This document shows positions 1 through 64,000 of a stretch of 64,000 nt of DNA, in pieces. This DNA comes from an uncultured cyanobacterium (GTDB taxonomy: Bacteria; Cyanobacteriota; Cyanobacteriia; Cyanobacteriales; Cyanobacteriaceae): positions 128,001 through 192,000 of the forward strand of contig CAVQBA010000002.1 in NCBI GenBank assembly GCA_963710605.1, read 5' to 3'. How positions within the stretch are numbered: the first letter of the stretch is position 1; every line of letters begins with the position of its first letter. Position numbers and translations under genes: made by a program. A model generated the notes under the pieces. The model was not told the origin of the DNA, did no database searches, and saw only the letters and a program-made list of their open reading frames with translations.

Positions 1-1915
1 TGCTCAAGTTTAGAATCGGTAACCACACCAATGGGTGAAAGTTCAGCTAAACCTTGACGAACACAATCGTTATTTAAATACCGAGATATATTTTCAGTGG
101 GTTCACCATCAACAATTAAAACTTTTTGGTCAATATTGGCAGCCATTTGAGCTAGATTAGCACAAACACCTCCTTGACCATCATCTGGATCTAAAGAAGA
201 AATTAAAACATATTGTTTTTCATCTGTATTCGGCAATTGAAAATGAAGATTAGCATAAACCTCAGAAATAGTGGCTTCATAAAGATGAGATTGAGAATTG
301 TCTGCTGGCTCAACATCCTGAGACGAAGAGAAAAAATTATTTTCATCAACCAACGATTTACTCTTCTTGTTTTTAGGTAATACACCTAAAATAGGTAAAC
401 CGAATATATATTTAACATCATTAGGTTCATAAAAAACGTCTCTTCTTTTTTCCCATAGAAATGCTATCAATAAACCTAAAACTAATCCTGCCGCAACACC
501 AATAGCTATTTTTCTTTTAGGATCGGTTGGAGCACCTTGAGGTTGCCCTAAAGCATTTAAAGGAATTTGTGGTTCTGCTAGTATTTTCCAAGGAGATTGT
601 TTTTGAGCTACATCAACACTTAATGCCTCTTTTTGAGAAGTTAATTGAGTTAAAACATTTGTATCTAATTCAATTTGTCTTTGTAAATCATTATATTCTT
701 TAATCACACTAGGAATAATAGCTAACTCGCCCGCTGTTTGACGTTGATTTGCCAGTAAAGATTCATAACGAGAAGACAAAGCATCAATTTGATTTTGAGT
801 TTCGACTAATTGGTTAATTAAACCTACACGACTAGAATCTTGATTCGTAAAAACACGAGGATTAATATCAGAAGCTACATTGTTTTCCTGTAAGATACGA
901 CGATTTTCTTGGTTTAACAGGTTTTGAATATTATCTTTTTGTTCTCTTAAGTTGACTAATGTAGGATGATTAGAGGTTACTAGTGCTGATTGTCTGCTAT
1001 TTCAGCTTCAGTTTGTTGTAATTGACCCATTAAAGCTTGTCGTTCAGGATCTTGGCTTAATGTTGTTGCGATTAAAGCCTCTGAAGCATTTAAACCTAAA
1101 TCTTGTTGTAATTTGGTCGCTATGATATTTAATTCTTTTAGCTGTGCCTGCAAAGACGAGATTTGTTGTTTACTATTAGTATTAGCTTGAAACAGACTAT
1201 CTCCTTTAGTACTTGGTTCGATCAACTCATATTGACGTTGAATTTCTTTTTGTTTTTCTTGAAGTTGATCTATTCTATATCTAATGACAGGTACTTGTTG
1301 ATCAATAAAGTTCACTCCTGATTCTAAATTAGTTTCTCTTTCTTCTTGACCATATCTTATATATTCTTCAGCTAAAGTATTTAAAACTGTGAGTACTAAT
1401 TCAGGATCATTTCCTCTATAAGCAACAACGATTACTTTTGTTACATCATTTCTGCTTCGACTTATTTGACCTCTGGCAATAGATAAATTTGCATTAAAAG
1501 AATTCATCAAGAAAGTTTTCGGATATTGAGGGTATTTTGTACTAATTTGTGTTGCTACATCATCTAAAACTTGTCGCCCTTTGAGTACTTGAATTGTCGT
1601 CGGATAGTCAACACCGAAAAGATCTTTATTCCTTGCACCCGTACCTATTCTTGACAATACTGACGGATCAGTTAATTGTTCTTCTGTACTAATTGGTTCT
1701 AGTAACATTTCAAAATTGCCTACATATGAAGTAGGATCAACTTTAGTCCAAAAATAGGCAGGAATAGCCCCAGCGATTATAAAAGCGAGAATAACAAACC
1801 ATTTGCGTTTGAGCATCATCAGATAATACAAGAGTACATTCTTTTTGCTCTGTTCTTCCTCGGAAGAATTATTTTGCTCTACGTCCTCTATCAAAAATTG
1901 CTTTTCGTATTCCAC
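1..1915 (-). CDS. GumC/Wzc-family polysaccharide chain-length determinant; one frameshift near 985; 3' end beyond window start
   Basis: ORF 980-1915 has an N-terminal TM and coiled coil. A shifted frame continues LVTSNHPTLVNL...second TM...VLISSLDPDDGQGGVCANLA...KVLIVDG to the window edge. Confidence 0.8.
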
Positions 1916-2248
1916 TGTTTTAACTATTTATAAGAATAAAAATTAGGATTGGGTACTTATCTTTTAATCGATTATCATTTGATGATAAGTATTTGATTAT
2001 ATTGATTATATAAAACTGTTTAATGATAACGCTTAAATCAAAAAATCGTAATTAGAAATTAGCTTAATATTTTACTTTCAAGCAAAACTATTTTTGACGA
2101 TCGCATTTTGAGTGTTTTAATTATCAATACAGTTATCGTCATCAATTTTACAGCTAATATAATTTATACATTGTAACGGGTATTTAATATTTGCTTTTAT
2201 GCTTCAAATGCAAGTCCCTAACTATATCATTATTAGCCATAATATATT

Positions 2249-2878
2249 TTAATTGGTTTTTTGTGCTTGAATTACTTGTAAGCTTCCTCCTGCGTAAAGT
2301 CGATCGTCTATTACCGTTAATTTTGCTCCACTAAGTTTGGCTGGTAGATTCGTTCTAATTAATTGCCAAGCAGTTTCGGTTTCAAATAACCACATAAAAA
2401 TAGCTAATCCGGGCATAAATAATAAGTTATGAGGTTGATGTAAATCGATAAAAGCGAAAATTCCTTCTGGTTTTAAAACTCGATATACTTCAGCAAATAT
2501 CTGATCTAATTCTGAAGGTGTCATTTCATGTAAAGCTACACTAGTATGAACTAAATCAAAACTACAATCGTCAAAAGGTAGTTTTTGGGCTAAACCCTCA
2601 ACATAATGGGCTTGAGGAACATTTTTTTTGGCTTCTTCTAAAGCATAAACTGAAGCATCTAATCCTGTTACTTGTTTTGAATAGTTAACTAAAAATTTGG
2701 TTGTTTGCCCTTTACCACAACACAAATCTAAAATTTTACTACTTTGATTGAGAGTTAGGTTTTCTAAAGCTAATTGTCTAAACTGTTTTTCTCCACCAAC
2801 GGGAATTGCGGCCAACCGAGAAATCGTATCATAAAGCCATTGATATTTATAACTTAAAGGACGTAAAAAAGTTGCCAT
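2249..2878 (-). CDS. Class I SAM-dependent methyltransferase (UbiE/COQ5-like)
   Basis: ILDLCCGKG motif I, VTGLDAS, LPFDDCSFDLV, RVLKPEG. Confidence 0.85.
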   Translation of the reverse strand: MATFLRPLSYKYQWLYDTISRLAAIPVGGEKQFRQLALENLTLNQSSKILDLCCGKGQTTKFLVNYSKQVTGLDASVYALEEAKKNVPQAHYVEGLAQKLPFDDCSFDLVHTSVALHEMTPSELDQIFAEVYRVLKPEGIFAFIDLHQPHNLLFMPGLAIFMWLFETETAWQLIRTNLPAKLSGAKLTVIDDRLYAGGSLQVIQAQKTN

Positions 2879-2976
2879 ATTTAAAAAGAATTATGGGTTA
2901 GGGATTAAGTGTCAGGTGTATAAATTCTATTGTTAACTGTTAAGCGTTAAAGGTATTTTAATTAACTAATGTGCAA

Positions 2977-3270
2977 TCATAATTTAGTGGCAGTCGATCG
3001 TAAAACTTCAGGAATAATAACATCATCGCCAAATTCTAACATCGTTTCTGTCGTACCTAAATAGCCAGAATTATAGAAAAAAAGTAACATCCTGTTTAAT
3101 GCTATCCAAACTTCTGAGCTAAATTCCCAATTACTATTAATGGGTGAATAATCGCTAATTGATTTTAATGCCCAAAAATAATTATTACGAACGATCGATT
3201 TTCCTTTTTTAAATTCAGGTACATCTTCTTTGTGTAAGTAAAGTATATTGTCTTCTATCCACGCTTTCAT
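2977..3270 (-). CDS. Hypothetical protein
   Basis: 97-aa ORF, ATG start, same strand as neighbours. Confidence 0.65.
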   Translation of the reverse strand: MKAWIEDNILYLHKEDVPEFKKGKSIVRNNYFWALKSISDYSPINSNWEFSSEVWIALNRMLLFFYNSGYLGTTETMLEFGDDVIIPEVLRSTATKL

Positions 3271-3279
3271 TAAGAGTTC

Positions 3280-3331
3280 AGAGTTAAAAGTTAAAAGTTA
3301 AAAGTTAAAAGTTAAAAGTTAGGAGTTAAAA
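3280..3331. repeat. Heptamer tandem repeat (AAGTTAA)n
   Basis: agttaaaagttaaaagtta... repeated; a similar run at 28432-28460. Confidence 0.8.
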
Positions 3332-3402
3332 ATTGACAAACAATGAAAATATTTGACTCTTAATCATTAATTATCAACTATCAACCATCAACTATCAACT
3401 AT

Positions 3403-3873
3403 TTAAAGGCGATTAACCAAATCTCTTGCTCGAGTGATTGTCTCAGGAAACACGCCAACCATTGAAGCAAAAATATGATCAGGCACTTTAGCCGCAGTTT
3501 GAGCATCAAACCAGTTTTCAAACTGATTGAGAATTACCTGTGCCCTTTGATTAGGAATAGGATTATCAGTAATTTGCTTAATCAGTCTAACCCACTGTCT
3601 TCTGATTAAATAACTTCTATGTCTTTGCTCATGATTAGTTGGTTTAAGTAAAGACAACTTTCCTACCGAAATCACATCTTGTAAATCTTGATCGAAACAG
3701 CCACCAATAATTGAACCAGGTCCTGCGAAATCTGTATAATAAGTTTTGACCAAAATCAGACCATTTTTTTTCTGAGGATTAATCAATAAAAGATTTTTGT
3801 TTTGTAAAAATTCGTTAAGATCGTATTCTTCTGGCAAATCAACATTATTCGTGGACATAATCTCATTATTCAA
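3403..3873 (-). CDS. Conserved hypothetical protein with possible C-terminal Crp-like HTH
   Basis: C-terminal FASMVGVFPETITRAR resembles a Crp/Fnr HTH. Confidence 0.6.
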   Translation of the reverse strand: MNNEIMSTNNVDLPEEYDLNEFLQNKNLLLINPQKKNGLILVKTYYTDFAGPGSIIGGCFDQDLQDVISVGKLSLLKPTNHEQRHRSYLIRRQWVRLIKQITDNPIPNQRAQVILNQFENWFDAQTAAKVPDHIFASMVGVFPETITRARDLVNRL

Positions 3874-4504
3874 AAGATTTGGTAAGAAGTAAGCGACGTT
3901 TACTCGTCACAAATAAGCTATATAAATCAGTTTCTACTTGTTTAATATCATACCCGTTTTTTTGATATAGTTCTTGAGCGGGTTTGTTACTGGCTAAAAC
4001 ATGAAGTGATATTTGTTTAAAATCTTTTTGTTTGGCTATTTGTTCGCACTGGACTAGTAATTTGTGAGCAACACCTTGACGGCGATAGTTTTTACATACT
4101 GCTAAATTAGCAATATAAGCATATTTTTGATGATTATACCAATGTGAACGACTCCGAAAAGATAATTCAACAGTACCAACTACATTTTGGCATATTTTAC
4201 CGGCTATTTTCGTCATCATAACTGCAACTAGACAACAACGATCGGCTTCATTCGACTCTGCACGAGCTTGCTCTTGAAAACTATTGTTTTGCAAACGACT
4301 TCGTAAATCTTGAGAAATTCCTAGTTTAAATAAAGGATAAGTCCATAAAGTCAAATCGTTGAAATTATTAAAACTAAGAGTCAAAATTTCGGCTATCTGA
4401 GATACATCATCTAAACGAGCAGGACGAACGATCGTCGTTGATGATAGGTTAGGAGAAGAATAAACGGATGAATGAGGAAAATTAAACCAAGATGATTGCA
4501 CCAT
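3866..4504 (-). CDS. GNAT family N-acetyltransferase
   Basis: YIANLAVCKNYRRQGVAHKLL and NKPAQELYQKNGY motifs; ATG at 4504 preferred over TTG at 4570. Confidence 0.85.
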   Translation of the reverse strand: MVQSSWFNFPHSSVYSSPNLSSTTIVRPARLDDVSQIAEILTLSFNNFNDLTLWTYPLFKLGISQDLRSRLQNNSFQEQARAESNEADRCCLVAVMMTKIAGKICQNVVGTVELSFRSRSHWYNHQKYAYIANLAVCKNYRRQGVAHKLLVQCEQIAKQKDFKQISLHVLASNKPAQELYQKNGYDIKQVETDLYSLFVTSKRRLLLTKSFE

Positions 4505-4664
4505 TGACGCTCGATAATTTTGATTAGTTAAGCAAAAGGTAAAAAGTAGCAGAATACAAGATAAGATCAAGTTTGATTTTCAGAAAAAATTAACTCTAAT
4601 ATAGATGATATTTTTAGTTAAAATTAAAATCTGTCTTAAATATAAATAATTTGCTCAATAAATA

Positions 4665-5216
4665 ATGACAACAAATAATTCAATTTATCGACAAGAAATA
4701 ACGGGTTCAAGACGTTTTAGTAATTTATGGTGGGCAGTAGTGGTTACCATAGGCGGAGTTGGTTTTTTATTAGCTGGTTTATCTAGTTATTTTCATACTA
4801 ACTTTTTATTGGTTAGTGATACATCAAATTTACAATTTGTACCTCAGGGAATCGCTTTAACTTTTTATGGAGTTGCCGCTATTTTGCTTGCTACTTATTT
4901 ATGGTTAATGATTTTTTTAGATGTTGGTGGCGGCTATAACGAATTTAACAAAGAAAAGGGTAAAGTGACAATCTTTCGTGCCGGTTTTTTGGGTAAAAAT
5001 CGTCGCATAGAATTAGTTTATAATCTTAAAGACGTACAAGCGGTTAGAGCAGAAATAAAAGACGGTTTAAACCCTAAAAGAACCTTATATTTAAGAGTTA
5101 AGCCTAAAATAGATATTCCCCTAAGCCCTGTAGGTGAACCAATGGCTTTGTCTAAATTAGAAAATCAAGGTGCTGAGTTGGCTCGTTTTCTAACAGTACC
5201 TTTAGAAGGACTGTAA
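4665..5216 (+). CDS. ycf4: Photosystem I assembly protein Ycf4
   Basis: ITGSRRFSNLWWA, FVPQGIALTFYG, GGGYNEFNK, LARFLTVPLEGL. Confidence 0.95.
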   Translation: MTTNNSIYRQEITGSRRFSNLWWAVVVTIGGVGFLLAGLSSYFHTNFLLVSDTSNLQFVPQGIALTFYGVAAILLATYLWLMIFLDVGGGYNEFNKEKGKVTIFRAGFLGKNRRIELVYNLKDVQAVRAEIKDGLNPKRTLYLRVKPKIDIPLSPVGEPMALSKLENQGAELARFLTVPLEGL

Positions 5217-5400
5217 ATAGTTAATAGTTAACAGTTAACAGTTAATAGTTGATTATTTTTAATGACTTGTTCAAACAACCAAACAAAATAGTAACATTTG
5301 TATCAAGAGCGAAAATATAACCATTGAACTTGATTTTTTAATAATATTCAAACCTTCTGACTATAATCAAAAAGGTCAGTTACTTATCACTCTATTAATT

Positions 5401-6177
5401 ATGACGAGTCTTTCCCGAAGTTGGAGTATGATTGTGGTTTTATGCTTAATCACTTTCATTACTTTATCGGCATGTGAATCTGTTGAAGATACTGCCAACA
5501 AGCAAACAGAAAATAATACTACTAATCCAGATTTAGTTGTCTCCGAAAACAACAATACTAATAATACAAATCAAATTATGAATTTACCTAAGTTAGAAGG
5601 CAAAGCAACAGTAATCATGAAAGTAAATGGTGAACCAATCACGATCGAAGTTGATGGTGACAATGCCCCAATTACAGCAGGTAACTTTGTTGATTTAGTC
5701 AAAAAAGGTGTTTATAATGGTTCAGCTTTCCATCGTGTGGTTAAAGAGCCTCAGCCTTTTGTTGCCCAAGGAGGAGATCCTCAGAGTACAAATAAAGATG
5801 TTCCTGTTTCGGCTTTAGGTACTGGTAGTTATACCGATCCTCAAACTGGTTCTCCTCGTTATGTTCCTTTAGAAATTCGTCCAGCTTACGATGAGACTGT
5901 AGAAGGTGTTGAACTACCTGAAATTGTTTACGGCAAGACTATCAATCAACCTCCGCAGTTAAAACACGATTATGGTGTAATTGCCATGGCTCGTTCTCAA
6001 ATGCCTGATTCTGCTTCTGCTCAGTTTTATTTCACTTTAGCTGATGTCAATTTCCTTGATGGTAGTTATGCGGTTTTTGGTAAAGTTACCGAAGGAATGG
6101 ATATTGTGGAAAAAATTAAACAAGGCGATCGTATTGATTCTGCCGAAATAGTTAGTGGTGGGGATAATCTTAAATAG
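5401..6177 (+). CDS. Cyclophilin-type peptidyl-prolyl isomerase, probable lipoprotein
   Basis: [48 protein letters not shown] lipobox. Confidence 0.9.
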
Positions 6178-6200
6178 AATAATTAGTTAGTAGTGACTAA

Positions 6201-6246
6201 TAGGGAATAGGGAATAGGGAATAGGGAATAGGGAATAGAGAATAGG
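6201..6246. repeat. Heptamer tandem repeat (TAGGGAA)n
   Basis: About 6 copies; inverted copies (CCTATTC)n at 28512-28543. Confidence 0.85.
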
Positions 6247-6385
6247 TAGCAAATTTCGTGTTTCTCAACTCTTAACTCTTAACTGTCGAGGCTTTTAACA
6301 CCTGACACTTAATACCTGATGACTATTAATCAAGTTGTAACTACTATACTAAGAGCCATTTTTTGAGTGTTTTTAAGTTAAAAAA

Positions 6386-6436
6386 AGTTTAATTTATTAA
6401 ACGAATTATATTAGCCCTGAATGATAATTCGGGGCG
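6386..6436 (-). repeat. Dispersed double-hairpin repeat, copy 1
   Basis: Reverse complement cgccccgaattatcattcagggctaatataattcgtttaataaattaaact matches copies near 17768, 44347 and 48026. Confidence 0.75.
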
Positions 6437-6553
6437 AGTGTAGAATTATAATTGAGAATTGAGAGATAAAAAAAAGAACTCTCAACCGAACACTTCTAAC
6501 TTTTAACTCTTAAGGTTATCGACTATATTTGTTCCTTTTAAATCAATTAACTA

Positions 6554-7739
6554 ATGGTTAAAGTTGTTGTTACAGGTATTTCTCTTCAGATCGTGTCTAG
6601 GAGATGCACAAGCTACTTTCTCAGCTATTAGTCAAAAAAAAACAGGTTTAAAAATAGTTCAGCCTTTTGATTTTTTAGCTCCATTACCTTTAGGTTTAAT
6701 TGATGGTTAACCAACACAATCAGCACATTTAACTCTCAAGTTGATACAAGCTTTATCCTTAGATAGTAAAATCAATTTTCCTAACTCGAAGATAGGAGTT
6801 GTGATTGGTTCGAGTCGTGGTTGTCAAAGTCAGTGGGAACAGTTTTTACAAACACCTAGCTTAAATAGTAATCAGCAGTCTGTTTTAAATTCGTTTTCTT
6901 CACCACAAAATCAAACGTATTCGTGGCTAGAAACATTACCTTATCAACCTGCGACTATTTGTGCTAATTTTTTGGGTGCATTAGGAATAGTTTCTTCTCC
7001 TGCTAATGCTTGTGCTACTGGTTTAGTGGCGATCGCTCAAGGTTATGAATTGATTCAACAACAAAGATGTAGCCAAGTGGTTGTGGGAGCAGTTGAAACA
7101 CCTGTTACTCCTTTAACAATTGCTGGGTTTACAAAGATGAAAGCATTAGCTAAACAAAAATGTGATCCTTTTGGGAAACTAAGAGATGGTTTTGTTTTAG
7201 CAGAAGGAGGTGCAATGTTACTGCTAGAAAGTGAGGATTCGGCAATTGCTCGTCAAGCCAAAATTTATGGTGAAATATTAGGTTGGGGTATGACTTGCGA
7301 TGCACAGGCAATGACAGCCCCATCAAATCAAATCAATTCTGCGGTTAAAGCGATTGAACAATGTTTAAAAGTTGCACATCTTCAGCCTAATCAAATTGAT
7401 TATATTCATGCTCATGGTACAGGTACAATCCTTAACGATCAACAAGAAGCGAAAATTATTAGTCATTTATTTAGTCATTCTCCTTATATCAGCTCGAGTA
7501 AAAGTAATACAGGTCATACTTTAGGTGCTTCAGGAGCGATCGCTTCGGCATTAAGTTTACTTTCTCTTCAACAACAAATTGTACTCCCACATCTTAATTA
7601 CTCCCCTACTAATTTTAATTTGAATCTTGCTTCACAAGCTTCTTGTGTTGATTCAATTGAAAATCTTCTTTGTTTTAGTTTTGGCTTTGGCGGACAAAAT
7701 GTCATTATTGCGATCACGCAGTGGCAGGCGCGCGCCTGA
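6554..7739 (+). pseudogene. Beta-ketoacyl-ACP synthase (FabF-like), disrupted
   Basis: MVKVVVTGISL start at 6554; frameshift near 6588; in-frame TAA 6708-6710; ANACATG, HAHGTGT, GHTLG, SFGFGG retained; 26-nt insertion at the 3' end. Confidence 0.8.
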
Positions 7740-7741
7740 TC
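7716..7741 (+). mobile_element. 26-nt SDR5-like insertion in a CGATCG site
   Basis: GATC-ACGCAGTGG-CAGGCGCGCGCCTG-ATC; removal restores the ending IAIGKYNNRS*. Confidence 0.75.
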
Positions 7742-8122
7742 GGAAAATACAATAACCGTAGTTAAAAATTGTTAATTACGATTAAAAGCAATAAGGGAAA
7801 GCTAATTAAGACAGGGAATTTTCTACTCATATACAAGAATCTATCCCACTATTATCAAAAAATAGATTGAAATAGAAAACGATCGACTCGCCATTATCTA
7901 TTACTATTTGTGAAAAGTAACCATTGCCAAAATCCCAATCGTTACGCTAGCTTCATTGGAAAGATTACCATCTTTATCTTCGCTATGTGTAGGTAAATCG
8001 ATCGATTCCCACAAATTCGCTGTTAGGTTGATAGTCAACTATGCCTTGTGAATTAACTGTGATAACGCCGTTATTTGGTTGGCTAGTTATTTGTCAGCTA
8101 TTAGGTATTAATGTACCATCAC

Positions 8123-8148
8123 GATCGGCTGAAGCCGGCGCTGCTCGC
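8123..8148 (-). mobile_element. 26-nt SDR5-like insertion in a CGATCG site
   Basis: Minus strand GATC-GCGAGCAGCGC-CGGCTTCAGCCG-ATC; removal restores NDSDRDGTLIP. Confidence 0.75.
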
Positions 8149-8197
8149 GATCGCTATCGTTAGCTAAGACATCGATGGCGATATTTTCTCCTTGCTC

Positions 8198-8221
8198 GAT
8201 CGGCTGAAGCCGGCACTGCGC
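8198..8221 (-). mobile_element. 24-nt in-frame SDR5-like insertion in a CGATCG site
   Basis: Minus strand GATC-GCGCAGTGC-CGGCTTCAGCCG-ATC; adds AQCRLQPI to the frame. Confidence 0.75.
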
Positions 8222-8876
8222 GATCGAGATTAAATCATTAAGGGCTAATGGAGCGGTAACGGACTGATTGTCAATTTTGACGTAATCGAGGTTGGTGTTG
8301 TTACTAATGGCAAAGTCACCGTTAAGAATTTCTGCCATTAATCCACTAGAGGTTAGAGAGGCAGTGAGGGAGATTCCCCCCTCTCCTTCGGAAGGAGAGG
8401 GGCTGGGGGTGAGGTTGAAAGCGTTGGGTTCAACCCCTCTGCCTATTATCGGCATCTCCCCTTCTAAGGGGAGAACAGTAGAGCTATTATAAGGAATTAA
8501 GGTGTGGTAAGTATCTGTTTTTGTATTTTGAATAGCATTAAGTATTAATACGTTGATATCGGAAGGAAGTTTACGGATACCAGGGGCTATATGGTTCTTT
8601 AGTAAGTCGTGGGGATGAGCTTGTTTGTCTAATTTTTTGTTGGCAAAGGGAGTTTCATCGATAAACCAACCTAAACCGTTGGCGTTATGATCGATTTTAA
8701 TAATACCTGCGTTAGGTTTACCCTCGGAGTCAGAAACTTGTAATGGTGGCTTCTGCTAGTTGTCCTGTGGGTAAGTCTTTTATTTCATAAGTGATATCGA
8801 TATCTGTTTGAGGTAAGAGAGTTGACCAGATGTGGTTTACGCTGTTATTTAGTTGATGAATCGTTTGGAGATTAGA

Positions 8877-9656
8877 ATGATGGACAGAGAAGAATTTTTT
8901 AGAAGGTATGATGCTGGGGAAAGGAATTTTATGGGTTACAGTGGAAGTATTGGCTCGTGCCTCGGAAATCTGAATGGTATCAATCTCCAAAATGCCATTT
9001 TGTTGAATAATTCCTTGGACCAATCTTTTTTGATTAATGCCAACTTGAGTCATGTTAATTTTGAAGGCTCCGACTTGGTTGGATGTTTCTTCAACAATTC
9101 TAATTTCAGGAATGCTAATTTGAGGAATTGTGACTTGACTGGTGCTGACTTGACTGGTGCTGACTTGACTGGTGCTGACTTGACTGGTGCTGACTTGACT
9201 GGTGCCTTCTTGCTCGATACCAATCTTACAGGAGCTAACATTACCAATGTTAAGACAAGTGGAACTATCTTTCACGAAACTATCATGCCTGATGGAAGAA
9301 TCAGTCATAAGAGTTCTCATGTTTTGGACGGAAAGGAATTGCTTAAACGTTGTCGGAAAGGTGAAACCTATTTTTCTTCCTTTATTTTGTACAAAGCCAA
9401 TTTGAATCAGACTAGTTTGAGTTCTATTACTCTCCCTTGGAGATGTATTAGAGTCAATTTTAGAAGAGTGAGCTTTGTTAATATTGACATCATTGCTAAT
9501 AATTTTGTTTTGTGTGATTTCAGGAAAGCTAATTTTAGTAGAGCGAATCTTTGGAATGGTAATTTCGCTTGTTGTGATTTCAGAGAAATTATTGGAAGTG
9601 AACAAATCAGAGGGAGTGACAGCGATGCCTTTATTTTCATTGATTGTACTAAGTAA
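8877..9656 (+). CDS. Pentapeptide-repeat protein (two modules), antisense to the large-protein remnant
   Basis: GGAG RBS 6 nt before ATG 8877; MDREEFFRRYDAGERNF N-cap, A(D/N)Lxx repeats, IFHETIMPDG cap, second module LDGKELLKRCRKGETYF. Confidence 0.85.
   Translation: MMDREEFFRRYDAGERNFMGYSGSIGSCLGNLNGINLQNAILLNNSLDQSFLINANLSHVNFEGSDLVGCFFNNSNFRNANLRNCDLTGADLTGADLTGADLTGADLTGAFLLDTNLTGANITNVKTSGTIFHETIMPDGRISHKSSHVLDGKELLKRCRKGETYFSSFILYKANLNQTSLSSITLPWRCIRVNFRRVSFVNIDIIANNFVLCDFRKANFSRANLWNGNFACCDFREIIGSEQIRGSDSDAFIFIDCTK
9131..9205. repeat. Five perfect copies of 15-bp TGACTTGACTGGTGC
   Basis: Read directly; encodes DLTGA on + and QVSTS on -. Confidence 0.95.
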
Positions 9657-9717
9657 GCGTGCTGAGGGGTCATTAAATCTTGAAGGGTTACTATTTTTGA
9701 GTGCGATCGTATCTCTT

Positions 9718-9780
9718 GTAGGGTGCGTTCTATTAAACCGTTACATATTTAAGACCATCCCATATAACAGAGAACGCACC
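9718..9780 (+). repeat. GTAG-type REP hairpin beside the RAYT
   Basis: GTAG + GGTGCGTTCT (9722-9731) ... AGAACGCACC (9771-9780); half copy GTAGGGTGCGTTCT at 10435-10448. Confidence 0.8.
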
Positions 9781-9788
9781 ACCGTTGT

Positions 9789-10336
9789 TTATTCATTAAC
9801 GATTTCTTGAGGTATTTGTGGTATGTTATCTACTCCCCAATTAGACGGATAAATTCCTTGAGCAATAAAGCGATGAATGGTTGAAAACTGCCAATCTTTC
9901 TTGTGCCGATCGACATAATTGATGACGAACCGAATTATAATGTATCTAATCACAATGTCGAGCAAAATCTTTTTCATCTCTAATCAAATGCTCTCAAAAT
10001 CTTCTTGCCAAAGATTACTTTCTTTTCGTTTTTGTCTTGAAGCAGAAATATTTCTCTTGATGCCTAATTGTTGAGCGTAATGTTTGCTGACAAATGTTTT
10101 GATTAAACGAATACGAGTAGATAAATCCCCATCCCCTTGTGGAAGAGTCCATACACAATGAAAATGCTCTGGTAACAAAACAAAAGCATCAATGGAAAAA
10201 GGATATTTTTGACGTACTTTATCGATCGCCTCTCTCAGAGCCTTCCGTGCAATTTTACCATACACGTTGTCTTTGGTAAGTTACTTGGGTAATAAAATAA
10301 GTACCACCACGAAGAATTGATACGTCAATATTTAGG
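9789..10336 (-). pseudogene. REP-associated tyrosine transposase (RAYT, IS200-like Y1 HUH), decayed
   Basis: GGTYFITQVTYQR, AFVLLPEHFHCVWTLP (HUH), LWQ/RRF*EHLIRDEKDFARHCD*IHYN, DWQFSTIHRFI; several stops and frameshifts. Confidence 0.9.
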
Positions 10337-10537
10337 CTGAAAAAGTATATTTAATTTTTATAATTTGATCGTTTTCTATTTTAAAGGAAAGAATTTTGAA
10401 GAGACAAAAAGGTCGATTACGATCGTCGCAGATTGTAGGGTGCGTTCTTTTTTTTGATAATAGTGGGATAGATTCAAGAAAGGAGAATTGACTATTTAGA
10501 TTCTCCATTCTTAATTCTTTTTTTCCTTATCTATTAT

Positions 10538-11215
10538 CTAAGATACTTTTTGATTAATTTTCATATTAGGAGGGCGGTTAGTAGGTTGAGAATTTTGATA
10601 TACTTGTTGGCGACCATTTGTTGTAATTCTTAACATTTCGCTCAAATCCCGTTCAAGTTTTAATAACACAGAATCGGTATAGTTATCAGCTTCACGGTGT
10701 ATTTCATCAGCTTCAACTAGAGCTTGTTTTTTCATTTGAATAACTTCTTGCTGAATTTTCTTGCGTATTTGTTCTACTTCAGACATCGTCTTACGTTGTA
10801 GATTTTCGCAATCAGTTTGTACTTGTTTTTTGATTTGATATGCTTGGTTTTCTGCTTGTTTAGTAATTCTAGATTCATCAAGCAATTGACTAGCTTTATT
10901 ACGTGCATCGGTGACTATTTTTTGAGCATAATTTTGGGCATCAGCGATCATTTTTTCTCTTTGTGCCAAAATATCTACTGCTTGTGCGTAGCAGTCTGGG
11001 ATATTAATACGTATATCATCTAATTGACGAGTGATCGCTTCTTCATCAACTAAAGTTTTGTTAATGAAAGGAATACTAATGCCATCCATTACCATGTCTT
11101 CTAAACGATCGATTTCTTCGATTATAAGAAAACCAATTTCTTCTACATGGGGAGGATTTGGAAGGTTAGAAGCTTGATTTTGCGGTTGTTGAGAGTTGAT
11201 AGGAGTATTACTCAT
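10538..11215 (-). CDS. DivIVA-like cell division protein (Cdv3-like)
   Basis: IDRLEDMVMDGISIPFINKTLVDEE followed by a long coiled coil, ADNYTDSVLLKLE. Confidence 0.75.
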   Translation of the reverse strand: MSNTPINSQQPQNQASNLPNPPHVEEIGFLIIEEIDRLEDMVMDGISIPFINKTLVDEEAITRQLDDIRINIPDCYAQAVDILAQREKMIADAQNYAQKIVTDARNKASQLLDESRITKQAENQAYQIKKQVQTDCENLQRKTMSEVEQIRKKIQQEVIQMKKQALVEADEIHREADNYTDSVLLKLERDLSEMLRITTNGRQQVYQNSQPTNRPPNMKINQKVS

Positions 11216-11876
11216 GATTATAATTTTACCAATTATTGCGGTTACAATGCCTTTTGTTTAATAAGTCAAATATTATCGAAATAATTAAGACTATATCTCA
11301 AAGTGTAGAAAAAGAATATATTAATTTTAGTTCAAGAATATCTTAATTTTACAATTGCTGGTTTTTTGCCATTAGCCGTGATTAATCCGTTGACATTTTT
11401 TGATGATTATTTTTACTTTTTGCTTTTAATATAGCTTTTTTGATACTCTTGAAATATATTCAACATTTAGTTAAATAAAGTTAGAAACAATTAGCGAGTT
11501 AAAACTCAAATATAACAATAGGTAATAAATAGTTATAACAGCTAAATAGCATTTTGGGAAAACTATTCTCTTTTATCGCCTGTTAGCTCAACTAACTAAT
11601 TATCAAAACTAAGATACTCTAATTATTTTTCTGATATTTGAATGGCTTTTATTTATTTGGTATTATAGCCAAGAATAATTGAGACAAATGACGATCGTTA
11701 TCTATCTAAACACGGCTAATTATTAACTATTCGTTAGACTCTATTCACAATTACCTTATTCTTAACACTTAACACCTAATACCTCGTATTTGTAAAGATG
11801 TTTTCGATAAACGTCTCTATTTGTTTTGCTACACTAGAGGTAATCAATAATTTTAGGTTCTCAGTAATTATTAATT

Positions 11877-12206
11877 ATGGCTAATAATTCAGAAAATATC
11901 TTACAAAAGGCTTTTTATTTGGGTGTTGGGATGGCAGGTTTAGCAGTAGAAAAAGCAACCGACACATTACAAGAATTAAAAAAACAAACAGAAGCGATCG
12001 CATCTTATCCTGATTTTCCCCAAAAACTACAGCAAATTGCCGATGGAATGGTGGCTAAAGGTAAAATGAGTACTGAAGAAGCTCGTAAATATGTCGATGA
12101 AATACTTCTTCAACAACAATCTTCTACCACTTCTGTGGTTAATGAATCAACTACTACTACTAGCTCACCTAGAACGATCGATATCGTAGTTGATGATGAT
12201 GAATAA
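11877..12206 (+). CDS. Phasin-like small protein
   Basis: LQKAFYLGVGMAGLAVEKA...MVAKGKMSTEEARKYVDE. Confidence 0.65.
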   Translation: MANNSENILQKAFYLGVGMAGLAVEKATDTLQELKKQTEAIASYPDFPQKLQQIADGMVAKGKMSTEEARKYVDEILLQQQSSTTSVVNESTTTTSSPRTIDIVVDDDE

Positions 12207-12498
12207 ATATTTGACTAAACCTTATGTTAATTAATTGGCAATAAATTTCTCGAATTAGCTTTGGTATTTTTGCATATATTGATTGTCGTGAAAATATTCC
12301 CTAAAGAATAATGTGGCTTAAACTCAAAAGTAAATAGAGTAAAAACTAAGTAAAATTAACTTGTTGACTAATATAAATCAATCACTATAACAACAATCTA
12401 ATCTTGCCTAGAAAATTTATTGACAAATATTTAAACAAACAATAAGAACAAAATTAAGATAAATTATAACTAACTAATCGCTATACAAATTAAAAAAG

Positions 12499-12963
12499 AT
12501 GGATAATTGGGAAGACAGTTTTAATAAATGGTTAGCAGATGTTCAAAAAAACTTCGATAATTTCTCAGAAAATATTGATACAGATATCGATAAAACCGTT
12601 GAGATAGCTAATCAAGAAATTGATAAGTTGATGGAAGAATGTGAAGAATACATAGAAGATATATCGATCGAATTCAACCATGCCTTGGTGGAAACAGAGA
12701 CATTTTTCAACCAATTTCTTCACTTATTGCTAGATTTCGATTTAGACGGTGATGGAGATTCTAGAGATTATAATATTGGTAATTGGGAAGATTGGTTTCC
12801 TGAGCATGACGAACAACCTAAACCTAATCCAAGAAAGCACCCTGCTTGTGTTGGATGTAATAACTATCATGGTTATATTTATGGTGGTGATTTATTAGTT
12901 TGTGCAATGCACCCGTATGGTTGGGAAGGAGAAAAATGCCCTGATTGGCAAGCCCCTAATTAA
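12499..12963 (+). CDS. Hypothetical protein, acidic N-terminus with Cys/His-rich C-terminus
   Basis: HPACVGCNNYHG...LVCAMHPYGWEGEKCPDW. Confidence 0.7.
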   Translation: MDNWEDSFNKWLADVQKNFDNFSENIDTDIDKTVEIANQEIDKLMEECEEYIEDISIEFNHALVETETFFNQFLHLLLDFDLDGDGDSRDYNIGNWEDWFPEHDEQPKPNPRKHPACVGCNNYHGYIYGGDLLVCAMHPYGWEGEKCPDWQAPN

Positions 12964-13090
12964 GAAGTAAAAAGTAAAAAGTATGTTTAGTCGAAAAAAC
13001 TAAATATACCCTCTTTAAAAAGAGAAAGCAAAACAGATTACTATCAGGGCAATTGATAGTTAATCATTAAGAATCTAAAATATTAATTAT

Positions 13091-13753
13091 TTACTCTTCT
13101 AGGTTGTCTATTGAGTGAAGTTGATTAATTTTTTCAGCACAAATTTGAGTAGTAGCTTCTAACTGCTCTTTTTTTGTCGAAGAAGGAGGTGCGATAATCT
13201 CACCAATTCTCACTTCAACACGAATCAACTTAGGTAACTTACTTCCTCGTTGCAAAATTTTATCCGTACCATAAAGACACACAGGTAAAAGAGGGGCTTG
13301 TGTTTTAGCCGCAATCAATGCCGCACCTAATTTAGGCTCATGTATTTTGGCGTCGATCGTTCTTTTTCCTTCTAAAAAAATACCCGTTGCCCAACCTTCT
13401 TCGATACGGGCAATTGCTTGTCTGATAGCACGCCGATCAAATCCTGCTCGATTAACAGGATAAGCACCCAAAGAAGTAATCAGTTGACTCAAACCATTGA
13501 CAGCAAATAGTTCTTGTTTAGCCATATAAGAAACAGGACGAGGAATAGCCGCCGAGATAAGGGGGGGATCAAAAACACTAGCGTGATTACTAACAACGAT
13601 CAATTTACCTTCTAGAGGAACTTTTTGCGCACCAATAACCTTGCCTCGAAAATAAATATTAAAAAATGGCTTAACAATGATATTGTTGACTAAATTATAA
13701 ACCGTTTTACCTGTTTGGACTATTTCTACAGGATTAGTAATATTTTTATTCAT
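13091..13753 (-). CDS. plsC: 1-acyl-sn-glycerol-3-phosphate acyltransferase
   Basis: VSNHASVFDPP (NHxxxxD), MAKQELF, IFLEGKR. Confidence 0.9.
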   Translation of the reverse strand: MNKNITNPVEIVQTGKTVYNLVNNIIVKPFFNIYFRGKVIGAQKVPLEGKLIVVSNHASVFDPPLISAAIPRPVSYMAKQELFAVNGLSQLITSLGAYPVNRAGFDRRAIRQAIARIEEGWATGIFLEGKRTIDAKIHEPKLGAALIAAKTQAPLLPVCLYGTDKILQRGSKLPKLIRVEVRIGEIIAPPSSTKKEQLEATTQICAEKINQLHSIDNLEE

Positions 13754-13860
13754 AAGAATTATTTATATTTTTGAGAATTAATATTTTTACCGAAAGACAA
13801 AGTTGTTGTTACAATACGGGGGATCAGTTTAAGCTTATTTCCTCAACTCATTCATTATTT

Positions 13861-14778
13861 ATGCTTAAAAAACAGAATATTTTTAATTTACTTTCTATTT
13901 GTGCTGTTTTAACCACTACTTCTGTCTCAGCACAGCCAATAGTGACTGAAATAGAGCCAATCAGACCGATACAAGAGTTTACGACTACCCCTTTATCTAC
14001 CTCTGTCTCTACACCTACATCTATTCCTATTTATGTACCTCTACCTGAAAAATCACAATCTACAGGATATTGTAGTACTGTTTTAGCTCCTAAGATCGAA
14101 AATGTGATTCGACGTTATGGAGGAGGATGGGGTATTCTGGTTCAAAAACTAGATGATGGACAAACAATCTATCATTACAATGCCGATCGACATTTTATTC
14201 CTGCTTCTAATATGAAGTTGTTAACAACCGCCGCCGCATTGCAAAGAATCAATCCGAATACTAAAATAAGTGCTAATAAATCTTTAACTGAATGGGTTCA
14301 AATTACTAATCTTCGTAGTAATAACTATTATGCCGATACATTATTAAAAAAATTAGGTGGTGGTAGTGTAGCTAAAACTACTTTAACCAATTTAGGTGTC
14401 AATCCCGGTGGTTTTCATTTTGCTGATGGTTCGGGTTTATCTCGTCGTAATATCGCTACACCTAGAGTTTTAGTTGATACTCTTAGAGTAATGTATAGTG
14501 ATCCTAATCGGGATATCTTTTTTGCTTCTTTACCAACTGCTGGGGTGAGTGGCACTTTACGTAATCGGATGAAAAAAACCCCTGCTCAAGGTCTAGTTCA
14601 TGCTAAAACAGGTACTCTAAGAGGTGTAAGAGCATTGTCAGGTTATTTAGATCATCGAGAATATGGAACTTTGATTTTTAGCATTCTAGCGAATCATCCG
14701 AGTCAATCTGGCACAAGCTTAGTTAAAGCGATCGATGAAATCGTTTTAAGTATTAATACCACTTCAACTTGTCAATAA
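13861..14778 (+). CDS. Short peptidase S13 D-Ala-D-Ala carboxypeptidase
   Basis: PASNMK (SxxK), SNN (SxN), DGSGLSR, AKTGTL; signal peptide; lacks the internal domains seen in the 33869 paralog. Confidence 0.85.
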   Translation: MLKKQNIFNLLSICAVLTTTSVSAQPIVTEIEPIRPIQEFTTTPLSTSVSTPTSIPIYVPLPEKSQSTGYCSTVLAPKIENVIRRYGGGWGILVQKLDDGQTIYHYNADRHFIPASNMKLLTTAAALQRINPNTKISANKSLTEWVQITNLRSNNYYADTLLKKLGGGSVAKTTLTNLGVNPGGFHFADGSGLSRRNIATPRVLVDTLRVMYSDPNRDIFFASLPTAGVSGTLRNRMKKTPAQGLVHAKTGTLRGVRALSGYLDHREYGTLIFSILANHPSQSGTSLVKAIDEIVLSINTTSTCQ

Positions 14779-14878
14779 GAATTTAAGTAAAGTAAAGTTA
14801 TGTTGTAAATTTTACTATTATTGCTTCATTAATGTTAATTAATAATAAAAGTTCAATGTAATTGTTAGCAAAATACTA

Positions 14879-15265
14879 ATGCAAGTTTACGTTCTTTTAT
14901 ATAATGTTGGCACCGTCAACGAAGGTATCCACACAATTCAAATTGCCAATCAAGATATGGTATTAATGTTTGAATCTGAAGATGATGCTACTCGTTACTC
15001 CATCTTACTAGAAGCCCAAGACTTTATGACTCCTTCTGTTGAAAAGATTGATAGTCAGGAAATAGAAGATTTTTGTCTTCAGGCAGGTTATCAAACCAAG
15101 TTAGTCACCGAAGGAATGTTAGAAATTCCTCCAGAAACAAACGTTGATAGTACCGATTGGAATCAAACAGGAAAATATTCGCCACCTGAAGAATCTAAAT
15201 CTCCCGAACAAGTGCAATCTGCGGAATTAGAACGTATTCGTCGTCAGTTAGAAGGATTGCTTTGA
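14879..15265 (+). CDS. DUF3110-like protein
   Basis: VYVLLYNVGTVNEGIHT, VLMFESEDDATRY, LERIRRQLEGLL. Confidence 0.8.
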   Translation: MQVYVLLYNVGTVNEGIHTIQIANQDMVLMFESEDDATRYSILLEAQDFMTPSVEKIDSQEIEDFCLQAGYQTKLVTEGMLEIPPETNVDSTDWNQTGKYSPPEESKSPEQVQSAELERIRRQLEGLL

Positions 15266-15780
15266 AGATAATTAATCATCAATAATTAAAGAACTTCATT
15301 GTCTATTATTGTATTACTTCTGAGACTGTCGGGAAAAACTAATTTTCACCAATCTAAGACTTTTATACCGAAAGAGTGTATAAGCTCGTTTTTAAGACAA
15401 TGATTATTAGATGTGTATCAACTAACTACTTGTTAAAAGACTGATTAATTAAAATAAATTGAAAAATAAGCGTATATTCAAAAATATGATCTTCTTAACA
15501 ATCTTTTTAGATGATCTTAGTTGATAACTTTTATGAGTAAATTCTTAAGATAAGAGCAAAAAATATAATAATAGATTTGTCAATAATTAATCAGAACAAA
15601 TATTATTCTGACATTATTGTTAATAATATTTAGTTAGCTCAAAATAAAGTTATTACAAAATAAACATTCTGAAATTCGGCATCTTATTTTATAGTAAAAC
15701 AATGATACTTAACGTAGATTAAAAATTAATTATTGAGTAAAAAATATTACTAATTATTTTGCTTCTTAACATTTTCGATT

Positions 15781-16236
15781 ATGAACGAAAAAACAATCTA
15801 TCTTTTTTTAGCTTTAGTAGGTGGGGCAGTTATTCCCGTTCAAATTGCCTTAAATAGCCTCTTACGTGGATACGTTGGCGAAGCAATGCAAGTAACATTT
15901 ATCTCTTTTTTAGCAGGTACACTTACTTCTTTTATAGTTTGTTTGATTGCACAATATCAAATTCCGCAAATATCAACTTTAACTCAAACATCTTGGTGGA
16001 TGTGGATTGGTGGATGTTTGGGTACACTTTATGTGTTGTCAACTATTTTGGCTACTCCTAAAATAGGAGCGGCTTTTACTTTAGCTTTAACTATTGCAGG
16101 TCAAATGATCATAGCACTATTTTTAGATCATTATGGAGCAATTGGTTTAACAAAACAAGCCGCTAACCCAACTAGAATCACTGGTGTTGTTTTAGTTATT
16201 TTAGGTGTATCTTTAGTTGCATATACCAAAAAATAA
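15781..16236 (+). CDS. DMT family transporter (YdcZ-like)
   Basis: Five TM segments, WWMWIGGCLG, AGQMIIALFLDHYG. Confidence 0.85.
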   Translation: MNEKTIYLFLALVGGAVIPVQIALNSLLRGYVGEAMQVTFISFLAGTLTSFIVCLIAQYQIPQISTLTQTSWWMWIGGCLGTLYVLSTILATPKIGAAFTLALTIAGQMIIALFLDHYGAIGLTKQAANPTRITGVVLVILGVSLVAYTKK

Positions 16237-16755
16237 AGTTGATACAGATGATAAATAAATTGATAACTAATTACAAAATAAACTATTTTTACTCAAAATA
16301 ACTAGTAATATTAGTGTTTTTGAATAAATAAAAAAACTAAGTTTGAGTTTAGACTGAATATAGTTCTTAAGTACTATCACAGTAATAGTTAAATAATCAA
16401 TTTAATGGCGTTAATTAAATCAAAAGCCAAACATTAAATGGTAAATAAAAAAAGTTAACATTTATTTCTTAATTAAGTGGTGAGCAATTGCTGATAAACT
16501 AAACTAATAATTATCTGTCTGTTTTTTATGATATTTTTTTACTATTTATAGTAGGATATTAAATAATAATTAACGCTTATTGATAAGTATAAATATTATT
16601 TAATATTTATTTACCTAATAATAATTGATGTTTAGACTAATTAATAATAATAAAAAAACTAACCTTCGACTTACTGGTTATTTATAAAAAAATAATTTAA
16701 ATTATTGATAGTTGTTAGTGTAATCAATATTAATCCTTAATTTTTAGATAAAATT

Positions 16756-17643
16756 ATGACTCAACCAAATCAAAACGACAACATTGACATTCAAACAGAA
16801 ACTAACTCTGATGAAAATTTGATTGTGACATCAAATAAAGAAATGATTACTGATGAAGATTTAATTGTTACATCAACTGAAGAAGTTGTTTCGCCTTCAA
16901 TTTCTAAGACACCTTCTGTTTCCATGAATCAAAAAGTTGATAAACTTGGCGACTTTAGTTTAAATATACTTAGATCACTGGGTATTTTACGATTATCAGG
17001 TTATGTGTTACTAATCCTATTTTTTATGGATGCAGTAGAAATTTTAGTACCACCTCGATTTTTAAATCCAGAATGGGAATTTCAAACAATCGGACAATTT
17101 GTCGAAAGAGTACCGATTCCGTTAATTTCTCTTCTATTTATTTTTTATGGTGGTAAGTATTTACGCAAAGGTTGGGAATCGATCGTTTTATTTATTAGTT
17201 CGTGGTTAACATTATTAATAGGAATACTATTTTTAATTGCTGTACCTTTAGGTATCATTAATACATTTAGAATTGATAATACTGCTCAAACTAACATCAC
17301 TGAAGGCGCACAACAAAGATTAGAGGTTTTCCAGCAAGTAGAAGATAGATTAGATGATGTACAAACTACCGAACAAATGCAAGTTTTAATTGCTCAATTA
17401 AATAGTGGTAATGCACCTCGAATTGAAAATAATCAACAATTAGAATTAGCCAAAACAGAGCTAACTCAATTTATCGAGCAAAGTCGAAATAGACTTAATC
17501 GTGATGCTGAAGCGAGAAAAGGTCAAGCTCGAAGAAGGTTACTAAAAAGTTCTGTAAAATGGAATGTAGGTGCTTTGATTTCGGGAGTTTTGTTTATCGT
17601 AATTTGGAAGATGACTAAATGGGCAAGAGTAAAAGGAAGTTAA
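16756..17643 (+). CDS. HpsJ-family membrane protein
   Basis: PPRFLNPEWEFQTIGQFVERVPIPLI; three TMs, coiled coil, C-terminal TM. Confidence 0.7.
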   Translation: MTQPNQNDNIDIQTETNSDENLIVTSNKEMITDEDLIVTSTEEVVSPSISKTPSVSMNQKVDKLGDFSLNILRSLGILRLSGYVLLILFFMDAVEILVPPRFLNPEWEFQTIGQFVERVPIPLISLLFIFYGGKYLRKGWESIVLFISSWLTLLIGILFLIAVPLGIINTFRIDNTAQTNITEGAQQRLEVFQQVEDRLDDVQTTEQMQVLIAQLNSGNAPRIENNQQLELAKTELTQFIEQSRNRLNRDAEARKGQARRRLLKSSVKWNVGALISGVLFIVIWKMTKWARVKGS

Positions 17644-17729
17644 TCAGTTGACAATTGATAATTGACAATTGACAATTAATATTTTTTACTTCACTCTTTG
17701 TACTTATAGTTATTTCAATAAAGAGGTGA

Positions 17730-17866
17730 GACAGTAATAATAATTTGAAAAACGAAAGTCATTTACCCACCGTGTAATAAATTTCACGGCTAATAGATAT
17801 CGTTTAATAAATTAAACTAAGATTTAATTCGTCAAAATTGTCTCATTGTTATTTTAAATTACTATA
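17730..17866 (+). repeat. Dispersed double-hairpin repeat, copy 2 (long form)
   Basis: Core ccgtgtaataaatttcacggctaatagatatcgtttaataaattaaac; flanks also similar to 44310-44447. Confidence 0.75.
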
Positions 17867-17915
17867 ACTATAAATAAATTTTAAACTTGACTAATTTTTT
17901 GTTAGTTTTATCAAT

Positions 17916-20393
17916 TTATTTAAAGCCGAATTTGATTTTTAAGTTATCATCAATTTCGGCTATTTCAGTAATATCTATTCCTAATTTTTCGGCATCTTTA
18001 ATTGCTTTTTTATCGGCAGTATAGGCTATTTTTTCAGTTCTATATTCTGTCGGTAATTCTTGAGGTTTAACTTTAAGTTTAATTTTGGGATATTTACGAA
18101 AACTGATATTTCTTTCTTTACCTTGAGATTTTTTATTTAGTAATCCTTGTTGATATAACTCAAGTAGTTTTTGATGTAATAATTCTTGTCCTGTTTTTAA
18201 TTGTTGTATTTGCTGTTGAAGCATTTCGTTAATTTTTTTCTGTTTAGCGATCGTACTTACTATTGCTAATTCGTATTGATCATTTATCCAAGCGAAACCA
18301 TCAATATCAACGTTTAGTTTAGTCATCAAATTAAAAACTTCGTCTTCATCTTCAGTATTAATTAATTCTTGCCAAATTTGAGCCGCTAACGGATGATAAT
18401 TTTGCGGTAAATCTTGATAATCTTCTTCAACTACTTTAGTTGAATGAGAGCTAATATTTTGACTGATATTTTCAATGGATGATTGATAATCTTCTTCCTG
18501 ATTAAAATTATCGGTAGTCAAATGAGACTTTATCCATTCTGTTTTCATTTGGGCTAAAGACTCATCATAAAGTTGTAATATCTCCACGGAAGAGTGCATC
18601 TGTCTTTGTTGATAAATTTGTTGTAGTTGGGTTAATAACAAATGACGATTTTCGAGATCGGTATCTAGTTTTGAATATTGTTTGAATTGAAGATAAAATC
18701 GATTTAAACGATCGTCAAAGATATTTTGGCTTGAATTTGAGGTATTAATAAAAATCAGTTTTACTTGTCTTAAATCGCTATTTACACGAAGATAACTAAT
18801 TATTTCGGTTGCAAAAACGATCGCAATTTGCTCAACAGAAAGAGAAATCCCGTCAGCTAAAAAGACAGGAAAAGCGATCGACTCATAAGCACTAGTATCG
18901 GCTAAGGTGAGACAACGATGTACAATCGTTTGAATTAATTTTAAGTCAGTGAGTTGAGGATGCGCATAGTCATAAATCACAGCATGAAAAATAGTATCTA
19001 CCAATAAATTTCCGGCATTAGTGGTGATGATTTGCCCTAGTTGCTTAACGTTGGTTTGCTTTAATTGTTGAGTAATAGTTTTCCCGCCTTTAGTAACTAT
19101 TTCAGTAGCGATGGCTTCACTTAAAGATAAATCTCGATCGAGATAATTTATTAATACCTCTGTATTGATATTATCGATCGTGTTATATTCTAAAACCAAT
19201 TCAGTTTGATTGATGGTTGTATCCCAAAGCAGGTTACTAAAATTAGTCGAAGTCTGGGAATAATTACTAGTATTTAATTCAGTCGGATTTAATTGTAAAC
19301 CCTGTAAATTTTGCCAAGTGAGGGGTAAGCTAGCGGGATTTTGGCAGATAATAGGCAACCACGTGGCACAAGGATAGTCTTTTTCTAAAGGTTGTAATTT
19401 TTCTCTGGCTTGTCTGACGGCTAAATATAAAGGTTGATTATTAGCAAAACTTTGTAAAAATTGACGAATAAAAACGTGGGCAACCGCATCGGGTATCATT
19501 TCACCCATGACGATAATTTGGGCTAGATGTAAATTAGCTAAATCCTCGGCTAAACCAATTCCTTCACAAGAGTTAAAAATAGCAAGTCTTAAACCTTTAG
19601 CAATGGCTTTTTTTAGTGCTTTATTTAAGTCTTCGATTGTGATAATATCACTGTTGTTAAGGTGGAGTTTTCCTTCTCTAGTCTCTTGATTTGTACCGCT
19701 ATGCCCTGCAAAAAAAAGAATATCCCATTCTTGCTCATAAAGATGATTAAATAATTCTTCGGAGGTAGGAGTTACTAATGTAGTGATTTGAGCCGTTTTG
19801 AGATTACTGATAGCGTCTAAATCCGGTTGCAAGTCGATGCCTTCACTATTACCAAAAACAGCTAAAATTTTGATTTGGCTATGGTTTGCCGGAGGTAAAT
19901 TAATATTAGTATATTCGACAGGAGCGATCGCTACCTCAGCTTGAGGATAACGATTAAGAAAAGCATCAAAAAATAAATGCCAAGGAAGAAAACGTAATTC
20001 AGAAATATCAGTTTGTACCAAAAGACGAATCATATCTTGTGGATTTAACTCAGTCGAAAGTTTTTCACGCACTGTAGCAAAAGATTCTTGAGGGGAATTA
20101 TACCAACTAGATAACGCTACTTTTAATTGCGAAGCCGATTGCTGACAAGTATGGGTAATGTGGGTAATTTGTCTTGGGGATGAACCAAGTCTTACTTTTT
20201 GGTGTAAACTACGATAACTATTTTGCCATTGCTGATAATGTTGAGTAATAGGTTGGCAAGGAGGAAGTTTCCCTTTAATTGTGGTAAAAGGATGGGTAAT
20301 TCGATCGGGGTTATCTTCACAAATTTGGACGGTAACCGCAAATCCGTTGGCAAAATTACCTGATTCGATTTTAAACAGAATTAACTTACCCAT
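17916..20393 (-). CDS. CHAT (caspase-like) protease fused to a Macro-like domain and a C-terminal Siphovirus Gp157-like domain
   Basis: LRFLPWH, DILFFAGHS (His), LAIFNSCEG (Cys); TTNAGNLLVDTIFHAV...SIAFPV; PQELPTEYR...ADKKAIKDAEKLGIDI; ATG at 20393. Confidence 0.75.
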   Translation of the reverse strand: MGKLILFKIESGNFANGFAVTVQICEDNPDRITHPFTTIKGKLPPCQPITQHYQQWQNSYRSLHQKVRLGSSPRQITHITHTCQQSASQLKVALSSWYNSPQESFATVREKLSTELNPQDMIRLLVQTDISELRFLPWHLFFDAFLNRYPQAEVAIAPVEYTNINLPPANHSQIKILAVFGNSEGIDLQPDLDAISNLKTAQITTLVTPTSEELFNHLYEQEWDILFFAGHSGTNQETREGKLHLNNSDIITIEDLNKALKKAIAKGLRLAIFNSCEGIGLAEDLANLHLAQIIVMGEMIPDAVAHVFIRQFLQSFANNQPLYLAVRQAREKLQPLEKDYPCATWLPIICQNPASLPLTWQNLQGLQLNPTELNTSNYSQTSTNFSNLLWDTTINQTELVLEYNTIDNINTEVLINYLDRDLSLSEAIATEIVTKGGKTITQQLKQTNVKQLGQIITTNAGNLLVDTIFHAVIYDYAHPQLTDLKLIQTIVHRCLTLADTSAYESIAFPVFLADGISLSVEQIAIVFATEIISYLRVNSDLRQVKLIFINTSNSSQNIFDDRLNRFYLQFKQYSKLDTDLENRHLLLTQLQQIYQQRQMHSSVEILQLYDESLAQMKTEWIKSHLTTDNFNQEEDYQSSIENISQNISSHSTKVVEEDYQDLPQNYHPLAAQIWQELINTEDEDEVFNLMTKLNVDIDGFAWINDQYELAIVSTIAKQKKINEMLQQQIQQLKTGQELLHQKLLELYQQGLLNKKSQGKERNISFRKYPKIKLKVKPQELPTEYRTEKIAYTADKKAIKDAEKLGIDITEIAEIDDNLKIKFGFK

Positions 20394-20660
20394 AAATAAT
20401 GAATAATAAATAACGTACAATGAACAATTAATAATGAACAATGAATAATTAATTTACTAATTACTCTTATCCTGTCTCAATCTTAATCTAAACGACTATA
20501 ACTAATAATATAGCTAGTTATTAGAACTTACGCATTGACCCTAAATGTAGAGTAGGTAGTACCAAACTTTCTCCTACAGATAGCGTTAATAAAAGCTATT
20601 TTAATATTATTGTTATTTTCTTAATTCTTTTTGTAAACGACGATTGTAATTATTACTTTA

Positions 20661-21218
20661 ATGAATATCAATCAAGACTATTACCTTATTGTTGATTTGG
20701 AAGCTACTTGTAGTAACGATAAGTCTATTTCTTCTAAGAAAATGGAAATTATTGAAATAGGGGCGGTGATGCTCAATTCAACCACTCTGGAAGTAGAAAG
20801 CGAATATCAAACTTTTGTTAAGCCAATATTGTATCCTCAATTAACGGATTTTTGTAAGTCTCTTACTTCTATTACTCAAGAAGACGTTGATAATGCCCCT
20901 TTATTTCCTGATGCACTTAAAGATTTTCAATCTTGGTTTTATCCTTTTGGCAGTTATCTTTTTTGCTCTTGGGGAGACTATGACAAAAATCAGTTTAAGC
21001 TTGATTGTAAGTTATATAATATTGGTTACCCTTTTGCTAGTGAGCATCTTAATCTTAAGAAAGAATATACGGTTGTGACTAATTCTGCCAAAAAATGGGG
21101 AATGGTACAAGTATTAGAGCAACTAGATTTAAAATTAGAAGGTACACATCATAGAGGGATTGATGATGCTCGCAATATTGCCCGTATTGTTAAAGCTATA
21201 CGATCGAAACCGGTATGA
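20661..21218 (+). CDS. DEDDh 3'-5' exonuclease (ERI-1/KapD-like)
   Basis: IVDLEATC, EIIEIGAV, SWGDYD, HHRGIDDARNIA. Confidence 0.9.
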   Translation: MNINQDYYLIVDLEATCSNDKSISSKKMEIIEIGAVMLNSTTLEVESEYQTFVKPILYPQLTDFCKSLTSITQEDVDNAPLFPDALKDFQSWFYPFGSYLFCSWGDYDKNQFKLDCKLYNIGYPFASEHLNLKKEYTVVTNSAKKWGMVQVLEQLDLKLEGTHHRGIDDARNIARIVKAIRSKPV

Positions 21219-21391
21219 TAAATGAAGAATACAAAAGAATGGAGAATTGATTTTGAGTTTTTTGATTCGCAATTGCTAATTCACCGACTTTGATAATACT
21301 AATCACAATTGATAAGTATTATGTACCAAGCTAACTTTTTCCTTAATTTTTTTTTAGATTAGAAAAAGTAACCTAATCTAAATCTGTCAAA

Positions 21392-22180
21392 ATGCAACAA
21401 AGCGGATTACAAACAAAAGACAAATTGCAAAATTCCCTACTAGAATTAGGAGACTCTCTTAGTATAGCTTGGTCAGAATTTAGTAAAAACATTAAAAATT
21501 TTTTGATTCTTGTTTTAGTGATTAATTTACCAATGGCATTAATCAACTTATACCTTTCTACTTCAATTCAAACTGATAGTGATGGGGCGTTTACCTTCGT
21601 CGGAAATAAAGGGTTATTTGTGATAGGCTGGTTGATATATGCTGTTTTGGCAACATTAACTTCATTAGCTAGTCATAAGATTATAGAACGATCGATATTA
21701 AACCAACACATAGAAGTAACTACAATACTTAAAAACTCTCTACCACAAATTTTAATCACTTTCGTTGTCGGTATAATTTTATTTTTTTTAATTGGATTAG
21801 GTTATATTTTTCTAATTATTCCTGGTATTTGGTTAATGGTTAGATATAGTTTTACCGCTCAAGCCATTGCTTTACGTAATTGTGGTTTAAATTCTTTAGG
21901 TTATAGTAGCTCGATTGTTAAAGGGCGATGGTGGAGTTTATTCTGGAGATATATATTGTTAGGTTTTTGTGCTTTGCTAATTTTCATTCCAGTATTGATT
22001 GTTATGGGCATTATTGGTGGTTTAGCTAGTTTAATCAATCTTGGTGTTGTTGCACAAATATTATCTGCTTTGATTAGTAGTTTAATTGGTTATTATTTTT
22101 TAGCTGTAAATACAGTTATTTTTCTTAATTTTGACTATACTCATAAAAACAATTTACCAGAATCTTCTTCCACTTCTTAA
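21392..22180 (+). CDS. Multi-pass membrane protein of unknown function
   Basis: About 6 TMs, LIIPGIWL, SSIVKGRWW. Confidence 0.7.
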   Translation: MQQSGLQTKDKLQNSLLELGDSLSIAWSEFSKNIKNFLILVLVINLPMALINLYLSTSIQTDSDGAFTFVGNKGLFVIGWLIYAVLATLTSLASHKIIERSILNQHIEVTTILKNSLPQILITFVVGIILFFLIGLGYIFLIIPGIWLMVRYSFTAQAIALRNCGLNSLGYSSSIVKGRWWSLFWRYILLGFCALLIFIPVLIVMGIIGGLASLINLGVVAQILSALISSLIGYYFLAVNTVIFLNFDYTHKNNLPESSSTS

Positions 22181-22208
22181 ATTTTAGCGACACAATTATC
22201 CATGACTA

Positions 22209-24497
22209 ATGAGTAATTCTGATTCATCTGATAACGTAAATTTCGATCGTTTTTCCCAACAATTACAAACGATTACTAATCTGCCTGAATGCGATTATTT
22301 AGCCCAACTATTGTGGAATAGAGGAATTAAAAATACTCAACAATTAACATCTTTATTCGCTACTGGGCAACATCAACCTACTTCTTATTTAGAATTTGGT
22401 AACGAAATTGAGCAAGCTATTACTAGAATCAATCAAGCTCAAATTAACGCCGAAAAAGTTGCCGTTTGGGGAGATTGGCAAGTAGATAGTGTTATTTCGG
22501 CTTGTATTTTAAGTGAAGGTTTACAAGATTTTTTCCCTTTTAAAGATAACTTACAATTTTATTTTCTAGAGCGTGATTTATCTTGCTGGGGTTTAAACTG
22601 TGAAGGGATAGATAATTTAGCCAGACAAGATGTTAGTTTAATCATCACTGTTGGTATCGGGAGTCAGAATCTTCAGGAGATAGAATACGCTCGTAGTTTG
22701 GGTATTGATTTAATCATAATCGATCGTACTCCTATTATTAACCCAGATTTATCCGTCGTTGCTTTACTTAATCCCTACTTATTACCTGATACTCATCCTT
22801 TTTATCATGTTAGCGAAATAACGATCGTTTACAAATTACTTGAAGGTTTAGCCACAATCTCACCTAGTTTTTTCCCTCAACCTGTTAATAATCTTTTAGA
22901 TTTAGTCGCTTTGAGTTTACTGGCTACCGCCACCGAAAATTATTTATCCGCTGATGAGCGTTATTTAATTAATCAAGGGTTTATGCTCATAAAACAAGCA
23001 AAACGCCACAGTATTAATAGTTTAGCTCAACTTGGTTTTTCGATCGGCGATCGAGCTTTAGATCAAAATGACGGATTAGGACGTAAAATACAATTAATTA
23101 GTAGTATCTCTACAGACATCAACTTTATTGTTAATCTACTAACTAACTCCGAACAAAAAGAACAATCTAAACTAACTAATCAAGCCGAACAAATTTATCT
23201 TAACTGTTTAGATTTATACCAAAAAATGGTTGACGAAGCCAGAAAAATAATTAGTAATATAGATTTATCTAATACACAGATAATTGTTTTAACTAATACT
23301 CAATGGCAGATTGGTATCTTAGATTTGTTAGCTAAAATTATTTTCACTGAATATAACAAACCTATTTTATTTCTTTTACCTAAAAATAACTATACATTAC
23401 TATCTATTTATGGCTTAAATAGTATTTATTTATCCAACTTAGTTGAAGATTATAATCATTTAATAATAAACTTTGCCTTTATAAATAATCACCTGAAATG
23501 CGAATTATTAACAGAAAATATTGATTTATTTATTGAAATAATTACTCAAAAAGTAAACCATTTATCTAATAATATTAATAAGTTAAACAACTCTCATCAA
23601 ATAGACTTATTCGTTACGATAAATCAACTCGATCAAACTTTATATCAGCAATTAAAAATACTAGAGCCTTATAGTAAAAATAATCCTCCTTATCAACTAT
23701 TGATTCAAAACTGTTACTTAACTAATATTTTTCAACTAAACTTAAAAAGTACCCGTCAAAATAAACAAACTCGTTACAAAAAAACTTATTTTCAAGTATA
23801 TGATGATAGTGGTAAATATTCTTTTGATGGTGTCTGGCATACCCATTACGCCTTTGAACTTAACCAAAACGATCGTTTTGATTTGATAGGCGAAATTGCA
23901 TATAATACTTACAAAGAGTCTTATTATTTTCGAGTAATTAATTGTTATCTTCATCAGCAAAATAATTATTTTTTTAGTAACTCAAAAGAAACTATTCCTA
24001 TCTTAGATTATCGTTTTCAAACTCAGGAAAATATAGATAATATTTCTGCTTCTCAAATTATAAATAAATGCCCTCATCAATGGCAAGAAATTAATCAACC
24101 TTATCAGACTGCTAAAAAACAAAATCAACAACTTATTTTATCCTATTCACAAAATAAAACCGAAAATATTGAAAAAATATGGTTAGAATTTATCGGCTAT
24201 TTAAAATACTTATTATTAAATGATAAGTCAATTATGTTGTCAAAATTTAGTGAAAAGTTGAGTGTTAGTCAGCAATCTTTATTAAAGATATTATCTCTTC
24301 TTTCTTTATTATCAATTAATTATAGTATTCAAAAAAACAAACTAAAATTAAAACAACAAAAAGCTCATTTTTCAGCAGAAAATTATCATCTTGCTCATCA
24401 AAAATTTATTGAAATTATTAAGCAAGAAAACTTAGCAAAAAAATACTTTCATCAAATTCCGATCAAAATAATAGTTGATAATATTAATAACGATTAA
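22209..24497 (+). CDS. RecJ-like DHH-fold protein with degenerate catalytic motifs
   Basis: AQLLWNRGI, KVAVWGDWQVDSV, WGLN, LIITVGIGS, IIIDRTP, ALLNP, LDLVALSLLA, LEPYSKNNP are collinear with RecJ. Confidence 0.75.
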   Translation: MSNSDSSDNVNFDRFSQQLQTITNLPECDYLAQLLWNRGIKNTQQLTSLFATGQHQPTSYLEFGNEIEQAITRINQAQINAEKVAVWGDWQVDSVISACILSEGLQDFFPFKDNLQFYFLERDLSCWGLNCEGIDNLARQDVSLIITVGIGSQNLQEIEYARSLGIDLIIIDRTPIINPDLSVVALLNPYLLPDTHPFYHVSEITIVYKLLEGLATISPSFFPQPVNNLLDLVALSLLATATENYLSADERYLINQGFMLIKQAKRHSINSLAQLGFSIGDRALDQNDGLGRKIQLISSISTDINFIVNLLTNSEQKEQSKLTNQAEQIYLNCLDLYQKMVDEARKIISNIDLSNTQIIVLTNTQWQIGILDLLAKIIFTEYNKPILFLLPKNNYTLLSIYGLNSIYLSNLVEDYNHLIINFAFINNHLKCELLTENIDLFIEIITQKVNHLSNNINKLNNSHQIDLFVTINQLDQTLYQQLKILEPYSKNNPPYQLLIQNCYLTNIFQLNLKSTRQNKQTRYKKTYFQVYDDSGKYSFDGVWHTHYAFELNQNDRFDLIGEIAYNTYKESYYFRVINCYLHQQNNYFFSNSKETIPILDYRFQTQENIDNISASQIINKCPHQWQEINQPYQTAKKQNQQLILSYSQNKTENIEKIWLEFIGYLKYLLLNDKSIMLSKFSEKLSVSQQSLLKILSLLSLLSINYSIQKNKLKLKQQKAHFSAENYHLAHQKFIEIIKQENLAKKYFHQIPIKIIVDNINND

Positions 24498-24668
24498 AAT
24501 AATTTAAACTAAATACGATAAATTTATAGTCACCATCAAAACTATAAAAATAAGCTAAATCAAATATCGACACATCTTCAAACAGCTATAAGTAACCAAA
24601 CAAACTTAATATTTATTACAAATGCAAAGTGCAAAGGCTAAAGCCATTACTACAGACTTTATTGGTTA

Positions 24669-25032
24669 TTATGATAATGCAAAAAGAGTTTTGACTTGTT
24701 TTTTGGTTTTAATTTCTAACTGTTGCCAGTTTACTTCTCCATCATCGTCGATTAGTAACTTATCGATTGTGACAGTTTTTTGAGGATTAAAATTATGAAA
24801 ACAAATTTCAAAACAAAGTTGCCAAATATTTTTTTGTACTTGATAATCACCCTTAGTCAAATAAACCATATAACTAGGAAAAGAGGCTTCTAACTCTTCG
24901 TACTTAACTAGCCCAACCTGAAGATTCTGATTCTTTACGAATATTATCTATAACTCGAATAAAAATAGGTTGCATTAATAATTGAGCTTGATTATATTCT
25001 GACTTATTTTTGAATTTTGGTTCGATTATCAC
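24669..25032 (-). CDS. Conserved hypothetical protein, frameshift near 24912
   Basis: GTG 25032: ...QAQLLMQPIFIRVIDNIRKE...GW / LVKYEEL...IWQLCFEICF...DDDGEVNWQQLEIKTK. Confidence 0.6.
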
Positions 25033-25128
25033 TTAACAAAAATCGTTAACTTTGTTTTTGATACTATAACAAAAGGTAAACTAAGAAGTAAGAGGAAAAA
25101 AGATTAATTGTTAACTAAAGAAAAAGCT

Positions 25129-25494
25129 TTACACTTCATCTGGATGATATTTTTCTTGTTCGATCGCACTATAATAATCAATTAAATTATCTAAATTTTC
25201 TATTGAATCAGATTCAATAATTTTACCGCCAATTTGGTCAAACTCTTGACTACTAGAAAAACGCCAAGCTTGTTTAATTTTAATCAGTAAATCGGGATTC
25301 ATCTCTCTATCTTCTTTTGCTTGACTTAAAACAACTTCAAATTCTGATTGCTGAGGAAAGTTTTTATCAACGACGAATTTAATTCCATCATGACTTAAAT
25401 CAAGAGTAAACCCTAAAAATTTTCCTTGTAAATCTAGCACCCGACAAACTGCTAAAACACGACGAGAATTTCTTTGGTCATTACTTTGAGTCAT
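25129..25494 (-). CDS. PilZ domain protein
   Basis: QRNSRR (RxxxR) and DLSHDG (DxSxxG) c-di-GMP motifs. Confidence 0.8.
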   Translation of the reverse strand: MTQSNDQRNSRRVLAVCRVLDLQGKFLGFTLDLSHDGIKFVVDKNFPQQSEFEVVLSQAKEDREMNPDLLIKIKQAWRFSSSQEFDQIGGKIIESDSIENLDNLIDYYSAIEQEKYHPDEV

Positions 25495-25596
25495 CCTTTT
25501 AGTTAAAAAATATTAGTTTATATTCGTATTCTTACTACTTCCTAATATAACAGGACAAAAACCAATTAGTTATCTCTCTTATTATTTATTATTCTT

Positions 25597-26508
25597 TTAT
25601 AAAGACGAATTAAAAGAGTAAAACAATGGTAAAAATAAAGTCACAAAATAATAAACAACAGGTGCGGTAAAAACGTAACTATCTGTTCTATCTAGAATAC
25701 CACCATGACCAGGAATTAATTGACCCGAATCTTTTACTCCGGCATCTCTTTTCATCATCGATTCCATCAAATCACCTAACAAGCTAACCACTCCCACTAA
25801 CAAACCTAAGAGTAAACCATTTAAAATCCAGAAATCCCAGTTTAATAACCATGCACCAAATACACCAACCATCATACTACCGCTAATTCCAAATAAAGAA
25901 CCTTCAACAGTTTTTTTCGGGCTAATATCAGATAATTTAGTTTTACCAAAATTCTTACCAATCAAATAAGCACCAATATCCGCCGCCCAAATACAAGCCA
26001 TCGCAATAAAAGTGATTTTTAAAGCATCAGGAAAGTTCTGAAAATCGAGTATGTTTTGAGGGAAATAACCATCTAAAGGTAAGTTATGAATGTTGGGTAT
26101 AGTTTGAGCATAAGCCGGGTTTTGATCTAAGCTTACTCTTAAACGAATCCAATAACTAGGTAAATAACCAACATAAAACAATCCTAATATCGAACTAGAA
26201 ACATCAGCAATAGTAGCGAGTTTTGGTTGAAAGAGAAGATAAAAACAAATTAACGCACCAGCTAAAGCAAAAGTGGCATCGGTTAAAGTCGGAATATAAG
26301 TTGCGGTAACCAATAATAGTTGCGAAACGACTAAAGTTGTCTTCGCCGCGGGCTCAATTCCTTTGGCTTTTACTAAGCGAAAATATTCTAATTGTGCTAA
26401 AAAGACAATCACTCCAAAGCATACTGTAAAATATAGTCCACCTAAAATAATCATCAGTACAGCTAATATAATGGCAACTATGGTGCTGAAAGTTCTGGGA
26501 TAGGACAT
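25597..26508 (-). CDS. cdsA: Phosphatidate cytidylyltransferase
   Basis: WAADIGAY, ISPKKTVEG, GDLMESMMKRDAGVKDSG, PGHGGILDRTDS. Confidence 0.95.
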   Translation of the reverse strand: MSYPRTFSTIVAIILAVLMIILGGLYFTVCFGVIVFLAQLEYFRLVKAKGIEPAAKTTLVVSQLLLVTATYIPTLTDATFALAGALICFYLLFQPKLATIADVSSSILGLFYVGYLPSYWIRLRVSLDQNPAYAQTIPNIHNLPLDGYFPQNILDFQNFPDALKITFIAMACIWAADIGAYLIGKNFGKTKLSDISPKKTVEGSLFGISGSMMVGVFGAWLLNWDFWILNGLLLGLLVGVVSLLGDLMESMMKRDAGVKDSGQLIPGHGGILDRTDSYVFTAPVVYYFVTLFLPLFYSFNSSL

Positions 26509-26623
26509 TTTTATTTACTTATTTTACAATTGGCAATGTATTGAGCAATAGCATACCATTTTAACTTAAAATTCTCTACAGATAGTAAAACTAATCGAAA
26601 GAATAATCATAAACGATCGTCAA

Positions 26624-28447
26624 ATGGATAATAGCTTTGAGCAAATATCTCTACTAATGCGTCAAAGTACCCTTGGCAAATTACTTCCAAATAATCTTTA
26701 CGTTCATATTTCAGCTTTGGAATATTTAGATTCATCAATTCAAGAATATGAAAAAAAATCGAGAAATATTCTTAACAATCATCTAGATTTTACTTTAATT
26801 AAATTTAATTTTACTAAAGCTAAAATATCATATCTTACTTATCCTGATTTTGATGATTCTCCTCATCCTATTTTAACTAAAAGTACGATCGTTGATTTAG
26901 AAACCCAAACTACTAAAACGATCGATTATAGTAAATCACAAAACCCACCAATTCTTCATCGTAAAGAAACTTTTGTAACAAATGACTATTCTCACTACGA
27001 AAAATTTGCTCATTTAACAACTGTTGAAGAAAAATTAGGTTTACTAGATAATCCTCGTTATATCGGTACTCTCAAACAATGGCAAAAACTAATTGATGAT
27101 CATTCTCTTTATTTTCTTGATCATTATTTAGTTTGTAATTTGGCAGATAATCCACAAGAATTTGTCAACATTGAACGTCATCGTGCCGCTATGTTTAGAA
27201 ATAGACTTTCTCGCCCTGTTAAATTAGTGCTAGAAGCAGGTTTATTTGAGCCACAAATGAGCTTTTTTGATTATGGCTGTGGTCGTGGCTTAGATGTAGA
27301 AATTGTTGCTCTTAAAGGTCATAAAAGTAGTGGTTGGGACCCTTATTATGCTCCTTATAATGTATTAGAAAAAGCAGATCTGGTTAATTTAGGTTATATT
27401 ATTAATGTTATTGAAAATGTTGCTCAAAGAAGAGAAGCTTTGATACAAGCATGGTCATTAACTCTTGACATTTTGATTGTTTCAGCTCAAGTTTTAATCG
27501 ACGATCGACAAAGAGGTTATTTAGCTTACGCTGATGGTATTATCACCGAAAGAAATACATTTCAAAAATACTATCAACAAGAAGAATTAAAAATTTATAT
27601 CGAACAAGTTTTAAACTCTGAAGCGATTCCCATTGCCTTAGGAGTTTTTTTAGTCTTTAGAAACCCTGATAAAGCGAATAATTTTCGAGTATCACGTTTT
27701 CATTCTAATTTACAATCACCTCGCATTTTAAAACCAGTTAAAAAGTTTGCTGATTATGAGCAAATACTAACTCCTTTAATGGATTTTTATAGTAAAAGGG
27801 GTAGATTACCTCTTAAAGGAGAATTGGCTGTCGAAGACGAAATTAAAGCCGAATTTAGAGGTTTTAAACAAGCATTCAAAACTATATTACAAGTAACCGA
27901 AGAAGCACAATGGGAAGAAATTGCCGATTGTCGTCGTCAGGATATATTATTATATTTAGCACTCGGTCGTTTTGAGCAAAGACCAAGTTTTAGGCAACTA
28001 CCTTCATTAGTGAAAAATGATATCAAAAGATTATTTGGTAGTTATCAAGCCGCTTGTTTTCTAGCTGATGAAATGTTAATTTCGATTGGAAATCTAGACA
28101 TTATTCGGCAAATTTGTCAAGAGTTAAAAATAGGTAAAGCTTTTGAAAAAAGTTTTTTAATTCATATTGAGATGTTAAATTCTTTACCAACTTTGTTACG
28201 TTTATATGAAGGTTGTGCTAGTCGTACGATCGGTAGAATGGAGTCAGCAAATTTAGTTCGTTTCCATTTTACTGCCCCGAAAATTAGTTATCTTTGTGTA
28301 CCCGATTTTGAAACAGAAAAAAAACCCAAAGTTGATTCTATCATGACGATCGCTTTACAAGACTTAAGAGTACAATATCGAGATTTTGCGACAGAAGACA
28401 ATGCACCAATTATTAACGATAAAAAAGCCTTAAAAGTTAAAAGTTAA
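26624..28447 (+). CDS. DNA phosphorothioation-associated putative methyltransferase family protein
   Basis: GKLLPNNLYVHISAL, ISYLTYPDFDDSPHPIL, NPPILHRKETFV, FDYGCGRG, GWDPYY, VNLGYIINVIE, TFQKYY. Confidence 0.8.
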   Translation: MDNSFEQISLLMRQSTLGKLLPNNLYVHISALEYLDSSIQEYEKKSRNILNNHLDFTLIKFNFTKAKISYLTYPDFDDSPHPILTKSTIVDLETQTTKTIDYSKSQNPPILHRKETFVTNDYSHYEKFAHLTTVEEKLGLLDNPRYIGTLKQWQKLIDDHSLYFLDHYLVCNLADNPQEFVNIERHRAAMFRNRLSRPVKLVLEAGLFEPQMSFFDYGCGRGLDVEIVALKGHKSSGWDPYYAPYNVLEKADLVNLGYIINVIENVAQRREALIQAWSLTLDILIVSAQVLIDDRQRGYLAYADGIITERNTFQKYYQQEELKIYIEQVLNSEAIPIALGVFLVFRNPDKANNFRVSRFHSNLQSPRILKPVKKFADYEQILTPLMDFYSKRGRLPLKGELAVEDEIKAEFRGFKQAFKTILQVTEEAQWEEIADCRRQDILLYLALGRFEQRPSFRQLPSLVKNDIKRLFGSYQAACFLADEMLISIGNLDIIRQICQELKIGKAFEKSFLIHIEMLNSLPTLLRLYEGCASRTIGRMESANLVRFHFTAPKISYLCVPDFETEKKPKVDSIMTIALQDLRVQYRDFATEDNAPIINDKKALKVKS

Positions 28448-28544
28448 AAGTTAAAAGTTATTAATAGCTCTAAGTTAAAAGTGTTGATAGTTGAAAGTTA
28501 AAAATTAACTACCTATTCCCTATTCCCTATTCCCTATTCCCTAA

Positions 28545-29045
28545 CTATTCTGTACTATTTTTCTTAGCACGACGAATTAATTCTTGAGGGCTTAAATCAG
28601 CGACAAAACTCTTAAATGCGTCCATTTCTTCTTGATCAGCTTCTTGATCGACAGGGATAGAAGCATTAATCAAAACTTCTTCCATCACCCAAATCGGACA
28701 ACCTACACGTAAAGCGATTGCGATCGCATCACTAGGGCGAGAATCAATATTTTTTTCCAGATCACCTTGTTTAGTACAAAGAATGGCATAAAAAGTATGA
28801 TCTTCAATAGAATTAATGATTACTTTATCTAATTCTAAATTCCAGACATTAATCAAATTAACCATTAAATCATGAGTTAGAGGGCGAGGCGACTCTTGAT
28901 TTTCTAAAACGTTCATAATCGATTTAGCCTGTTCTTGAGTGACGTAGATAGGCAATGCACGACGTTCGGTTGCGTCTTTTAAGAGTATGATGGGACTGCG
29001 AGATCTAGCATCAAAAGCGATCGCGGCTACTTTCATTTCGATCAT
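28545..29045 (-). CDS. Bifunctional nuclease family protein (DUF151)
   Basis: RALPIY, PRPLTHDL, IDSRPSDAIAIALR. Confidence 0.9.
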   Translation of the reverse strand: MIEMKVAAIAFDARSRSPIILLKDATERRALPIYVTQEQAKSIMNVLENQESPRPLTHDLMVNLINVWNLELDKVIINSIEDHTFYAILCTKQGDLEKNIDSRPSDAIAIALRVGCPIWVMEEVLINASIPVDQEADQEEMDAFKSFVADLSPQELIRRAKKNSTE

Positions 29046-29211
29046 CAATTTATTCCTCTAGAAGAAATTAGCACTTGCATAATAATAATTATAAGGTAAA
29101 TTGACAACAGTTAGACCAATAACTGCCGAGTAAAGCGAACAAGTAGTTATCAAAATACCAAGAAAATATAATCAATAATTACTCAATCAATAATTCAAAT
29201 TTAATTAAGCG

Positions 29212-30369
29212 ATGAAATTAGTACCAGAACAATTTGTGATTACTAATGCACAACTAACCAACTACCAAAAACCGCAAACGATAACTATCGAAAATAAAAT
29301 TATTACATCAATTGAAGAGACTCAAACACAAGATCAAAGCAATCTAGATTTAAATGGTGATTACCTTTCTTTAGGGGGTGTAGATTTACAAATTAATGGT
29401 GGCTTAGGGTTAGCTTTCCCTGATTTAGAATTTACTGATATTGATAAATTGCATGATATCTGTCGATATTTATGGGAAACAGGAGTCGATGGTTTTTTAC
29501 CGACAATTGTGACAACTTCGATCGCTAAAATACAACAATCTTTAGCAGTCATCGATAAATTTCAAGCTCAACCTAAAAAAGAGCATCAAGCTGAAATAAT
29601 TGGTGTACATTTAGAAGGACCATGCTTAAACTATCACAAAAGAGGAGCACATCCTCAAGAATATTTACAACCTTTAACGATCGATACTTTAAAGCAGATT
29701 TTAGGTGATTATTCTCATTTAGTCAAAATTATCACTTTAGCACCCGAATTAGATAAAACAGGTGAAACGATCGCTTATTTACGCTCACTAGGAATTATAG
29801 TTAGTTTAGGGCATTCTCAAGCTACAGATTCTGAAGCCAAAAAAGCATTTAATCAAGGTGCATCAATGGTTACTCATGCGTTTAATGCCATGCCAAGTCT
29901 TCATCATCGCCAACCGGGGTTATTAGGTGAAGCAATTATTAATCCTCACGTTTATTGTGGTTTAATCGCCGATGGCAAACACGTATCACCAACAATGCTA
30001 AAGCTCGTTTTACAAGCTAGTAACTATGAGCAAGGTATCTTCTTAGTTAGTGATGCCTTAGCACCAATCGGTTTAGCTGATGGCGTTTATCCTTGGGATG
30101 AAAGAACAATTGAAGTCAGATTTGGTACAGCAAAATTGCCTGATGGTACTTTATCAGGCACAACTTTACCTTTATTTGTTGGTGCGGAAAACTTATTAAA
30201 ATGGAATCTTTGTACCTTACCACAAGCGATCGCTTTAGTTACAGATGCACCACGTCAAGCGATCGATTTACCAATTTTAACGATCGGAGCGACTGCTAAT
30301 TTAATTCGTTGGCAATGGCATCCGCAAAAGCAAAAATTAGATTGGCAACGATTAATGAGTAATGATTAA
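29212..30369 (+). CDS. nagA: N-acetylglucosamine-6-phosphate deacetylase
   Basis: DLQING, GVHLEGP, RGAHP, TLAPE, GHS, THAFNAM, IADGKHV. Confidence 0.92.
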   Translation: MKLVPEQFVITNAQLTNYQKPQTITIENKIITSIEETQTQDQSNLDLNGDYLSLGGVDLQINGGLGLAFPDLEFTDIDKLHDICRYLWETGVDGFLPTIVTTSIAKIQQSLAVIDKFQAQPKKEHQAEIIGVHLEGPCLNYHKRGAHPQEYLQPLTIDTLKQILGDYSHLVKIITLAPELDKTGETIAYLRSLGIIVSLGHSQATDSEAKKAFNQGASMVTHAFNAMPSLHHRQPGLLGEAIINPHVYCGLIADGKHVSPTMLKLVLQASNYEQGIFLVSDALAPIGLADGVYPWDERTIEVRFGTAKLPDGTLSGTTLPLFVGAENLLKWNLCTLPQAIALVTDAPRQAIDLPILTIGATANLIRWQWHPQKQKLDWQRLMSND

Positions 30370-30392
30370 GGAGTAAAGAGTAACAAGTTAAT

Positions 30393-30479
30393 TAGATATC
30401 TTCTTGTCTAAAATATTATTCTATTATTTTGTAGTAAGGGCTTTAGCCCTCAATAAGCATAATTATTTCCAGATATCTA
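30393..30479. repeat. Small MITE-like element with internal GTAG-type REP hairpin
   Basis: Ends TAGATATCT / AGATATCTA; internal GTAGTAAGGGCTTTAGCCCT. Confidence 0.55.
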
Positions 30480-30504
30480 TTATTAATTGTTAATTGTTAA
30501 TTGT

Positions 30505-31302
30505 TTACTGTTCTTGATAATTCCATAATAAGCCACCATCAACAACAAAAGTTGAACCTGTGATGTAACCTGCATCCTCTGTACTTAAAAAGGCAACTAA
30601 TGAAGAAACATCGTTAGGTTGCCCCAAACGATTAAGGGGAATATTTGCCAGTAAAGCATCTAATTGTTCTTTATTGTTAAGCAAATTTTTATTAATCGGA
30701 GTTTCGATCGCACCGGGGGCAATATTATTAATCGTAATCCCAAATGGACCTAGTTCGACAGCTAAATTACGAGTAAACATTTTCATTCCTCCTTTGCTCA
30801 AACAATAAGGAGTAAAATTAGGAAATGGTAATTCTTCATGTACCGAACTAATATTAATTATTCTACCAGTACGTTTTTTTTCCATTAAATATTGAGTAAA
30901 TTTCTGAGTAGCAAAAAAAGTACCTTTAAGATTGGTATTCATTACCTTGTCGTATTCTTTTTCCGTTACATCCCAAAAAGGGGTATTTATTTCTAATCCG
31001 GCATTATTAACTAAAATATCTAATTTTCCAAATTTGGCAATCGTACTTTCAACTAAAAATGTTGCTCTGTCAACTTGACCTACATCTGCCTGTGTTACGC
31101 TTGTTACAGGTTCGTCATTGTTAGCTGAATTGTTTTTTTGATGCAACTGTTCTATTTGAGTGGCGGTATCGTTTGCTCCTTCTTCGTTGGAATAATAGTT
31201 TACCGCTACTTTTGCACCCTCAGAAGCTAGTTTAATGGCGATCGCTTTACCAATACCTTGACTTGAACCTGTGACTAGTGCAACTTTATCTTTTAGTTTC
31301 AT
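30505..31302 (-). CDS. SDR oxidoreductase, glucose 1-dehydrogenase-like
   Basis: TGSSQGIG, NNAG, ISSVHE, YCLSK, PGAIETPIN. Confidence 0.88.
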   Translation of the reverse strand: MKLKDKVALVTGSSQGIGKAIAIKLASEGAKVAVNYYSNEEGANDTATQIEQLHQKNNSANNDEPVTSVTQADVGQVDRATFLVESTIAKFGKLDILVNNAGLEINTPFWDVTEKEYDKVMNTNLKGTFFATQKFTQYLMEKKRTGRIINISSVHEELPFPNFTPYCLSKGGMKMFTRNLAVELGPFGITINNIAPGAIETPINKNLLNNKEQLDALLANIPLNRLGQPNDVSSLVAFLSTEDAGYITGSTFVVDGGLLWNYQEQ

Positions 31303-31878
31303 TTTTTAACTAATTGCCTTGATAACAATACTCTTTACATCGTGCGATAAATAATCAAAAAAAGGGACGAGAAAAGGACAATAACTGAAGAATGAATATT
31401 TAATCAATCGTTATATGACTTGACAATCAAAACTTGAATAAAGTTAATTTAGATAATCATTAATTAAATCATTATATTTTTAACTCAAATAACGATCGTT
31501 TTGTCAAAATCAATTTTTTGATAATAATCAATACACGATCTATTTTAATTGTCAAGTAATAATCTACAATAATCAATCATTGATTTTTTTTAATAACAAT
31601 AATAGCTTTTTTAGTTTCTATTAACTAACCGATAACTATCATTATTATTACAACTTACATCCTTTATCTAGTCTCAAATTTGTACTTATTTGTGCTACTT
31701 CAAATCATAACATGATTGACATCCTCTGATAAGCTTGAAGTAGCTATTTCTCACCTTACTCTTTTATTGAGGATTGCACTATCAATTTCCTAACACACAG
31801 GCACTTAAATATATTTACATTGTCATTCAAAGATAATATAGATAAAAAGTTCTGAAGTTTTTCGATAATTTCTTTAAA

Positions 31879-32118
31879 TTACCAAACAGGATCAGAATAA
31901 ACATCAATAATCAGTTCTTTTGTATTAACAGGAACAGAACTAATACAAGCACGAACTAGTTTACCGTCTCCTAATTCCACTTCACAAGCATGACAAGACC
32001 CCATTAAGCAACCCGTAGGAATTAAAACCTTAGCACGTTCGGCTACATTTAACAAAGGCTCACCAGCTTCGGCTTCAACGGTGACATTATCAGGCAAAAA
32101 TTTTACTTTAACACTCAT
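31879..32118 (-). CDS. 2Fe-2S ferredoxin-like protein
   Basis: GCLMGSCHAC...RAC. Confidence 0.88.
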   Translation of the reverse strand: MSVKVKFLPDNVTVEAEAGEPLLNVAERAKVLIPTGCLMGSCHACEVELGDGKLVRACISSVPVNTKELIIDVYSDPVW

Positions 32119-32233
32119 TTTATTAGTGAACAGTTAACAGTTAAAAGTGAATAGTTTATTTAATTATCAATTCTTTTCTATTATCAAAGACGATCGATTA
32201 AAAAAGAATTATTGTTAATTATTAATTATTTAT

Positions 32234-33004
32234 CTATGCTAAAGCAGTATCATCAAAATCAAGGGGAATATCTTGCAATCTACCGTTACCGATCGCTTGT
32301 ATTGCTTCTTTGAGATCGACATTACCCGTATATAAAGCCTTACCGACAATTACCCCTTTAACTCCTAAATACTCTAAAGACACCAAACAAAGTAAATCAG
32401 TTAACGAACTAACACCACCAGAGGCGATAACAGGTATATCGGTAATTTTAGCTAATTCTTTCAAAGATTCTAAATTAGGTCCTACTAATGTACCATCACG
32501 ACTAATATCAGTATAAATAATCGCCGCCGCTTTATCACAGATACTTTTGGCTAAATCTGTTGCTTCTATTGTCGAAGTTTCTAACCAACCTTTAGTTGCG
32601 ACTTTGCCATCTCGTGCATCGATTCCCACCGCTATTTTGTGGGGAAAATCTTCACATAACTGGGTAACTAATTCTGGATTTTCTACCGCTACTGTACCAA
32701 CTATCGCTCTTTCCACACCGATATTAAACAGACGCTCGATCGATTTTTTATTTCTTAATCCGCCACCTACTTGCACAGGAATTGAAAGATGTTTAACAAT
32801 TTTAGAAATGACATCCAAATTAACACTATTACCTTCTTTTGCACCGTCTAAATCGACTAAATGTAAACGAGTAGCCCCCTGAGACTGCCATTGTATAGCT
32901 ACATCTAAAGGATTTTCGCTAAATACTTGAGATTGCTGATAATCACCTTGATATAATCTGACGCAACGCCCTGCTAATAAATCAATTGCGGGTATAACTT
33001 CCAT
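32234..33004 (-). CDS. hisA: ProFAR isomerase
   Basis: [38 protein letters not shown]. Confidence 0.95.
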
Positions 33005-33044
33005 AAATTCCACCTTAACTACTCAAAGAATTTTATTATAACAG

Positions 33045-33073
33045 TTGACAGATCCTAAAAAAGTGTCTATAAT
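33045..33073 (+). promoter_or_regulatory. Consensus sigma70 promoter
   Basis: TTGACA (33045-33050), 17 nt, TATAAT (33068-33073). Confidence 0.85.
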
Positions 33074-33079
33074 TAGAGT

Positions 33080-33172
33080 TAACTAAGGTAGAAATACCTA
33101 ATTTGGTGTGAGAAATTAAAAAGCAAGCCTTTGGGGTCGAAACATGGCAAGACTCCCAAGGGCTTTCTTTAT
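33080..33172 (+). ncRNA. Yfr2-like small RNA
   Basis: AGGTA-GAAA-TACCT hairpin, GGTGTGAG motif, long stem AAGCCTTTGGGGTC/GACTCCCAAGGGCTT with loop GAAACATGGCAA, T-rich end; directly after a consensus promoter. Confidence 0.7.
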
Positions 33173-33317
33173 GCAAATAAGTATTTAACTGACACTAATA
33201 CAACAACGTCCCATTTGTTATTGTCAAAATAAGAACTATAATTAATGCTATTCATGCGATTAGAAATAATTAGTATTTAATTCTCAATTCTCAACTCTCA
33301 ATTCTCAATTATTTATC

Positions 33318-33784
33318 ATGCCTCGTATTGTTTTAGTTAATCCGCAAATTCCGCCTAATACTGGAAATATCGCTCGTACCTGTGCCGCAACCGAATTAGA
33401 GTTACACTTAGTTGCACCGTTAGGATTTGAAATCAGCGATAAGCACCTCAAAAGAGCTGGTTTAGATTACTGGCCCATGTTAGACTAACTTATCACCAAA
33501 ATATTGCTGAATTTCTCGAAACTGCCAAAAACAAAGGCGGAAGATTAATCGGTTTTAGTGTTAGAGGAAAGCAAAACTATCTTGAGTGTAGATACAAACC
33601 AAATGATTGGTTGTTATTTGGTAGTGAAACTGAAGGTTTATCTCAAGAGGTTTTAGCACAATGTGATTTAACTTCTTTTATCACGATGAAAAGTAATCAT
33701 GTTCGTAGTTTAAATTTATCTGTCAGTGTATCTGTGGTTTTGTTTGAATCTTTACGACAATCCGCAATCTACAGGTTAGAGTGA
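33318..33784 (+). CDS. trmL: tRNA (cytidine34-2'-O)-methyltransferase, frameshift at GGCCC 33472-33476
   Basis: [23 protein letters not shown] / HVRL...[10 protein letters not shown]...[10 protein letters not shown]; one extra C restores the frame. Confidence 0.88.
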
Positions 33785-33812
33785 AGAGTAAAATTAAGGC
33801 AATATTTTAAAT

Positions 33813-33836
33813 GTAGGGGTACAAGGTTTGTACCCT
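33813..33836 (+). repeat. GTAG-type REP-like hairpin
   Basis: GT-AGGGGTACAA-GG-TTTGTACCCT. Confidence 0.55.
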
Positions 33837-33868
33837 GAAATCGGCAAAAAATTTATTTTGGTACTTAG

Positions 33869-35389
33869 ATGAAAATATCACAGTCAAGGAGAAAAATAAA
33901 AAGTACAATTAAGAAAAAAGTTTTAGCATATCTATTCAGTTTAAATAGTATTTTTTTGCTTACTCCTACGACTATAAATGCTCAAGAATCAATCGTATCC
34001 AATAATCTTGAAAAAATATGTGTTACTGATTTACCGAGACAAATAGAAAAAATTTTAAATCAACCTGAGCGGTTAGCAGAAAATTGGGGTATTTTAATTA
34101 AAGAATTAGATAGCGATCGAGTTTTATACGAATTAAATAGTAATAAATATTTTATCCCCGCTTCTAATACCAAATTATTAACTACCGCTTCAGCTTTATT
34201 GAAATTAAAACCAGATTTTCAGATTACAACACCTGTTTATATTCAAAGAGAAAAAAATACTTTAAATACTCTAATCATAGAAGGAAAAGGCGATCCAACT
34301 TTTAAAAAAGAAAATTTGGTTACTCTTGCTCAAACACTACAAAAACAAGGTATCAATAAAATAGATAATTTGATATTAGTTGATAATTATTTACCACTAC
34401 CTGCAAATAATTATAGTTGGGAATTTTCCGATCTTTTTTATTATTATGCTGTCCCTGTTAATAGCTTAATTTTAGAAGATAATGTCGTGACTTTGACAGT
34501 AAATCCTAGTCTTGTTAACAATCGAGTTTTGATTAAATGGAGTGATGAGATTGCAGGTAAGCAATGGCAAATAGATAATCAAGGAATAACAGCTAATTAT
34601 GATAGTGAATATAATCTTAGTTTTAAACCTTCATTATTAGAACCAAAAATAACGATCGAAGGTACGTTAGCGAGTAACGAAACTGATGATAATTGGTTAT
34701 TGTCTATTCCTTATCCCGATCGATATTTTCGTGATGTTTTACTCATTACTTTAGCTAGTTATGATATTACTGTTTTGAATAGTCAAATATTAAAGTACGA
34801 TGAATATCGAGAAGATGAATCACTAGCTAATAAACAACTATTATTAGAGTTCACTTCACCTAATTTAGACGAATTAATTACGATCGTTAATCAAAAAAGT
34901 GATAATTTATATGCTGAGGTTTTGTTTAAGTATTTAGCAGTAGATACAGACAGTTTAAATCCAGCAATATCTTTAAGTGAAACGTTAACGGATTTGGGTC
35001 TAGAAGCTCAAGATTATCAGTTAAAAGATGGCTCAGGTTTGTCTCGTCAAAATTTAGTTAAACTCAAGGCATTAGTCTCTGTTTTAAAATTAATGAATCA
35101 GAGTAAACATCAGCAAACTTTTCGTGATTCTTTGACTATAGCAGGAGTAAATGGCACTCTCAAAAATCGATTTAAAGATACCAGTATCGTTAACAATTTA
35201 CAAGGCAAAACAGGTAGTCTTACAGGTGTTTCTGCTTTATCGGGTTATTTAACTCCACCAAACTATGATGAATTAGTTTTTTCTATTATCGTTAATCAAT
35301 CGACAGATAGTTCAAAAGTTCTTAGAAAAACGATCGATGATATTGTTTTAACTATGGGTAAATTATCTTCTTGTAATTCTTTTAATTAA
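33869..35389 (+). CDS. dacB: D-Ala-D-Ala carboxypeptidase/endopeptidase (PBP4)
   Basis: PASNTK, GKGDPTF, KSDNLYAE, DGSGLSR, GKTGSL. Confidence 0.9.
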   Translation: MKISQSRRKIKSTIKKKVLAYLFSLNSIFLLTPTTINAQESIVSNNLEKICVTDLPRQIEKILNQPERLAENWGILIKELDSDRVLYELNSNKYFIPASNTKLLTTASALLKLKPDFQITTPVYIQREKNTLNTLIIEGKGDPTFKKENLVTLAQTLQKQGINKIDNLILVDNYLPLPANNYSWEFSDLFYYYAVPVNSLILEDNVVTLTVNPSLVNNRVLIKWSDEIAGKQWQIDNQGITANYDSEYNLSFKPSLLEPKITIEGTLASNETDDNWLLSIPYPDRYFRDVLLITLASYDITVLNSQILKYDEYREDESLANKQLLLEFTSPNLDELITIVNQKSDNLYAEVLFKYLAVDTDSLNPAISLSETLTDLGLEAQDYQLKDGSGLSRQNLVKLKALVSVLKLMNQSKHQQTFRDSLTIAGVNGTLKNRFKDTSIVNNLQGKTGSLTGVSALSGYLTPPNYDELVFSIIVNQSTDSSKVLRKTIDDIVLTMGKLSSCNSFN

Positions 35390-35526
35390 ACCACTAGTCA
35401 AATAATATCTCCCGCCCAATGTGAAATATAGAATTACAACATACTCTCATCATACTTACCAATAAATCAAAAGATTTAACTACTGGGGGAAGTTAATCGG
35501 CAATATCCTGAATGTAGTTCATTAAA

Positions 35527-35686
35527 TATAGCAATTCTCACCATTATAAAGTACAAAGCGATCCCCCTAAATCCCCAACCAACAAAAGCGAAGCATCCTT
35601 ATTCCTCCCCCTTACGAAGGGGGATAAGAGGGGGATAGGGGACTTGAAAATAATAAATGTACCCCATAATTATGGGCAACGCTATA
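35527..35686. mobile_element. TATAGC...GCTATA MITE-like element with GC-rich hairpin core
   Basis: Ends TATAGCAATT / AACGCTATA; internal CCCCCTTACGAAGGGGG; left end matches the reverse complement of 48120-48173. Confidence 0.65.
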
Positions 35687-36095
35687 ATAGAATTAAGCGA
35701 GAATCTGATACAAATAAACTTTTTATTGAGCGTGAAGCAAGAGGACGAGAGTATAATCCAATAATGAGAAGATGTGAATAAATAAACAAAATATTATTTT
35801 TATTAGTGCGATCGCTTCTTTTTTATAGAATAATCTTACAAGTATAATTGATCTTGATAATATTGACTATAATTGATTAAATAGCTCTTCTACAGTAGCT
35901 ATGATAAATTAGTAAAAAACAATAACTGAAAGTATTACTACATAGACTTTTTATAATCACAAAAATAAAATTGTTAGGAAAATACGGTTCGATCGAAGTC
36001 GATCGTAATCCAGATAAAGATTCTACGGATTATTTACTATTAATTTACTAGACTCAATGTAGAAGAGCCAATTAAATTTGTATTAGGGGAATAAT

Positions 36096-36338
36096 ATGCT
36101 AACAGAAATAATGGTAAAACCTTCTAGTTGGATCGATCGAGAAATAAAAATTACTCCTGTTAGAAATTATTTTTTATTTAAGTTTAGTGATAATTTACAG
36201 AGTAGATTAGATGAACTTTCCCAAAAGAATAAGCAACAACAATTATTAGAAGAAGAAAAAGCCGAATTAACGGGAATTATAGAACTAAATCAAATTTTTA
36301 CGCTGTTAAATGGCAAAATTATAGCTGAATCAAAATGA
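36096..36338 (+). CDS. Small hypothetical protein coupled to the HNH gene
   Basis: 80 aa, GGGG RBS-like run, ATGA overlap with the next gene. Confidence 0.75.
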   Translation: MLTEIMVKPSSWIDREIKITPVRNYFLFKFSDNLQSRLDELSQKNKQQQLLEEEKAELTGIIELNQIFTLLNGKIIAESK

Positions 36339-36787
36339 TAAATTCTAACTTGCGAGACTTAGTTAGAAAACGAGCTAATTTTTTGTGTGAATATTGTCAT
36401 TCCCCTGAAGATGCCAGTGCTGCACTTTTTCAACTAGATCATATTCTACCTCAATCATTGGGGGGCAATGATTCTCCTGACAATTTAGCCTTGGCTTGTC
36501 AACGATGCAATAGTTATCGCTATAATTTCACCACGGGAATTGACCCAAAAACTCAAAAAGAAGTCAATCTTTATAACCCCCGTCAACAAAAGTGGTCAGA
36601 ACATTTTATCTGGACTGCTGACGGTTGTTTTGTTCGTGGACAAACAATAATTGGACGTGCTACTTGTAATCGTCTTGATTTCAATGACGAATATCATAAT
36701 GATGGATTTATCATTAAAGCAAGAAAATTATGGATTCAAGGGGGTTGGCATCCTCCAAAAGACGATTCTATTTTAAATAGTTCGTAA
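36335..36787 (+). CDS. HNH endonuclease
   Basis: CEYCH, DHILPQSLGG, NLALACQRCN, LYNPRQQKWSEHF. Confidence 0.9.
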   Translation: MINSNLRDLVRKRANFLCEYCHSPEDASAALFQLDHILPQSLGGNDSPDNLALACQRCNSYRYNFTTGIDPKTQKEVNLYNPRQQKWSEHFIWTADGCFVRGQTIIGRATCNRLDFNDEYHNDGFIIKARKLWIQGGWHPPKDDSILNSS

Positions 36788-36950
36788 TAAAAATTAATTG
36801 TTGAAGAAATTAAAATTGAATGGAATTTATAATAATGAAAAAAAATTCTATTCCTAATCAAGAAATAAGGACACGTTTAGTAACTAATCTACGTCAACAA
36901 AGGGGAAAGGTAATATCAATTATGCAGTTAATAACTTTTTTTCCCACTCT

Positions 36951-37781
36951 TTAATCACGAATAAAAGTTGAAATTAAATAAAGTAAAATACTTAAAAAAA
37001 TTAAACCCATAACACCAGCGATCGGATTTCGATCGATTCCTGTAATCCAAGTGGGTACAATATCATTATATTTAACCATCTCACCGACATTAATGAGATA
37101 ATAACCCCAAACTAAACCACCGTGAAGCCCAATACTAATTCCTAATAGATTTGAATGAGATCGTTTTGCTACTACTAAAATGTATCCTAATAATACTAAA
37201 GCAGGAAAAGTGACGCTAGTACGAATAATTTCGCCAAGGGGTTTGATAAAGTGAAGAATAGCAAAAACAAGCGAGCTAATTACCGCTGAATTAAATAAGG
37301 AAAAATCACGCTCAAGTTCATATAATAACCAACCACGAAAAAATATTTCTTCAGCAAAAGCCACACCCAAACCACTAGCCAAACCTTGTAAAACTAAAGT
37401 AGCTATTGGTAGAGAAGGGGATTGAAACGTCACCCAACCAAAAAGAGATTCGACAATAAATAATAACCAAGTAAAACCAAAACCAACAGCTAAACCTTTA
37501 AGTAAACCAAAAATATTTCTCGATGAATTAACTAAGCCATAACTTTTAAATAAGGAAAGATTTTGATAGACTTTTCGCCCCCAAATAGGTACTAGAAATA
37601 AAAAGATAATAAATAAAATTGCCATTGTGACGATCGTATTTAAATTAGCATCTTTTGAACCGATCGCAAAATTGACTAATAAAACAAAAGGAAGCCAGAT
37701 TAATAATAAAGTCAAGACAAATAACCCCAATCTCAACCAGCAAGGATAATTTTTAATCGGGGAAAAATATTTATCTCTCAT
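36951..37781 (-). CDS. CPBP family intramembrane metalloprotease
   Basis: EEIFFRG, FAILH, IGLHGG. Confidence 0.9.
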   Translation of the reverse strand: MRDKYFSPIKNYPCWLRLGLFVLTLLLIWLPFVLLVNFAIGSKDANLNTIVTMAILFIIFLFLVPIWGRKVYQNLSLFKSYGLVNSSRNIFGLLKGLAVGFGFTWLLFIVESLFGWVTFQSPSLPIATLVLQGLASGLGVAFAEEIFFRGWLLYELERDFSLFNSAVISSLVFAILHFIKPLGEIIRTSVTFPALVLLGYILVVAKRSHSNLLGISIGLHGGLVWGYYLINVGEMVKYNDIVPTWITGIDRNPIAGVMGLIFLSILLYLISTFIRD

Positions 37782-37920
37782 AATTAGCTATCAGTATATT
37801 TTTTGGTGAATAAATAGAGTAAAGATTGTTGTTGAGATTACATAAACTCCTGACAAACTACTTCATAATATAATAAGTTAGCAATGATTTTAAGGAGAAA
37901 TCATAATTATCAGAAAAAAC

Positions 37921-39654
37921 ATGAAACCTTTAATTATTGTTTCTGGATTAGGGCATACAGGTTATAAAATTTATCATTTACTCAAACTTCAAGGCGCTTC
38001 AGTAGTTGGGATAAGCGATCGTCCTCTTCCTCAACAGATAGATGATAATATCATAGTGGGCAATTTACGATCGCCTCAAGTTTTAATAGAGGCAGGCATA
38101 AAAATAGCTTCAACAATAGTACTCGCTAATGATGATGACGGTTTAAATGTAGCAGTTTTAACTCAAGCTAAAACCATCAATCCACGAGTTAGAATTGTCA
38201 ATCGACTATATAATAAAACCCTCGGTAATAGATTAGACAAAACTGTTTCTGATCATTTAAGTATGAGTGTCTCAGCTTTATCTGCACCTATCTTTGCCTT
38301 TGCCGCACTTGGTAGTAATGCAATTGGACATTTAAAATTATTTGAGAAAACATGGGCTTTACACGAAGAGATTATCGCCCCTTATCACCCTTGGTATGGT
38401 TTAAATATAGCTCAGTTATGGAATAATCCAGAGCAAATGCTGATTTATTATCTACCGAAAAATAGCGAAATTGATTTAGTTTCTGCTGTTAATCAAGAAA
38501 AAGAATTAGAAATAGGTGATCATGTTATAGTCGCAAATCAAGCCAAAGTCAAGAAAAAACGTCGTTTTCAATGGAAAAGATGGTTCAAGATTCTATTTAA
38601 TCTTAATACTTATCGGCAATATGCTCGTCCTGTAATTATGGTAACTTTAACCTTAATACTTTTAATTGCAGTCGCCACAATTACTTATTTATGCGTCAAT
38701 TGGCATATACCCGTAGCTGATGCTTTATATTTTAGCGTTGGTATGATTACAGGGGCAGGTGGGCTAGAAGAAGTAGCTGAATCGGCACCCGATGTGATTA
38801 AAGTTTTTACCGCAGTCATGATGATTATTGGTGCGGGTATTGTCGGTATTTTTTATGCTTTAATTAATGACTTTGTTTTAGGTAGTCGTTTCAAACAACT
38901 TTTAGATGCGGCAAGAGTGCCAAAAGAAAACCATTACATTGTCTGTGGTATGGGTAATGTGGGTATGGAGGTAGTCAAAGAATTAACTAAACAAGGACAT
39001 GATATCGTTGTAATTGAATCTGATCACCAAAATCGTTTTTTACATTCAATTCGATCGCACGGTGTTCCTGTTATTATGGAAGATGCTACTTTAGCTGATA
39101 CTCTACACACAGCTAATATCAACGGTGCAAAAGCCATTATTGTTGTTACTAGTAACGATATGATTAATGTTGAAATAGCCTTAACTTCAAAAGCTCTACA
39201 AGCGAAATTGCCAGTAATTTTAAGAGTACAAGATACACAATTTGCGGCATCTGTCAAGGAAGTTTTTCAATTTGAAAATGTATTTTCTCCTAGTGATTTA
39301 TCAACTCATTCATTTGTAGCGGCGGCTTTAGGAGGAAAAATTCTTGGTAACGGTATGACAGACGATTTACTCTGGGTGGCTCTAGCTACTATGATTACCC
39401 CTAATCATCCTTTTTGCGGTAAAGCTATTACCGAAATTGCTCCTGAGGCTGATTTTGTTCCTTTATATATCACTAGAGGAGAAGATAAAGTCAGTAGTTG
39501 GAATTTGTTACATACGACTTTAGTCGATCGAGATATACTTTATTTAACCATGCCAGCAACTAAACTCGATCAACTTTGGCGTGTTCGTAATTCTGAATCT
39601 CCTCTCTTCTTTAATCCCTCAGAGAGCAAAAATGCAATCAAAGTAGAGAATTAA
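37921..39654 (+). CDS. Potassium channel protein with TrkA-N/RCK domains
   Basis: GLGHTG and CGMGNVG NAD-binding motifs; DALYFSVGMITGAGG pore-like segment. Confidence 0.85.
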   Translation: MKPLIIVSGLGHTGYKIYHLLKLQGASVVGISDRPLPQQIDDNIIVGNLRSPQVLIEAGIKIASTIVLANDDDGLNVAVLTQAKTINPRVRIVNRLYNKTLGNRLDKTVSDHLSMSVSALSAPIFAFAALGSNAIGHLKLFEKTWALHEEIIAPYHPWYGLNIAQLWNNPEQMLIYYLPKNSEIDLVSAVNQEKELEIGDHVIVANQAKVKKKRRFQWKRWFKILFNLNTYRQYARPVIMVTLTLILLIAVATITYLCVNWHIPVADALYFSVGMITGAGGLEEVAESAPDVIKVFTAVMMIIGAGIVGIFYALINDFVLGSRFKQLLDAARVPKENHYIVCGMGNVGMEVVKELTKQGHDIVVIESDHQNRFLHSIRSHGVPVIMEDATLADTLHTANINGAKAIIVVTSNDMINVEIALTSKALQAKLPVILRVQDTQFAASVKEVFQFENVFSPSDLSTHSFVAAALGGKILGNGMTDDLLWVALATMITPNHPFCGKAITEIAPEADFVPLYITRGEDKVSSWNLLHTTLVDRDILYLTMPATKLDQLWRVRNSESPLFFNPSESKNAIKVEN

Positions 39655-39780
39655 AAGGTATTAGGTAGTGCGTTTAATGGAGAATTGAGAATAAATAACT
39701 TTTGCCTCTTTCAACTATTTAATGTTTTCTGTTATCTCGCCCCCTCTCAAAAGCAGGAGAGGGGCTATTGCTGAGGTTGT

Positions 39781-40611
39781 TCAAACTAATTTCACCTGAG
39801 GATATTTAAAGCGAAATCCCAAAGATTTTATTTTTTGGTTAGATACTCGCACATCAAAAACACGAGTAGAAGGTTGAGAGTCATCCCAGATAACGGGAGG
39901 TAAATTATAAATTTGAGCTAGTTTATCTAACATTACTTTACGTTGCATTGGTTCATCACTAACTAAATTATACAAACCGTTAAGCTTATTTTCTCTAGCA
40001 AATTCTATTCCCTCAACAATATCTTCTAAATGTGACCAATTGCCATATTCTGAGCCATCACCTGCACGAGTTTGCCCCATTGCATTGCGGAAAATTTTAA
40101 TAATCTCTCGATTTTCACCATAAATACCACCTAAACGTAAGATACATACCTGAAGTTGCTCGGTTGCCATCTTCATCAATTCTTTTTCAGTAGCTAACAA
40201 AATTTCGGCAAAAATATGAGGCGGTTTGTCTGGAGTGGTTTCATCTACCCATGCACCATCATGATTACCTACGATCGAATAACTACCAGTATAAATGACC
40301 TGTTTAACAGTCTGATTATCAGCTAATGCTTTTTGTAGATTTTGGGCAGTTTTAAGATAAGCTAAACGATAATTTTCTTCTGTTCTACCTTTTGAACCTA
40401 CTGTTACAACTATTGTATCTTGTCCTTGACAAATTTGAATTAATCTGCTTAAATCGCTAGTTTTGAAAACTTCAACACGAGCGGCAAAATCTTCTAACTC
40501 GACTATTTTACTTGAGCTAGTAGTAGTAAGAGTGAGTTGATGTCCTTGAGAATACCATTTTTGAGCGATCGCTTTTCCGACATATCCACAACCAATAATC
40601 GCAATTTTCAT
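39781..40611 (-). CDS. NAD-dependent epimerase/SDR oxidoreductase
   Basis: IIGCGYVG, LRLGGIYG, HLEDIV, VSNQKIKSLGF. Confidence 0.85.
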   Translation of the reverse strand: MKIAIIGCGYVGKAIAQKWYSQGHQLTLTTTSSSKIVELEDFAARVEVFKTSDLSRLIQICQGQDTIVVTVGSKGRTEENYRLAYLKTAQNLQKALADNQTVKQVIYTGSYSIVGNHDGAWVDETTPDKPPHIFAEILLATEKELMKMATEQLQVCILRLGGIYGENREIIKIFRNAMGQTRAGDGSEYGNWSHLEDIVEGIEFARENKLNGLYNLVSDEPMQRKVMLDKLAQIYNLPPVIWDDSQPSTRVFDVRVSNQKIKSLGFRFKYPQVKLV

Positions 40612-40846
40612 TATCTAAATAATTTTATTTTCAGAGTCATTTACTACCACAGTTGTTATTTTATCAATATTTTGTTTTAACAAAAAATTAAACTAAGTAG
40701 GCAAAACAGAGATCTTTTATCTATAATAAAACGGTTAAACGATCGAGAATAAAAAGTTAATAAATACCTCTATCTCAAGACAGAGATTTAATCCATTAAA
40801 ATTTTATTTACATGATCAAATACGATTATTTTAATAATTACATAAA

Positions 40847-41659
40847 ATGAATAAACCTCGTTACCGTAATATCTTACTTTTAGCTCCTATCTTTTCATCA
40901 TTTTTAATTCCCACAATTGCTCCTTCTGTAGTAGCCCAATCAATTCGTCCTCAGATTGTTGCCCAAAATCAACAACAAAAACTCACTATTTCTGTACCTA
41001 GTTTTAAAAACGAAACAGGCGGTAACTGGTGGTGGTGGAGTTCAAATACACCCAAACAACTAGCCGATGCCCTTAGTAACGAATTAAGCTCAACTGGTAA
41101 TTTTACTGTAGTTGAAAGACAAAAATTAGGTGCAGTACTTTCAGAGCAAGAATTAGCCGAATTAGGTTTAGTCAATACTGAAACTGCCGCTAAAAAAGGT
41201 AATCTTACTGGTGCAAAATATATTGTTTTAGGTAAAGTCACTTCTTATGATGAAAATGTAACTACCGAATCGGGCGGACAAAGTGGCGGTTTTAATATTG
41301 GTATTATCAATATTGGTGGTAGTAGCCAAAAATCCGAACAAGAAGCCTATGTAGCGATCGATTTACGTGTAGTTGATTCTACTACAGGAGAAGTGGTTTA
41401 TTCTCGTACCGTCGAAGGGCGTGCTAAAGGTGAATCAGAAAGTACTAGTAACAATTTCGGTTTCTTAGGAATTAATACAGGTAGTAATAACCAAAAAACT
41501 AGTAAAGCACCTGTAGGTAAAGCCTTAAGAGCAGGTTTAATTGAAATTACTAACTACCTAAACTGTGTGATGGTAGAACAAAATGGTTGTACTGCTGAGT
41601 ATGATGCAAAAGAGCAACGTCGTCGTAATAATACCTTAGATGTATTGGAATTAGAATAA
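40847..41659 (+). CDS. CsgG/HfaB family protein
   Basis: Signal peptide, FTVVERQKLGAVLSEQEL, DLRVVDSTTGEVV. Confidence 0.85.
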   Translation: MNKPRYRNILLLAPIFSSFLIPTIAPSVVAQSIRPQIVAQNQQQKLTISVPSFKNETGGNWWWWSSNTPKQLADALSNELSSTGNFTVVERQKLGAVLSEQELAELGLVNTETAAKKGNLTGAKYIVLGKVTSYDENVTTESGGQSGGFNIGIINIGGSSQKSEQEAYVAIDLRVVDSTTGEVVYSRTVEGRAKGESESTSNNFGFLGINTGSNNQKTSKAPVGKALRAGLIEITNYLNCVMVEQNGCTAEYDAKEQRRRNNTLDVLELE

Positions 41660-41736
41660 AATTTTTGATTTGAATTAATTCATACCTCCTCTAACCCCTC
41701 CTTTTTGTTGGAGGGGAAAAAGAGAATCAGCGATAA

Positions 41737-42480
41737 CTAAGAAACTTCTTGAGGAAAATCTGTGATTTTGGCATCGGCTTCGATCGTCAATTTACCAAGT
41801 TTTACATCCAATTTTCTGACTTGTAAAGACATTGTATCCAACTCAAAATTACGTAAATCTAGTATTTCTTCAGCACTGTCAATCATCGCTTTAGCCACGT
41901 CTTCATTAGAACCTATATCTTCTAAGTATTCAACCGAAGTAAGATTAATACAGTTACCAGTGTCGTTAATTTCAGGAATAGCAGTCAGGCTAATTTGTTC
42001 GTTACTATCTGGCTCGACTAAATAGACATCTGCATCTAAACCAACTTTTCCTCCATCGAGTAATTTAAACGCTACTTTTTCTATCTCGACGTTTACTTTT
42101 TTTCCTTCATAGTCAATTTCTATATTTTCTAGTTTATCTTTGATGTATTCTGAATTAAAAGCGTTTTGTAAATCTTCTTCTTTCAAGACTACAAGCATTT
42201 TAGTATCTGTAGTCTGAGTTAGTTCGATATTACCCATTGCCGCTTTCATCGTATCGATCGATATACTACTAGTTTCTAAATTCAGTTTTTCGGCTCGTAA
42301 TTCTTTTTTCATTACTAAACCTTCACCTTCGACGCTAACAGAATCTATCTTCCCTTGTATCAAATCTAAAGGATTAGTATGAATCTCAACATCTAATTCT
42401 TCTGCCTCGTCTAGTTGACTTTTAATTCCTAATTCTGCCGCTTTACTAATTGCTTGTTCGCCAAGGTTTGATGAAGTCAT
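41737..42480 (-). CDS. DUF2993/LmeA-like protein
   Basis: GEQAISKAAE, LIQGKIDSVSVEGEGLV, LKEEDLQNAFNS. Confidence 0.75.
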   Translation of the reverse strand: MTSSNLGEQAISKAAELGIKSQLDEAEELDVEIHTNPLDLIQGKIDSVSVEGEGLVMKKELRAEKLNLETSSISIDTMKAAMGNIELTQTTDTKMLVVLKEEDLQNAFNSEYIKDKLENIEIDYEGKKVNVEIEKVAFKLLDGGKVGLDADVYLVEPDSNEQISLTAIPEINDTGNCINLTSVEYLEDIGSNEDVAKAMIDSAEEILDLRNFELDTMSLQVRKLDVKLGKLTIEADAKITDFPQEVS

Positions 42481-42729
42481 AATATATATATAATTTAGAA
42501 AAAATGTAAGATTAATTACATTAAACTAGATAATTTGTACCAATAAGTACTCCTAAAGTTAGAAAAGTTTTATCAACTGAAGAAATAGGTATTTTTACTC
42601 TTTAATTAAATAAGTATTTTAGCCGAGGCATTTTTTTGTACTATATCTTTAATTTTTTAGTGAAGAAGATTGAGATATTAAATATAACTACAGTGACATT
42701 GATGAAGTCGGCGAATAAGTTGGAGCAAT

Positions 42730-42778
42730 CCCCCCGCGTTGCCACGCACCCCCCTTCGTAAGGGGGGCAGGGGGGATC
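42730..42778. repeat. GC-rich CCCCC...GGGGG palindromic repeat
   Basis: CCCCCCTTCGTAAGGGGGG; related copies near 8375-8415, 35605, 39740, 41695, 44487, 52978, 53565. Confidence 0.75.
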
Positions 42779-42860
42779 GAAAAAGTCTTTTTCTTTTTGG
42801 GAATTGGTATAAGGCACTTATAATTAAGTGTAGAAATATTTGTGTAAAGTTAATTTTTCC

Positions 42861-44216
42861 ATGATAAAACAAGGTGATTTGGTAGATATAGAGATAATTG
42901 ATCTTAGTAGTGAAGGTTATGGCATTGGTAAAGTAGAGCAACAAGTAGTTTTTGTCCCCGATACAGTTACAGACGATCGAGTTTCCACGAGAATTGTTAA
43001 AGTTAAAAAGAAATATGCTAATGGAAAATTAGTTAAACTCAACGAAAAATCAGCTCATCGTATTCGCCCTCGTTGTATAGTTGCCGATAAATGTGGCGGT
43101 TGTTCGTGGCAACATATAGATTATCAATATCAATTACAAATAAAAGAAAATCAAGTTAAAGAAACATTAACCCGTATTGGTGGTTTTGAAGATTTTACCG
43201 TTCAACCAATTTTATCAGACCAAGACCTAAGTTATCGTAATAAAGTCAATTATCCTTTAGGTTTGTCTCAACGAGGTAATATCAAAACAGGTTATTACCA
43301 AAAAGGTAGTCATGATATTGTTAACATTAATCAGTGTCCCATACAAGACGATCGTTTAGATCCATTCTTAGCTGAAATCAAACAAGACTTACAAGAATTA
43401 GGTATTCGGATTTATAACGAAAAAAATGGTAGAGGGCAATTACGTCACCTCTGTTTTAGGATAGGTAAACATACAGGAGAAATATTATTAACTTTAGTTA
43501 GTACAACTCTTAGTGATGATGAATTAGAAAACCAAGCCCAAGAATGGGTTGAGCGTTATCCTAATTTGGTTGGAGTTTGTCTCAACCATAATCCGAAAAA
43601 AACTAATGTCATTTTTGGGAAAACAACTCAACTTTTAGCAGGAAGAGACTACATTAAAGAAGAATTTGCTAACCTTACTTTTCATCTTCGCCCCGATACT
43701 TTTTTCCAAGTAAATACCGTTGTTGCTGAAAATTTATTAGTTAAAATAATTGAACAATTAGATTTAAAAGGTGATGAAATAGTTTTAGATTTATATTCAG
43801 GTATCGGTACATTTAGTTTACCCCTAGCTCAAAAAACTAAGCAAGTAATTGGGATTGAATCTCACCCCGTTTCAGTTGAACAAGCGTCGCATAATGCTGA
43901 GGTAAATGAGATTGAAAATATAGAGTTTATAAAGGGATTGACTGAAGAAATTTTACCGACTCTAGAAATACTTTACCCCGATATTGTTATTCTCGATCCT
44001 CCTCGTAAAGGTTGCCAACCCGAAGTGTTAGAAACTTTAGCCAATGACTTTCAACCAGAAAAGATAGTCTATATTAGTTGTCATCCTGCTACTCTTGCTC
44101 GTGATTTAAAATTATTATGCGAAAATGGTAAATATAAAATAACTTGGGTACAACCTGCCGATTTTTTCCCCCAAACCCCTCATGTGGAAGCAACTGTTAT
44201 TTTACAGAAAAAATAA
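42861..44216 (+). CDS. rlmD: 23S rRNA (uracil1939-C5)-methyltransferase
   Basis: TRAM domain, CIVADKCGGC, FFQVN, DLYSGIG, LDPPRKG, YISCHPATLARD, DFFPQTPHVE. Confidence 0.93.
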   Translation: MIKQGDLVDIEIIDLSSEGYGIGKVEQQVVFVPDTVTDDRVSTRIVKVKKKYANGKLVKLNEKSAHRIRPRCIVADKCGGCSWQHIDYQYQLQIKENQVKETLTRIGGFEDFTVQPILSDQDLSYRNKVNYPLGLSQRGNIKTGYYQKGSHDIVNINQCPIQDDRLDPFLAEIKQDLQELGIRIYNEKNGRGQLRHLCFRIGKHTGEILLTLVSTTLSDDELENQAQEWVERYPNLVGVCLNHNPKKTNVIFGKTTQLLAGRDYIKEEFANLTFHLRPDTFFQVNTVVAENLLVKIIEQLDLKGDEIVLDLYSGIGTFSLPLAQKTKQVIGIESHPVSVEQASHNAEVNEIENIEFIKGLTEEILPTLEILYPDIVILDPPRKGCQPEVLETLANDFQPEKIVYISCHPATLARDLKLLCENGKYKITWVQPADFFPQTPHVEATVILQKK

Positions 44217-44309
44217 ATAGTAATCAGTAATTAGCAATTAATTGTCTTTTGAATATTATATTCATTTTGATTAAGTAAGGAAATTATAGTGATTTCTATG
44301 TTTTACTGA

Positions 44310-44447
44310 AACAGTAATTATAATATTTCAAATGGAAGTATAAAACCCGCCTTGAATTATCATTGCAAGGCTAATAGAATCCGTTTAATGAATTAAACTA
44401 AAATTTAAATTCAAAAATTGTCTCTCAAGTTATTTGTCTAGGACTAT
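44310..44447 (+). repeat. Dispersed double-hairpin repeat, copy 3 (long form)
   Basis: gccttgaattatcattgcaaggctaatagaatccgtttaatgaattaaac. Confidence 0.75.
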
Positions 44448-44520
44448 ATATAGTAACTAATAACTGAGTTAAGACATATTAATAAATCCCCCTCCTTTGT
44501 AAGGAGGGGCTAGGGGAGGT

Positions 44521-45169
44521 TTCAATATTTTAATTTTAGTCTGTGAAGGAGATGAATTAAAGGCAGTCACTAAAGGGTTGTCTCATCAGTCAAAAAGTCG
44601 ATGATATCGTGGGTTTACCGATCGGAATCAATGCAGTTAACCAGTTATTCAAAACTATCAATTATTCGGCTGACAAAGCCCTTATTATTGGTTTGGGTGG
44701 TAGTTTATCTAGTTCTTACAAAGTAGGTGATGTGGTAATTTATGAAAGTTGTAGTTACTTTGATAATGGTGAGTTAGTAACGAAAAAATGCGATCGAGAT
44801 TTCAACAATGTATTACGATCGCAATTAAATGCACCGATAGTCAAAGGTTTAACTACAGATAAATTAATTGTTTCTCCTTCACAAAAACAGCTATTACAGC
44901 AACAATCTAACTGTAGTGTAGTTGATATGGAAAGTTATGGGGTAATGAGTTATTTTGATTCTGTCAGTGTTGTTAGAGTTATTAGTGACAATGTCAACGA
45001 TTTTTTACCCGATCTAAATTTAGCGATTAGTGATGATGGTAAATTAAATAAGTGGCGAATGTCGATCGTTTTTCTGACTCAACCACTTAAAGCAATTAAA
45101 CTAATTCGTAATGCCTTAATTAGTCTTAAAAAACTGGAAACAGTTAGTAGAAAAATAGATATTTATTAA
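44521..45169 (+). CDS. Nucleoside phosphorylase-like protein, probable 5' frameshift near 44595
   Basis: GLGGSL, KVGDVV, VVDMESY, VRVISD; upstream frame ILVCEGDELKAVTKGL; start codon unclear. Confidence 0.7.
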
Positions 45170-45331
45170 TTAAAATTAGCTACCAATAATCTCTTATCTC
45201 AAGTTCAGCTCAACAGTTATAGTAAAAAAAATACTCTAGTAATATTTTGTCTATGATAAAGTGTCTGCGATTTGTTCTCTAAGTTTAGTCTGGAGGTAAG
45301 GAAGTTCTAGCATTAATAAGTAAGAGAATAA

Positions 45332-45625
45332 TCATGGATGCCTAGTTAAGGCTTTATGTACCGCTTCTGGCTCTCGGTCAATTACAAATAATAAGGTTCT
45401 AGCAGGGCCAGATGGTACACGCCTACCCTGTTCCCACTCTTGTATAGTTCTGACAGAGACACCAAATTGATTAGCAAAGGTATCTTGAGTCATATTCAGT
45501 TTTTTTCGGATACGTTGGACATTAATTTGTTCGTCTATGTGAACAACCGCACCGTTATTTTCACCCTTTACAAAAGCAAGTGCTTCTTCCATACCTTTAA
45601 TCATACTTTCACCCAATTCACTCAT
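45332..45625 (-). CDS. HigA-like XRE-HTH antitoxin
   Basis: IRKKLNMTQDTFANQFGVSVRTIQEWEQGRRVPSGPA; start overlaps the toxin stop. Confidence 0.88.
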   Translation of the reverse strand: MSELGESMIKGMEEALAFVKGENNGAVVHIDEQINVQRIRKKLNMTQDTFANQFGVSVRTIQEWEQGRRVPSGPARTLLFVIDREPEAVHKALTRHP

Positions 45626-45965
45626 TTTGTTCCCTCTGATAAAATTTAACAATATTAGTAGATAAAGTTTTTAAGACTTTTTTCTCTTTAGCCGTAAGGT
45701 TATCCTTCTGATTCTTGGCATAAATGGTAATCATAAATACAGGTATGTTAATACCACTGAAAAAAGTAATAACCCGATACCCTCCACTTTTTCCTTTACC
45801 TTTAGAAGCTACGCGTAATTTTCGCATTCCTCCTGTACCAACTATTTCATCACCTAAATCTGGATTAGAAGCAATCATATTGATAATGCTTTCACGTTGA
45901 TCGTTTGAGATGCCTAATTGTTTAGCACATCTTATAAATTCGGGCATTTCGACAACACTTTGCAT
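45618..45965 (-). CDS. RelE/HigB-family toxin
   Basis: GDEIVGTGGMRKLRV, GKGKSGGYRVI, IYAKNQKDNLT. Confidence 0.9.
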   Translation of the reverse strand: MQSVVEMPEFIRCAKQLGISNDQRESIINMIASNPDLGDEIVGTGGMRKLRVASKGKGKSGGYRVITFFSGINIPVFMITIYAKNQKDNLTAKEKKVLKTLSTNIVKFYQREQNE

Positions 45966-45973
45966 TTCTCTAT

Positions 45974-46002
45974 TTTATACGTCAAAGCCGTATTTATGTC
46001 AA
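45974..46002 (-). promoter_or_regulatory. TA operon promoter with palindromic operator
   Basis: Minus strand TTGACA, 17 nt, TATAAA; ATACG-N7-CGTAT at 45977-45993. Confidence 0.65.
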
Positions 46003-46036
46003 GCTAATTTTTTATGAGCTTATTTATTTTTTCAGC

Positions 46037-46525
46037 CTATTCACGAATATCTTCTGCTAAAGGCATATCACCAGTTAATTCAATATATTTGAGTAAATTT
46101 TTAACTACTTTTATCATTTCTAAATCTGACAATTGCTCTTCTAAATTATCAAGTAAAAGAGCACATCCTCTGGTAATAGCAGGGGTTAAAGAATCTTTAT
46201 CGGTAAAACTAATACGTTCACCAGATTTAGTTGTATGTAATCCAAAATCACCGTCATCAGTAAAAATAATTATTTTTCCTCGGTTTAATTGGTTTATCAA
46301 TCCAGGATTAAGTGAGTAAGATGGAAATAATCTAGCTGAAATTAGCCATACTATTTAACAAGAGTTATGACAATTTTTCTTAGCACCGAAATATTCAAGA
46401 TTTATTTTTAATATTTGACGTATTTTTTCAAAAGCATTACTAGTTGATATTTGTTGATTTTTCAATTGTTCAAGAATTTCTAAAATCAAAGTATTTCCTG
46501 TAACTTTATTTAATATGTTAGACAT
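46037..46525 (-). pseudogene. Hypothetical protein with one in-frame stop (46355-46357)
   Basis: ATG 46525 is in frame with ORF 46037-46300; a single TAA separates them. Confidence 0.5.
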
Positions 46526-46566
46526 GGTTATTCAAAACTCAAAACTAGCTACAAAAACTTGACAAT

Positions 46567-47955
46567 ATGAAAGACAATCGTAATTTACTAGCCGAACTAA
46601 TTCAACGTTATCGTCACCGAGTTGATTTTCTAAGTATCCGTTTAGAAGAATCTGAAGGTAGTAATATAGTGATTCGTAATGGTGAAACAGAAGCCATCAG
46701 CGAAGGTACATCTATCGGTGGACAAATTAGAGCCGTTTATAAAGGTGGTTGGGGTTTTGCTACTTTTAATGATTTGACTCAACTCAATATTTTAGTTGAA
46801 GATGCGATCGCTACCGCTCGTTTAATCGGTGATGATGAAACTTTACTTGCCCCCGTTACTCCCGTCATCACTACTTGCGAATTACCCCTCACAGGCACTA
46901 ATCCTCGTTTAATTTCCTTAGCCGAAAAAAAACAATTATGCGATCGTTACGATCGTCTTTTACAACAATATCATCCCCAAATAACTAGTACTTCAGTTCG
47001 GTATAATGATAGTCAACAAAAAATTATTTTAGCAACATCAGAAGGTACAAACATAGAACAAAAATGGATTGATAGCGAAATGCGTTTCAGTGCGATCGCA
47101 CTCAATGGTGATGCAGTACAAACAGGTAGAGAAACAACAGGTACAAGAAAAAGTTACCAAGACTTAATTAATTTGGATGCTCAAGTAGAAAGTGCGGCTA
47201 AAAGGGCAGTATCAGCCTTAACCTTACCTTCAGTTAAAGGCAATAACTATACCGTTGTTATTGATCCGATTTTAACTGGATTATTTGTCCATGAAGCATT
47301 TGGACATTTATCTGAAGCAGATATGGCATATGAAAATCCCGACTTATTAGAAGTGATGACAATGGGGCGTAAATTCGGTTCCGAATTTTTACAGATATTT
47401 GATGGGGCAAAACCTCAAGGGCATCGAGGTAGTTATTATTACGACGATGAAGGTGTACCCGCAACCACAACGCAACTAATTAAAGATGGTGTTTTAGTCG
47501 GACGTTTACACTCACGAGAAACCGCAGGTAAATTAAACGAAAAACCTACAGGTAACGCTCGTTGTCTTAATTATCATTATGCCCCTATCGTCAGGATGAC
47601 TAATACTTGGATAGCCAAAGGTGAAACACCCGTAGCTGAATTGTTTAACAATATAAATGAAGGAGTTTATGCTACTAATTGGTTAGGAGGAATGACTAAT
47701 GGGGAGATGTTTACTTTTACTGCGGGGGAATCGTGGATGATTCGTAATGGTAAAATTTGTGAGCCTGTTAAAAATGTAACTCTTTCAGGAAATGTTTTTA
47801 AAACTTTGGCTAATATAGAAGCGATCGGTGATGATTTTTATTGGGATGAATCTGGTGGCTGTGGTAAAGGCGGACAAAGTGGCTTACCTGTCGGTTGTGG
47901 TGGCCCAAGTTTACGCATCAAGGATGTATTAATCGGTGGAGATAATGAAGAATAG
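46567..47955 (+). CDS. TldD/PmbA family protein (TldD-type)
   Basis: HEAFGHLSEAD, YDDEG, PIVRMTNT, GCGKGGQ. Confidence 0.9.
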   Translation: MKDNRNLLAELIQRYRHRVDFLSIRLEESEGSNIVIRNGETEAISEGTSIGGQIRAVYKGGWGFATFNDLTQLNILVEDAIATARLIGDDETLLAPVTPVITTCELPLTGTNPRLISLAEKKQLCDRYDRLLQQYHPQITSTSVRYNDSQQKIILATSEGTNIEQKWIDSEMRFSAIALNGDAVQTGRETTGTRKSYQDLINLDAQVESAAKRAVSALTLPSVKGNNYTVVIDPILTGLFVHEAFGHLSEADMAYENPDLLEVMTMGRKFGSEFLQIFDGAKPQGHRGSYYYDDEGVPATTTQLIKDGVLVGRLHSRETAGKLNEKPTGNARCLNYHYAPIVRMTNTWIAKGETPVAELFNNINEGVYATNWLGGMTNGEMFTFTAGESWMIRNGKICEPVKNVTLSGNVFKTLANIEAIGDDFYWDESGGCGKGGQSGLPVGCGGPSLRIKDVLIGGDNEE

Positions 47956-47980
47956 ATAATAAGCGATAATTATTTTTATG

Positions 47981-48173
47981 TATAGCACTCGTGAAAAAGG
48001 CAACAAAAGTTAAGAGTTAAAAGTCCAGCCTTGCAATAAATTACAAGGCTAATAGATACCGTTTAATAAATTAAACTCAAATTTATTCCAAAATCAGCCC
48101 TGCCTTTGGCAAGAGGAATTTAGGAGGATTTAGGGGGAACAGTTTGTACTTTAAAACAGTAATAATTGCTATA
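47981..48173. mobile_element. TATAGC...GCTATA MITE-like element with nested double-hairpin repeat (copy 4, 48026-48078)
   Basis: Ends TATAGCA / TGCTATA; right end homologous to 35527-35580. Confidence 0.65.
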
Positions 48174-48191
48174 TTAATTGTTAATTATTAA

Positions 48192-48968
48192 TTACAAATT
48201 ATCTTTTTTAAATTTATTAGCTAGTCTTAAAATTTGCCCTGCTAACATTGCCGCCCCAAAACCATTATCAATATTAACAACACCAATACCCGTAGCACAA
48301 GAGTTGAGCATAGTTAATAAAGCCGATAAACCACCAAAGTTACTTCCATACCCAATACTAGTCGGTACAGCAATCACAGGGCAACTAACTAAACCTGCGA
48401 CTACACTAGGTAATGCACCTTCCATCCCTGCTACAACTATCAAAACATCAGCCTCAGCTAATAAATGACGATGACTTAAAAGTCGGTGTATTCCTGCAAC
48501 TCCCACATCCCATAATCTTTGTACTTCAAAGCCACATAATTGGGCTGTCATAGCCGCTTCTTCTGCCACTGCTAAGTCGGCTGTACCCGCAGTCACGATC
48601 GAGATTTTACCTTGATAAATAACTGGATTTTGCCCCAATGCGATGATTCTAGCGACAGGATAATAAATCAGTTCGGGTATAGCGAATTGTAAAGTTTGTG
48701 CTAATTCTGTATCAACCCTTGTTACCATCACCACAGGTGTTTTGGGTTGCATCACCTTAATGATTTTGATGATTTGTTCGGCTGTTTTACCCTGACTCCA
48801 GATAACTTCAGGAAAACCTGTGCGTACTTGTCGATTGTGGTCAATTTTAGCAAAATCTTCGATCGATTCAAAATTGAGATATTTTAATTCTTCCGCTCCT
48901 TGTTGAGGTGATAATTTTCCTTCTGCTATAGCTTTTAAGATATTTTCTAATGAATTACGATCGACCAT
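48192..48968 (-). CDS. larB: Nickel pincer cofactor biosynthesis protein LarB (CpmA-like)
   Basis: RTGFPEVIW, TAGTADL, DVGVAGIHRL, AGMEGALPSVV, VNIDNGFGAA. Confidence 0.9.
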   Translation of the reverse strand: MVDRNSLENILKAIAEGKLSPQQGAEELKYLNFESIEDFAKIDHNRQVRTGFPEVIWSQGKTAEQIIKIIKVMQPKTPVVMVTRVDTELAQTLQFAIPELIYYPVARIIALGQNPVIYQGKISIVTAGTADLAVAEEAAMTAQLCGFEVQRLWDVGVAGIHRLLSHRHLLAEADVLIVVAGMEGALPSVVAGLVSCPVIAVPTSIGYGSNFGGLSALLTMLNSCATGIGVVNIDNGFGAAMLAGQILRLANKFKKDNL

Positions 48969-49194
48969 ACGTATATAATTGAGAATTGTTCAGTAAGAGA
49001 ATTGATAATTACATATCCCTATTATCGATTGTAATGTTACTTTTAGCATTTAGAATAATGAATAATCATTCTCCATTCTCCATTCTCCATTCTCCATTCT
49101 TTAACCTGCTCATTACTCATTCCTCATTGCCAAGTTCTGATAAGATTGATTTTATTAGCATGATGATCTCATATATATATAATAAAAATCAGTA

Positions 49195-51092
49195 ATGATC
49201 GACTTTCTAGTTCAACATATTTGGTTTATTCCTTTATATGGTCTATTAGGAGCAATTTTGAGTTTTCCTTGGTCATTGGGATTAATACGTAAAACAGGCC
49301 ACGCCCTGCGGCTTATCTCAATATTTTAATGACTTTAATCGCTTTTGTTCACGGTACTATTCTATTAATTAGTCTGTGGAATCAGCCTGCTCAAAGTATT
49401 GTCTTTCCTTGGTTTAGTGTTGCTGAGTTAGATTTATCTTTAGCGATCGAAATTTCGCCGATTAGTAGCTATGCCTTAGAATTAGTCACAGCGATTAGTT
49501 TATTAGCTCAAGTCTTTGCCTTGGGTTATATGGAAAAAGATTGGTCTTTAGCTCGCTTTTTTGGTTTAATGGGCTTTTTTGAAGCGGCTTTGAGTGGTTT
49601 AGCTATTAGTGATTCACTTTTACTTACCTATGGATTACTCGAATTACTCACTCTTTCTACTTATCTATTAGTTGGTTTTTGGTATGCCCAACCTTTGGTT
49701 GTTACCGCCGCACGAGATGCCTTTTTAACTAAAAGAGTAGGAGATATATTATTACTAATGGGTATTGTTGCCTTATCTAGTGATGGTGCTGGGTTAACTT
49801 TTTCTCAGTTACAAGAATGGGCAAGTACTTCTCCAATCAACGAATTGACTGCCACTTTGATCGGTTTGAGTTTAATTGCCGGTCCCACTGGTAAATGTGC
49901 CCAGTTTCCTTTAAATCTATGGTTAGATGAAGGAATGGAAGGACCAAACCCTGCTAGTATCATGCGTAATTCGATCGTGGTATCTGCTGGTGCTTTTGTC
50001 TTAATTAAACTAGAACCTATTTTTACTCTTTCTCCTGTCGCCGCTGATACATTAATAGTATTAGGAGCAATTTCTGCTATTGGCTCATCTTTAATTGCTT
50101 TAGCTCAAATTGATTTAAAAAGAACTTTATCTCATTCTACCAGTGCTTATCTAGGTTTAGTCTTTATTGCCGTCGGATTAGGGCACGTTGATATTGCCTT
50201 TTTAATTCTTCTGAGTCATGGTATTGCTAAAGCCTTATTATTTATGAGTGCAGGTTCAATTATCTTGAATAGTAGCTGTCAAAATATTACCGAAATGGGT
50301 GGTATTTGGTCAAAGATGCCTGCCACTACGATCGCTTATTTGACTGGAAGTTTGGGAATTATTGCTTTATTACCGTCAGGAATGCTGTTAACTTTTGAGC
50401 GTTGGTTTGATGGTAGTTGGAATGTTTCTTGGTGGTTACTCGCTATTATGTTAATCGTCAACGTAGTTAATGCCGTTAATTTTACCCGTGTATTCCGTTT
50501 AGTTTTTCTTGGTAAAAGTTTGCCCAAAACCAAACGTGCGCCAGAATCACCTTGGTCGATGGCTGTGCCGATGGTATCTTTAACTATAGTTACTATCCTC
50601 ATCCCTTTTATGATAGGTGATTATTCTCTTTGGTTAAGCCCTACTTCTCCTGTTTTGGAAAATGATTCGGCTGTAATTAGTTATGCCTTACCTTTATTTA
50701 TTGTTTCGGGAATACTTGGCTGTGTAATCGGCAGTTTAATTAATCTTGGTCGAGGTTGGAATCGTCCTTTACAAAAATCCACTCGTGTGGTACAAGATTT
50801 ACTCGCTTACGATTTTTACATGGAAACAGTCTATGACTATACAGTAGTCGCTTTTGTGAGTAATCTATCACGATTTGCTAATTGGTTCGATCGTTATATC
50901 GTCGATGGTTTTGTCAATTTGGTAAGTTTGGCAACTATTTTTAGCGGTAATGCCCTTAAATATAACACTTCTGGACAATCTCAATTTTATGTTTTAACGA
51001 TCGTCTTTGGTGTAACTTTATTGATGTGGTCTATTTTAAGTGGTCAATGGCAAAATATCATCAATTATTGGTCAGTAATAATTGAGAATTGA
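49195..51092 (+). CDS. ndhF4: NDH-1 CO2-uptake subunit NdhF4, frameshift at GGCC 49297-49300
   Basis: DWSLARFFGLMGFFEAAL, GFWYAQPLVVTAARDAFLTKRVGD; one extra C restores RKTGPRPAAYLN. Confidence 0.85.
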
Positions 51093-51273
51093 GAATTGAG
51101 AATTGAGAATGAAGAATTACTTTCATCTGAAAAAAAAGAATTATATCTATTGTTTTTCGGTCATTATTTTAATAACTAACGTTCGTCTGAATATCAAATA
51201 TTGACAATTTTTTCAAATACCTATTTTTTAAATACACACAATTATTAATTATTAATTATTAATTATAAAAACT

Positions 51274-52758
51274 ATGTTAAGTTTTTTAATTTGGACACCA
51301 GTTATTGGTGCTTTAATCATTTCGTTAATTCCACCTAAAAAAGATAGTGATATTTCGAGAAATATTGCTTTGACTATAGCCGTTATCGGTTTAGTTATTA
51401 ATATAATTATTGGTTTTAACTTTCAATTAAATACCGTCGGTACACAATATACAGAATCAATAAATTGGCTCAGTTGGTTAGGGCTTAGTTATGACTTAGG
51501 AATTGATGGATTGTCTTTTCCTTTAATTTGCTTAAATAGTTTACTAACCTTAATTGCTATTTATATTACTCCAAAAAGTATCGATCGTTCTCGTTTTTAC
51601 TACTGTTTAATCCTAATCTTAAACTGCGGAGTTATCGGTGCATTTTTAGCCCAAAATTTATTACTCTTTTTCCTTTTTTACGAAGTAGAAATTATTCCCT
51701 TATATTTCCTAATTGCTGTTTGGGGTGGTCCGAGAAAAGGGTATGCGGCAATGAAATTTTTACTTTATACTGCCTTATCAGGAATTTTAGTTTTAATTTC
51801 TTTCCTTGGTTTGGTTTGGTTTAGTGGTAGCTCAAGTTTTGCTTATAGCAGTCTGCGAACTCACTCTATTCCCGTCAATATTCAATTACTTTTATTGATT
51901 CCTTTATTGATTGGTTTATTTATTAAAATTCCTATTTTTCCTTTTCATACTTGGTTACCTGATGCTCACGTTCAAGCTAGTACGCCCGTATCTGTGTTAT
52001 TAGCAGGGGTATTATTAAAATTAGGCACTTATGGCTTATTACGTTTTGGAGTTGGTTTCTTCCGAGATGCTTGGTTGATTGCCGCACCCTATTTAGCTAT
52101 CTTGGCAGGTATTAGTGCATTATATGGAGCGGCGTGTGCGATCGCTCAAACAGATATGAAAAAAGTGGTTGCGTATTCATCTATCGCCCATATGTCTTAT
52201 ATCTTACTTGCCGCCGCCGCTACCACCAGATTAAGTTTACAAGCTTGTATTTTACAAATGATTAGTCATGGCTTAATCTCAGGTTTATTGTTTATCCTTG
52301 TTGGTATCGTTTATAAAAAAACAGGTAGTCGTGATGTAGATTATTTAACAGGATTACTTAACCCCGAAAAAGGTTTACCTGTTACTGGTAGCTTAATGAT
52401 TTTAGCAGTAATGGCAAGTTCAGGAATTCCGGGGATGGTAGGTTTTATTTCTGAGTTTTTGGTATTTAGAAGTAGCTTTCCTATTTTTCCTATTTCCACA
52501 ATTCTTTGTCTGATTGGTACAGGATTAACTGCTGTTTATTTCTTATTAATGGTGAATAAAGTCTTTTTTGGACGTTTAACCTTAGAATTAAGTAACTTAC
52601 CCAAAGTATTATGGAGTGAAAGAATACCTGCTTTGTTACTTGCTTTTTTAATTATTGTTTTGGGTTTACAACCTAATTTAATGATTCGTTGGATAAAAGC
52701 AGAACCGACTATGATACTTTATGGGAATACGAATAATCAATTAATAATTAATAATTAA
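51274..52758 (+). CDS. ndhD4: NDH-1 CO2-uptake subunit NdhD4
   Basis: PFHTWLPDAH, LLKLGTYG, GLLNPEKGLP; follows ndhF4. Confidence 0.85.
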   Translation: MLSFLIWTPVIGALIISLIPPKKDSDISRNIALTIAVIGLVINIIIGFNFQLNTVGTQYTESINWLSWLGLSYDLGIDGLSFPLICLNSLLTLIAIYITPKSIDRSRFYYCLILILNCGVIGAFLAQNLLLFFLFYEVEIIPLYFLIAVWGGPRKGYAAMKFLLYTALSGILVLISFLGLVWFSGSSSFAYSSLRTHSIPVNIQLLLLIPLLIGLFIKIPIFPFHTWLPDAHVQASTPVSVLLAGVLLKLGTYGLLRFGVGFFRDAWLIAAPYLAILAGISALYGAACAIAQTDMKKVVAYSSIAHMSYILLAAAATTRLSLQACILQMISHGLISGLLFILVGIVYKKTGSRDVDYLTGLLNPEKGLPVTGSLMILAVMASSGIPGMVGFISEFLVFRSSFPIFPISTILCLIGTGLTAVYFLLMVNKVFFGRLTLELSNLPKVLWSERIPALLLAFLIIVLGLQPNLMIRWIKAEPTMILYGNTNNQLIINN

Positions 52759-53061
52759 TAATTAATGTTGTCGTGCTGTTTTTATTATCACATTGTCAGT
52801 ATCAAGATTAAGCAGAATTTGTCGATAAACAGGATTTTTTTCTGACGAATTGGTTAACGTAAGTAAAAAACGCCTTGGTTAAAACATGGTACAAAAACGC
52901 TTATCTTTACCATTTAAGGTGGTTTCGTTTCTACTAAAAAAAATAGCAAGCAAGAGCGATTACTATAAGTTTTTTTACTCCCCTCTCCTAACAGGAGAGG
53001 GGTTGGGGGTGAGGTAAAAAATATCTTTATCAATCACTATCAACAAACATCAGGTTAGGAA

Positions 53062-53505
53062 ATGAAAAATGAAGTTGGTAAATGGGCTGAAGAAATTATT
53101 TGTCACTGGTTAACCAATCAAGGATATTTTTTACTTCATTTTCGATGGCATTGTCGTTATGGAGAAATTGATATTATCGCTCAAAATGTTTCTACTTCTA
53201 CGATTATGTTTGTCGAAGTCAAAACTCGTGGTAACAATAATTGGGATAATAATGGTAGAAATGCGATCGATTATAAAAAACAAACTAAATTAAGATTAGC
53301 AGGAGAATCATTTTTAAGTGAATATCCTGCTTTTTCTGTCTGGAATTGTCGTTTCGATGTGGCTTTGTTACATCATCATCGTCAAATTAAAACCACCTCT
53401 TCAATACTCATAGATAAATTAAAAATTCCTTCTGGCTTAAATCAGACAATTAATTATCAAGGTTATCAATTTAAGATTATTGATTATATTGAAAATGCTT
53501 TTTGA
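53062..53505 (+). CDS. YraN (UPF0102) family protein
   Basis: GEIDIIA, FVEVKTR, CRFDV. Confidence 0.88.
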   Translation: MKNEVGKWAEEIICHWLTNQGYFLLHFRWHCRYGEIDIIAQNVSTSTIMFVEVKTRGNNNWDNNGRNAIDYKKQTKLRLAGESFLSEYPAFSVWNCRFDVALLHHHRQIKTTSSILIDKLKIPSGLNQTINYQGYQFKIIDYIENAF

Positions 53506-53627
53506 AACTAAATCTTATTTATGGCTTTTACCATGTTTACAAAATACAACAAAAAATGGTAAGTCCCCCTTACAAAGGGGGATTTAGGGGGATTTATTTA
53601 TTTTTTTTAGTGTCAGTTAGTCAGCCA

Positions 53628-54392
53628 CTATTCATTAATAATCGGATTGCCAGTTTCTGGGCAAAGATGATAACTACCTTTTTTTAAACCATGTTTAACC
53701 GCAACTCTTTCATCAAAAACAAAACATTCACCTTCCCACAAACTTTCCTCTGTAGGCACTTGTTGTAAATACTTCAGTATTCCACCTTCTAGATGATAGA
53801 CATTTTTAAAACCTTTAGTTAACATCAAAGCCGTTACTTTTTCACAACGAATTCCCCCCGTACAAAAAACAGCTACTTTAGAATCTGTTTCAGGGTTAAG
53901 ATTTTCTTCTATATAATCATCAAATTGTCTAAACGAATTTATCTGCGGATTTTTTGCACCTTTAAATGTACCAATTTCTACCTCAAATTCATTGCGAGTA
54001 TCGATTAGTTTAACATCGGGTTGAGCAATTAAATCATTCCAATCTTCAGCCTTGATATAAGTGCCTACTTTTTGTTGATGAGGATAAGCATTTTCTTTGC
54101 CGAAGGTAATAATTTCTGGTTTAATTTTTACCTTCATTCTGGCAAAGGGTATTTTTTCGACTTCTGTGGATTTAATCTCTAACTCATCTATATATAATAG
54201 TGTTTTAATTTCGAGGATAATATCGTTTAACTGCTCTTTTTCACCAACTATATTCGCATTAATCCCTTCAGGTGCAATTAAAATAGTACCTTTAATTTTT
54301 CCTTCATCACACCAAAGTTGTAGTTGATTCTGTAAATTGGATAAATTATCTAAAGGTAAAAATTGATAAAAAGAAGCAAACACAAAATTCAT
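53628..54392 (-). CDS. trhO: Rhodanese-domain tRNA uridine(34) hydroxylase (UPF0176)
   Basis: GTILIAPEGIN, IDTRNEFEVEIGTF, FCTGGIRCEK, HLEGGILKY, CFVFDER. Confidence 0.88.
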   Translation of the reverse strand: MNFVFASFYQFLPLDNLSNLQNQLQLWCDEGKIKGTILIAPEGINANIVGEKEQLNDIILEIKTLLYIDELEIKSTEVEKIPFARMKVKIKPEIITFGKENAYPHQQKVGTYIKAEDWNDLIAQPDVKLIDTRNEFEVEIGTFKGAKNPQINSFRQFDDYIEENLNPETDSKVAVFCTGGIRCEKVTALMLTKGFKNVYHLEGGILKYLQQVPTEESLWEGECFVFDERVAVKHGLKKGSYHLCPETGNPIINE

Positions 54393-54504
54393 TTTTACTA
54401 GCGACAATATATTTAGTTGAGATTAGATTTATTATCATAACTGGTGACGTAGTTTCGATACAATTAATTTAGTAATCAAAATTAATATTATATTCAATTT
54501 TTGT

Positions 54505-54960
54505 ATGGCAAGTTTAAAAGTAGGCGATCGTATTCCTGATATTACATTACCTTCAGCGACAGGAGAAAACATCAGACTTAGAGATTTTGAAGGAGAAAAA
54601 GCAGTGGTAGTTTATTTTTATCCTAAAGATGATACACCTGGATGTACGAAAGAATCCTGTGCTTTTCGTGATAATTACAGTATGTTTACTGAAGTAGGTG
54701 CAGAAGTCATTGGTATTAGTAGTGACTCTGAAAAATCTCACCAAGAATTTGCTAGTAAATATGACTTACCTTTTACCTTGCTAAGTGACACCAATCAAAA
54801 AGCGAGAAAAGCTTTTGGTGTACCTAACGCATTATTTGTTTTACCGGGTAGAGTCACTTATGTTATCGACAAACAAGGCATTGTCAAACATATTTATGAC
54901 TCTATGTTAGATTTTAACGCTCATGTTCAAGAGTCTTTACAGGTTATTCAAGCATTATAA
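54505..54960 (+). CDS. bcp: Peroxiredoxin Q/BCP
   Basis: YFYPKDDTPGCTKESCAFRD. Confidence 0.92.
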   Translation: MASLKVGDRIPDITLPSATGENIRLRDFEGEKAVVVYFYPKDDTPGCTKESCAFRDNYSMFTEVGAEVIGISSDSEKSHQEFASKYDLPFTLLSDTNQKARKAFGVPNALFVLPGRVTYVIDKQGIVKHIYDSMLDFNAHVQESLQVIQAL

Positions 54961-55638
54961 ATATATATAATATAGAGTAACTGATAATATCTTGGCACTT
55001 ATAAACTAGTTAAAGAGTCGCTGAGGTATTATCGATCGATATTTTAAAACAAACAGTTATCGACACTAACCATAATCCAAAATAATAAAGATAAAATAAT
55101 CATTGATGATTTCGAGATTAATCGCTTCAATCGAAAAGATTATCAATAATAAATTCATTATCTCAAACCTTAAGTTCAATATTTGTGCAATAAAGAATAA
55201 AGTACGATCGATAGTTATATAGTAGTACCCTTCAAACACCACAAATTAGTAAACGTTTACTAATACTTTTTTATAAATCGATGTTGTCTGAATATTAATT
55301 TATATTAATAATCTCTTAACTTAAGATTAAAATTACGCTTCAAAAATAATCTCCATGTATTTATTTACGTAATTATACTGATAGTTTATTGAAACTTAAA
55401 CAAATAAAGTAGTGAATTTAACAAAAAAGTCGTATTTGGCAAAATAATTTAATCAAAACTTTATTGAAATTACGTGCAAAAAGTTATTTTTATACTTATA
55501 CTAACTAAGTATTGAAGGTAAATTTATCTAAGTAAATAGTCGTAAGAATTATTAATTAAGACTCAGACTTACTTAAGTAAAACTTTTATCAGCTCTAGCT
55601 AATTATTTTAAATCATATATATAAAGGAATTATTAATT

Positions 55639-58600
55639 GTGTCTAACTCACTTAACACAGCATTACCAGAAACTCTTACTTTTTCAGTTATTTACGACGG
55701 AGGAACAGAGCCAGATTCTAGTTATTTTGACGCTACAATTTATGATGTTGTTGGCGATAGCGTTTTTGACGGCTCAGTTTTTGATGCCTATTGTATCGAT
55801 GCAGACAGAGTTATTGGTTTAGGTAATTCTAGACGATTTGTTGGACAAGTATATTCTAGTTATGAAACTTTACCTGCAAACTTCACTCAAGGAACTTATT
55901 TAGAAAACCCTCAAAATTTAGATTTAGTTAATTGGATTATTAACCAAGGATTCATTGGTAAAACATCTTCAGATAATGGTAAAGTATTTAGTTCTAGTGA
56001 TGTACAAATAGCGATCTGGACATTACTTGATGATAATATTGGCACAGGAGGTCTCGGTCGTGAAGGTGGTGCATGGACTCAAGCTAGAGTTGATGAAATT
56101 GTACAATTAGCTCAAGCTAATGGCGAAGGTTTTGTACCTAGCTATGAATATACTACTTATTTTGGTGAGCAAGTAACAGGTAAATTAGGTATGATAATAC
56201 TTCCTAGAGTTGATAGTGAAGGTTTACCTACCAAACAAACAATTATACGTTCCTATTGAATTAGCACAATTAGGCGATCGAGTTTGGTTTGATACAGATG
56301 CTGACGGAATCCAAGATGCAGGAGAAGATGGAATATCAGGAGTAGAAGTTAGCCTTTTAGCTGATATTAATGGTGATGGTAACATTGACGCTTCAGAAGT
56401 AATAGAAACCACTACCACCGATGCTGACGGAAACTACGATTTTGAAGTAGTACCCGGAGAATATAGAGTTGCATTCGATCAGCCTGAAGGATTCGGTGTT
56501 AGCCCAGTCGATGCAGGTGGTGATGATACAGTTGATAGTGACGGATTAATCTCTGATGTTGTCACTCTCAGCCCCGGAGAATTCAATCCAACGATCGATT
56601 CAGGATTTTACGAGTTAGCATCATTAGGAGATTTTGTTTGGCACGACTTAAACGCTGATGGTATTCAAAACGATAACGAACCAGGAATTGCTAACGCAGA
56701 AGTTCAATTAATTAATCCTGCTACAGGGGATATAATCGCAACAACCACAACAGATGCAGATGGCTTGTACAACTTTGATAATCTAGAACCAGGTGATTAT
56801 AAGGTGAAGTTTATCACTCCTAATGGTTTTACCGAAAATAGTCCAGCAGATCAAGGTGGTGACGATGCGATCGATAGTGATGGCATGATGGTAACAACCA
56901 ACTTATCAGTAGGTGAAAATGACCTCACATTAGATTCAGGTTTTTATAACTTAGCATCCTTAGGAGACTATGTTTTTATTGATAACAATGGTGACGGAGT
57001 CCAAAATGCAGGAGACAGTGCGATCGGTGGAGTTACTGTAGAATTACTTCAAGATGGTTCAGTAATTGGTACGACTACCACTAACTCAGATGGTAGTTAC
57101 TTATTTGATGGTTTAACCCCTGGAGATTACCAAGTAAAATTTACTGCTCCCCAAAATTACAATTTCACAACAGCGAATGTAGGTGATGATAGTTTAGATA
57201 GTGATGCGGATGCTACTACAGGTTTGACTTCTGTTGTCACTTTAACTAGTGGTGAATTCAACTCAACATTAGATGCGGGCTTAGTTGAGAATGCACCCGC
57301 TCCTATTGAAGAAATTGACATTGAAAAATTTGTCAACGGTATTGATGTCACTAATATTAATAATCTTCCTAGTATAGTTGCAGGTGAAGACGTTACTTTC
57401 ACTTATACCGTTAAAAATACAGGTAATGTTGATTTTGCTTTTAATGAGGTGATTGTTGTTGATGATAACGGTACACCATTAGATACTAGTGATGATTTTA
57501 CTCCTACTTTGGTTGCTTCTTCTGATGATGGTGCTGATGGTATTCTTAGTGCAGATGAAACTTGGTTATATACTTCTACTACCCAAGCGGCTCAAGATTT
57601 AGCTACTACCGTTAGTCAAGATGTTTCATTTACTTTTAATGGTAATAGTTCTTCTGCTAACGTTTTTGGTAACGATCGTACCTTTACAAGTGATGGTGTT
57701 ACCGTTGATGTTTCAGCTTTTAGTTTTAATAGTAGTAAAGGTTGGCAAAATGCTTTTGTTGGTGATTACAGCGGCGGTTTAGGTGTTATCAATCGTAATA
57801 GCGATTCTGATCATCGTATTGATAATACTGGTAGTCTTGATTTTCTGGTTTTTGAATTTGATAATGATGTCGTAGTCGATAAAGCATTCCTCAAATATGT
57901 CGGAAGTGATAGTGATATCTCTTTCTGGATTGGCGATCGCAATGGTGATATCTCTCACCTTAACAATAATATTCTCAACGGCTTTACTGAAGGTCAAAAT
58001 TGGGGTGGAAGTAACGATCGTTGGGCAAACATTAACAATAATGAATTGAGCGGTAACACATTTATCATCTCTGCACATGAGCATGGTACTAATGATTCAT
58101 TCAAACTTAATAAACTCGATATCTCGAAAATAACTACTTCTGGTGATAGTAGTTATGTTAATACTGCTACTGTTGAAGCAGGTTCAGCAATTGATAGTGA
58201 TGCAAGTGGTTATATTAACGAAGTTGCTAATCCTGGTATTAATTTAGAAAAATTCACCAATGGTTTTGATGTTACCGACGCTAACAATCTTCCTACGATC
58301 GCCGTTGGTGCAGATGTAACCTTTACTTATACTGTCGAAAATACAGGTAACGTTAGTTTTGCATTATCTGATGTCGATCTAGTTGATGATAACGGCACAC
58401 CAGATAATGCTCACGATGATTTTGCTCCGACTTTAGATGCTTCATCTGATATTAACTCAGATGGTATTCTTAGCCCTGGTGAAACATGGACATATTCCTC
58501 AGCTACCGAAGCCGCTCAAGAATTAACTGTTACCACTAAAGAAGATGTCTGGTTTACATTTAATGGTCACAGCTCATCATCTTATACTTATGGTAACGAG

Positions 58601-59152
58601 CGTAGCTTTACAAGTGGTGAGGTAAGTGTTGATGTTACAGCTTTTAGTTCTAATAGTCATGGAAATGATTGGAAAACTGCTTATGTTGGTGATTATAGTG
58701 GTGGTTTAGGTGTTATTAATCGTCACGAAGATAGCTCTCTTCACCGTACAGATAACAGTGGTAGTGTTGATTATCTCTTATTCCAATTTGATAGTGAAGT
58801 TGCTGTAGATAAAGCATTACTCAAATATGTTGGAAGCGATAGCGATATTTCTTACTGGATTGGCGATCGTAATGGTGACATCACTAACTTAGATGATAGT
58901 ATTCTTGATGGCTTTAGTGAAGGTCAAAGCTGGGGTGGAAGTCACGATCGTTGGGCTAATATTAATAATAATGAATTAACTGGTGATACCTTAGTTATTT
59001 CGGCAATGAGAGGCGGTAGCAATGATTCATTCAAACTAAACAAACTTGGTGTTGATGCTTTCACTACTACTAGTACCGATTATGTCAATATAGCCACTGT
59101 TGATACTGGATTAGTTAGCGATACTGATTTTAGTGGTTATATTAATGCTTAA
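55639..59152 (+). CDS. Large surface protein: thioester-like N-terminal domain, three SdrD B-like repeats, two tandem Ig-like C-terminal modules; frameshift near 56247
   Basis: YCID and VQIAIW motifs; LGDRVWFD / LGDFVWHD / LGDYVFID repeats; two IEKFxNG...TFTYTVxNTGNV modules; removing one base joins both ORFs (1170 aa). Confidence 0.8.
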
Positions 59153-59202
59153 AATAGTTAAAAGTTGAGAGTTAAAAATTAATTATTCATTGTATTTTGT
59201 GC

Positions 59203-60087
59203 TTAATTTTCTATTGATTCTGGGGGAGTAAATTGTCTTTGCTCTCCTTTGTCATTAAGTTCTACAATTGCTAAAAAGAGAGATACACTAATAATGATGA
59301 ATATACCTATAGTAAACAAATTGGTTGTTACTTTTTGAGAAATCTGTTTTCTACTTTTTCGCTTTACTCTACTTTTATTTCGAGAGTTAGAAACAATCTT
59401 TTTTTCTTCTAATTCAAATTTAACTTTTATTGGTCGATTGCATACTTTACTAAATGCTTGTTCAAAATCAACTTTTTTTTCATTCAAACTAGATAAAAGA
59501 TGATAATTTTTACATTCTAAAACTGCAATATCATCAATTATATGAACTAACTTTAAACCCTGACGAGAATATTGAATTGATACCAAAGACTCTAAATTAT
59601 CAATCACTTGTCGTAAAGTATCATTTAAACGATCGGCTTTCAAATCACCAAACATATCAAAATCGCTTTTCGCCCTTAATTCAAAACCCTGTTTTTCCAA
59701 CGCTATACCTCGATAAAAATAAGCATTCTCAAAATCATCATCCATTTTAATTGCCTGAGAAAAATGATTAACTGCTTCATGCCAATCTTCTTTTTCAGCG
59801 GCTTCTACACCTAACTCATAAAAATAAGTAGCATCTATACTATAAGTTGTGTATCCTTCATCTTGCTTTGATATAGGCTGATTGTCTGGGATACTTTTTA
59901 AAAGGGCATGATAGGCATTAGTAATATTAACAAATTTTTGTTGAGCTATTTTTTGCTCTTTTTGATTACCTGTATGATGATCAGGATGCCATTTTTTAGC
60001 TAATTGTCGATATGCTTTTTTAACTTCTTCTTTGGTGGGATTATCATTTAATTCCAGTACTTGATAATATTGCTCTAAGTTTTTCAT
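59203..60087 (-). CDS. DnaJ-domain protein with TPR and C-terminal TM
   Basis: AYRQLAKKWHPD; AYFYRGIAL; hydrophobic C-terminus. Confidence 0.85.
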   Translation of the reverse strand: MKNLEQYYQVLELNDNPTKEEVKKAYRQLAKKWHPDHHTGNQKEQKIAQQKFVNITNAYHALLKSIPDNQPISKQDEGYTTYSIDATYFYELGVEAAEKEDWHEAVNHFSQAIKMDDDFENAYFYRGIALEKQGFELRAKSDFDMFGDLKADRLNDTLRQVIDNLESLVSIQYSRQGLKLVHIIDDIAVLECKNYHLLSSLNEKKVDFEQAFSKVCNRPIKVKFELEEKKIVSNSRNKSRVKRKSRKQISQKVTTNLFTIGIFIIISVSLFLAIVELNDKGEQRQFTPPESIEN

Positions 60088-60342
60088 TGGGGGTAAAATA
60101 ATAGGAAATTAACAAATTTAATCTCGATGAAATATATAACTGATTAAATAGTCCAACAAATTGTAGATTTAATTTTAATTGATATTGGTTTATTTGATAG
60201 TTTAATATAACAGTTGAATCAATATAAATCATCAAACTAAACTAGATGATGAATAATTATTTACGATCGCTTCAGGAATTGACTATTATTGATATTATTA
60301 ATAAAGATTAATTTGTGCTAGGCACTATAGGAGTAAAATAAC

Positions 60343-60996
60343 TTGCAGATTGAAGATTTAATTGAAATTGGTACGATCGTAGCACCTCAAGGATTAAAAG
60401 GAGAAGTTAAGGTTAAAACTAGTTCAGATTTTCCTGAACGTTTTGAGCAAGCAGGAATTAGATGGTTACAAACTCAGTCTCATCAATCACCGATTGAAAT
60501 TGAATTAATTCGTGGAAAACAAATACCGGGTAAGAATGTTTTTGTGGTTAAATTATCGGGTATAGACGATCGTAATCAATCTGAAAGTTTAAGGGGTAGT
60601 AAGTTATTTATCTCTAAAAACGATCGACCTTATTTAGAAGAAGAAGAATATCATGTCGCTGATTTAATTGGGTTAGAAGTATATCATCAACAAACAGAAG
60701 AAAACATTGGCTTTATTTGTAATGTATTCACCGCAGGTAACGATATTTTAGAAGTAGAATTACATAAGCAACCTTTACCAGAAGAAAAGGAAATTGAAGT
60801 TGATGTAAGTAAAATAAATAGACTTTCTAAAAGACGTAAAATAATCAGAAAAAACAAACGTAAGAATAAACCCGTTACTGTTTTAATCCCTTTTGTTAAA
60901 GAAATAGTACCTATTGTTGATTTACAGAAAAAAATAATTAAAATAAATCCTCCTTCTGGTTTACTAAACTTAGATTTAGCTGAAGAATCAAGATGA
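60343..60996 (+). CDS. rimM: Ribosome maturation factor RimM
   Basis: IGTIVAPQGLKGEVKV, EYHVADLIG, LIPFVKEIVP. Confidence 0.92.
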   Translation: MQIEDLIEIGTIVAPQGLKGEVKVKTSSDFPERFEQAGIRWLQTQSHQSPIEIELIRGKQIPGKNVFVVKLSGIDDRNQSESLRGSKLFISKNDRPYLEEEEYHVADLIGLEVYHQQTEENIGFICNVFTAGNDILEVELHKQPLPEEKEIEVDVSKINRLSKRRKIIRKNKRKNKPVTVLIPFVKEIVPIVDLQKKIIKINPPSGLLNLDLAEESR

Positions 60997-61360
60997 TTAG
61001 ATAATTAAAAATGAAGAGCTATATTTTAAAATCAATCAATCATAAAATTTTGCTTATTTTGTAGATGAATCGATTCAATTGTCGTTAATCTATTAAATGA
61101 ATTTAACTTTACACAAATTTTTTTCGATAATATTTGCTTTGCTTACTTTGATAATTAATTTTGTTCTTCTGCGAATAAGTGATTTAAGATTCGTTTATTT
61201 TCAGTTTGTAACCCTTTAATCTCAGACTGCCTATTTTTCATAATTGTAATACTTTGGTTAAACATTTTACTTAAAAAAGTCATTTGTTTGGTCAATCGAT
61301 CGATTTTTTGTATATTCTGGTGAATTTACTTTATATTGTTAAGAGTATTTTTAGCACAAG

Positions 61361-61494
61361 TAAGTAGCCCCAATTAATTAAACGTCAAAAAGCTTATGTT
61401 CGTAGCCGCCATCGCTTAAGCCCTTATCTTAATAGTTTTTTAGACCCCTAAAAGGGTAACTATAAACTTTTTTTTATTTAGGTTGAGCTACTTA
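61361..61494. mobile_element. 134-bp MITE-like element
   Basis: Left end TAAGTAGCCCCAATTAATTAAA; right end reverse complement TAAGTAGCTCAACCTAAATAAA. Confidence 0.6.
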
Positions 61495-61595
61495 TCAAGT
61501 AATATTTTAATTTGTTTTAATCTTTCTTCTGAGATGGTTTGGTTATTGTTTTAAACGATCTTTTTTTCAAAGATATAGAAATAGTCTAAAATTAC

Positions 61596-62369
61596 TCAAA
61601 TCTCTATTTGTTCAATATTATCAAAAGAAGTTAAACCTATATTTTGAGGTGACGATTTTTCTTTTTGCTGATTAAAATGATGACGATAGTGACATTGCTC
61701 ACACTTATCATGATGAGGAAAATTAATCTTTTGTAGATAAAAATTAGTAATTAAATCTTCAAATTTATGCAAAATATCAGCTAAATCTTGTTTAATTTGT
61801 TGATGAAATAAATTACTATACTGTATCGAATATTTTTCAATTTTTTCGGCTGAGGAGATAAACCAGTAATCAAAGAATATTTGCTCAGGTAAATAATTAA
61901 ATTTTTCGGCTAATACATATAAATATAACTTCGTTTGCCAGTTACCAAGTATTTTATCTTTTTGTTCGGGTTGACGATAAGTTTTCCAATCAATAATAGT
62001 CGCTTGATTTGGTGATAAAACTAACAAATCATAAATAACAGTAAACATATAATTATTCCAAGTATAATTAACTTGATATTCTGCTTCTCTAAATTTAATT
62101 TCTGATGAAAACCAGATATTTTGAGTTTGATTAATTAATGCTGTTACTTGTTTAATTAGTTCGGGATTATTAGGGGCAAAATTATCAATTTCTAAACCTA
62201 AATTATACTGTTGCATTAGTAAGTGAAATGATTTACCCCACTGTGTTTTTTCTTGATATTCAAGATTATGAGGCTCAATTACTTTTTGGAAATAAACTTT
62301 TTCAAAATAAGGTGGACATATTTGCAGTAAATTTAAATCACTTTGAGATAAATGATAGTAATTAGTCAT
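61596..62369 (-). CDS. PD-(D/E)XK nuclease family protein
   Basis: LSQSDLNLLQICP, WGKSFH, YDLL...IIDWKT, QTKLY, CEQCHY. Confidence 0.82.
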   Translation of the reverse strand: MTNYYHLSQSDLNLLQICPPYFEKVYFQKVIEPHNLEYQEKTQWGKSFHLLMQQYNLGLEIDNFAPNNPELIKQVTALINQTQNIWFSSEIKFREAEYQVNYTWNNYMFTVIYDLLVLSPNQATIIDWKTYRQPEQKDKILGNWQTKLYLYVLAEKFNYLPEQIFFDYWFISSAEKIEKYSIQYSNLFHQQIKQDLADILHKFEDLITNFYLQKINFPHHDKCEQCHYRHHFNQQKEKSSPQNIGLTSFDNIEQIEI

Positions 62370-62495
62370 GACACGATTTTAGCTCAAATTTTTAAGCAAT
62401 ATTTTTAATTATCATCATCTCTAATTTTAAATTACCACCGATTCAGATTAGAATAATAATACTCAATCAATTGTTGAATAAGTAATCTTTAACCC

Positions 62496-63191
62496 ATGTC
62501 TGAAGTTGAAAAAATATTATTAGTAGATGACGAGCCCGGTATTCGTGAATCTGTGCAAGCATATCTTAGTTGTAATGAAAATTGGCAAGTAGAAGTAGCT
62601 GTTAATGTTGCTCAAGCATGGGAAAAGATACAAAAAGAAATACCTGATTTGATTGTGTCTGATATTATGATGCCTGAGGTTGATGGCTTAGAATTTTTGG
62701 CTCAACTTAGAGCGGATACTCGTTATCAAAGTTTGCCTGTTGTTTTATTGACTGCTAAAGGGATGACAACCGATCGAATTGAAGGATATACCGCAGGATG
62801 TGATGCTTATTTACCCAAACCATTCGACCCAGACGAGTTAGAAGCGATCGTTAAAAATCTTCTTGACAGACAAAAAACATTACAAGACAGTCAAGACGGT
62901 AATACTCAACTAGACGAATTACTAAAAGATGTTAAAGATATTAAAGACAAATTAGAAAATAATAACACATTCACTAAAAGTCAACCGACTGTAAAAATCG
63001 ATTTGACTCCAAGAGAGCAAAGTGTGTTAGATTTAGTCGCTAAAGGATTAATGAATAAAGAAATCGCTAAGACATTAAATACTAGTATCCGTAATGTGGA
63101 AAAATACGTCAGCCGTCTGTTTAATAAAACAGGTACTAATAGTCGTACTGAGTTAGTCAGATTTGCCCTAAAACAAGGTTTGACAGATTAA
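62496..63191 (+). CDS. rre1: NarL-family response regulator (Rre1/Ycf29-like)
   Basis: LLVDDEP, SDIMMP, LPKPFDP, LTPREQSVL, RNVEKYVSRLFNKTGTNSRTELVRFAL. Confidence 0.85.
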   Translation: MSEVEKILLVDDEPGIRESVQAYLSCNENWQVEVAVNVAQAWEKIQKEIPDLIVSDIMMPEVDGLEFLAQLRADTRYQSLPVVLLTAKGMTTDRIEGYTAGCDAYLPKPFDPDELEAIVKNLLDRQKTLQDSQDGNTQLDELLKDVKDIKDKLENNNTFTKSQPTVKIDLTPREQSVLDLVAKGLMNKEIAKTLNTSIRNVEKYVSRLFNKTGTNSRTELVRFALKQGLTD

Positions 63192-63409
63192 AATCTTTAA
63201 ATACCTATAAATGATACTTAATCGTGATCAATGTTGGGTTTCGTTTTCTTTACCCAACTGACTAGCAATAACAAATTTTTCCTGAAATCCACACTTTGAG
63301 GTAATTATTTTCGGTTTCTTATTTTCGCTTCTGTATAAATTTTCCCCGTTAAACCTTAGGAAGACGAATTAACTCAACAATTTTGCTGTAATTTCAAGTT
63401 GAATTAGAC

Positions 63410-64000
63410 TTATTCATCTACGATTTTACCATCAGAAAACAAAATAATTCGATTAGTTTGATCTCCTACTTCTTGTTCGTGAGTGACCAAAATAATTGTC
63501 ATTTTTTCTTCTTGATTAAGTTGCCTAAAGATTGCCATTACCTCGAGAGTCGTTTGGGAATCTAACGCTCCTGTTGGTTCATCAGCTAATAAAATCAGGG
63601 GTTGGTTAACGATCGATCGTGCGATCGCAACCCGTTGTTGTTGTCCACCAGAAAGCTGATTCGGTTTATTACCCAAACGATTACCCAAGCCAACTTTAGT
63701 CAAGGCAACTTCTGCTTTTTCTTTTCTTTCTCGATCTGATACCCCCGCATAAACCATCGGTAACATCGTGTTTTCTAAAGCTGATAGTTGAGGTAAAAGA
63801 TGAAACTGTTGAAAAACAAAACCAATTTGCCGATTACGAATCGAAGCTAGTTGGTTTGCGGATAAACTAGCAACATTTTTACCATCTAAGTAATAACTAC
63901 CCACAGTAGGACGATCGAGACAACCAAGTATATTCATCATCGTTGATTTTCCTGAGCCAGAAGAACCCATAATGGCACAATACTCGCCCGTATCGATCGC
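63410..64000 (-). CDS. ABC transporter ATP-binding protein (LolD/MacB-like); 5' end beyond window
   Basis: [34 protein letters not shown]. Confidence 0.9.

Follow-up and report, generated by a model that had tools for sequence, protein, structure and literature searches.

The window, a 64,000-nucleotide stretch of DNA from an uncultured cyanobacterium, carries on its plus strand an intact gene for a pentapeptide-repeat protein (PRP) and, on its minus strand, remnants of a gene for a giant exoprotein (Table 1). The PRP ORF matches Pfam PF00805 in 3 stretches (E=1.7e-29; score, 101.4 bits; cut-off, 20.2) and belongs to that family, which is defined by a run of some 8 or more pentapeptide repeats in tandem, of the form A(D/N)LXX, and a score above the family cut-off. 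The protein is laid out as an N-terminal cap helix, a beta-helix of ~145 residues, and a degenerate second repeat domain. Based on AF2 modeling, it is predicted to take the right-handed quadrilateral beta-helix fold, showing pLDDT values of 81 to 96 and a strand period of 5 residues over residues 1 to 140; confidence is low over residues 148 to 259 (mostly pLDDT <65), and this second half folds poorly. A Foldseek search with the model returned 31 PDB matches at E<=0.001 (the best down to 1.9e-8), and among the matches listed were HetL, NP275/276, Rfr23, MfpA, AlbG, and QnrB1, along with designed solenoid proteins.

Table 1. Features of the PRP locus, in positions of the window
Feature	Position	Strand	Details
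Intact pentapeptide-repeat protein (PRP) gene	8877..9656	+	259 aa plus stop; Pfam PF00805
GGAG, Shine-Dalgarno-like	8867..8870	+	6 nt 5' of the PRP ATG
15-nt tandem repeat, perfect	9131..9205	+	TRF: period 15, 5.0 copies, 100% matches
In-register antisense open frame, 336 codons	8733..9740	-	Spacer remnant plus first ~40 residues of the HExxH domain
Start of the conserved HExxH ("junction") domain, NNSVNHIWSTLLPQTDIDITYEIKDLPTGQLAEATIT	8718..8855	-	Genome search, 85% identity
Further giant-gene pieces, other frame, 215-codon open frame	8108..8755	-	Alignment to a 788-aa paralog, contig C6
Big_9/cadherin-like fragment, frame-shifted again	7983..8093	-	Pfam Big_9, E=1.4e-7

The 27 Leu codons of the PRP gene comprise 19 TTG, 3 CTT, 4 CTC, and 1 CTG with no TTA or CTA, and none of its 22 Ser codons is TCA. 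TTA, CTA, and TCA are all absent from the 336 in-register codons of 8733-9740, and the minus frame is therefore open. We compared this with a baseline of 2,406 long ORFs (genome GC, 33%), in which TTA and CTA make up 57.9% and 9.1% of Leu codons, TCA makes up 18.3% of Ser codons, and the three together account for 8.43% of all codons. Against this usage, the probability of finding none of them is 1.2e-10 over 259 codons and 1.4e-13 over 336. The genome has 28 sites at which in-register frames on both strands stay open over 120 codons or more, and the one at 8733-9740 is the longest. Within the PRP gene, the perfect tandem repeat encodes (DLTGA)x5 on the plus strand and (TSQVS)x5 in the minus frame.

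The minus frame is what remains of the giant exoprotein's spacer, which is rich in Ser, Gln, Ile, and Thr, and it matches the spacers of giant ORFs that are intact (34% identity in a tblastn hit at C2:137248-136733); its only Pfam hit is a subthreshold one to Cass2 (E=0.021), whose 15.5 bits fall short of the cut-off of 27. The start of the HExxH domain is in frame with the spacer up to a stop at 8730-8732, and its match in Table 1 is to residues 1 to 46 (hit G000:C2:136718-136855, E=7.6e-20). The same DNA doubles as the 5' flank of the PRP gene. Within the 215-codon frame, a deletion of ~73 residues takes out the HExxH motif and a second of ~175 residues precedes the start of Big_9 (VLANDSD). 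These pieces are 81% and 71% identical to the C6 paralog, and the Big_9 fragment is 94% identical to it. With frameshifts near 8733-8755 and near 8100, two internal deletions, and its nuclease part gone (none was found upstream beside the window's PRP), the giant gene in the window is a pseudogene. We also considered whether an SPSPSEGEGG stretch (~8350-8450, minus strand) is an inserted mobile element and dropped this reading because the intact paralog carries an equivalent stretch.

Since the giant gene is decayed and lacks its nuclease part, the window's PRP is an orphan. The genome holds about 17 to 21 PRPs of this family, the majority of which lie apart from any large gene that is still intact, and we found no intact giant gene in the assembly (84.9% complete). 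Endonuclease_NS (PF01223) is represented by a single gene, a stand-alone ORF of 256 codons on contig C5, so most of these PRPs have no cognate nuclease here. The PRPs are 30 to 48% identical to their best paralogs (81% in one pair), and the 140 nt upstream of the PRP ATG are 77 to 90% identical among paralogs. Some orphans occur in pairs (C6:565285/566068, C6:258839/259732, and C7:498658 beside a match at 499519-500184). Across 17 paralogs there are 5 antisense stops in total; two further PRP ORFs of the genome share the N-cap and have ordinary codon use, with 7 and 18 antisense stops.

A preliminary description of this DNA had reported a PRP gene without TTA, CTA, or TCA despite 27 Leu codons, GGAG before its ATG, a 336-codon minus frame, and dominance of TTA among the Leu codons of neighboring genes. 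Recounting reproduced all of these observations, the last genome-wide, and the binomial test that it proposed gave the depletion reported above. It had also held that its reading would fail if other PRP genes of the genome avoided the three codons equally; 27 use them normally, with 6 to 72 such codons each, and the 21 that do not are mostly of the same family as the window's PRP. Three of its claims about the larger gene must be revised. The minus frame does not continue into the downstream protein-like sequence (IDHNANGLGWFIDETP, Big_9), which lies in a different frame beyond frameshifts and deletions. The PRP gene is not inside an intact large gene in the window, where we find a decayed fragment with its HExxH motif deleted and no nuclease upstream, and the description of the two genes as inseparable is wrong for a genome in which most such PRPs stand away from any intact large gene.

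We searched sequencing runs with the window sequence and recovered two runs only (5 to 8% of sampled words each), with no RNA run among the matches. A promoter scan of 8500-9900 placed no site upstream of the PRP and one weak site within its gene, fewer than in shuffled sequence, and is uninformative. PADLOC recognized neither the PRP nor the nuclease and HExxH domains. Searches of openly available full text turned up no paper that describes a pentapeptide-repeat gene as antisense or nested, or that assigns nuclease inhibition to a PRP.

Nested gene pairs in other cyanobacteria

We collected 80 homologous loci by homology to the HExxH domain. An upstream antisense ORF with the PRP N-cap is present in 63 of them and is in register in all 63; another 12 of the remaining 17 carry an antisense ORF with a variant cap. 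A PRP is thus nested antisense and in register within a giant exoprotein ORF at 75 of the 80 loci, in many cyanobacterial genera. It occupies a spacer of 200 to 350 residues between an Endonuclease_NS (NucA-like) domain, found in 40 of 40 upstream segments of at least 460 aa, and the HExxH metalloprotease-like domain. The intact giant ORFs include a single open frame of 8,564 aa and an annotated 4,246-aa coding sequence in Stanieria cyanosphaera PCC 7437 (pSTA7437.01, 226571-239311); Xenococcus PCC 7305, Tolypothrix tenuis PCC 7101, and Calothrix NIES-267 likewise carry an intact locus. The product of the giant ORFs is an exported, multidomain protein with Endonuclease_NS, Big_9, PKD, and DUF4114 domains, in which the nuclease is internal (residues 1414-1646 of 4,246) and the partner gene lies antisense within the ORF.

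Nested PRP ORFs start with ATG in 63 of 69 cases, and 48 of the 69 have a Shine-Dalgarno-like purine run at -18 to -4; at the position of the start codon, the giant protein has an invariant His. ORF length by itself is unexceptional: elsewhere in the giant ORFs, the longest stretch that is open in antisense reaches a median of 132 codons, and the PRP ORF is longer than that stretch at only 36 of 56 loci. The two annotated records that we inspected each show the weakness of annotation at the nested pair: the Stanieria record has the giant gene and omits the PRP, and the Nostoc flagelliforme record has the PRP and begins the giant gene at an internal site. No firm name can be given to the HExxH domain, for which Pfam found nothing, a PDB profile search returned EcxA alone (E=0.32), Foldseek gave no match below E=0.1 (leishmanolysin, 0.14; MMP-11, 0.68), and the NCBIfam model metallo_LGF scored E=1e-8 yet fell under its cut-off.

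The two frames use the shared DNA unequally, and selection at the amino acid level rests on the PRP frame. Not one TTA, CTA, or TCA occurs in the 69 PRP ORFs, where 559 antisense stops would be expected (summed over the 56 loci having a codon baseline). Among 17 PRP pairs, which are not independent (loci L081, L114, L119, and L152 supply 6 of the 17), single-nucleotide codon differences fall at PRP codon positions 1, 2, and 3 in the ratio 232/84/563. Differences that are synonymous in the PRP and change the spacer number 494, against 139 that are synonymous in the spacer and change the PRP (~3.6 to 1). In the flanking HExxH domain, compared in 16 of the 17 pairs (flank data are absent for the G000 pair), differences track the giant frame instead (180/92/599). 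PRP codons whose antisense encodes Cys or Tyr are about tenfold rarer (GCA, 2% versus 30%; ACA, 2% versus 23%; GTA, 6% versus 25%), whereas those with antisense Ser are not (GGA, 39% versus 25%). In the giant frame, only freedom from stops and a paucity of Cys and Tyr are maintained, and its spacer is predicted to be disordered: AF2 gave pLDDT values of 24 to 35 with no secondary structure at residues 11 to 230 and 48 for the block at 231 to 240, whereas the domain after the spacer folds (72 to 89). The spacer has no Pfam family match.

Purifying selection is therefore detectable in the embedded PRP frame, and both frames are open beyond composition in many lineages. We are highly confident, close to certain, of the nested architecture and this pattern of selection when they are taken by themselves. 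The earlier proposal that both strands were under coding selection is borne out for the family by the 75 nested loci, the missing antisense stops, and the purifying selection, and its view of the large protein as exported agrees with the domains found. Its question about homologs, namely whether they carry an in-register antisense PRP and what domain precedes it, is answered by the same 75 of 80 loci and by Endonuclease_NS.

Two readings would deny the PRP gene this standing. One attributes the open minus frame of the window to chance or to the usual codon bias of PRP genes. Repeats do reuse codons, and 5 of the 27 Leu codons lie in the perfect 15-nt repeat, but the P value of ~1e-10 against genome codon usage, the 27 other PRP ORFs of the genome with their 6 to 72 such codons, and the same avoidance in 69 of 69 ORFs from other genomes already refute this reading, to which we assign a negligible probability. 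The other takes the PRP ORF for a mirror artefact of selection on a repetitive giant-protein spacer, with no PRP ever made. The antisense of a 5-residue repeat is indeed another 5-residue repeat, and the giant ORFs contain long antisense-open runs elsewhere, as noted above. We nonetheless judge a mirror artefact very improbable, given that substitutions track the PRP frame, that the spacer is predicted to be disordered and lacks a Pfam match, that the N-cap also occurs in the two genomic PRP ORFs with ordinary codon use, that the ATG and Shine-Dalgarno signals are conserved, and that the PRP yields a confident beta-helix model.

A candidate inhibitor of the adjacent nuclease

We modeled a complex of the PRP and the nuclease domain for a Waterburya MAG locus (L086) rather than for the window's PRP. 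The ipSAE, which expresses model confidence and is not a measurement, was 0.64 (runs, 0.62, 0.64, and 0.68) against 0.00 for the best control, with partner pLDDT values of at least 90 and at least 73% of contacts agreeing between runs. In calibration, 58 of 80 solved complexes attained this ipSAE mark, as did 2 of 110 mismatched pairs; the counts apply only roughly because custom alignments were used. The modeled nuclease interface comprises residues 106-108, beside the invariant G108-H109, and residues 140-151, around the invariant W146 and E150. PRP contacts repeat every ~20 residues, corresponding to a single face of the helix, and in the model this face covers the active site of the nuclease.

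Over 528 pairs, the identities of PRP and nuclease are correlated (Spearman, 0.21) and those of PRP and HExxH domain are not (0.04); the correlation is weak, and the pairs are not independent. Averaged over pairs, identity comes to 0.41 in the nuclease, 0.44 in the PRP, and 0.64 in the HExxH domain. A net acidic composition is seen in 68 of 69 nested PRPs (median charge, -8). The nuclease domains are acidic overall too (median pI, 4.95), so charge complementarity is not shown, and net charge is a weak argument for DNA mimicry.

The PRP may bind and silence the adjacent nuclease before export, a proposal that we consider evenly balanced. An acidic, DNA-like beta-helix would be made in the cytoplasm and would bind the active-site face of the nuclease domain, so that the enzyme does no harm until it is exported, much as NuiA restrains NucA. 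The nuclease and the PRP would together be a variable module whose two parts co-vary and which recombination joins to a conserved scaffold. In the window, the scaffold gene has decayed and the nuclease part is lost; the PRP is left with its conserved 5' flank and would be either an orphan inhibitor or a cassette for recombination. Taken whole, an orphaned PRP of an antisense-nested family, with an inhibitor role, a variable module, and a decayed scaffold, is probably the best explanation of the window. More tentatively, and at slightly below even chances, we suggest that the antidote to a secreted nuclease is encoded on the opposite strand of the nuclease's own gene, as a DNA-mimic PRP antisense to a disordered spacer, with detached copies persisting as orphan inhibitors or recombination cassettes. 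Antisense nesting would then make nuclease and inhibitor inseparable by recombination, to be exchanged as one polymorphic module. The earlier suggestion of an immunity or partner gene thus gains from the complex model and the co-variation and fits less well in the window itself, where the large gene is decayed and without a nuclease.

A real, nested PRP could also have another role, as a cytoplasmic chaperone or export partner, as an inhibitor of the HExxH domain, or through its mRNA as an antisense regulator of the giant gene. Nesting, selection on the PRP frame, and translation signals are compatible with any partner, two transcripts that are complementary throughout must interact whenever both are produced, and PRP functions are diverse, the nearest NCBIfam model being HetL. 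We consider such a role rather unlikely, since in the complex model (PRP-nuclease being the sole pairing modeled) the PRP sits on the active site of the nuclease and every control scores 0.00, and PRP identity follows that of the nuclease and not that of the HExxH domain. A further reading treats the PRP-plus-flank units as silent cassettes, whose conserved flank and hypervariable body recombine into an expressed giant gene and swap its nuclease-PRP module; this would explain why orphans stay stop-free on the minus strand. It draws on the divergent paralog bodies beside a well-conserved 140-nt upstream flank, on the paired orphans and the few antisense stops over 17 paralogs, and on the uncoupled identities of PRP and HExxH domain, as recombination at the border would give. 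Silent cassettes are nonetheless improbable in our estimation: the assembly, which is 84.9% complete, yielded no intact giant gene, we observed no recombination event, and recent decay would explain the few stops equally well.

If the nested reading is true, these loci hold a bacterial pair of protein genes in which one is fully nested antisense within the other and which is deeply conserved. An embedded gene of a textbook family, a giant host ORF, recurrence of the pair in dozens of cyanobacterial genera, and frame sharing that is legible from substitutions make it a clean natural case of two proteins coded on one stretch of DNA. PRPs are abundant in cyanobacteria, and if the inhibitor idea is also true, DNA-mimic nuclease inhibition would be one concrete function for them and a new class of inhibitor for widely used nonspecific nucleases.

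Comparison with known systems

The window's PRP resembles MfpA, Qnr, and AlbG structurally, to judge from its model, in having the acidic right-handed quadrilateral beta-helix that is thought to fill an enzyme's DNA-binding surface. Those proteins target DNA gyrase, whereas the target proposed here is a nuclease, and scores against the NCBIfam Qnr/MfpA models (NF033086 and NF000349) were 41.2 and 44.4 bits against cut-offs of 240 and 360. The best NCBIfam matches are to HetL (NF047416, an equivalog model; E=9.5e-23, 80.8 bits against a cut-off of 260, aligned from the N-cap) and Alr5209 (E=4e-20, 72 bits against 125). Both scores are under their cut-offs, and the window's PRP is therefore not a member of either group. 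HetL is encoded by a free-standing gene.

Polymorphic toxin systems (Rhs, CDI) reportedly include orphan toxin-immunity cassettes, as Zhang et al. are said to have described in 2012. The loci studied here may be similar in that a variable enzymatic domain and a variable, putatively cognate small protein sit on a conserved scaffold, and their orphan copies keep a piece of conserved sequence. They differ from the arrangement of a C-terminal toxin with an immunity gene directly downstream, as the nuclease is internal and its partner is antisense inside the ORF.

NucA of Anabaena sp. PCC 7120, a secreted sugar-nonspecific nuclease, has a cytoplasmic protein inhibitor, NuiA, shown to block its active site (PMC2790893). 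Both systems pair a secreted cyanobacterial Endonuclease_NS nuclease with a small cytoplasmic protein, and the active-site block shown for NuiA is proposed here. The window's PRP, modeled as a PRP beta-helix, does not have the NuiA fold described in PMC2790893. A nuclease is encoded with the putative inhibitor in the homologous loci (40 of 40), whereas for the window the PF01223 match is on another contig. In the homologous loci the gene of the putative inhibitor is antisense within the ORF of the nuclease protein and not adjacent to that ORF, the nuclease forms a single domain in a protein of 4,000 to >8,000 residues, and inhibition is modeled.

Fully nested antisense protein genes are rare in bacteria and mostly disputed, because they are usually known from one species and weakly conserved. 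One proposed case, from E. coli O157:H7, is pop, which lies antisense to ompA (PMC7103648) and shares with our loci a complete protein ORF embedded antisense in another coding gene. Cases of this type rest on expression data from one species, whereas the PRP pair is known from sequence. Unlike pop, the embedded gene described here belongs to a well-known family, is conserved over many cyanobacterial genera, and bears selection at the amino acid level.

A PRP gene nested antisense in genes for giant secreted proteins

We found that the gene for a pentapeptide-repeat protein (PRP) lies in codon register within a stop-free minus-strand frame and avoids the codons that would close that frame, confirming the preliminary description on both points. 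The gene carries GGAG 6 nt 5' of its ATG. Its 27 Leu codons comprise 19 TTG, 3 CTT, 4 CTC, and 1 CTG, with no TTA or CTA, and none of its 22 Ser codons is TCA; the antisense frame is open because these three codons, which read as stops on the in-register opposite strand (antisense stops), are absent. Based on 2406 long ORFs standing in for genes of the window's genome (3.93 Mb, 7 contigs, 33% GC, completeness rated 84.9%), TTA and CTA supply 57.9% and 9.1% of Leu codons and TCA 18.3% of Ser codons, and the three together make up 8.43% of all codons. Tested against this usage, their complete absence from 259 codons has P=1.2e-10. In the structure model of the protein, the first ~140 residues are confident and resemble solved PRPs, and the second half is of low confidence.

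Features of the PRP gene and of the giant-gene remains around it in the window
Feature	Position	Strand	Details
PRP ORF	8877-9656	+	259 residues; Pfam Pentapeptide E=1.7e-29
In-register antisense open frame	9740 to 8733	-	336 codons
Spacer and start of junction domain	to 8733	-	then shift into 8108-8755 frame
Junction-domain piece, shifted frame	8108-8755	-	~73-residue deletion (HExxH motif lost), then ~175-residue deletion
Big_9 fragment	7983-8093	-	after another frame shift
Putative broken REP-associated or IS200-like Y1 transposase, two adjacent ORFs	9789-10265	-	at expected site of nuclease part

The conserved part of the minus-strand frame is an HExxH (metalloprotease-like) domain of giant secreted proteins, here called the junction domain; the PRP ORF is antisense to the spacer that precedes it. 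Searching 61 related genomes, including the window's own, we found junction-domain matches in 8, the window's own counted. One match (G053) sits inside an 8564-aa open frame with an Endonuclease_NS-like part, a Ser/Thr/Ile/Gln-rich spacer, the junction domain, and then Big_9 and PKD domains, and the spacer carries an antisense 148-aa PRP ORF (MDREELLRRYAAGERDFSG...). A second genome (G052) has this same arrangement, and the homolog in a third (G055) begins just 5' of the junction domain, with neither spacer nor PRP.

Scanning a single genome for each prokaryote species with the junction-domain alignment, we obtained 142 relatives and kept the best 80. All but one of these 80 (79) are labeled cyanobacteria, from genera including Nostoc, Calothrix, Tolypothrix, Xenococcus, Waterburya, Chamaesiphon, Crocosphaera, Acaryochloris, and Leptolyngbya. 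A contig labeled as a Bacteroidota MAG (L084) shares the nested architecture, and its PRP and the one in a Nostoc MAG (L092) are 71% identical; the contig is probably cyanobacterial and wrongly binned. Under a strict pattern for the N-terminal cap, 63 of the best 80 loci show an antisense ORF of 80 aa or more directly before the junction domain, and all 63 share the codon register of the junction-domain frame. By eye, a variant-cap PRP lying antisense and in register was recognized in 12 of the 17 remaining loci (one broken, one ended by the contig end), and in 5/80 the upstream sequence is unrelated. Thus, the in-register antisense ORF that the preliminary description proposed to look for in homologs is present in 75 of the best 80 of 142 relatives. 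As to which domain precedes the spacer, Endonuclease_NS was found in 43 of 72 scanned upstream segments, including 40/40 of those of at least 460 aa and 3/32 of the shorter ones.

Public annotation of the overlap is inconsistent between two plasmid records. For Stanieria cyanosphaera PCC 7437 (L158, pSTA7437.01), the annotation includes a 4246-aa protein with Endonuclease_NS at 1414-1646, Big_9 at 2258-2346, 14 PKD stretches, and DUF4114, and leaves out the nested 151-aa PRP ORF. The Nostoc flagelliforme record (L157, pNFSY07) includes the PRP and gives the large gene an internal start, with an overlap of 69 nt between the two.

Constraint on the two strands

With a minimum length of 90 aa, the homologous loci yielded 69 PRP ORFs. 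None contains TTA, CTA, or TCA, against 559 expected over the 56 loci with sufficient flank, the expectation being based on how the flanks within each giant ORF encode Leu and Ser. The start is ATG in 63/69, a Shine-Dalgarno-like purine run occurs in 48/69, and the giant protein has an invariant His where the PRP start codon lies.

Substitutions were compared in 17 PRP pairs of 60-99% identity, which are non-independent (6/17 come from four related loci). Differences at codon positions 1/2/3 numbered 232/84/563 in the PRP frame of the overlap and 180/92/599 in the giant frame of the flanking junction domain, the latter for 16 of the 17 pairs, as the pair from the window's genome lacks flank data. 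Within the overlap, 494 differences were synonymous in the PRP and changed the spacer, 139 did the reverse, 179 changed both proteins, and 67 changed neither. These position and synonymy counts show that amino-acid constraint changes strand exactly in the overlap, where it sits on the PRP strand; in the flank it sits on the giant frame.

Some constraint also acts on the giant frame. PRP codons read as Cys or Tyr on the opposite strand are depleted about tenfold, including GCA (Ala; 2% in nested PRPs, 30% in flanks) and ACA (Thr; 2%, 23%), both antisense to Cys, and GTA (Val; 6%, 25%) and ATA (Ile; 6%, 15%), both antisense to Tyr. The A-ending codons antisense to Ser are not depleted (GGA [Gly], 39% and 25%; CGA [Arg], 33% and 21%). 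The Cys/Tyr depletion also occurs in 17 PRP paralogs of the window's genome. Spacer composition is 17.6% Ser, 11.4% Ile, 9.1% Gln, 0.3% Cys, and 0.6% Tyr; Cys is also scarce (0.1%) in the remainder of the giant proteins. AF2 modeling with a 33-row alignment gave spacer residues 11-230 pLDDT values of 24-35 and no secondary structure, a mean of 48 for the block 231-240, and 72-89 for the junction domain behind it. We consider a dual-coded locus at the level of the family to be well supported and very probably real.

Decay in the window and orphan PRP genes

The preliminary description also placed the PRP inside a large secreted-protein gene here, and this part was not supported: the large gene of the window is a dead remnant, with frameshifts, two deletions, and a missing nuclease part, and the PRP copy is an orphan. 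Of the two putative transposase ORFs, the one at 9984-10265 (-) falls slightly short of the Pfam Y1_Tnp cut-off (E=2e-4). The peptide RFNRTHPT opens the far end of the antisense frame at 9717-9740 (-) and recurs at C7 ~499333-499356 of the same genome, suggesting that the two loci have a repeat element in common at the break point; an (A)QCRLQPIE or AQRRLQPIE stretch, which may be a small inserted repeat, interrupts the Big_9 region at 8160-8200 (-) and appears again at C7 ~497900. Queried by tblastn with 4193 residues from a giant ORF of Waterburya, the genome shows no intact giant gene; at ~20 places the match is confined to the spacer and the initial ~40 junction-domain residues. The genome's only Endonuclease_NS match is a stand-alone 256-codon ORF on a contig other than the window's (C5:276186-276791 [+], E=1.5e-58).

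Equal avoidance of TTA, CTA, and TCA by the other PRP genes of the genome, named in the preliminary description as evidence against its reading, was not observed. The 157 PF00805 matches collapse to 48 ORFs, 27 of which carry 6-72 such codons; the other 21 carry 0-3 (11 none, 7 one, 2 two, 1 three). Both strands are open in register for at least 120 codons at 28 places, the longest being the window's, and judged by their translations 18 of these are PRP ORFs. Three long non-PRP stretches of this kind, at C6:218093-218644, C7:562801-563265, and C4:131263-131691, encode Gly/Asp/Asn-rich repeat proteins and have a higher GC content (0.43-0.54). The cap pattern M..EELLRRY.AGERDF picks 19 ORFs, 17 with 0-1 antisense stops and two with 7 and 18, so the cap also occurs on PRPs of ordinary codon use. 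At six or more loci, the antisense frame continues in frame into NQLNNSVNHIWSTLLPQTDIDITYEIKDLPSGQLAEATITGFD..GKPNAGII.IDHDANG.GWFID.TP..HEAAHLYGF, and on contig C6 the two form a 788-codon ORF with a Big_9 domain at its end.

These paralogous PRPs are 30-48% identical to their best paralog, except for one pair at 81%, whereas identity reaches 77-90% in the ~140 nt leading up to the start codons, a flank of which 13/17 paralogs have 60 nt or more in common. The 17 orphan genes hold 5 antisense stops in total. This near-absence might reflect detachment in the recent past, a role as recombination cassettes, or short products translated from the minus strand. PRP ORFs also occur in adjacent pairs (C6:565285-566571, C6:258839-260112, C7:497848-500184, and C2:64431-65787), reminiscent of orphan-cassette arrays; in the C2 pair, the member at 65212-65784 alone lacks antisense stops, and its neighbor at 64431 has 8.

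A candidate nuclease inhibitor among known parts

The PRP always follows the nuclease domain. Nucleases of this family are known to require protection in the cytoplasm, NuiA being the inhibitor of Anabaena NucA (PMC2790893), and MfpA, Qnr, and similar PRPs are regarded as DNA mimics. Based on this position and these precedents, we modeled the complex of nuclease domain and nested PRP from one Waterburya MAG locus (L086), using a 34-row alignment per chain. The ipSAE, a model confidence, was 0.64 (runs 0.62, 0.64, 0.68) and none of three controls scored above 0.00, with partner pLDDT for the pair of at least 90 and contact agreement between runs of at least 73%. In calibration, the mark was reached by 58/80 solved complexes and 2/110 mismatched pairs, counts that are only rough here because we supplied our own alignments. 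Predicted nuclease contacts include residues 106-108, beside invariant G108-H109, and 140-151, around invariant W146 and E150; those on the PRP are spaced ~20 residues apart, forming one face of the helix.

Over 528 non-independent locus pairs, identity averaged 0.41 between nuclease domains, 0.44 between PRPs, and 0.64 between junction domains, and PRP identity correlated weakly with nuclease identity (Spearman 0.21) and showed no correlation with junction identity (0.04). Nearly all nested PRPs (68/69) are net acidic, which adds little to the inhibitor idea, as the nuclease domains are acidic overall too. That the PRP inhibits the nuclease is a supported hypothesis, to which we assign about an even chance.

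Full-text searches of the main text of open-access articles turned up no description of a PRP gene lying antisense to or nested in another gene, nor of a PRP that inhibits a nuclease. The parts are of known kinds, namely PRPs, Endonuclease_NS nucleases, nuclease-inhibitor pairs, and antisense overlapping genes; their combination and the depth of its conservation appear to be new.

Follow-up and report, generated by a model that had tools for sequence, protein, structure and literature searches.

The gene studied here encodes a CHAT-Macro-Gp157 fusion protein and lies within the window, i.e., the whole 64-kb stretch of DNA that was analyzed (Table 1). The listed ORF reaches a TTG codon at 20441; the ATG was taken as the start given that the 23 aligned homologues all begin with MGKL. 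The gene is monocistronic, an HpsJ-like gene (16756-17643) is convergent with it and a KapD-like exonuclease gene (20661-21218) is divergent from it, and the surroundings, which also include RecJ-like, CdsA and acyltransferase genes, are housekeeping in character. This context is not a defense island. At the related locus L001, in the one comparator genome used for synteny, the convergent HpsJ-like neighbor is conserved on the downstream side with 58% identity, and an exosortase gene is located close by.

Table 1. The CHAT-Macro-Gp157 gene and the regions of its product
Feature	Residues	Positions in the window	Strand	Remarks
Whole gene	825 aa + stop	17916..20393	minus	ATG at 20393, stop 17916-17918
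N-terminal alpha+beta domain	1-110	20064..20393	minus	constant module with CHAT; putative EACC2
CHAT caspase-like protease domain	111-362	19308..20063	minus	PF12770; His231, Cys276
Linker	363-397	19203..19307	minus	poorly conserved; constant/variable boundary
Macro domain	398-562	18708..19202	minus	PF01661; closest to human PARP14 macro2
Acidic linker	563-663	18405..18707	minus	low conservation; presumed helical
Sipho_Gp157 / PHROG 253 domain	664-825 (162 aa)	17919..18404	minus	complete, divergent

The Pfam CHAT model matched residues 112-345 of the window protein (E 4.5e-15, 56.3 bits against a cut-off of 24) and was matched by all 24 orthologues, and the dyad of H231 (FAGHS, 228-232) and C276 (FNSCEG, 273-278), which an earlier note on this DNA had read as intact, was invariant in 24/24 aligned sequences. 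The same note had described a three-domain fusion; CHAT, Macro and Gp157 were all recovered, but an additional N-terminal domain of ~110 aa in front of CHAT had been missed. A PDB profile search gave no match over the CHAT region. A death domain at residues 58-107 was also considered and rejected, as it was matched by 6 of the 24 orthologues with a best E of 0.0049 and with every match under the cut-off. The first 44% of the query is common to hundreds of cyanobacterial proteins, and the same N-terminus was found with CHASE2, pentapeptide, NACHT/AAA, WD40 and cyclase C-termini. Residues 1-389 of P0002 aligned with the CHAT-CHASE2 protein P0044 collinearly from Met1 at 47% identity, the homology to CHAT-CHASE2 proteins stopping near residue 360; the Macro-Gp157 part that follows is a variable C-terminal half specific to this lineage. 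The linker at this boundary (363-397) has a mean pairwise identity of 0.41 versus 0.69 for CHAT and is a candidate autoprocessing region.

Proteins with such a constant N-terminal half were described by Kaur et al. (2021; eLife, PMC8195603), and that paper predicts, for conflict systems, that the EACC2-caspase pair is an autopeptidase whose activation is induced by stimuli sensed by the variable C-terminus. The example architectures given there include EACC2+CASPASE+CHASE2+TM+TM and EACC2+CASPASE+nSTAND1+BetaPropeller. From these published architectures we infer that residues 1-110 are the EACC2 domain, and by homology residues 1-360 as a whole are the constant EACC2 and caspase module of the cyanobacterial conflict-system family described in 2021. 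The window protein thus shares its N-terminal module with this family and, as in the family, its C-terminus is the variable part; it consists here of Macro, linker and Gp157, and this tail is absent from the text of that paper. The architecture had not been recognized in the earlier note, and this needs qualification, since CHAT+Macro proteins are present in public databases and macro fusions to the EACC2-caspase module are named in the available text of PMC8195603, whereas Gp157 has 0 occurrences there and supplementary files 1 and 3 hold no CASPASE+Macro string. Literature searches (Gp157 function; CHAT, macro and cyanobacteria; Gp157 and CHAT; judged by title) found no description of a CHAT-Macro-Gp157 fusion. 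Most EACC2 neighborhoods, though not all, are stated in the same source to carry a TRADD-N gene or an ECF sigma gene with a DUF1822 TPR gene. Unlike these typical systems, neither the window (ORFs of at least 100 aa scanned) nor L001 (11 ORFs scanned) contained a TRADD-N, ECF sigma or DUF1822 partner, and no TIR gene was found at either locus.

The Macro model matched residues 418-514 (E 1.9e-9, 37.9 bits against a cut-off of 22). For this domain, which is closest to the reader-type macro2 of PARP14, the PDB profile search returned 3vfq (PARP14; 2e-24), 3q71 (8.4e-17), TTHA0132 (3.9e-14) and macroH2A1.1 (3.3e-11), and in the single-sequence search the best solved structure was 5o2d (7.6e-11). 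The altered ligand motifs pointed out earlier (NYLD at 416-419, SEAI at 425-428) were borne out: with DLSLSEAI as loop 1 and FPVFLADGISLS as loop 2, the canonical glycine-rich phosphate loop is missing from both, and an acidic residue replaces the expected glycines in each (DLSLSEAI, FPVFLADG). This remodelling affects both phosphate loops and is common to the window protein and 19 of the 24 aligned sequences; canonical-like loops are kept only in distant orthologues such as P0036 (YLSMGGGV and FPALVTGS). PARP14 macro2 resembles the window domain in that its loop 1 is without the NAAN and GGG motifs, but it keeps the diphosphate loop GTGNLG where the window protein has LADGIS. This replacement makes ADP-ribose binding by the window domain doubtful, and judging from its loops the domain is probably a re-specified ligand or protein-contact module and not an ADP-ribose hydrolase.

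The second linker (563-663) has a mean pairwise identity of 0.40 and a net charge of -8, and gave weak coiled-coil-type matches against the PDB (E 0.0095-0.086). The long helix behind the separate coiled coil of the earlier description does appear in the models, but it is situated inside the Gp157 domain: AlphaFold models of the tail (pLDDT 79.7 and 92.9) show two short helices, a 52-residue helix at 697-748 and a C-terminal subdomain at 751-825. This subdomain is basic, its net charge being +7 in the window protein (family median +4); elsewhere the N-terminal domain carries +5 and all other regions are acidic.

The resemblance of the C-terminus to Siphovirus Gp157, also proposed in the earlier note, is not significant for the window sequence alone, where PF05565 matched residues 714-809 with an E of 0.0092 and 16.4 bits, below the cut-off of 28.6, and it was established at the level of the family. 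Among the 24 aligned orthologues, 19 matched PF05565 at E<=1, the best at 7.4e-8. A profile built from 13 C-terminal modules was searched against 1.84 billion representatives and retrieved 157 proteins at E<=1e-3; most of these stand alone, are 145-220 aa long and align over almost the entire profile, and 42 of the 51 matches that were scanned are PF05565 at E<=1e-3, most of them above the cut-off and with the whole model covered. The hhalign comparison of the tail profile with the founding member, orf157 of Streptococcus phage Sfi21, gave a probability of 80.8% (E 1.3e-5) with collinear positions, the match falling in the non-helical part (columns 108-146). PHROG 253 was matched by 13/13 tails (best 2e-12); a PHROGs scan with the whole protein misses it and the domain alone matches. 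At the family level, these profile comparisons confirm the C-terminal 162 residues as Sipho_Gp157. The mean pairwise identity of the domain is 0.59, above that of Macro (0.52), and by its sequence it is complete and under constraint. More direct searches returned little: tblastn of the tail against phage genomes gave nothing below E 0.4, a word-based search for short relatives gave two fragments only, and neither tail model found a PDB structure at E<=1e-3 with Foldseek.

The Gp157 family (PF05565; PHROG 253) shares with the window tail a size of ~160 aa, the order of elements and the C-terminal motifs; its members stand alone in phage or plasmid, whereas the window copy is fused to a host protease. 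The nearest stand-alone relatives of the tail are cyanobacterial proteins that carry the NCBI name 'siphovirus Gp157 family protein'. Stand-alone cyanobacterial Gp157 was found on 32 plasmid records, of which 25 are predicted to be conjugative, and one plasmid-borne copy is close to a MOBP relaxase; the conjugative plasmids that commonly carry the gene are large. In phages the family belongs to replication and recombination modules, where the gene adjoins an exonuclease gene or comes first in the replication module. These relationships place the tail in a family of mobile-element (phage/plasmid) origin. As to its function, the literature examined offered in-silico labels only, and PHROGs labels PHROG 253 as 'Mu Gam-like end protection'. 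Phage Mu Gam is a Ku-like binder of double-stranded DNA ends, and its nuclease-inhibitor role is an annotation in the Mu record. Gam (PF07352) resembles Gp157 in size and in its long N-terminal helix, and hhalign against three Gam sequences was collinear with a probability of 28.6% (E 6.1e-4), falling to 1.7% against a single Gam sequence. PF07352 was matched by 2 of 24 orthologues (E 0.13) and some ESM Atlas clusters contain both PF05565 and PF07352, but Mu Gam itself matches PF07352 only and not PF05565. No solved Gam or Ku structure was matched by Foldseek in the PDB at E<=1e-3 with either model, a weak negative given that these are monomer models of a probably oligomeric protein. By these comparisons the Mu Gam-like label is weakly supported for Gp157.

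We favor a reading, to which we assign a probability of roughly 40%, in which the gene product is a sensor-protease of the EACC2-caspase (CHAT) class, self-contained and with its C-terminal half as an invader-sensing input. Since residues 1-360 belong to the EACC2-caspase module of predicted conflict systems, a conflict or cell-death role is a reasonable expectation. The Macro, linker and Gp157 part would act as the input device; the long helix of the Gp157 module looks in the models like a dimerization element, and the module would recognize something associated with the invader. Should the Gam-like annotation hold, the ligand may be a DNA end or a replication intermediate; alternatively, the module may pair homotypically with the Gp157 of the invader itself. 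Such contact would cluster the CHAT domains or lift autoinhibition, as in other ligand-activated caspase-like proteases, after which the protease might cleave cellular substrates, its own variable linker or both, so that the infected cell is stopped or a downstream signal is produced. The comparison is with SAVED-CHAT and the caspase of type IV Thoeris, which the available part of 10.1101/2024.10.24.620036 presents as ligand-activated caspase-like proteases. SAVED-CHAT (type III-B CRISPR), the type IV Thoeris caspase and TPR-CHAT (Craspase), as far as this material describes them, each combine a protease with a sensor domain or partner, as does the window protein, and in these systems activation results in proteolysis; the window gene differs in being without a linked signal generator or CRISPR locus, and its sensor domains are unlike those of the three systems. 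By this analogy, phage sensing by the protein is plausible. As advanced in the earlier note, the candidate phage-sensing protease found no backing in the locus: the HMM and neighborhood checks suggested there recovered the domains, but PADLOC matched the protein to 0 families, and hence to no defense model, Thoeris effectors included, and the surroundings are housekeeping ones without defense partners. The integrated decoy of that note is one of several readings that are not told apart here. The fullest version of our preferred reading is decidedly unlikely as a whole; it would have the lineage capture a plasmid or phage Gp157 (Gam-like) and wire it through the re-specified Macro domain to the caspase-like protease, which would be fired by linear DNA ends or replication intermediates of the invader or by pairing of the invader's Gp157 with the captured copy.

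The distribution of the fusion bears on the alternative that survives best, namely that Geminocystis/Cyanobacterium-type cyanobacteria use the protein as a lineage-specific regulatory protease for stress, DNA-damage or envelope-polysaccharide control, with Gp157 and Macro as long-domesticated interaction modules unconnected with invaders. Full-length homologues form 35 clusters with 39-74% identity, some of them on complete Geminocystis genomes (contigs of 3.9-4.3 Mb), which rules out the misassembly that the earlier note had allowed for. Such homologues are present in five named genomes or genome bins of Geminocystis, with identities of about 61-64%, as well as in Cyanobacterium aponinum, where the value drops to 59%, and every domain is conserved. 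The macro-linker-Gp157 cassette stood behind the same single N-terminus in 29 of 30 matches and thus shows none of the effector shuffling that is typical of immune sensors. In the one genome pair compared at the locus, the CHAT-Macro-Gp157 protein is 63% identical and its HpsJ-like neighbor 58%, and by this single comparison the protein is not apparently faster-evolving than its neighbor. The gene looks vertically inherited, unlike what would be expected of an arms-race gene. The syntenic HpsJ-like gene, the nearby exosortase gene in L001 and the absence of nearby defense genes in PADLOC and the window scan also fit a regulator. Nevertheless, we regard a housekeeping role as somewhat unlikely: the family that shares the N-terminal module includes sensor arrays with STAND, WD40, LRR and CHASE2 and, as argued in the 2021 paper, forms a conflict system, the tail derives from a family of phage and plasmid proteins, and the synteny was seen in one comparator genome.

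It is also possible, but in our view unlikely, that the relation between the two halves is reversed, i.e., that CHAT is a processing peptidase and that a cut after ~360 frees the Macro-Gp157 half as the effector, which might cap or occupy the ends of invading DNA in a Gam-like manner or act as a decoy by titrating an invader factor. For the EACC1 analogues, Kaur et al. (2020; PMC7159879) propose that proteolysis frees variable C-terminal domains to diffuse away, and the sharp constant/variable boundary followed by a poorly conserved linker, together with a Gp157 tail that is complete and equal in size to the stand-alone proteins, would suit such a release. However, the cleavage site is a candidate only, the available text of PMC8195603 favors a sensory role for EACC2 C-terminal domains, and a Macro domain with degenerate loops joined to a non-enzymatic Gp157 would make a weak effector.

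More doubtful still is a Thoeris-like receptor, in which an unlinked enzyme, a TIR or another, would make an NAD-derived second messenger whose binding to Macro switches on CHAT, with Gp157 serving for oligomerization only. In 10.1101/2024.10.24.620036, type II Thoeris is described as sensing His-ADPR through a Macro receptor and type IV as using a caspase-like protease as effector, and the loops of the distant orthologue P0036 look canonical; against this, the window protein, like most aligned sequences, has both phosphate loops replaced, the window holds no TIR or other signal generator, and PADLOC found no match to Thoeris effectors. Finally, the idea of a coiled-coil artefact behind the Gp157 assignment, with the tail merely a helical extension, is hardly credible, although the single-sequence score is below the cut-off, the family is helix-rich, and a search of BFVD predicted viral structures with the less confident first model gave weak matches (TM 0.39-0.42, one at E<=1e-3, with a protein named Siphovirus Gp157 at rank 2, 3.3e-3 and TM 0.39), since it is effectively refuted by the reciprocal profile search, which returned PF05565 proteins full-length with their non-helical C-terminal motifs, by the non-helical position of the Sfi21 orf157 match and by the uniform PHROG 253 matches.

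For macro domains, the phosphate loops have changed in a coordinated way in one clade and are canonical in sister lineages, and this natural contrast between clades provides a way to ask what reader macro domains bind. For Gp157, which is among the commonest genes without a demonstrated function in siphovirus replication modules and is common on cyanobacterial conjugative plasmids, the presence of a full-length copy fixed behind a host protease suggests that the domain has an exploitable binding activity and offers a tractable route to finding it. If the preferred reading is right, the protein would add a single-gene bacterial caspase-like protease with an input domain derived from mobile elements, and if that input is indeed a captured Gp157, it would represent an immune receptor baited with a domesticated version of an invader protein and would open the first functional access to the widespread Gp157 family.

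The fusion gene is the single ORF of its region, and although the mechanical ORF list starts it at a TTG at 20441, the ATG at 20393 yields a protein beginning MGKLILFKIESG, a beginning identical in every homologue aligned, so that the gene was assigned the span in the table below; the earlier note had given exactly this span. The four motifs named there were all located (FAGHS at residues 228-232, FNSCEG at 273-278, NYLD at 416-419 and SEAI at 425-428), and the CHAT and Macro domains that it had proposed both score above the Pfam cut-offs. NCBIfam gave weak macro matches only, no PADLOC model matched the fusion protein, and a PHROGs scan with the whole protein returned nothing significant. Upstream of the gene lie two direct copies of ATTGTTCATT, 26-49 bases from the start codon and with no other copies in the 64-kb window; the signal is weak, two matches also being reached in 4 of 100 shuffles.

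Among 5.8 billion proteins searched, 35 clusters covered 100% of the fusion protein (792-833 aa, 39-74% identity), including Geminocystis sp. NIES-3708, NIES-3709, GBBB08 and CENA526, G. herdmanii and Cyanobacterium aponinum. Because several of these full-length homologues sit on contigs of 3.9-4.3 Mb, misassembly of the fusion, a possibility raised in the earlier note, was excluded. The homologues carry the source names "CHAT domain-containing protein", "macro domain-containing protein", "O-acetyl-ADP-ribose deacetylase" and "adenylate cyclase", the last of which we judged a misnomer, and precomputed Pfam records PF05565 (Sipho_Gp157) in only 2 of the 35 clusters. The fusion protein was aligned with 23 of the 35, picked for spread, the other 12 being left out (alignment A1). 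His231 and Cys276 are invariant across the 24 sequences, and mean pairwise identity within A1 is 0.66 in the N-terminal domain, 0.69 in CHAT, 0.41 in the linker at 363-397, 0.52 in Macro, 0.40 in the linker at 563-663 and 0.59 in the Gp157 tail; to judge from these sequences, every domain is under constraint. In a word-based search, the cassette of residues 385-825 was confined to this N-terminus in 29 of 30 matches (proteins of 453-1444 aa).

Hundreds of further matches, at about 45% identity, cover only the first 44% of the fusion protein, beyond which they carry CHASE2, pentapeptide repeats, NACHT/AAA, WD40 or cyclase domains. Against one CHAT-CHASE2 protein (P0044), for example, collinearity extends from Met1 up to residue 360 or so at 47% identity, and no similarity is found beyond. 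This layout, a constant N-terminal module and then a variable C-terminus, matches that of the EACC2-caspase family of Kaur, Iyer, Burroughs and Aravind (eLife 2021; PMC8195603), in which "EACC2", a novel alpha+beta domain, and a caspase domain are followed by a highly variable C-terminus (CHASE2, PDZ, kinase, STAND). The supplementary tables of that study give strings like EACC2+CASPASE+CHASE2+TM+TM for proteins listed at NCBI as CHAT domain-containing. Since this architecture is shared, residues 1-110 of the fusion protein would correspond to EACC2.

The Gp157 resemblance of the C-terminus, also proposed in the earlier note, is sub-threshold by single sequence and was upheld by profile methods. 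A profile of 13 tails (A2; the window protein, the related locus of Geminocystis sp. GBBB08 and parts of 11 orthologues), searched against 1.84 billion representatives, matched 157 proteins at E<=1e-3 and 34 at E<=1e-10; those outside the fusion family are almost all stand-alone proteins, 145-220 aa long, and match the profile along nearly its full length. Pfam was checked on 51 of 150 listed matches (the best-scoring non-fragments and a sample from lower ranks), and 42 of them carry PF05565 at E<=1e-3, mostly above cut-off and over the whole 162-position model; five of the other nine were re-scanned at E<=1, with weak PF05565 in four. PF05565 is likewise found at E<=1 in 19 of the 24 full-length orthologues (best 7.4e-8), and PHROG 253 is matched by all 13 tails (best 2e-12; window tail 1.1e-6). 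An ESM Atlas search gave Gp157 in 23 of 30 matches, including the best clusters (score 0.91). The hhalign probability of A2 against Sfi21 orf157, itself PF05565 at 3.1e-41, is 80.8%, the match lying in the non-helical part and at equivalent positions of both; that the call is an artefact of coiled-coil composition is highly improbable. The last 162 residues form a genuine Gp157 domain, complete and divergent. As modelled by AlphaFold (mean pLDDT 79.7 with 13 sequences, 92.9 with 44), the tail comprises two short helices, a single helix of 52 residues and a small C-terminal subdomain that is basic (net charge +7 in the window protein, family median +4), while CHAT, macro, linker and Gp157 helix are acidic. 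Foldseek found nothing significant in the PDB with either tail model, and one match at E<=1e-3 among viral predicted structures, where a Siphovirus Gp157-named protein ranked second (TM 0.39); by this search, the tail fold is one without a solved relative.

The nearest stand-alone relatives of the tail are cyanobacterial, some of them (Stanieria, Pleurocapsa, Scytonema hofmannii, Symploca) named "siphovirus Gp157 family protein" by NCBI. Relatives of one such protein occur on 32 plasmid records; every record is cyanobacterial, and 25 are predicted conjugative. On Stanieria pSTA7437.01 the gene is surrounded by small unnamed genes, with a MOBP relaxase some 4 kb away; it adjoins two-component genes on Anabaena cylindrica pANACY.01 and opens the replication module of Sfi21. 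Vibrio phage D96a has an exonuclease gene overlapped by the gene for a PF05565 protein (2.4e-29) with the annotation "Mu Gam-like end protection". No experimentally tested function for Gp157 proteins was found in the literature searched; in the accessible text of the sources, a "resistance" label is tied to a non-coding origin element (PMC6356513) and the Gam-like label is purely in silico (PMC13299392). An alignment of 44 Gp157 sequences gave 1.7% probability by hhalign against Mu Gam alone and 28.6% (E 6.1e-4, collinear, 106 columns) against three Gam proteins, and the two Pfam families are mixed in some ESM Atlas clusters, so a Gp157-Gam relationship is suggestive and no more. Several cyanobacterial Gp157 proteins outside the window (P0124, P0125, P0142, P0147, P0162) bear N-terminal extensions of 90-370 aa without a Pfam family, several with recurring short helical motifs, and may represent other uses of the domain.

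Against all PDB sequences, the A1 profile matched at residues 398-562, best to PARP14 (3vfq, 2e-24; 3q71, 8.4e-17), then to TTHA0132 (3.9e-14) and macroH2A1.1 (3.3e-11), with MacroD-type enzymes lower. Residue alignment placed the closest match within 3vfq in the second macro domain. PARP14 macro2 is a reader domain not known to be catalytic. The altered macro motifs reported earlier are present, with a qualification for loop 1: PARP14 macro2 itself carries NSVPLDLVLSRGPLS in place of the NAAN...GGG of canonical enzymes, so this change is typical of the subtype. Loop 2, by contrast, departs from PARP14, reading FPVFLADGISLS in the window protein and FPAIGTGNLGFP in PARP14. The remodelled pair, DLS[ML/F..][SG/A]E.. 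and FP.F/L.P.NS, is common to 19 of the 24 A1 sequences, namely the window protein and its Geminocystis/Cyanobacterium-like relatives; the loops have stayed closer to the canonical form in the five most distant orthologues, as in P0036 (YLSMGGGV with FPALVTGS), P0035 (YLSMSDGV with FPALATGM) and P0037 (YLSMSNGV with FPALVTDR). Being clade-wide and conserved, the change suggests a re-specified pocket and counts against random decay. With an acidic residue instead of glycines, classical binding of the ADP-ribose diphosphate seems doubtful.

Features of the window and domains of the fusion protein
Feature	Position	Strand	Detail
CHAT-Macro-Gp157 gene	17916-20393	-	825 aa
CHAT domain	residues 112-345		Pfam 56.3 bits, cut-off 24
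Macro domain	residues 418-514		Pfam 37.9 bits, cut-off 22
Sipho_Gp157 domain	residues 714-809		Pfam 16.4 bits, E 0.0092, below cut-off 28.6
ATTGTTCATT copies	20419-20428, 20433-20442	-	direct
KapD-like DEDD 3'-5' exonuclease	20661-21218	+	divergent from CHAT gene
RecJ-like protein	22209-24497	+	762 aa; two genes beyond KapD-like gene
TIGR04096 protein	26624-28447	+	607 aa; 720 bits
Bifunctional-nuclease-domain gene	28545-29048		adjoins TIGR04096 gene
Pentapeptide-repeat gene	8853-9656	+	run of TGADL repeats
ORF with STSQV repeats	8730-9605	antisense	probably mirror image of TGADL run
Peptidase_S13	13771-14778	+	335 aa, short; profile matched in two separate stretches
Peptidase_S13	33869-35389	+	
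RelE-type toxin (PF06296)	45618-45965	-	
Small ORF	45332-45652		adjoins toxin gene; could be its partner
Thioester-domain ORF, then SdrD B-like repeats	55639-59152	+	second, overlapping protein 980 aa

The fusion gene forms a transcription unit by itself, with an HpsJ-like, cyanoexosortase-A-associated gene converging on it and the KapD-like gene pointing away; further neighbours encode the RecJ-like protein (below the RecJ equivalog cut-off, 230.9 vs 396.9 bits, with a long C-terminal extension), CdsA, a PilZ protein, an acyltransferase, an S13 peptidase, a dnd-related methyltransferase, NagA and photosynthesis proteins. Among the scanned ORFs of 100 aa or more in the window, no gene for TIR, ECF sigma, DUF1822 or TRADD-N was recognised. 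In the single comparator locus, that of GBBB08, the same HpsJ-like neighbour is convergent (58% identity) and followed by an exosortase gene; the genes of the other flank differ, and the KapD-like/RecJ-like pairing is absent. Since the fusion protein is 63% identical between the two genomes, similar to the HpsJ-like neighbour, and has homologues in named relatives, the data point to vertical inheritance and not to a mobile defence island. The dnd-related protein matches TIGR04096, 'DNA phosphorothioation-associated putative methyltransferase', and no other dnd genes were recognised among the neighbours scanned. The shorter of the two Peptidase_S13 (D-Ala-D-Ala carboxypeptidase) genes suggests a shortened paralogue, and the thioester and SdrD B-like ORFs resemble a single large gene for a surface adhesin, possibly read in two frames.

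The fusion protein has an intact caspase-like dyad, a constant/variable module design with a sharp boundary, and a conserved C-terminal half that joins a reader-type macro domain to a Gp157 domain of mobile-element origin. Our leading reading, at a probability of roughly 40%, is a sensor-protease with the C-terminal half as input: the long Gp157 helix would serve for pairing and the basic subdomain for binding nucleic acid or a partner, and engagement would activate CHAT by proximity or relief of autoinhibition, after which the protease would process itself and/or cut cellular proteins. Precedents for such logic, in the accessible text of 10.1101/2024.10.24.620036, are SAVED-CHAT, the type IV Thoeris caspase, which has a sensor domain at its C-terminus, and the Macro receptor of type II Thoeris. 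Gene context and inheritance favour a non-immune housekeeping regulator instead, which we consider unlikely though a serious competitor. Somewhat less likely is a payload-release model, by analogy with the EACC1 discussion, in which the protease would free its C-terminal half. A Thoeris-like messenger receptor, for which the same Macro receptor is a precedent, is improbable given the remodelled macro loops and the missing partner genes.

The architecture was unrecognised in the earlier note; the class, and macro fusions to its EACC2-caspase module, are already in print (PMC8195603), although its supplementary files 1 and 3 yielded no CASPASE+Macro string. That paper makes no mention of Gp157, and a full-length Gp157 domain in the variable half of such proteins was not found there or in our literature searches. 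The fusion protein belongs to this published class of EACC2-caspase proteins with a variable C-terminus; its authors propose that the C-terminal domains sense stimuli and so activate the autopeptidase, and they place a TRADD-N protein or an ECF sigma factor further down the pathway (PMC8195603).
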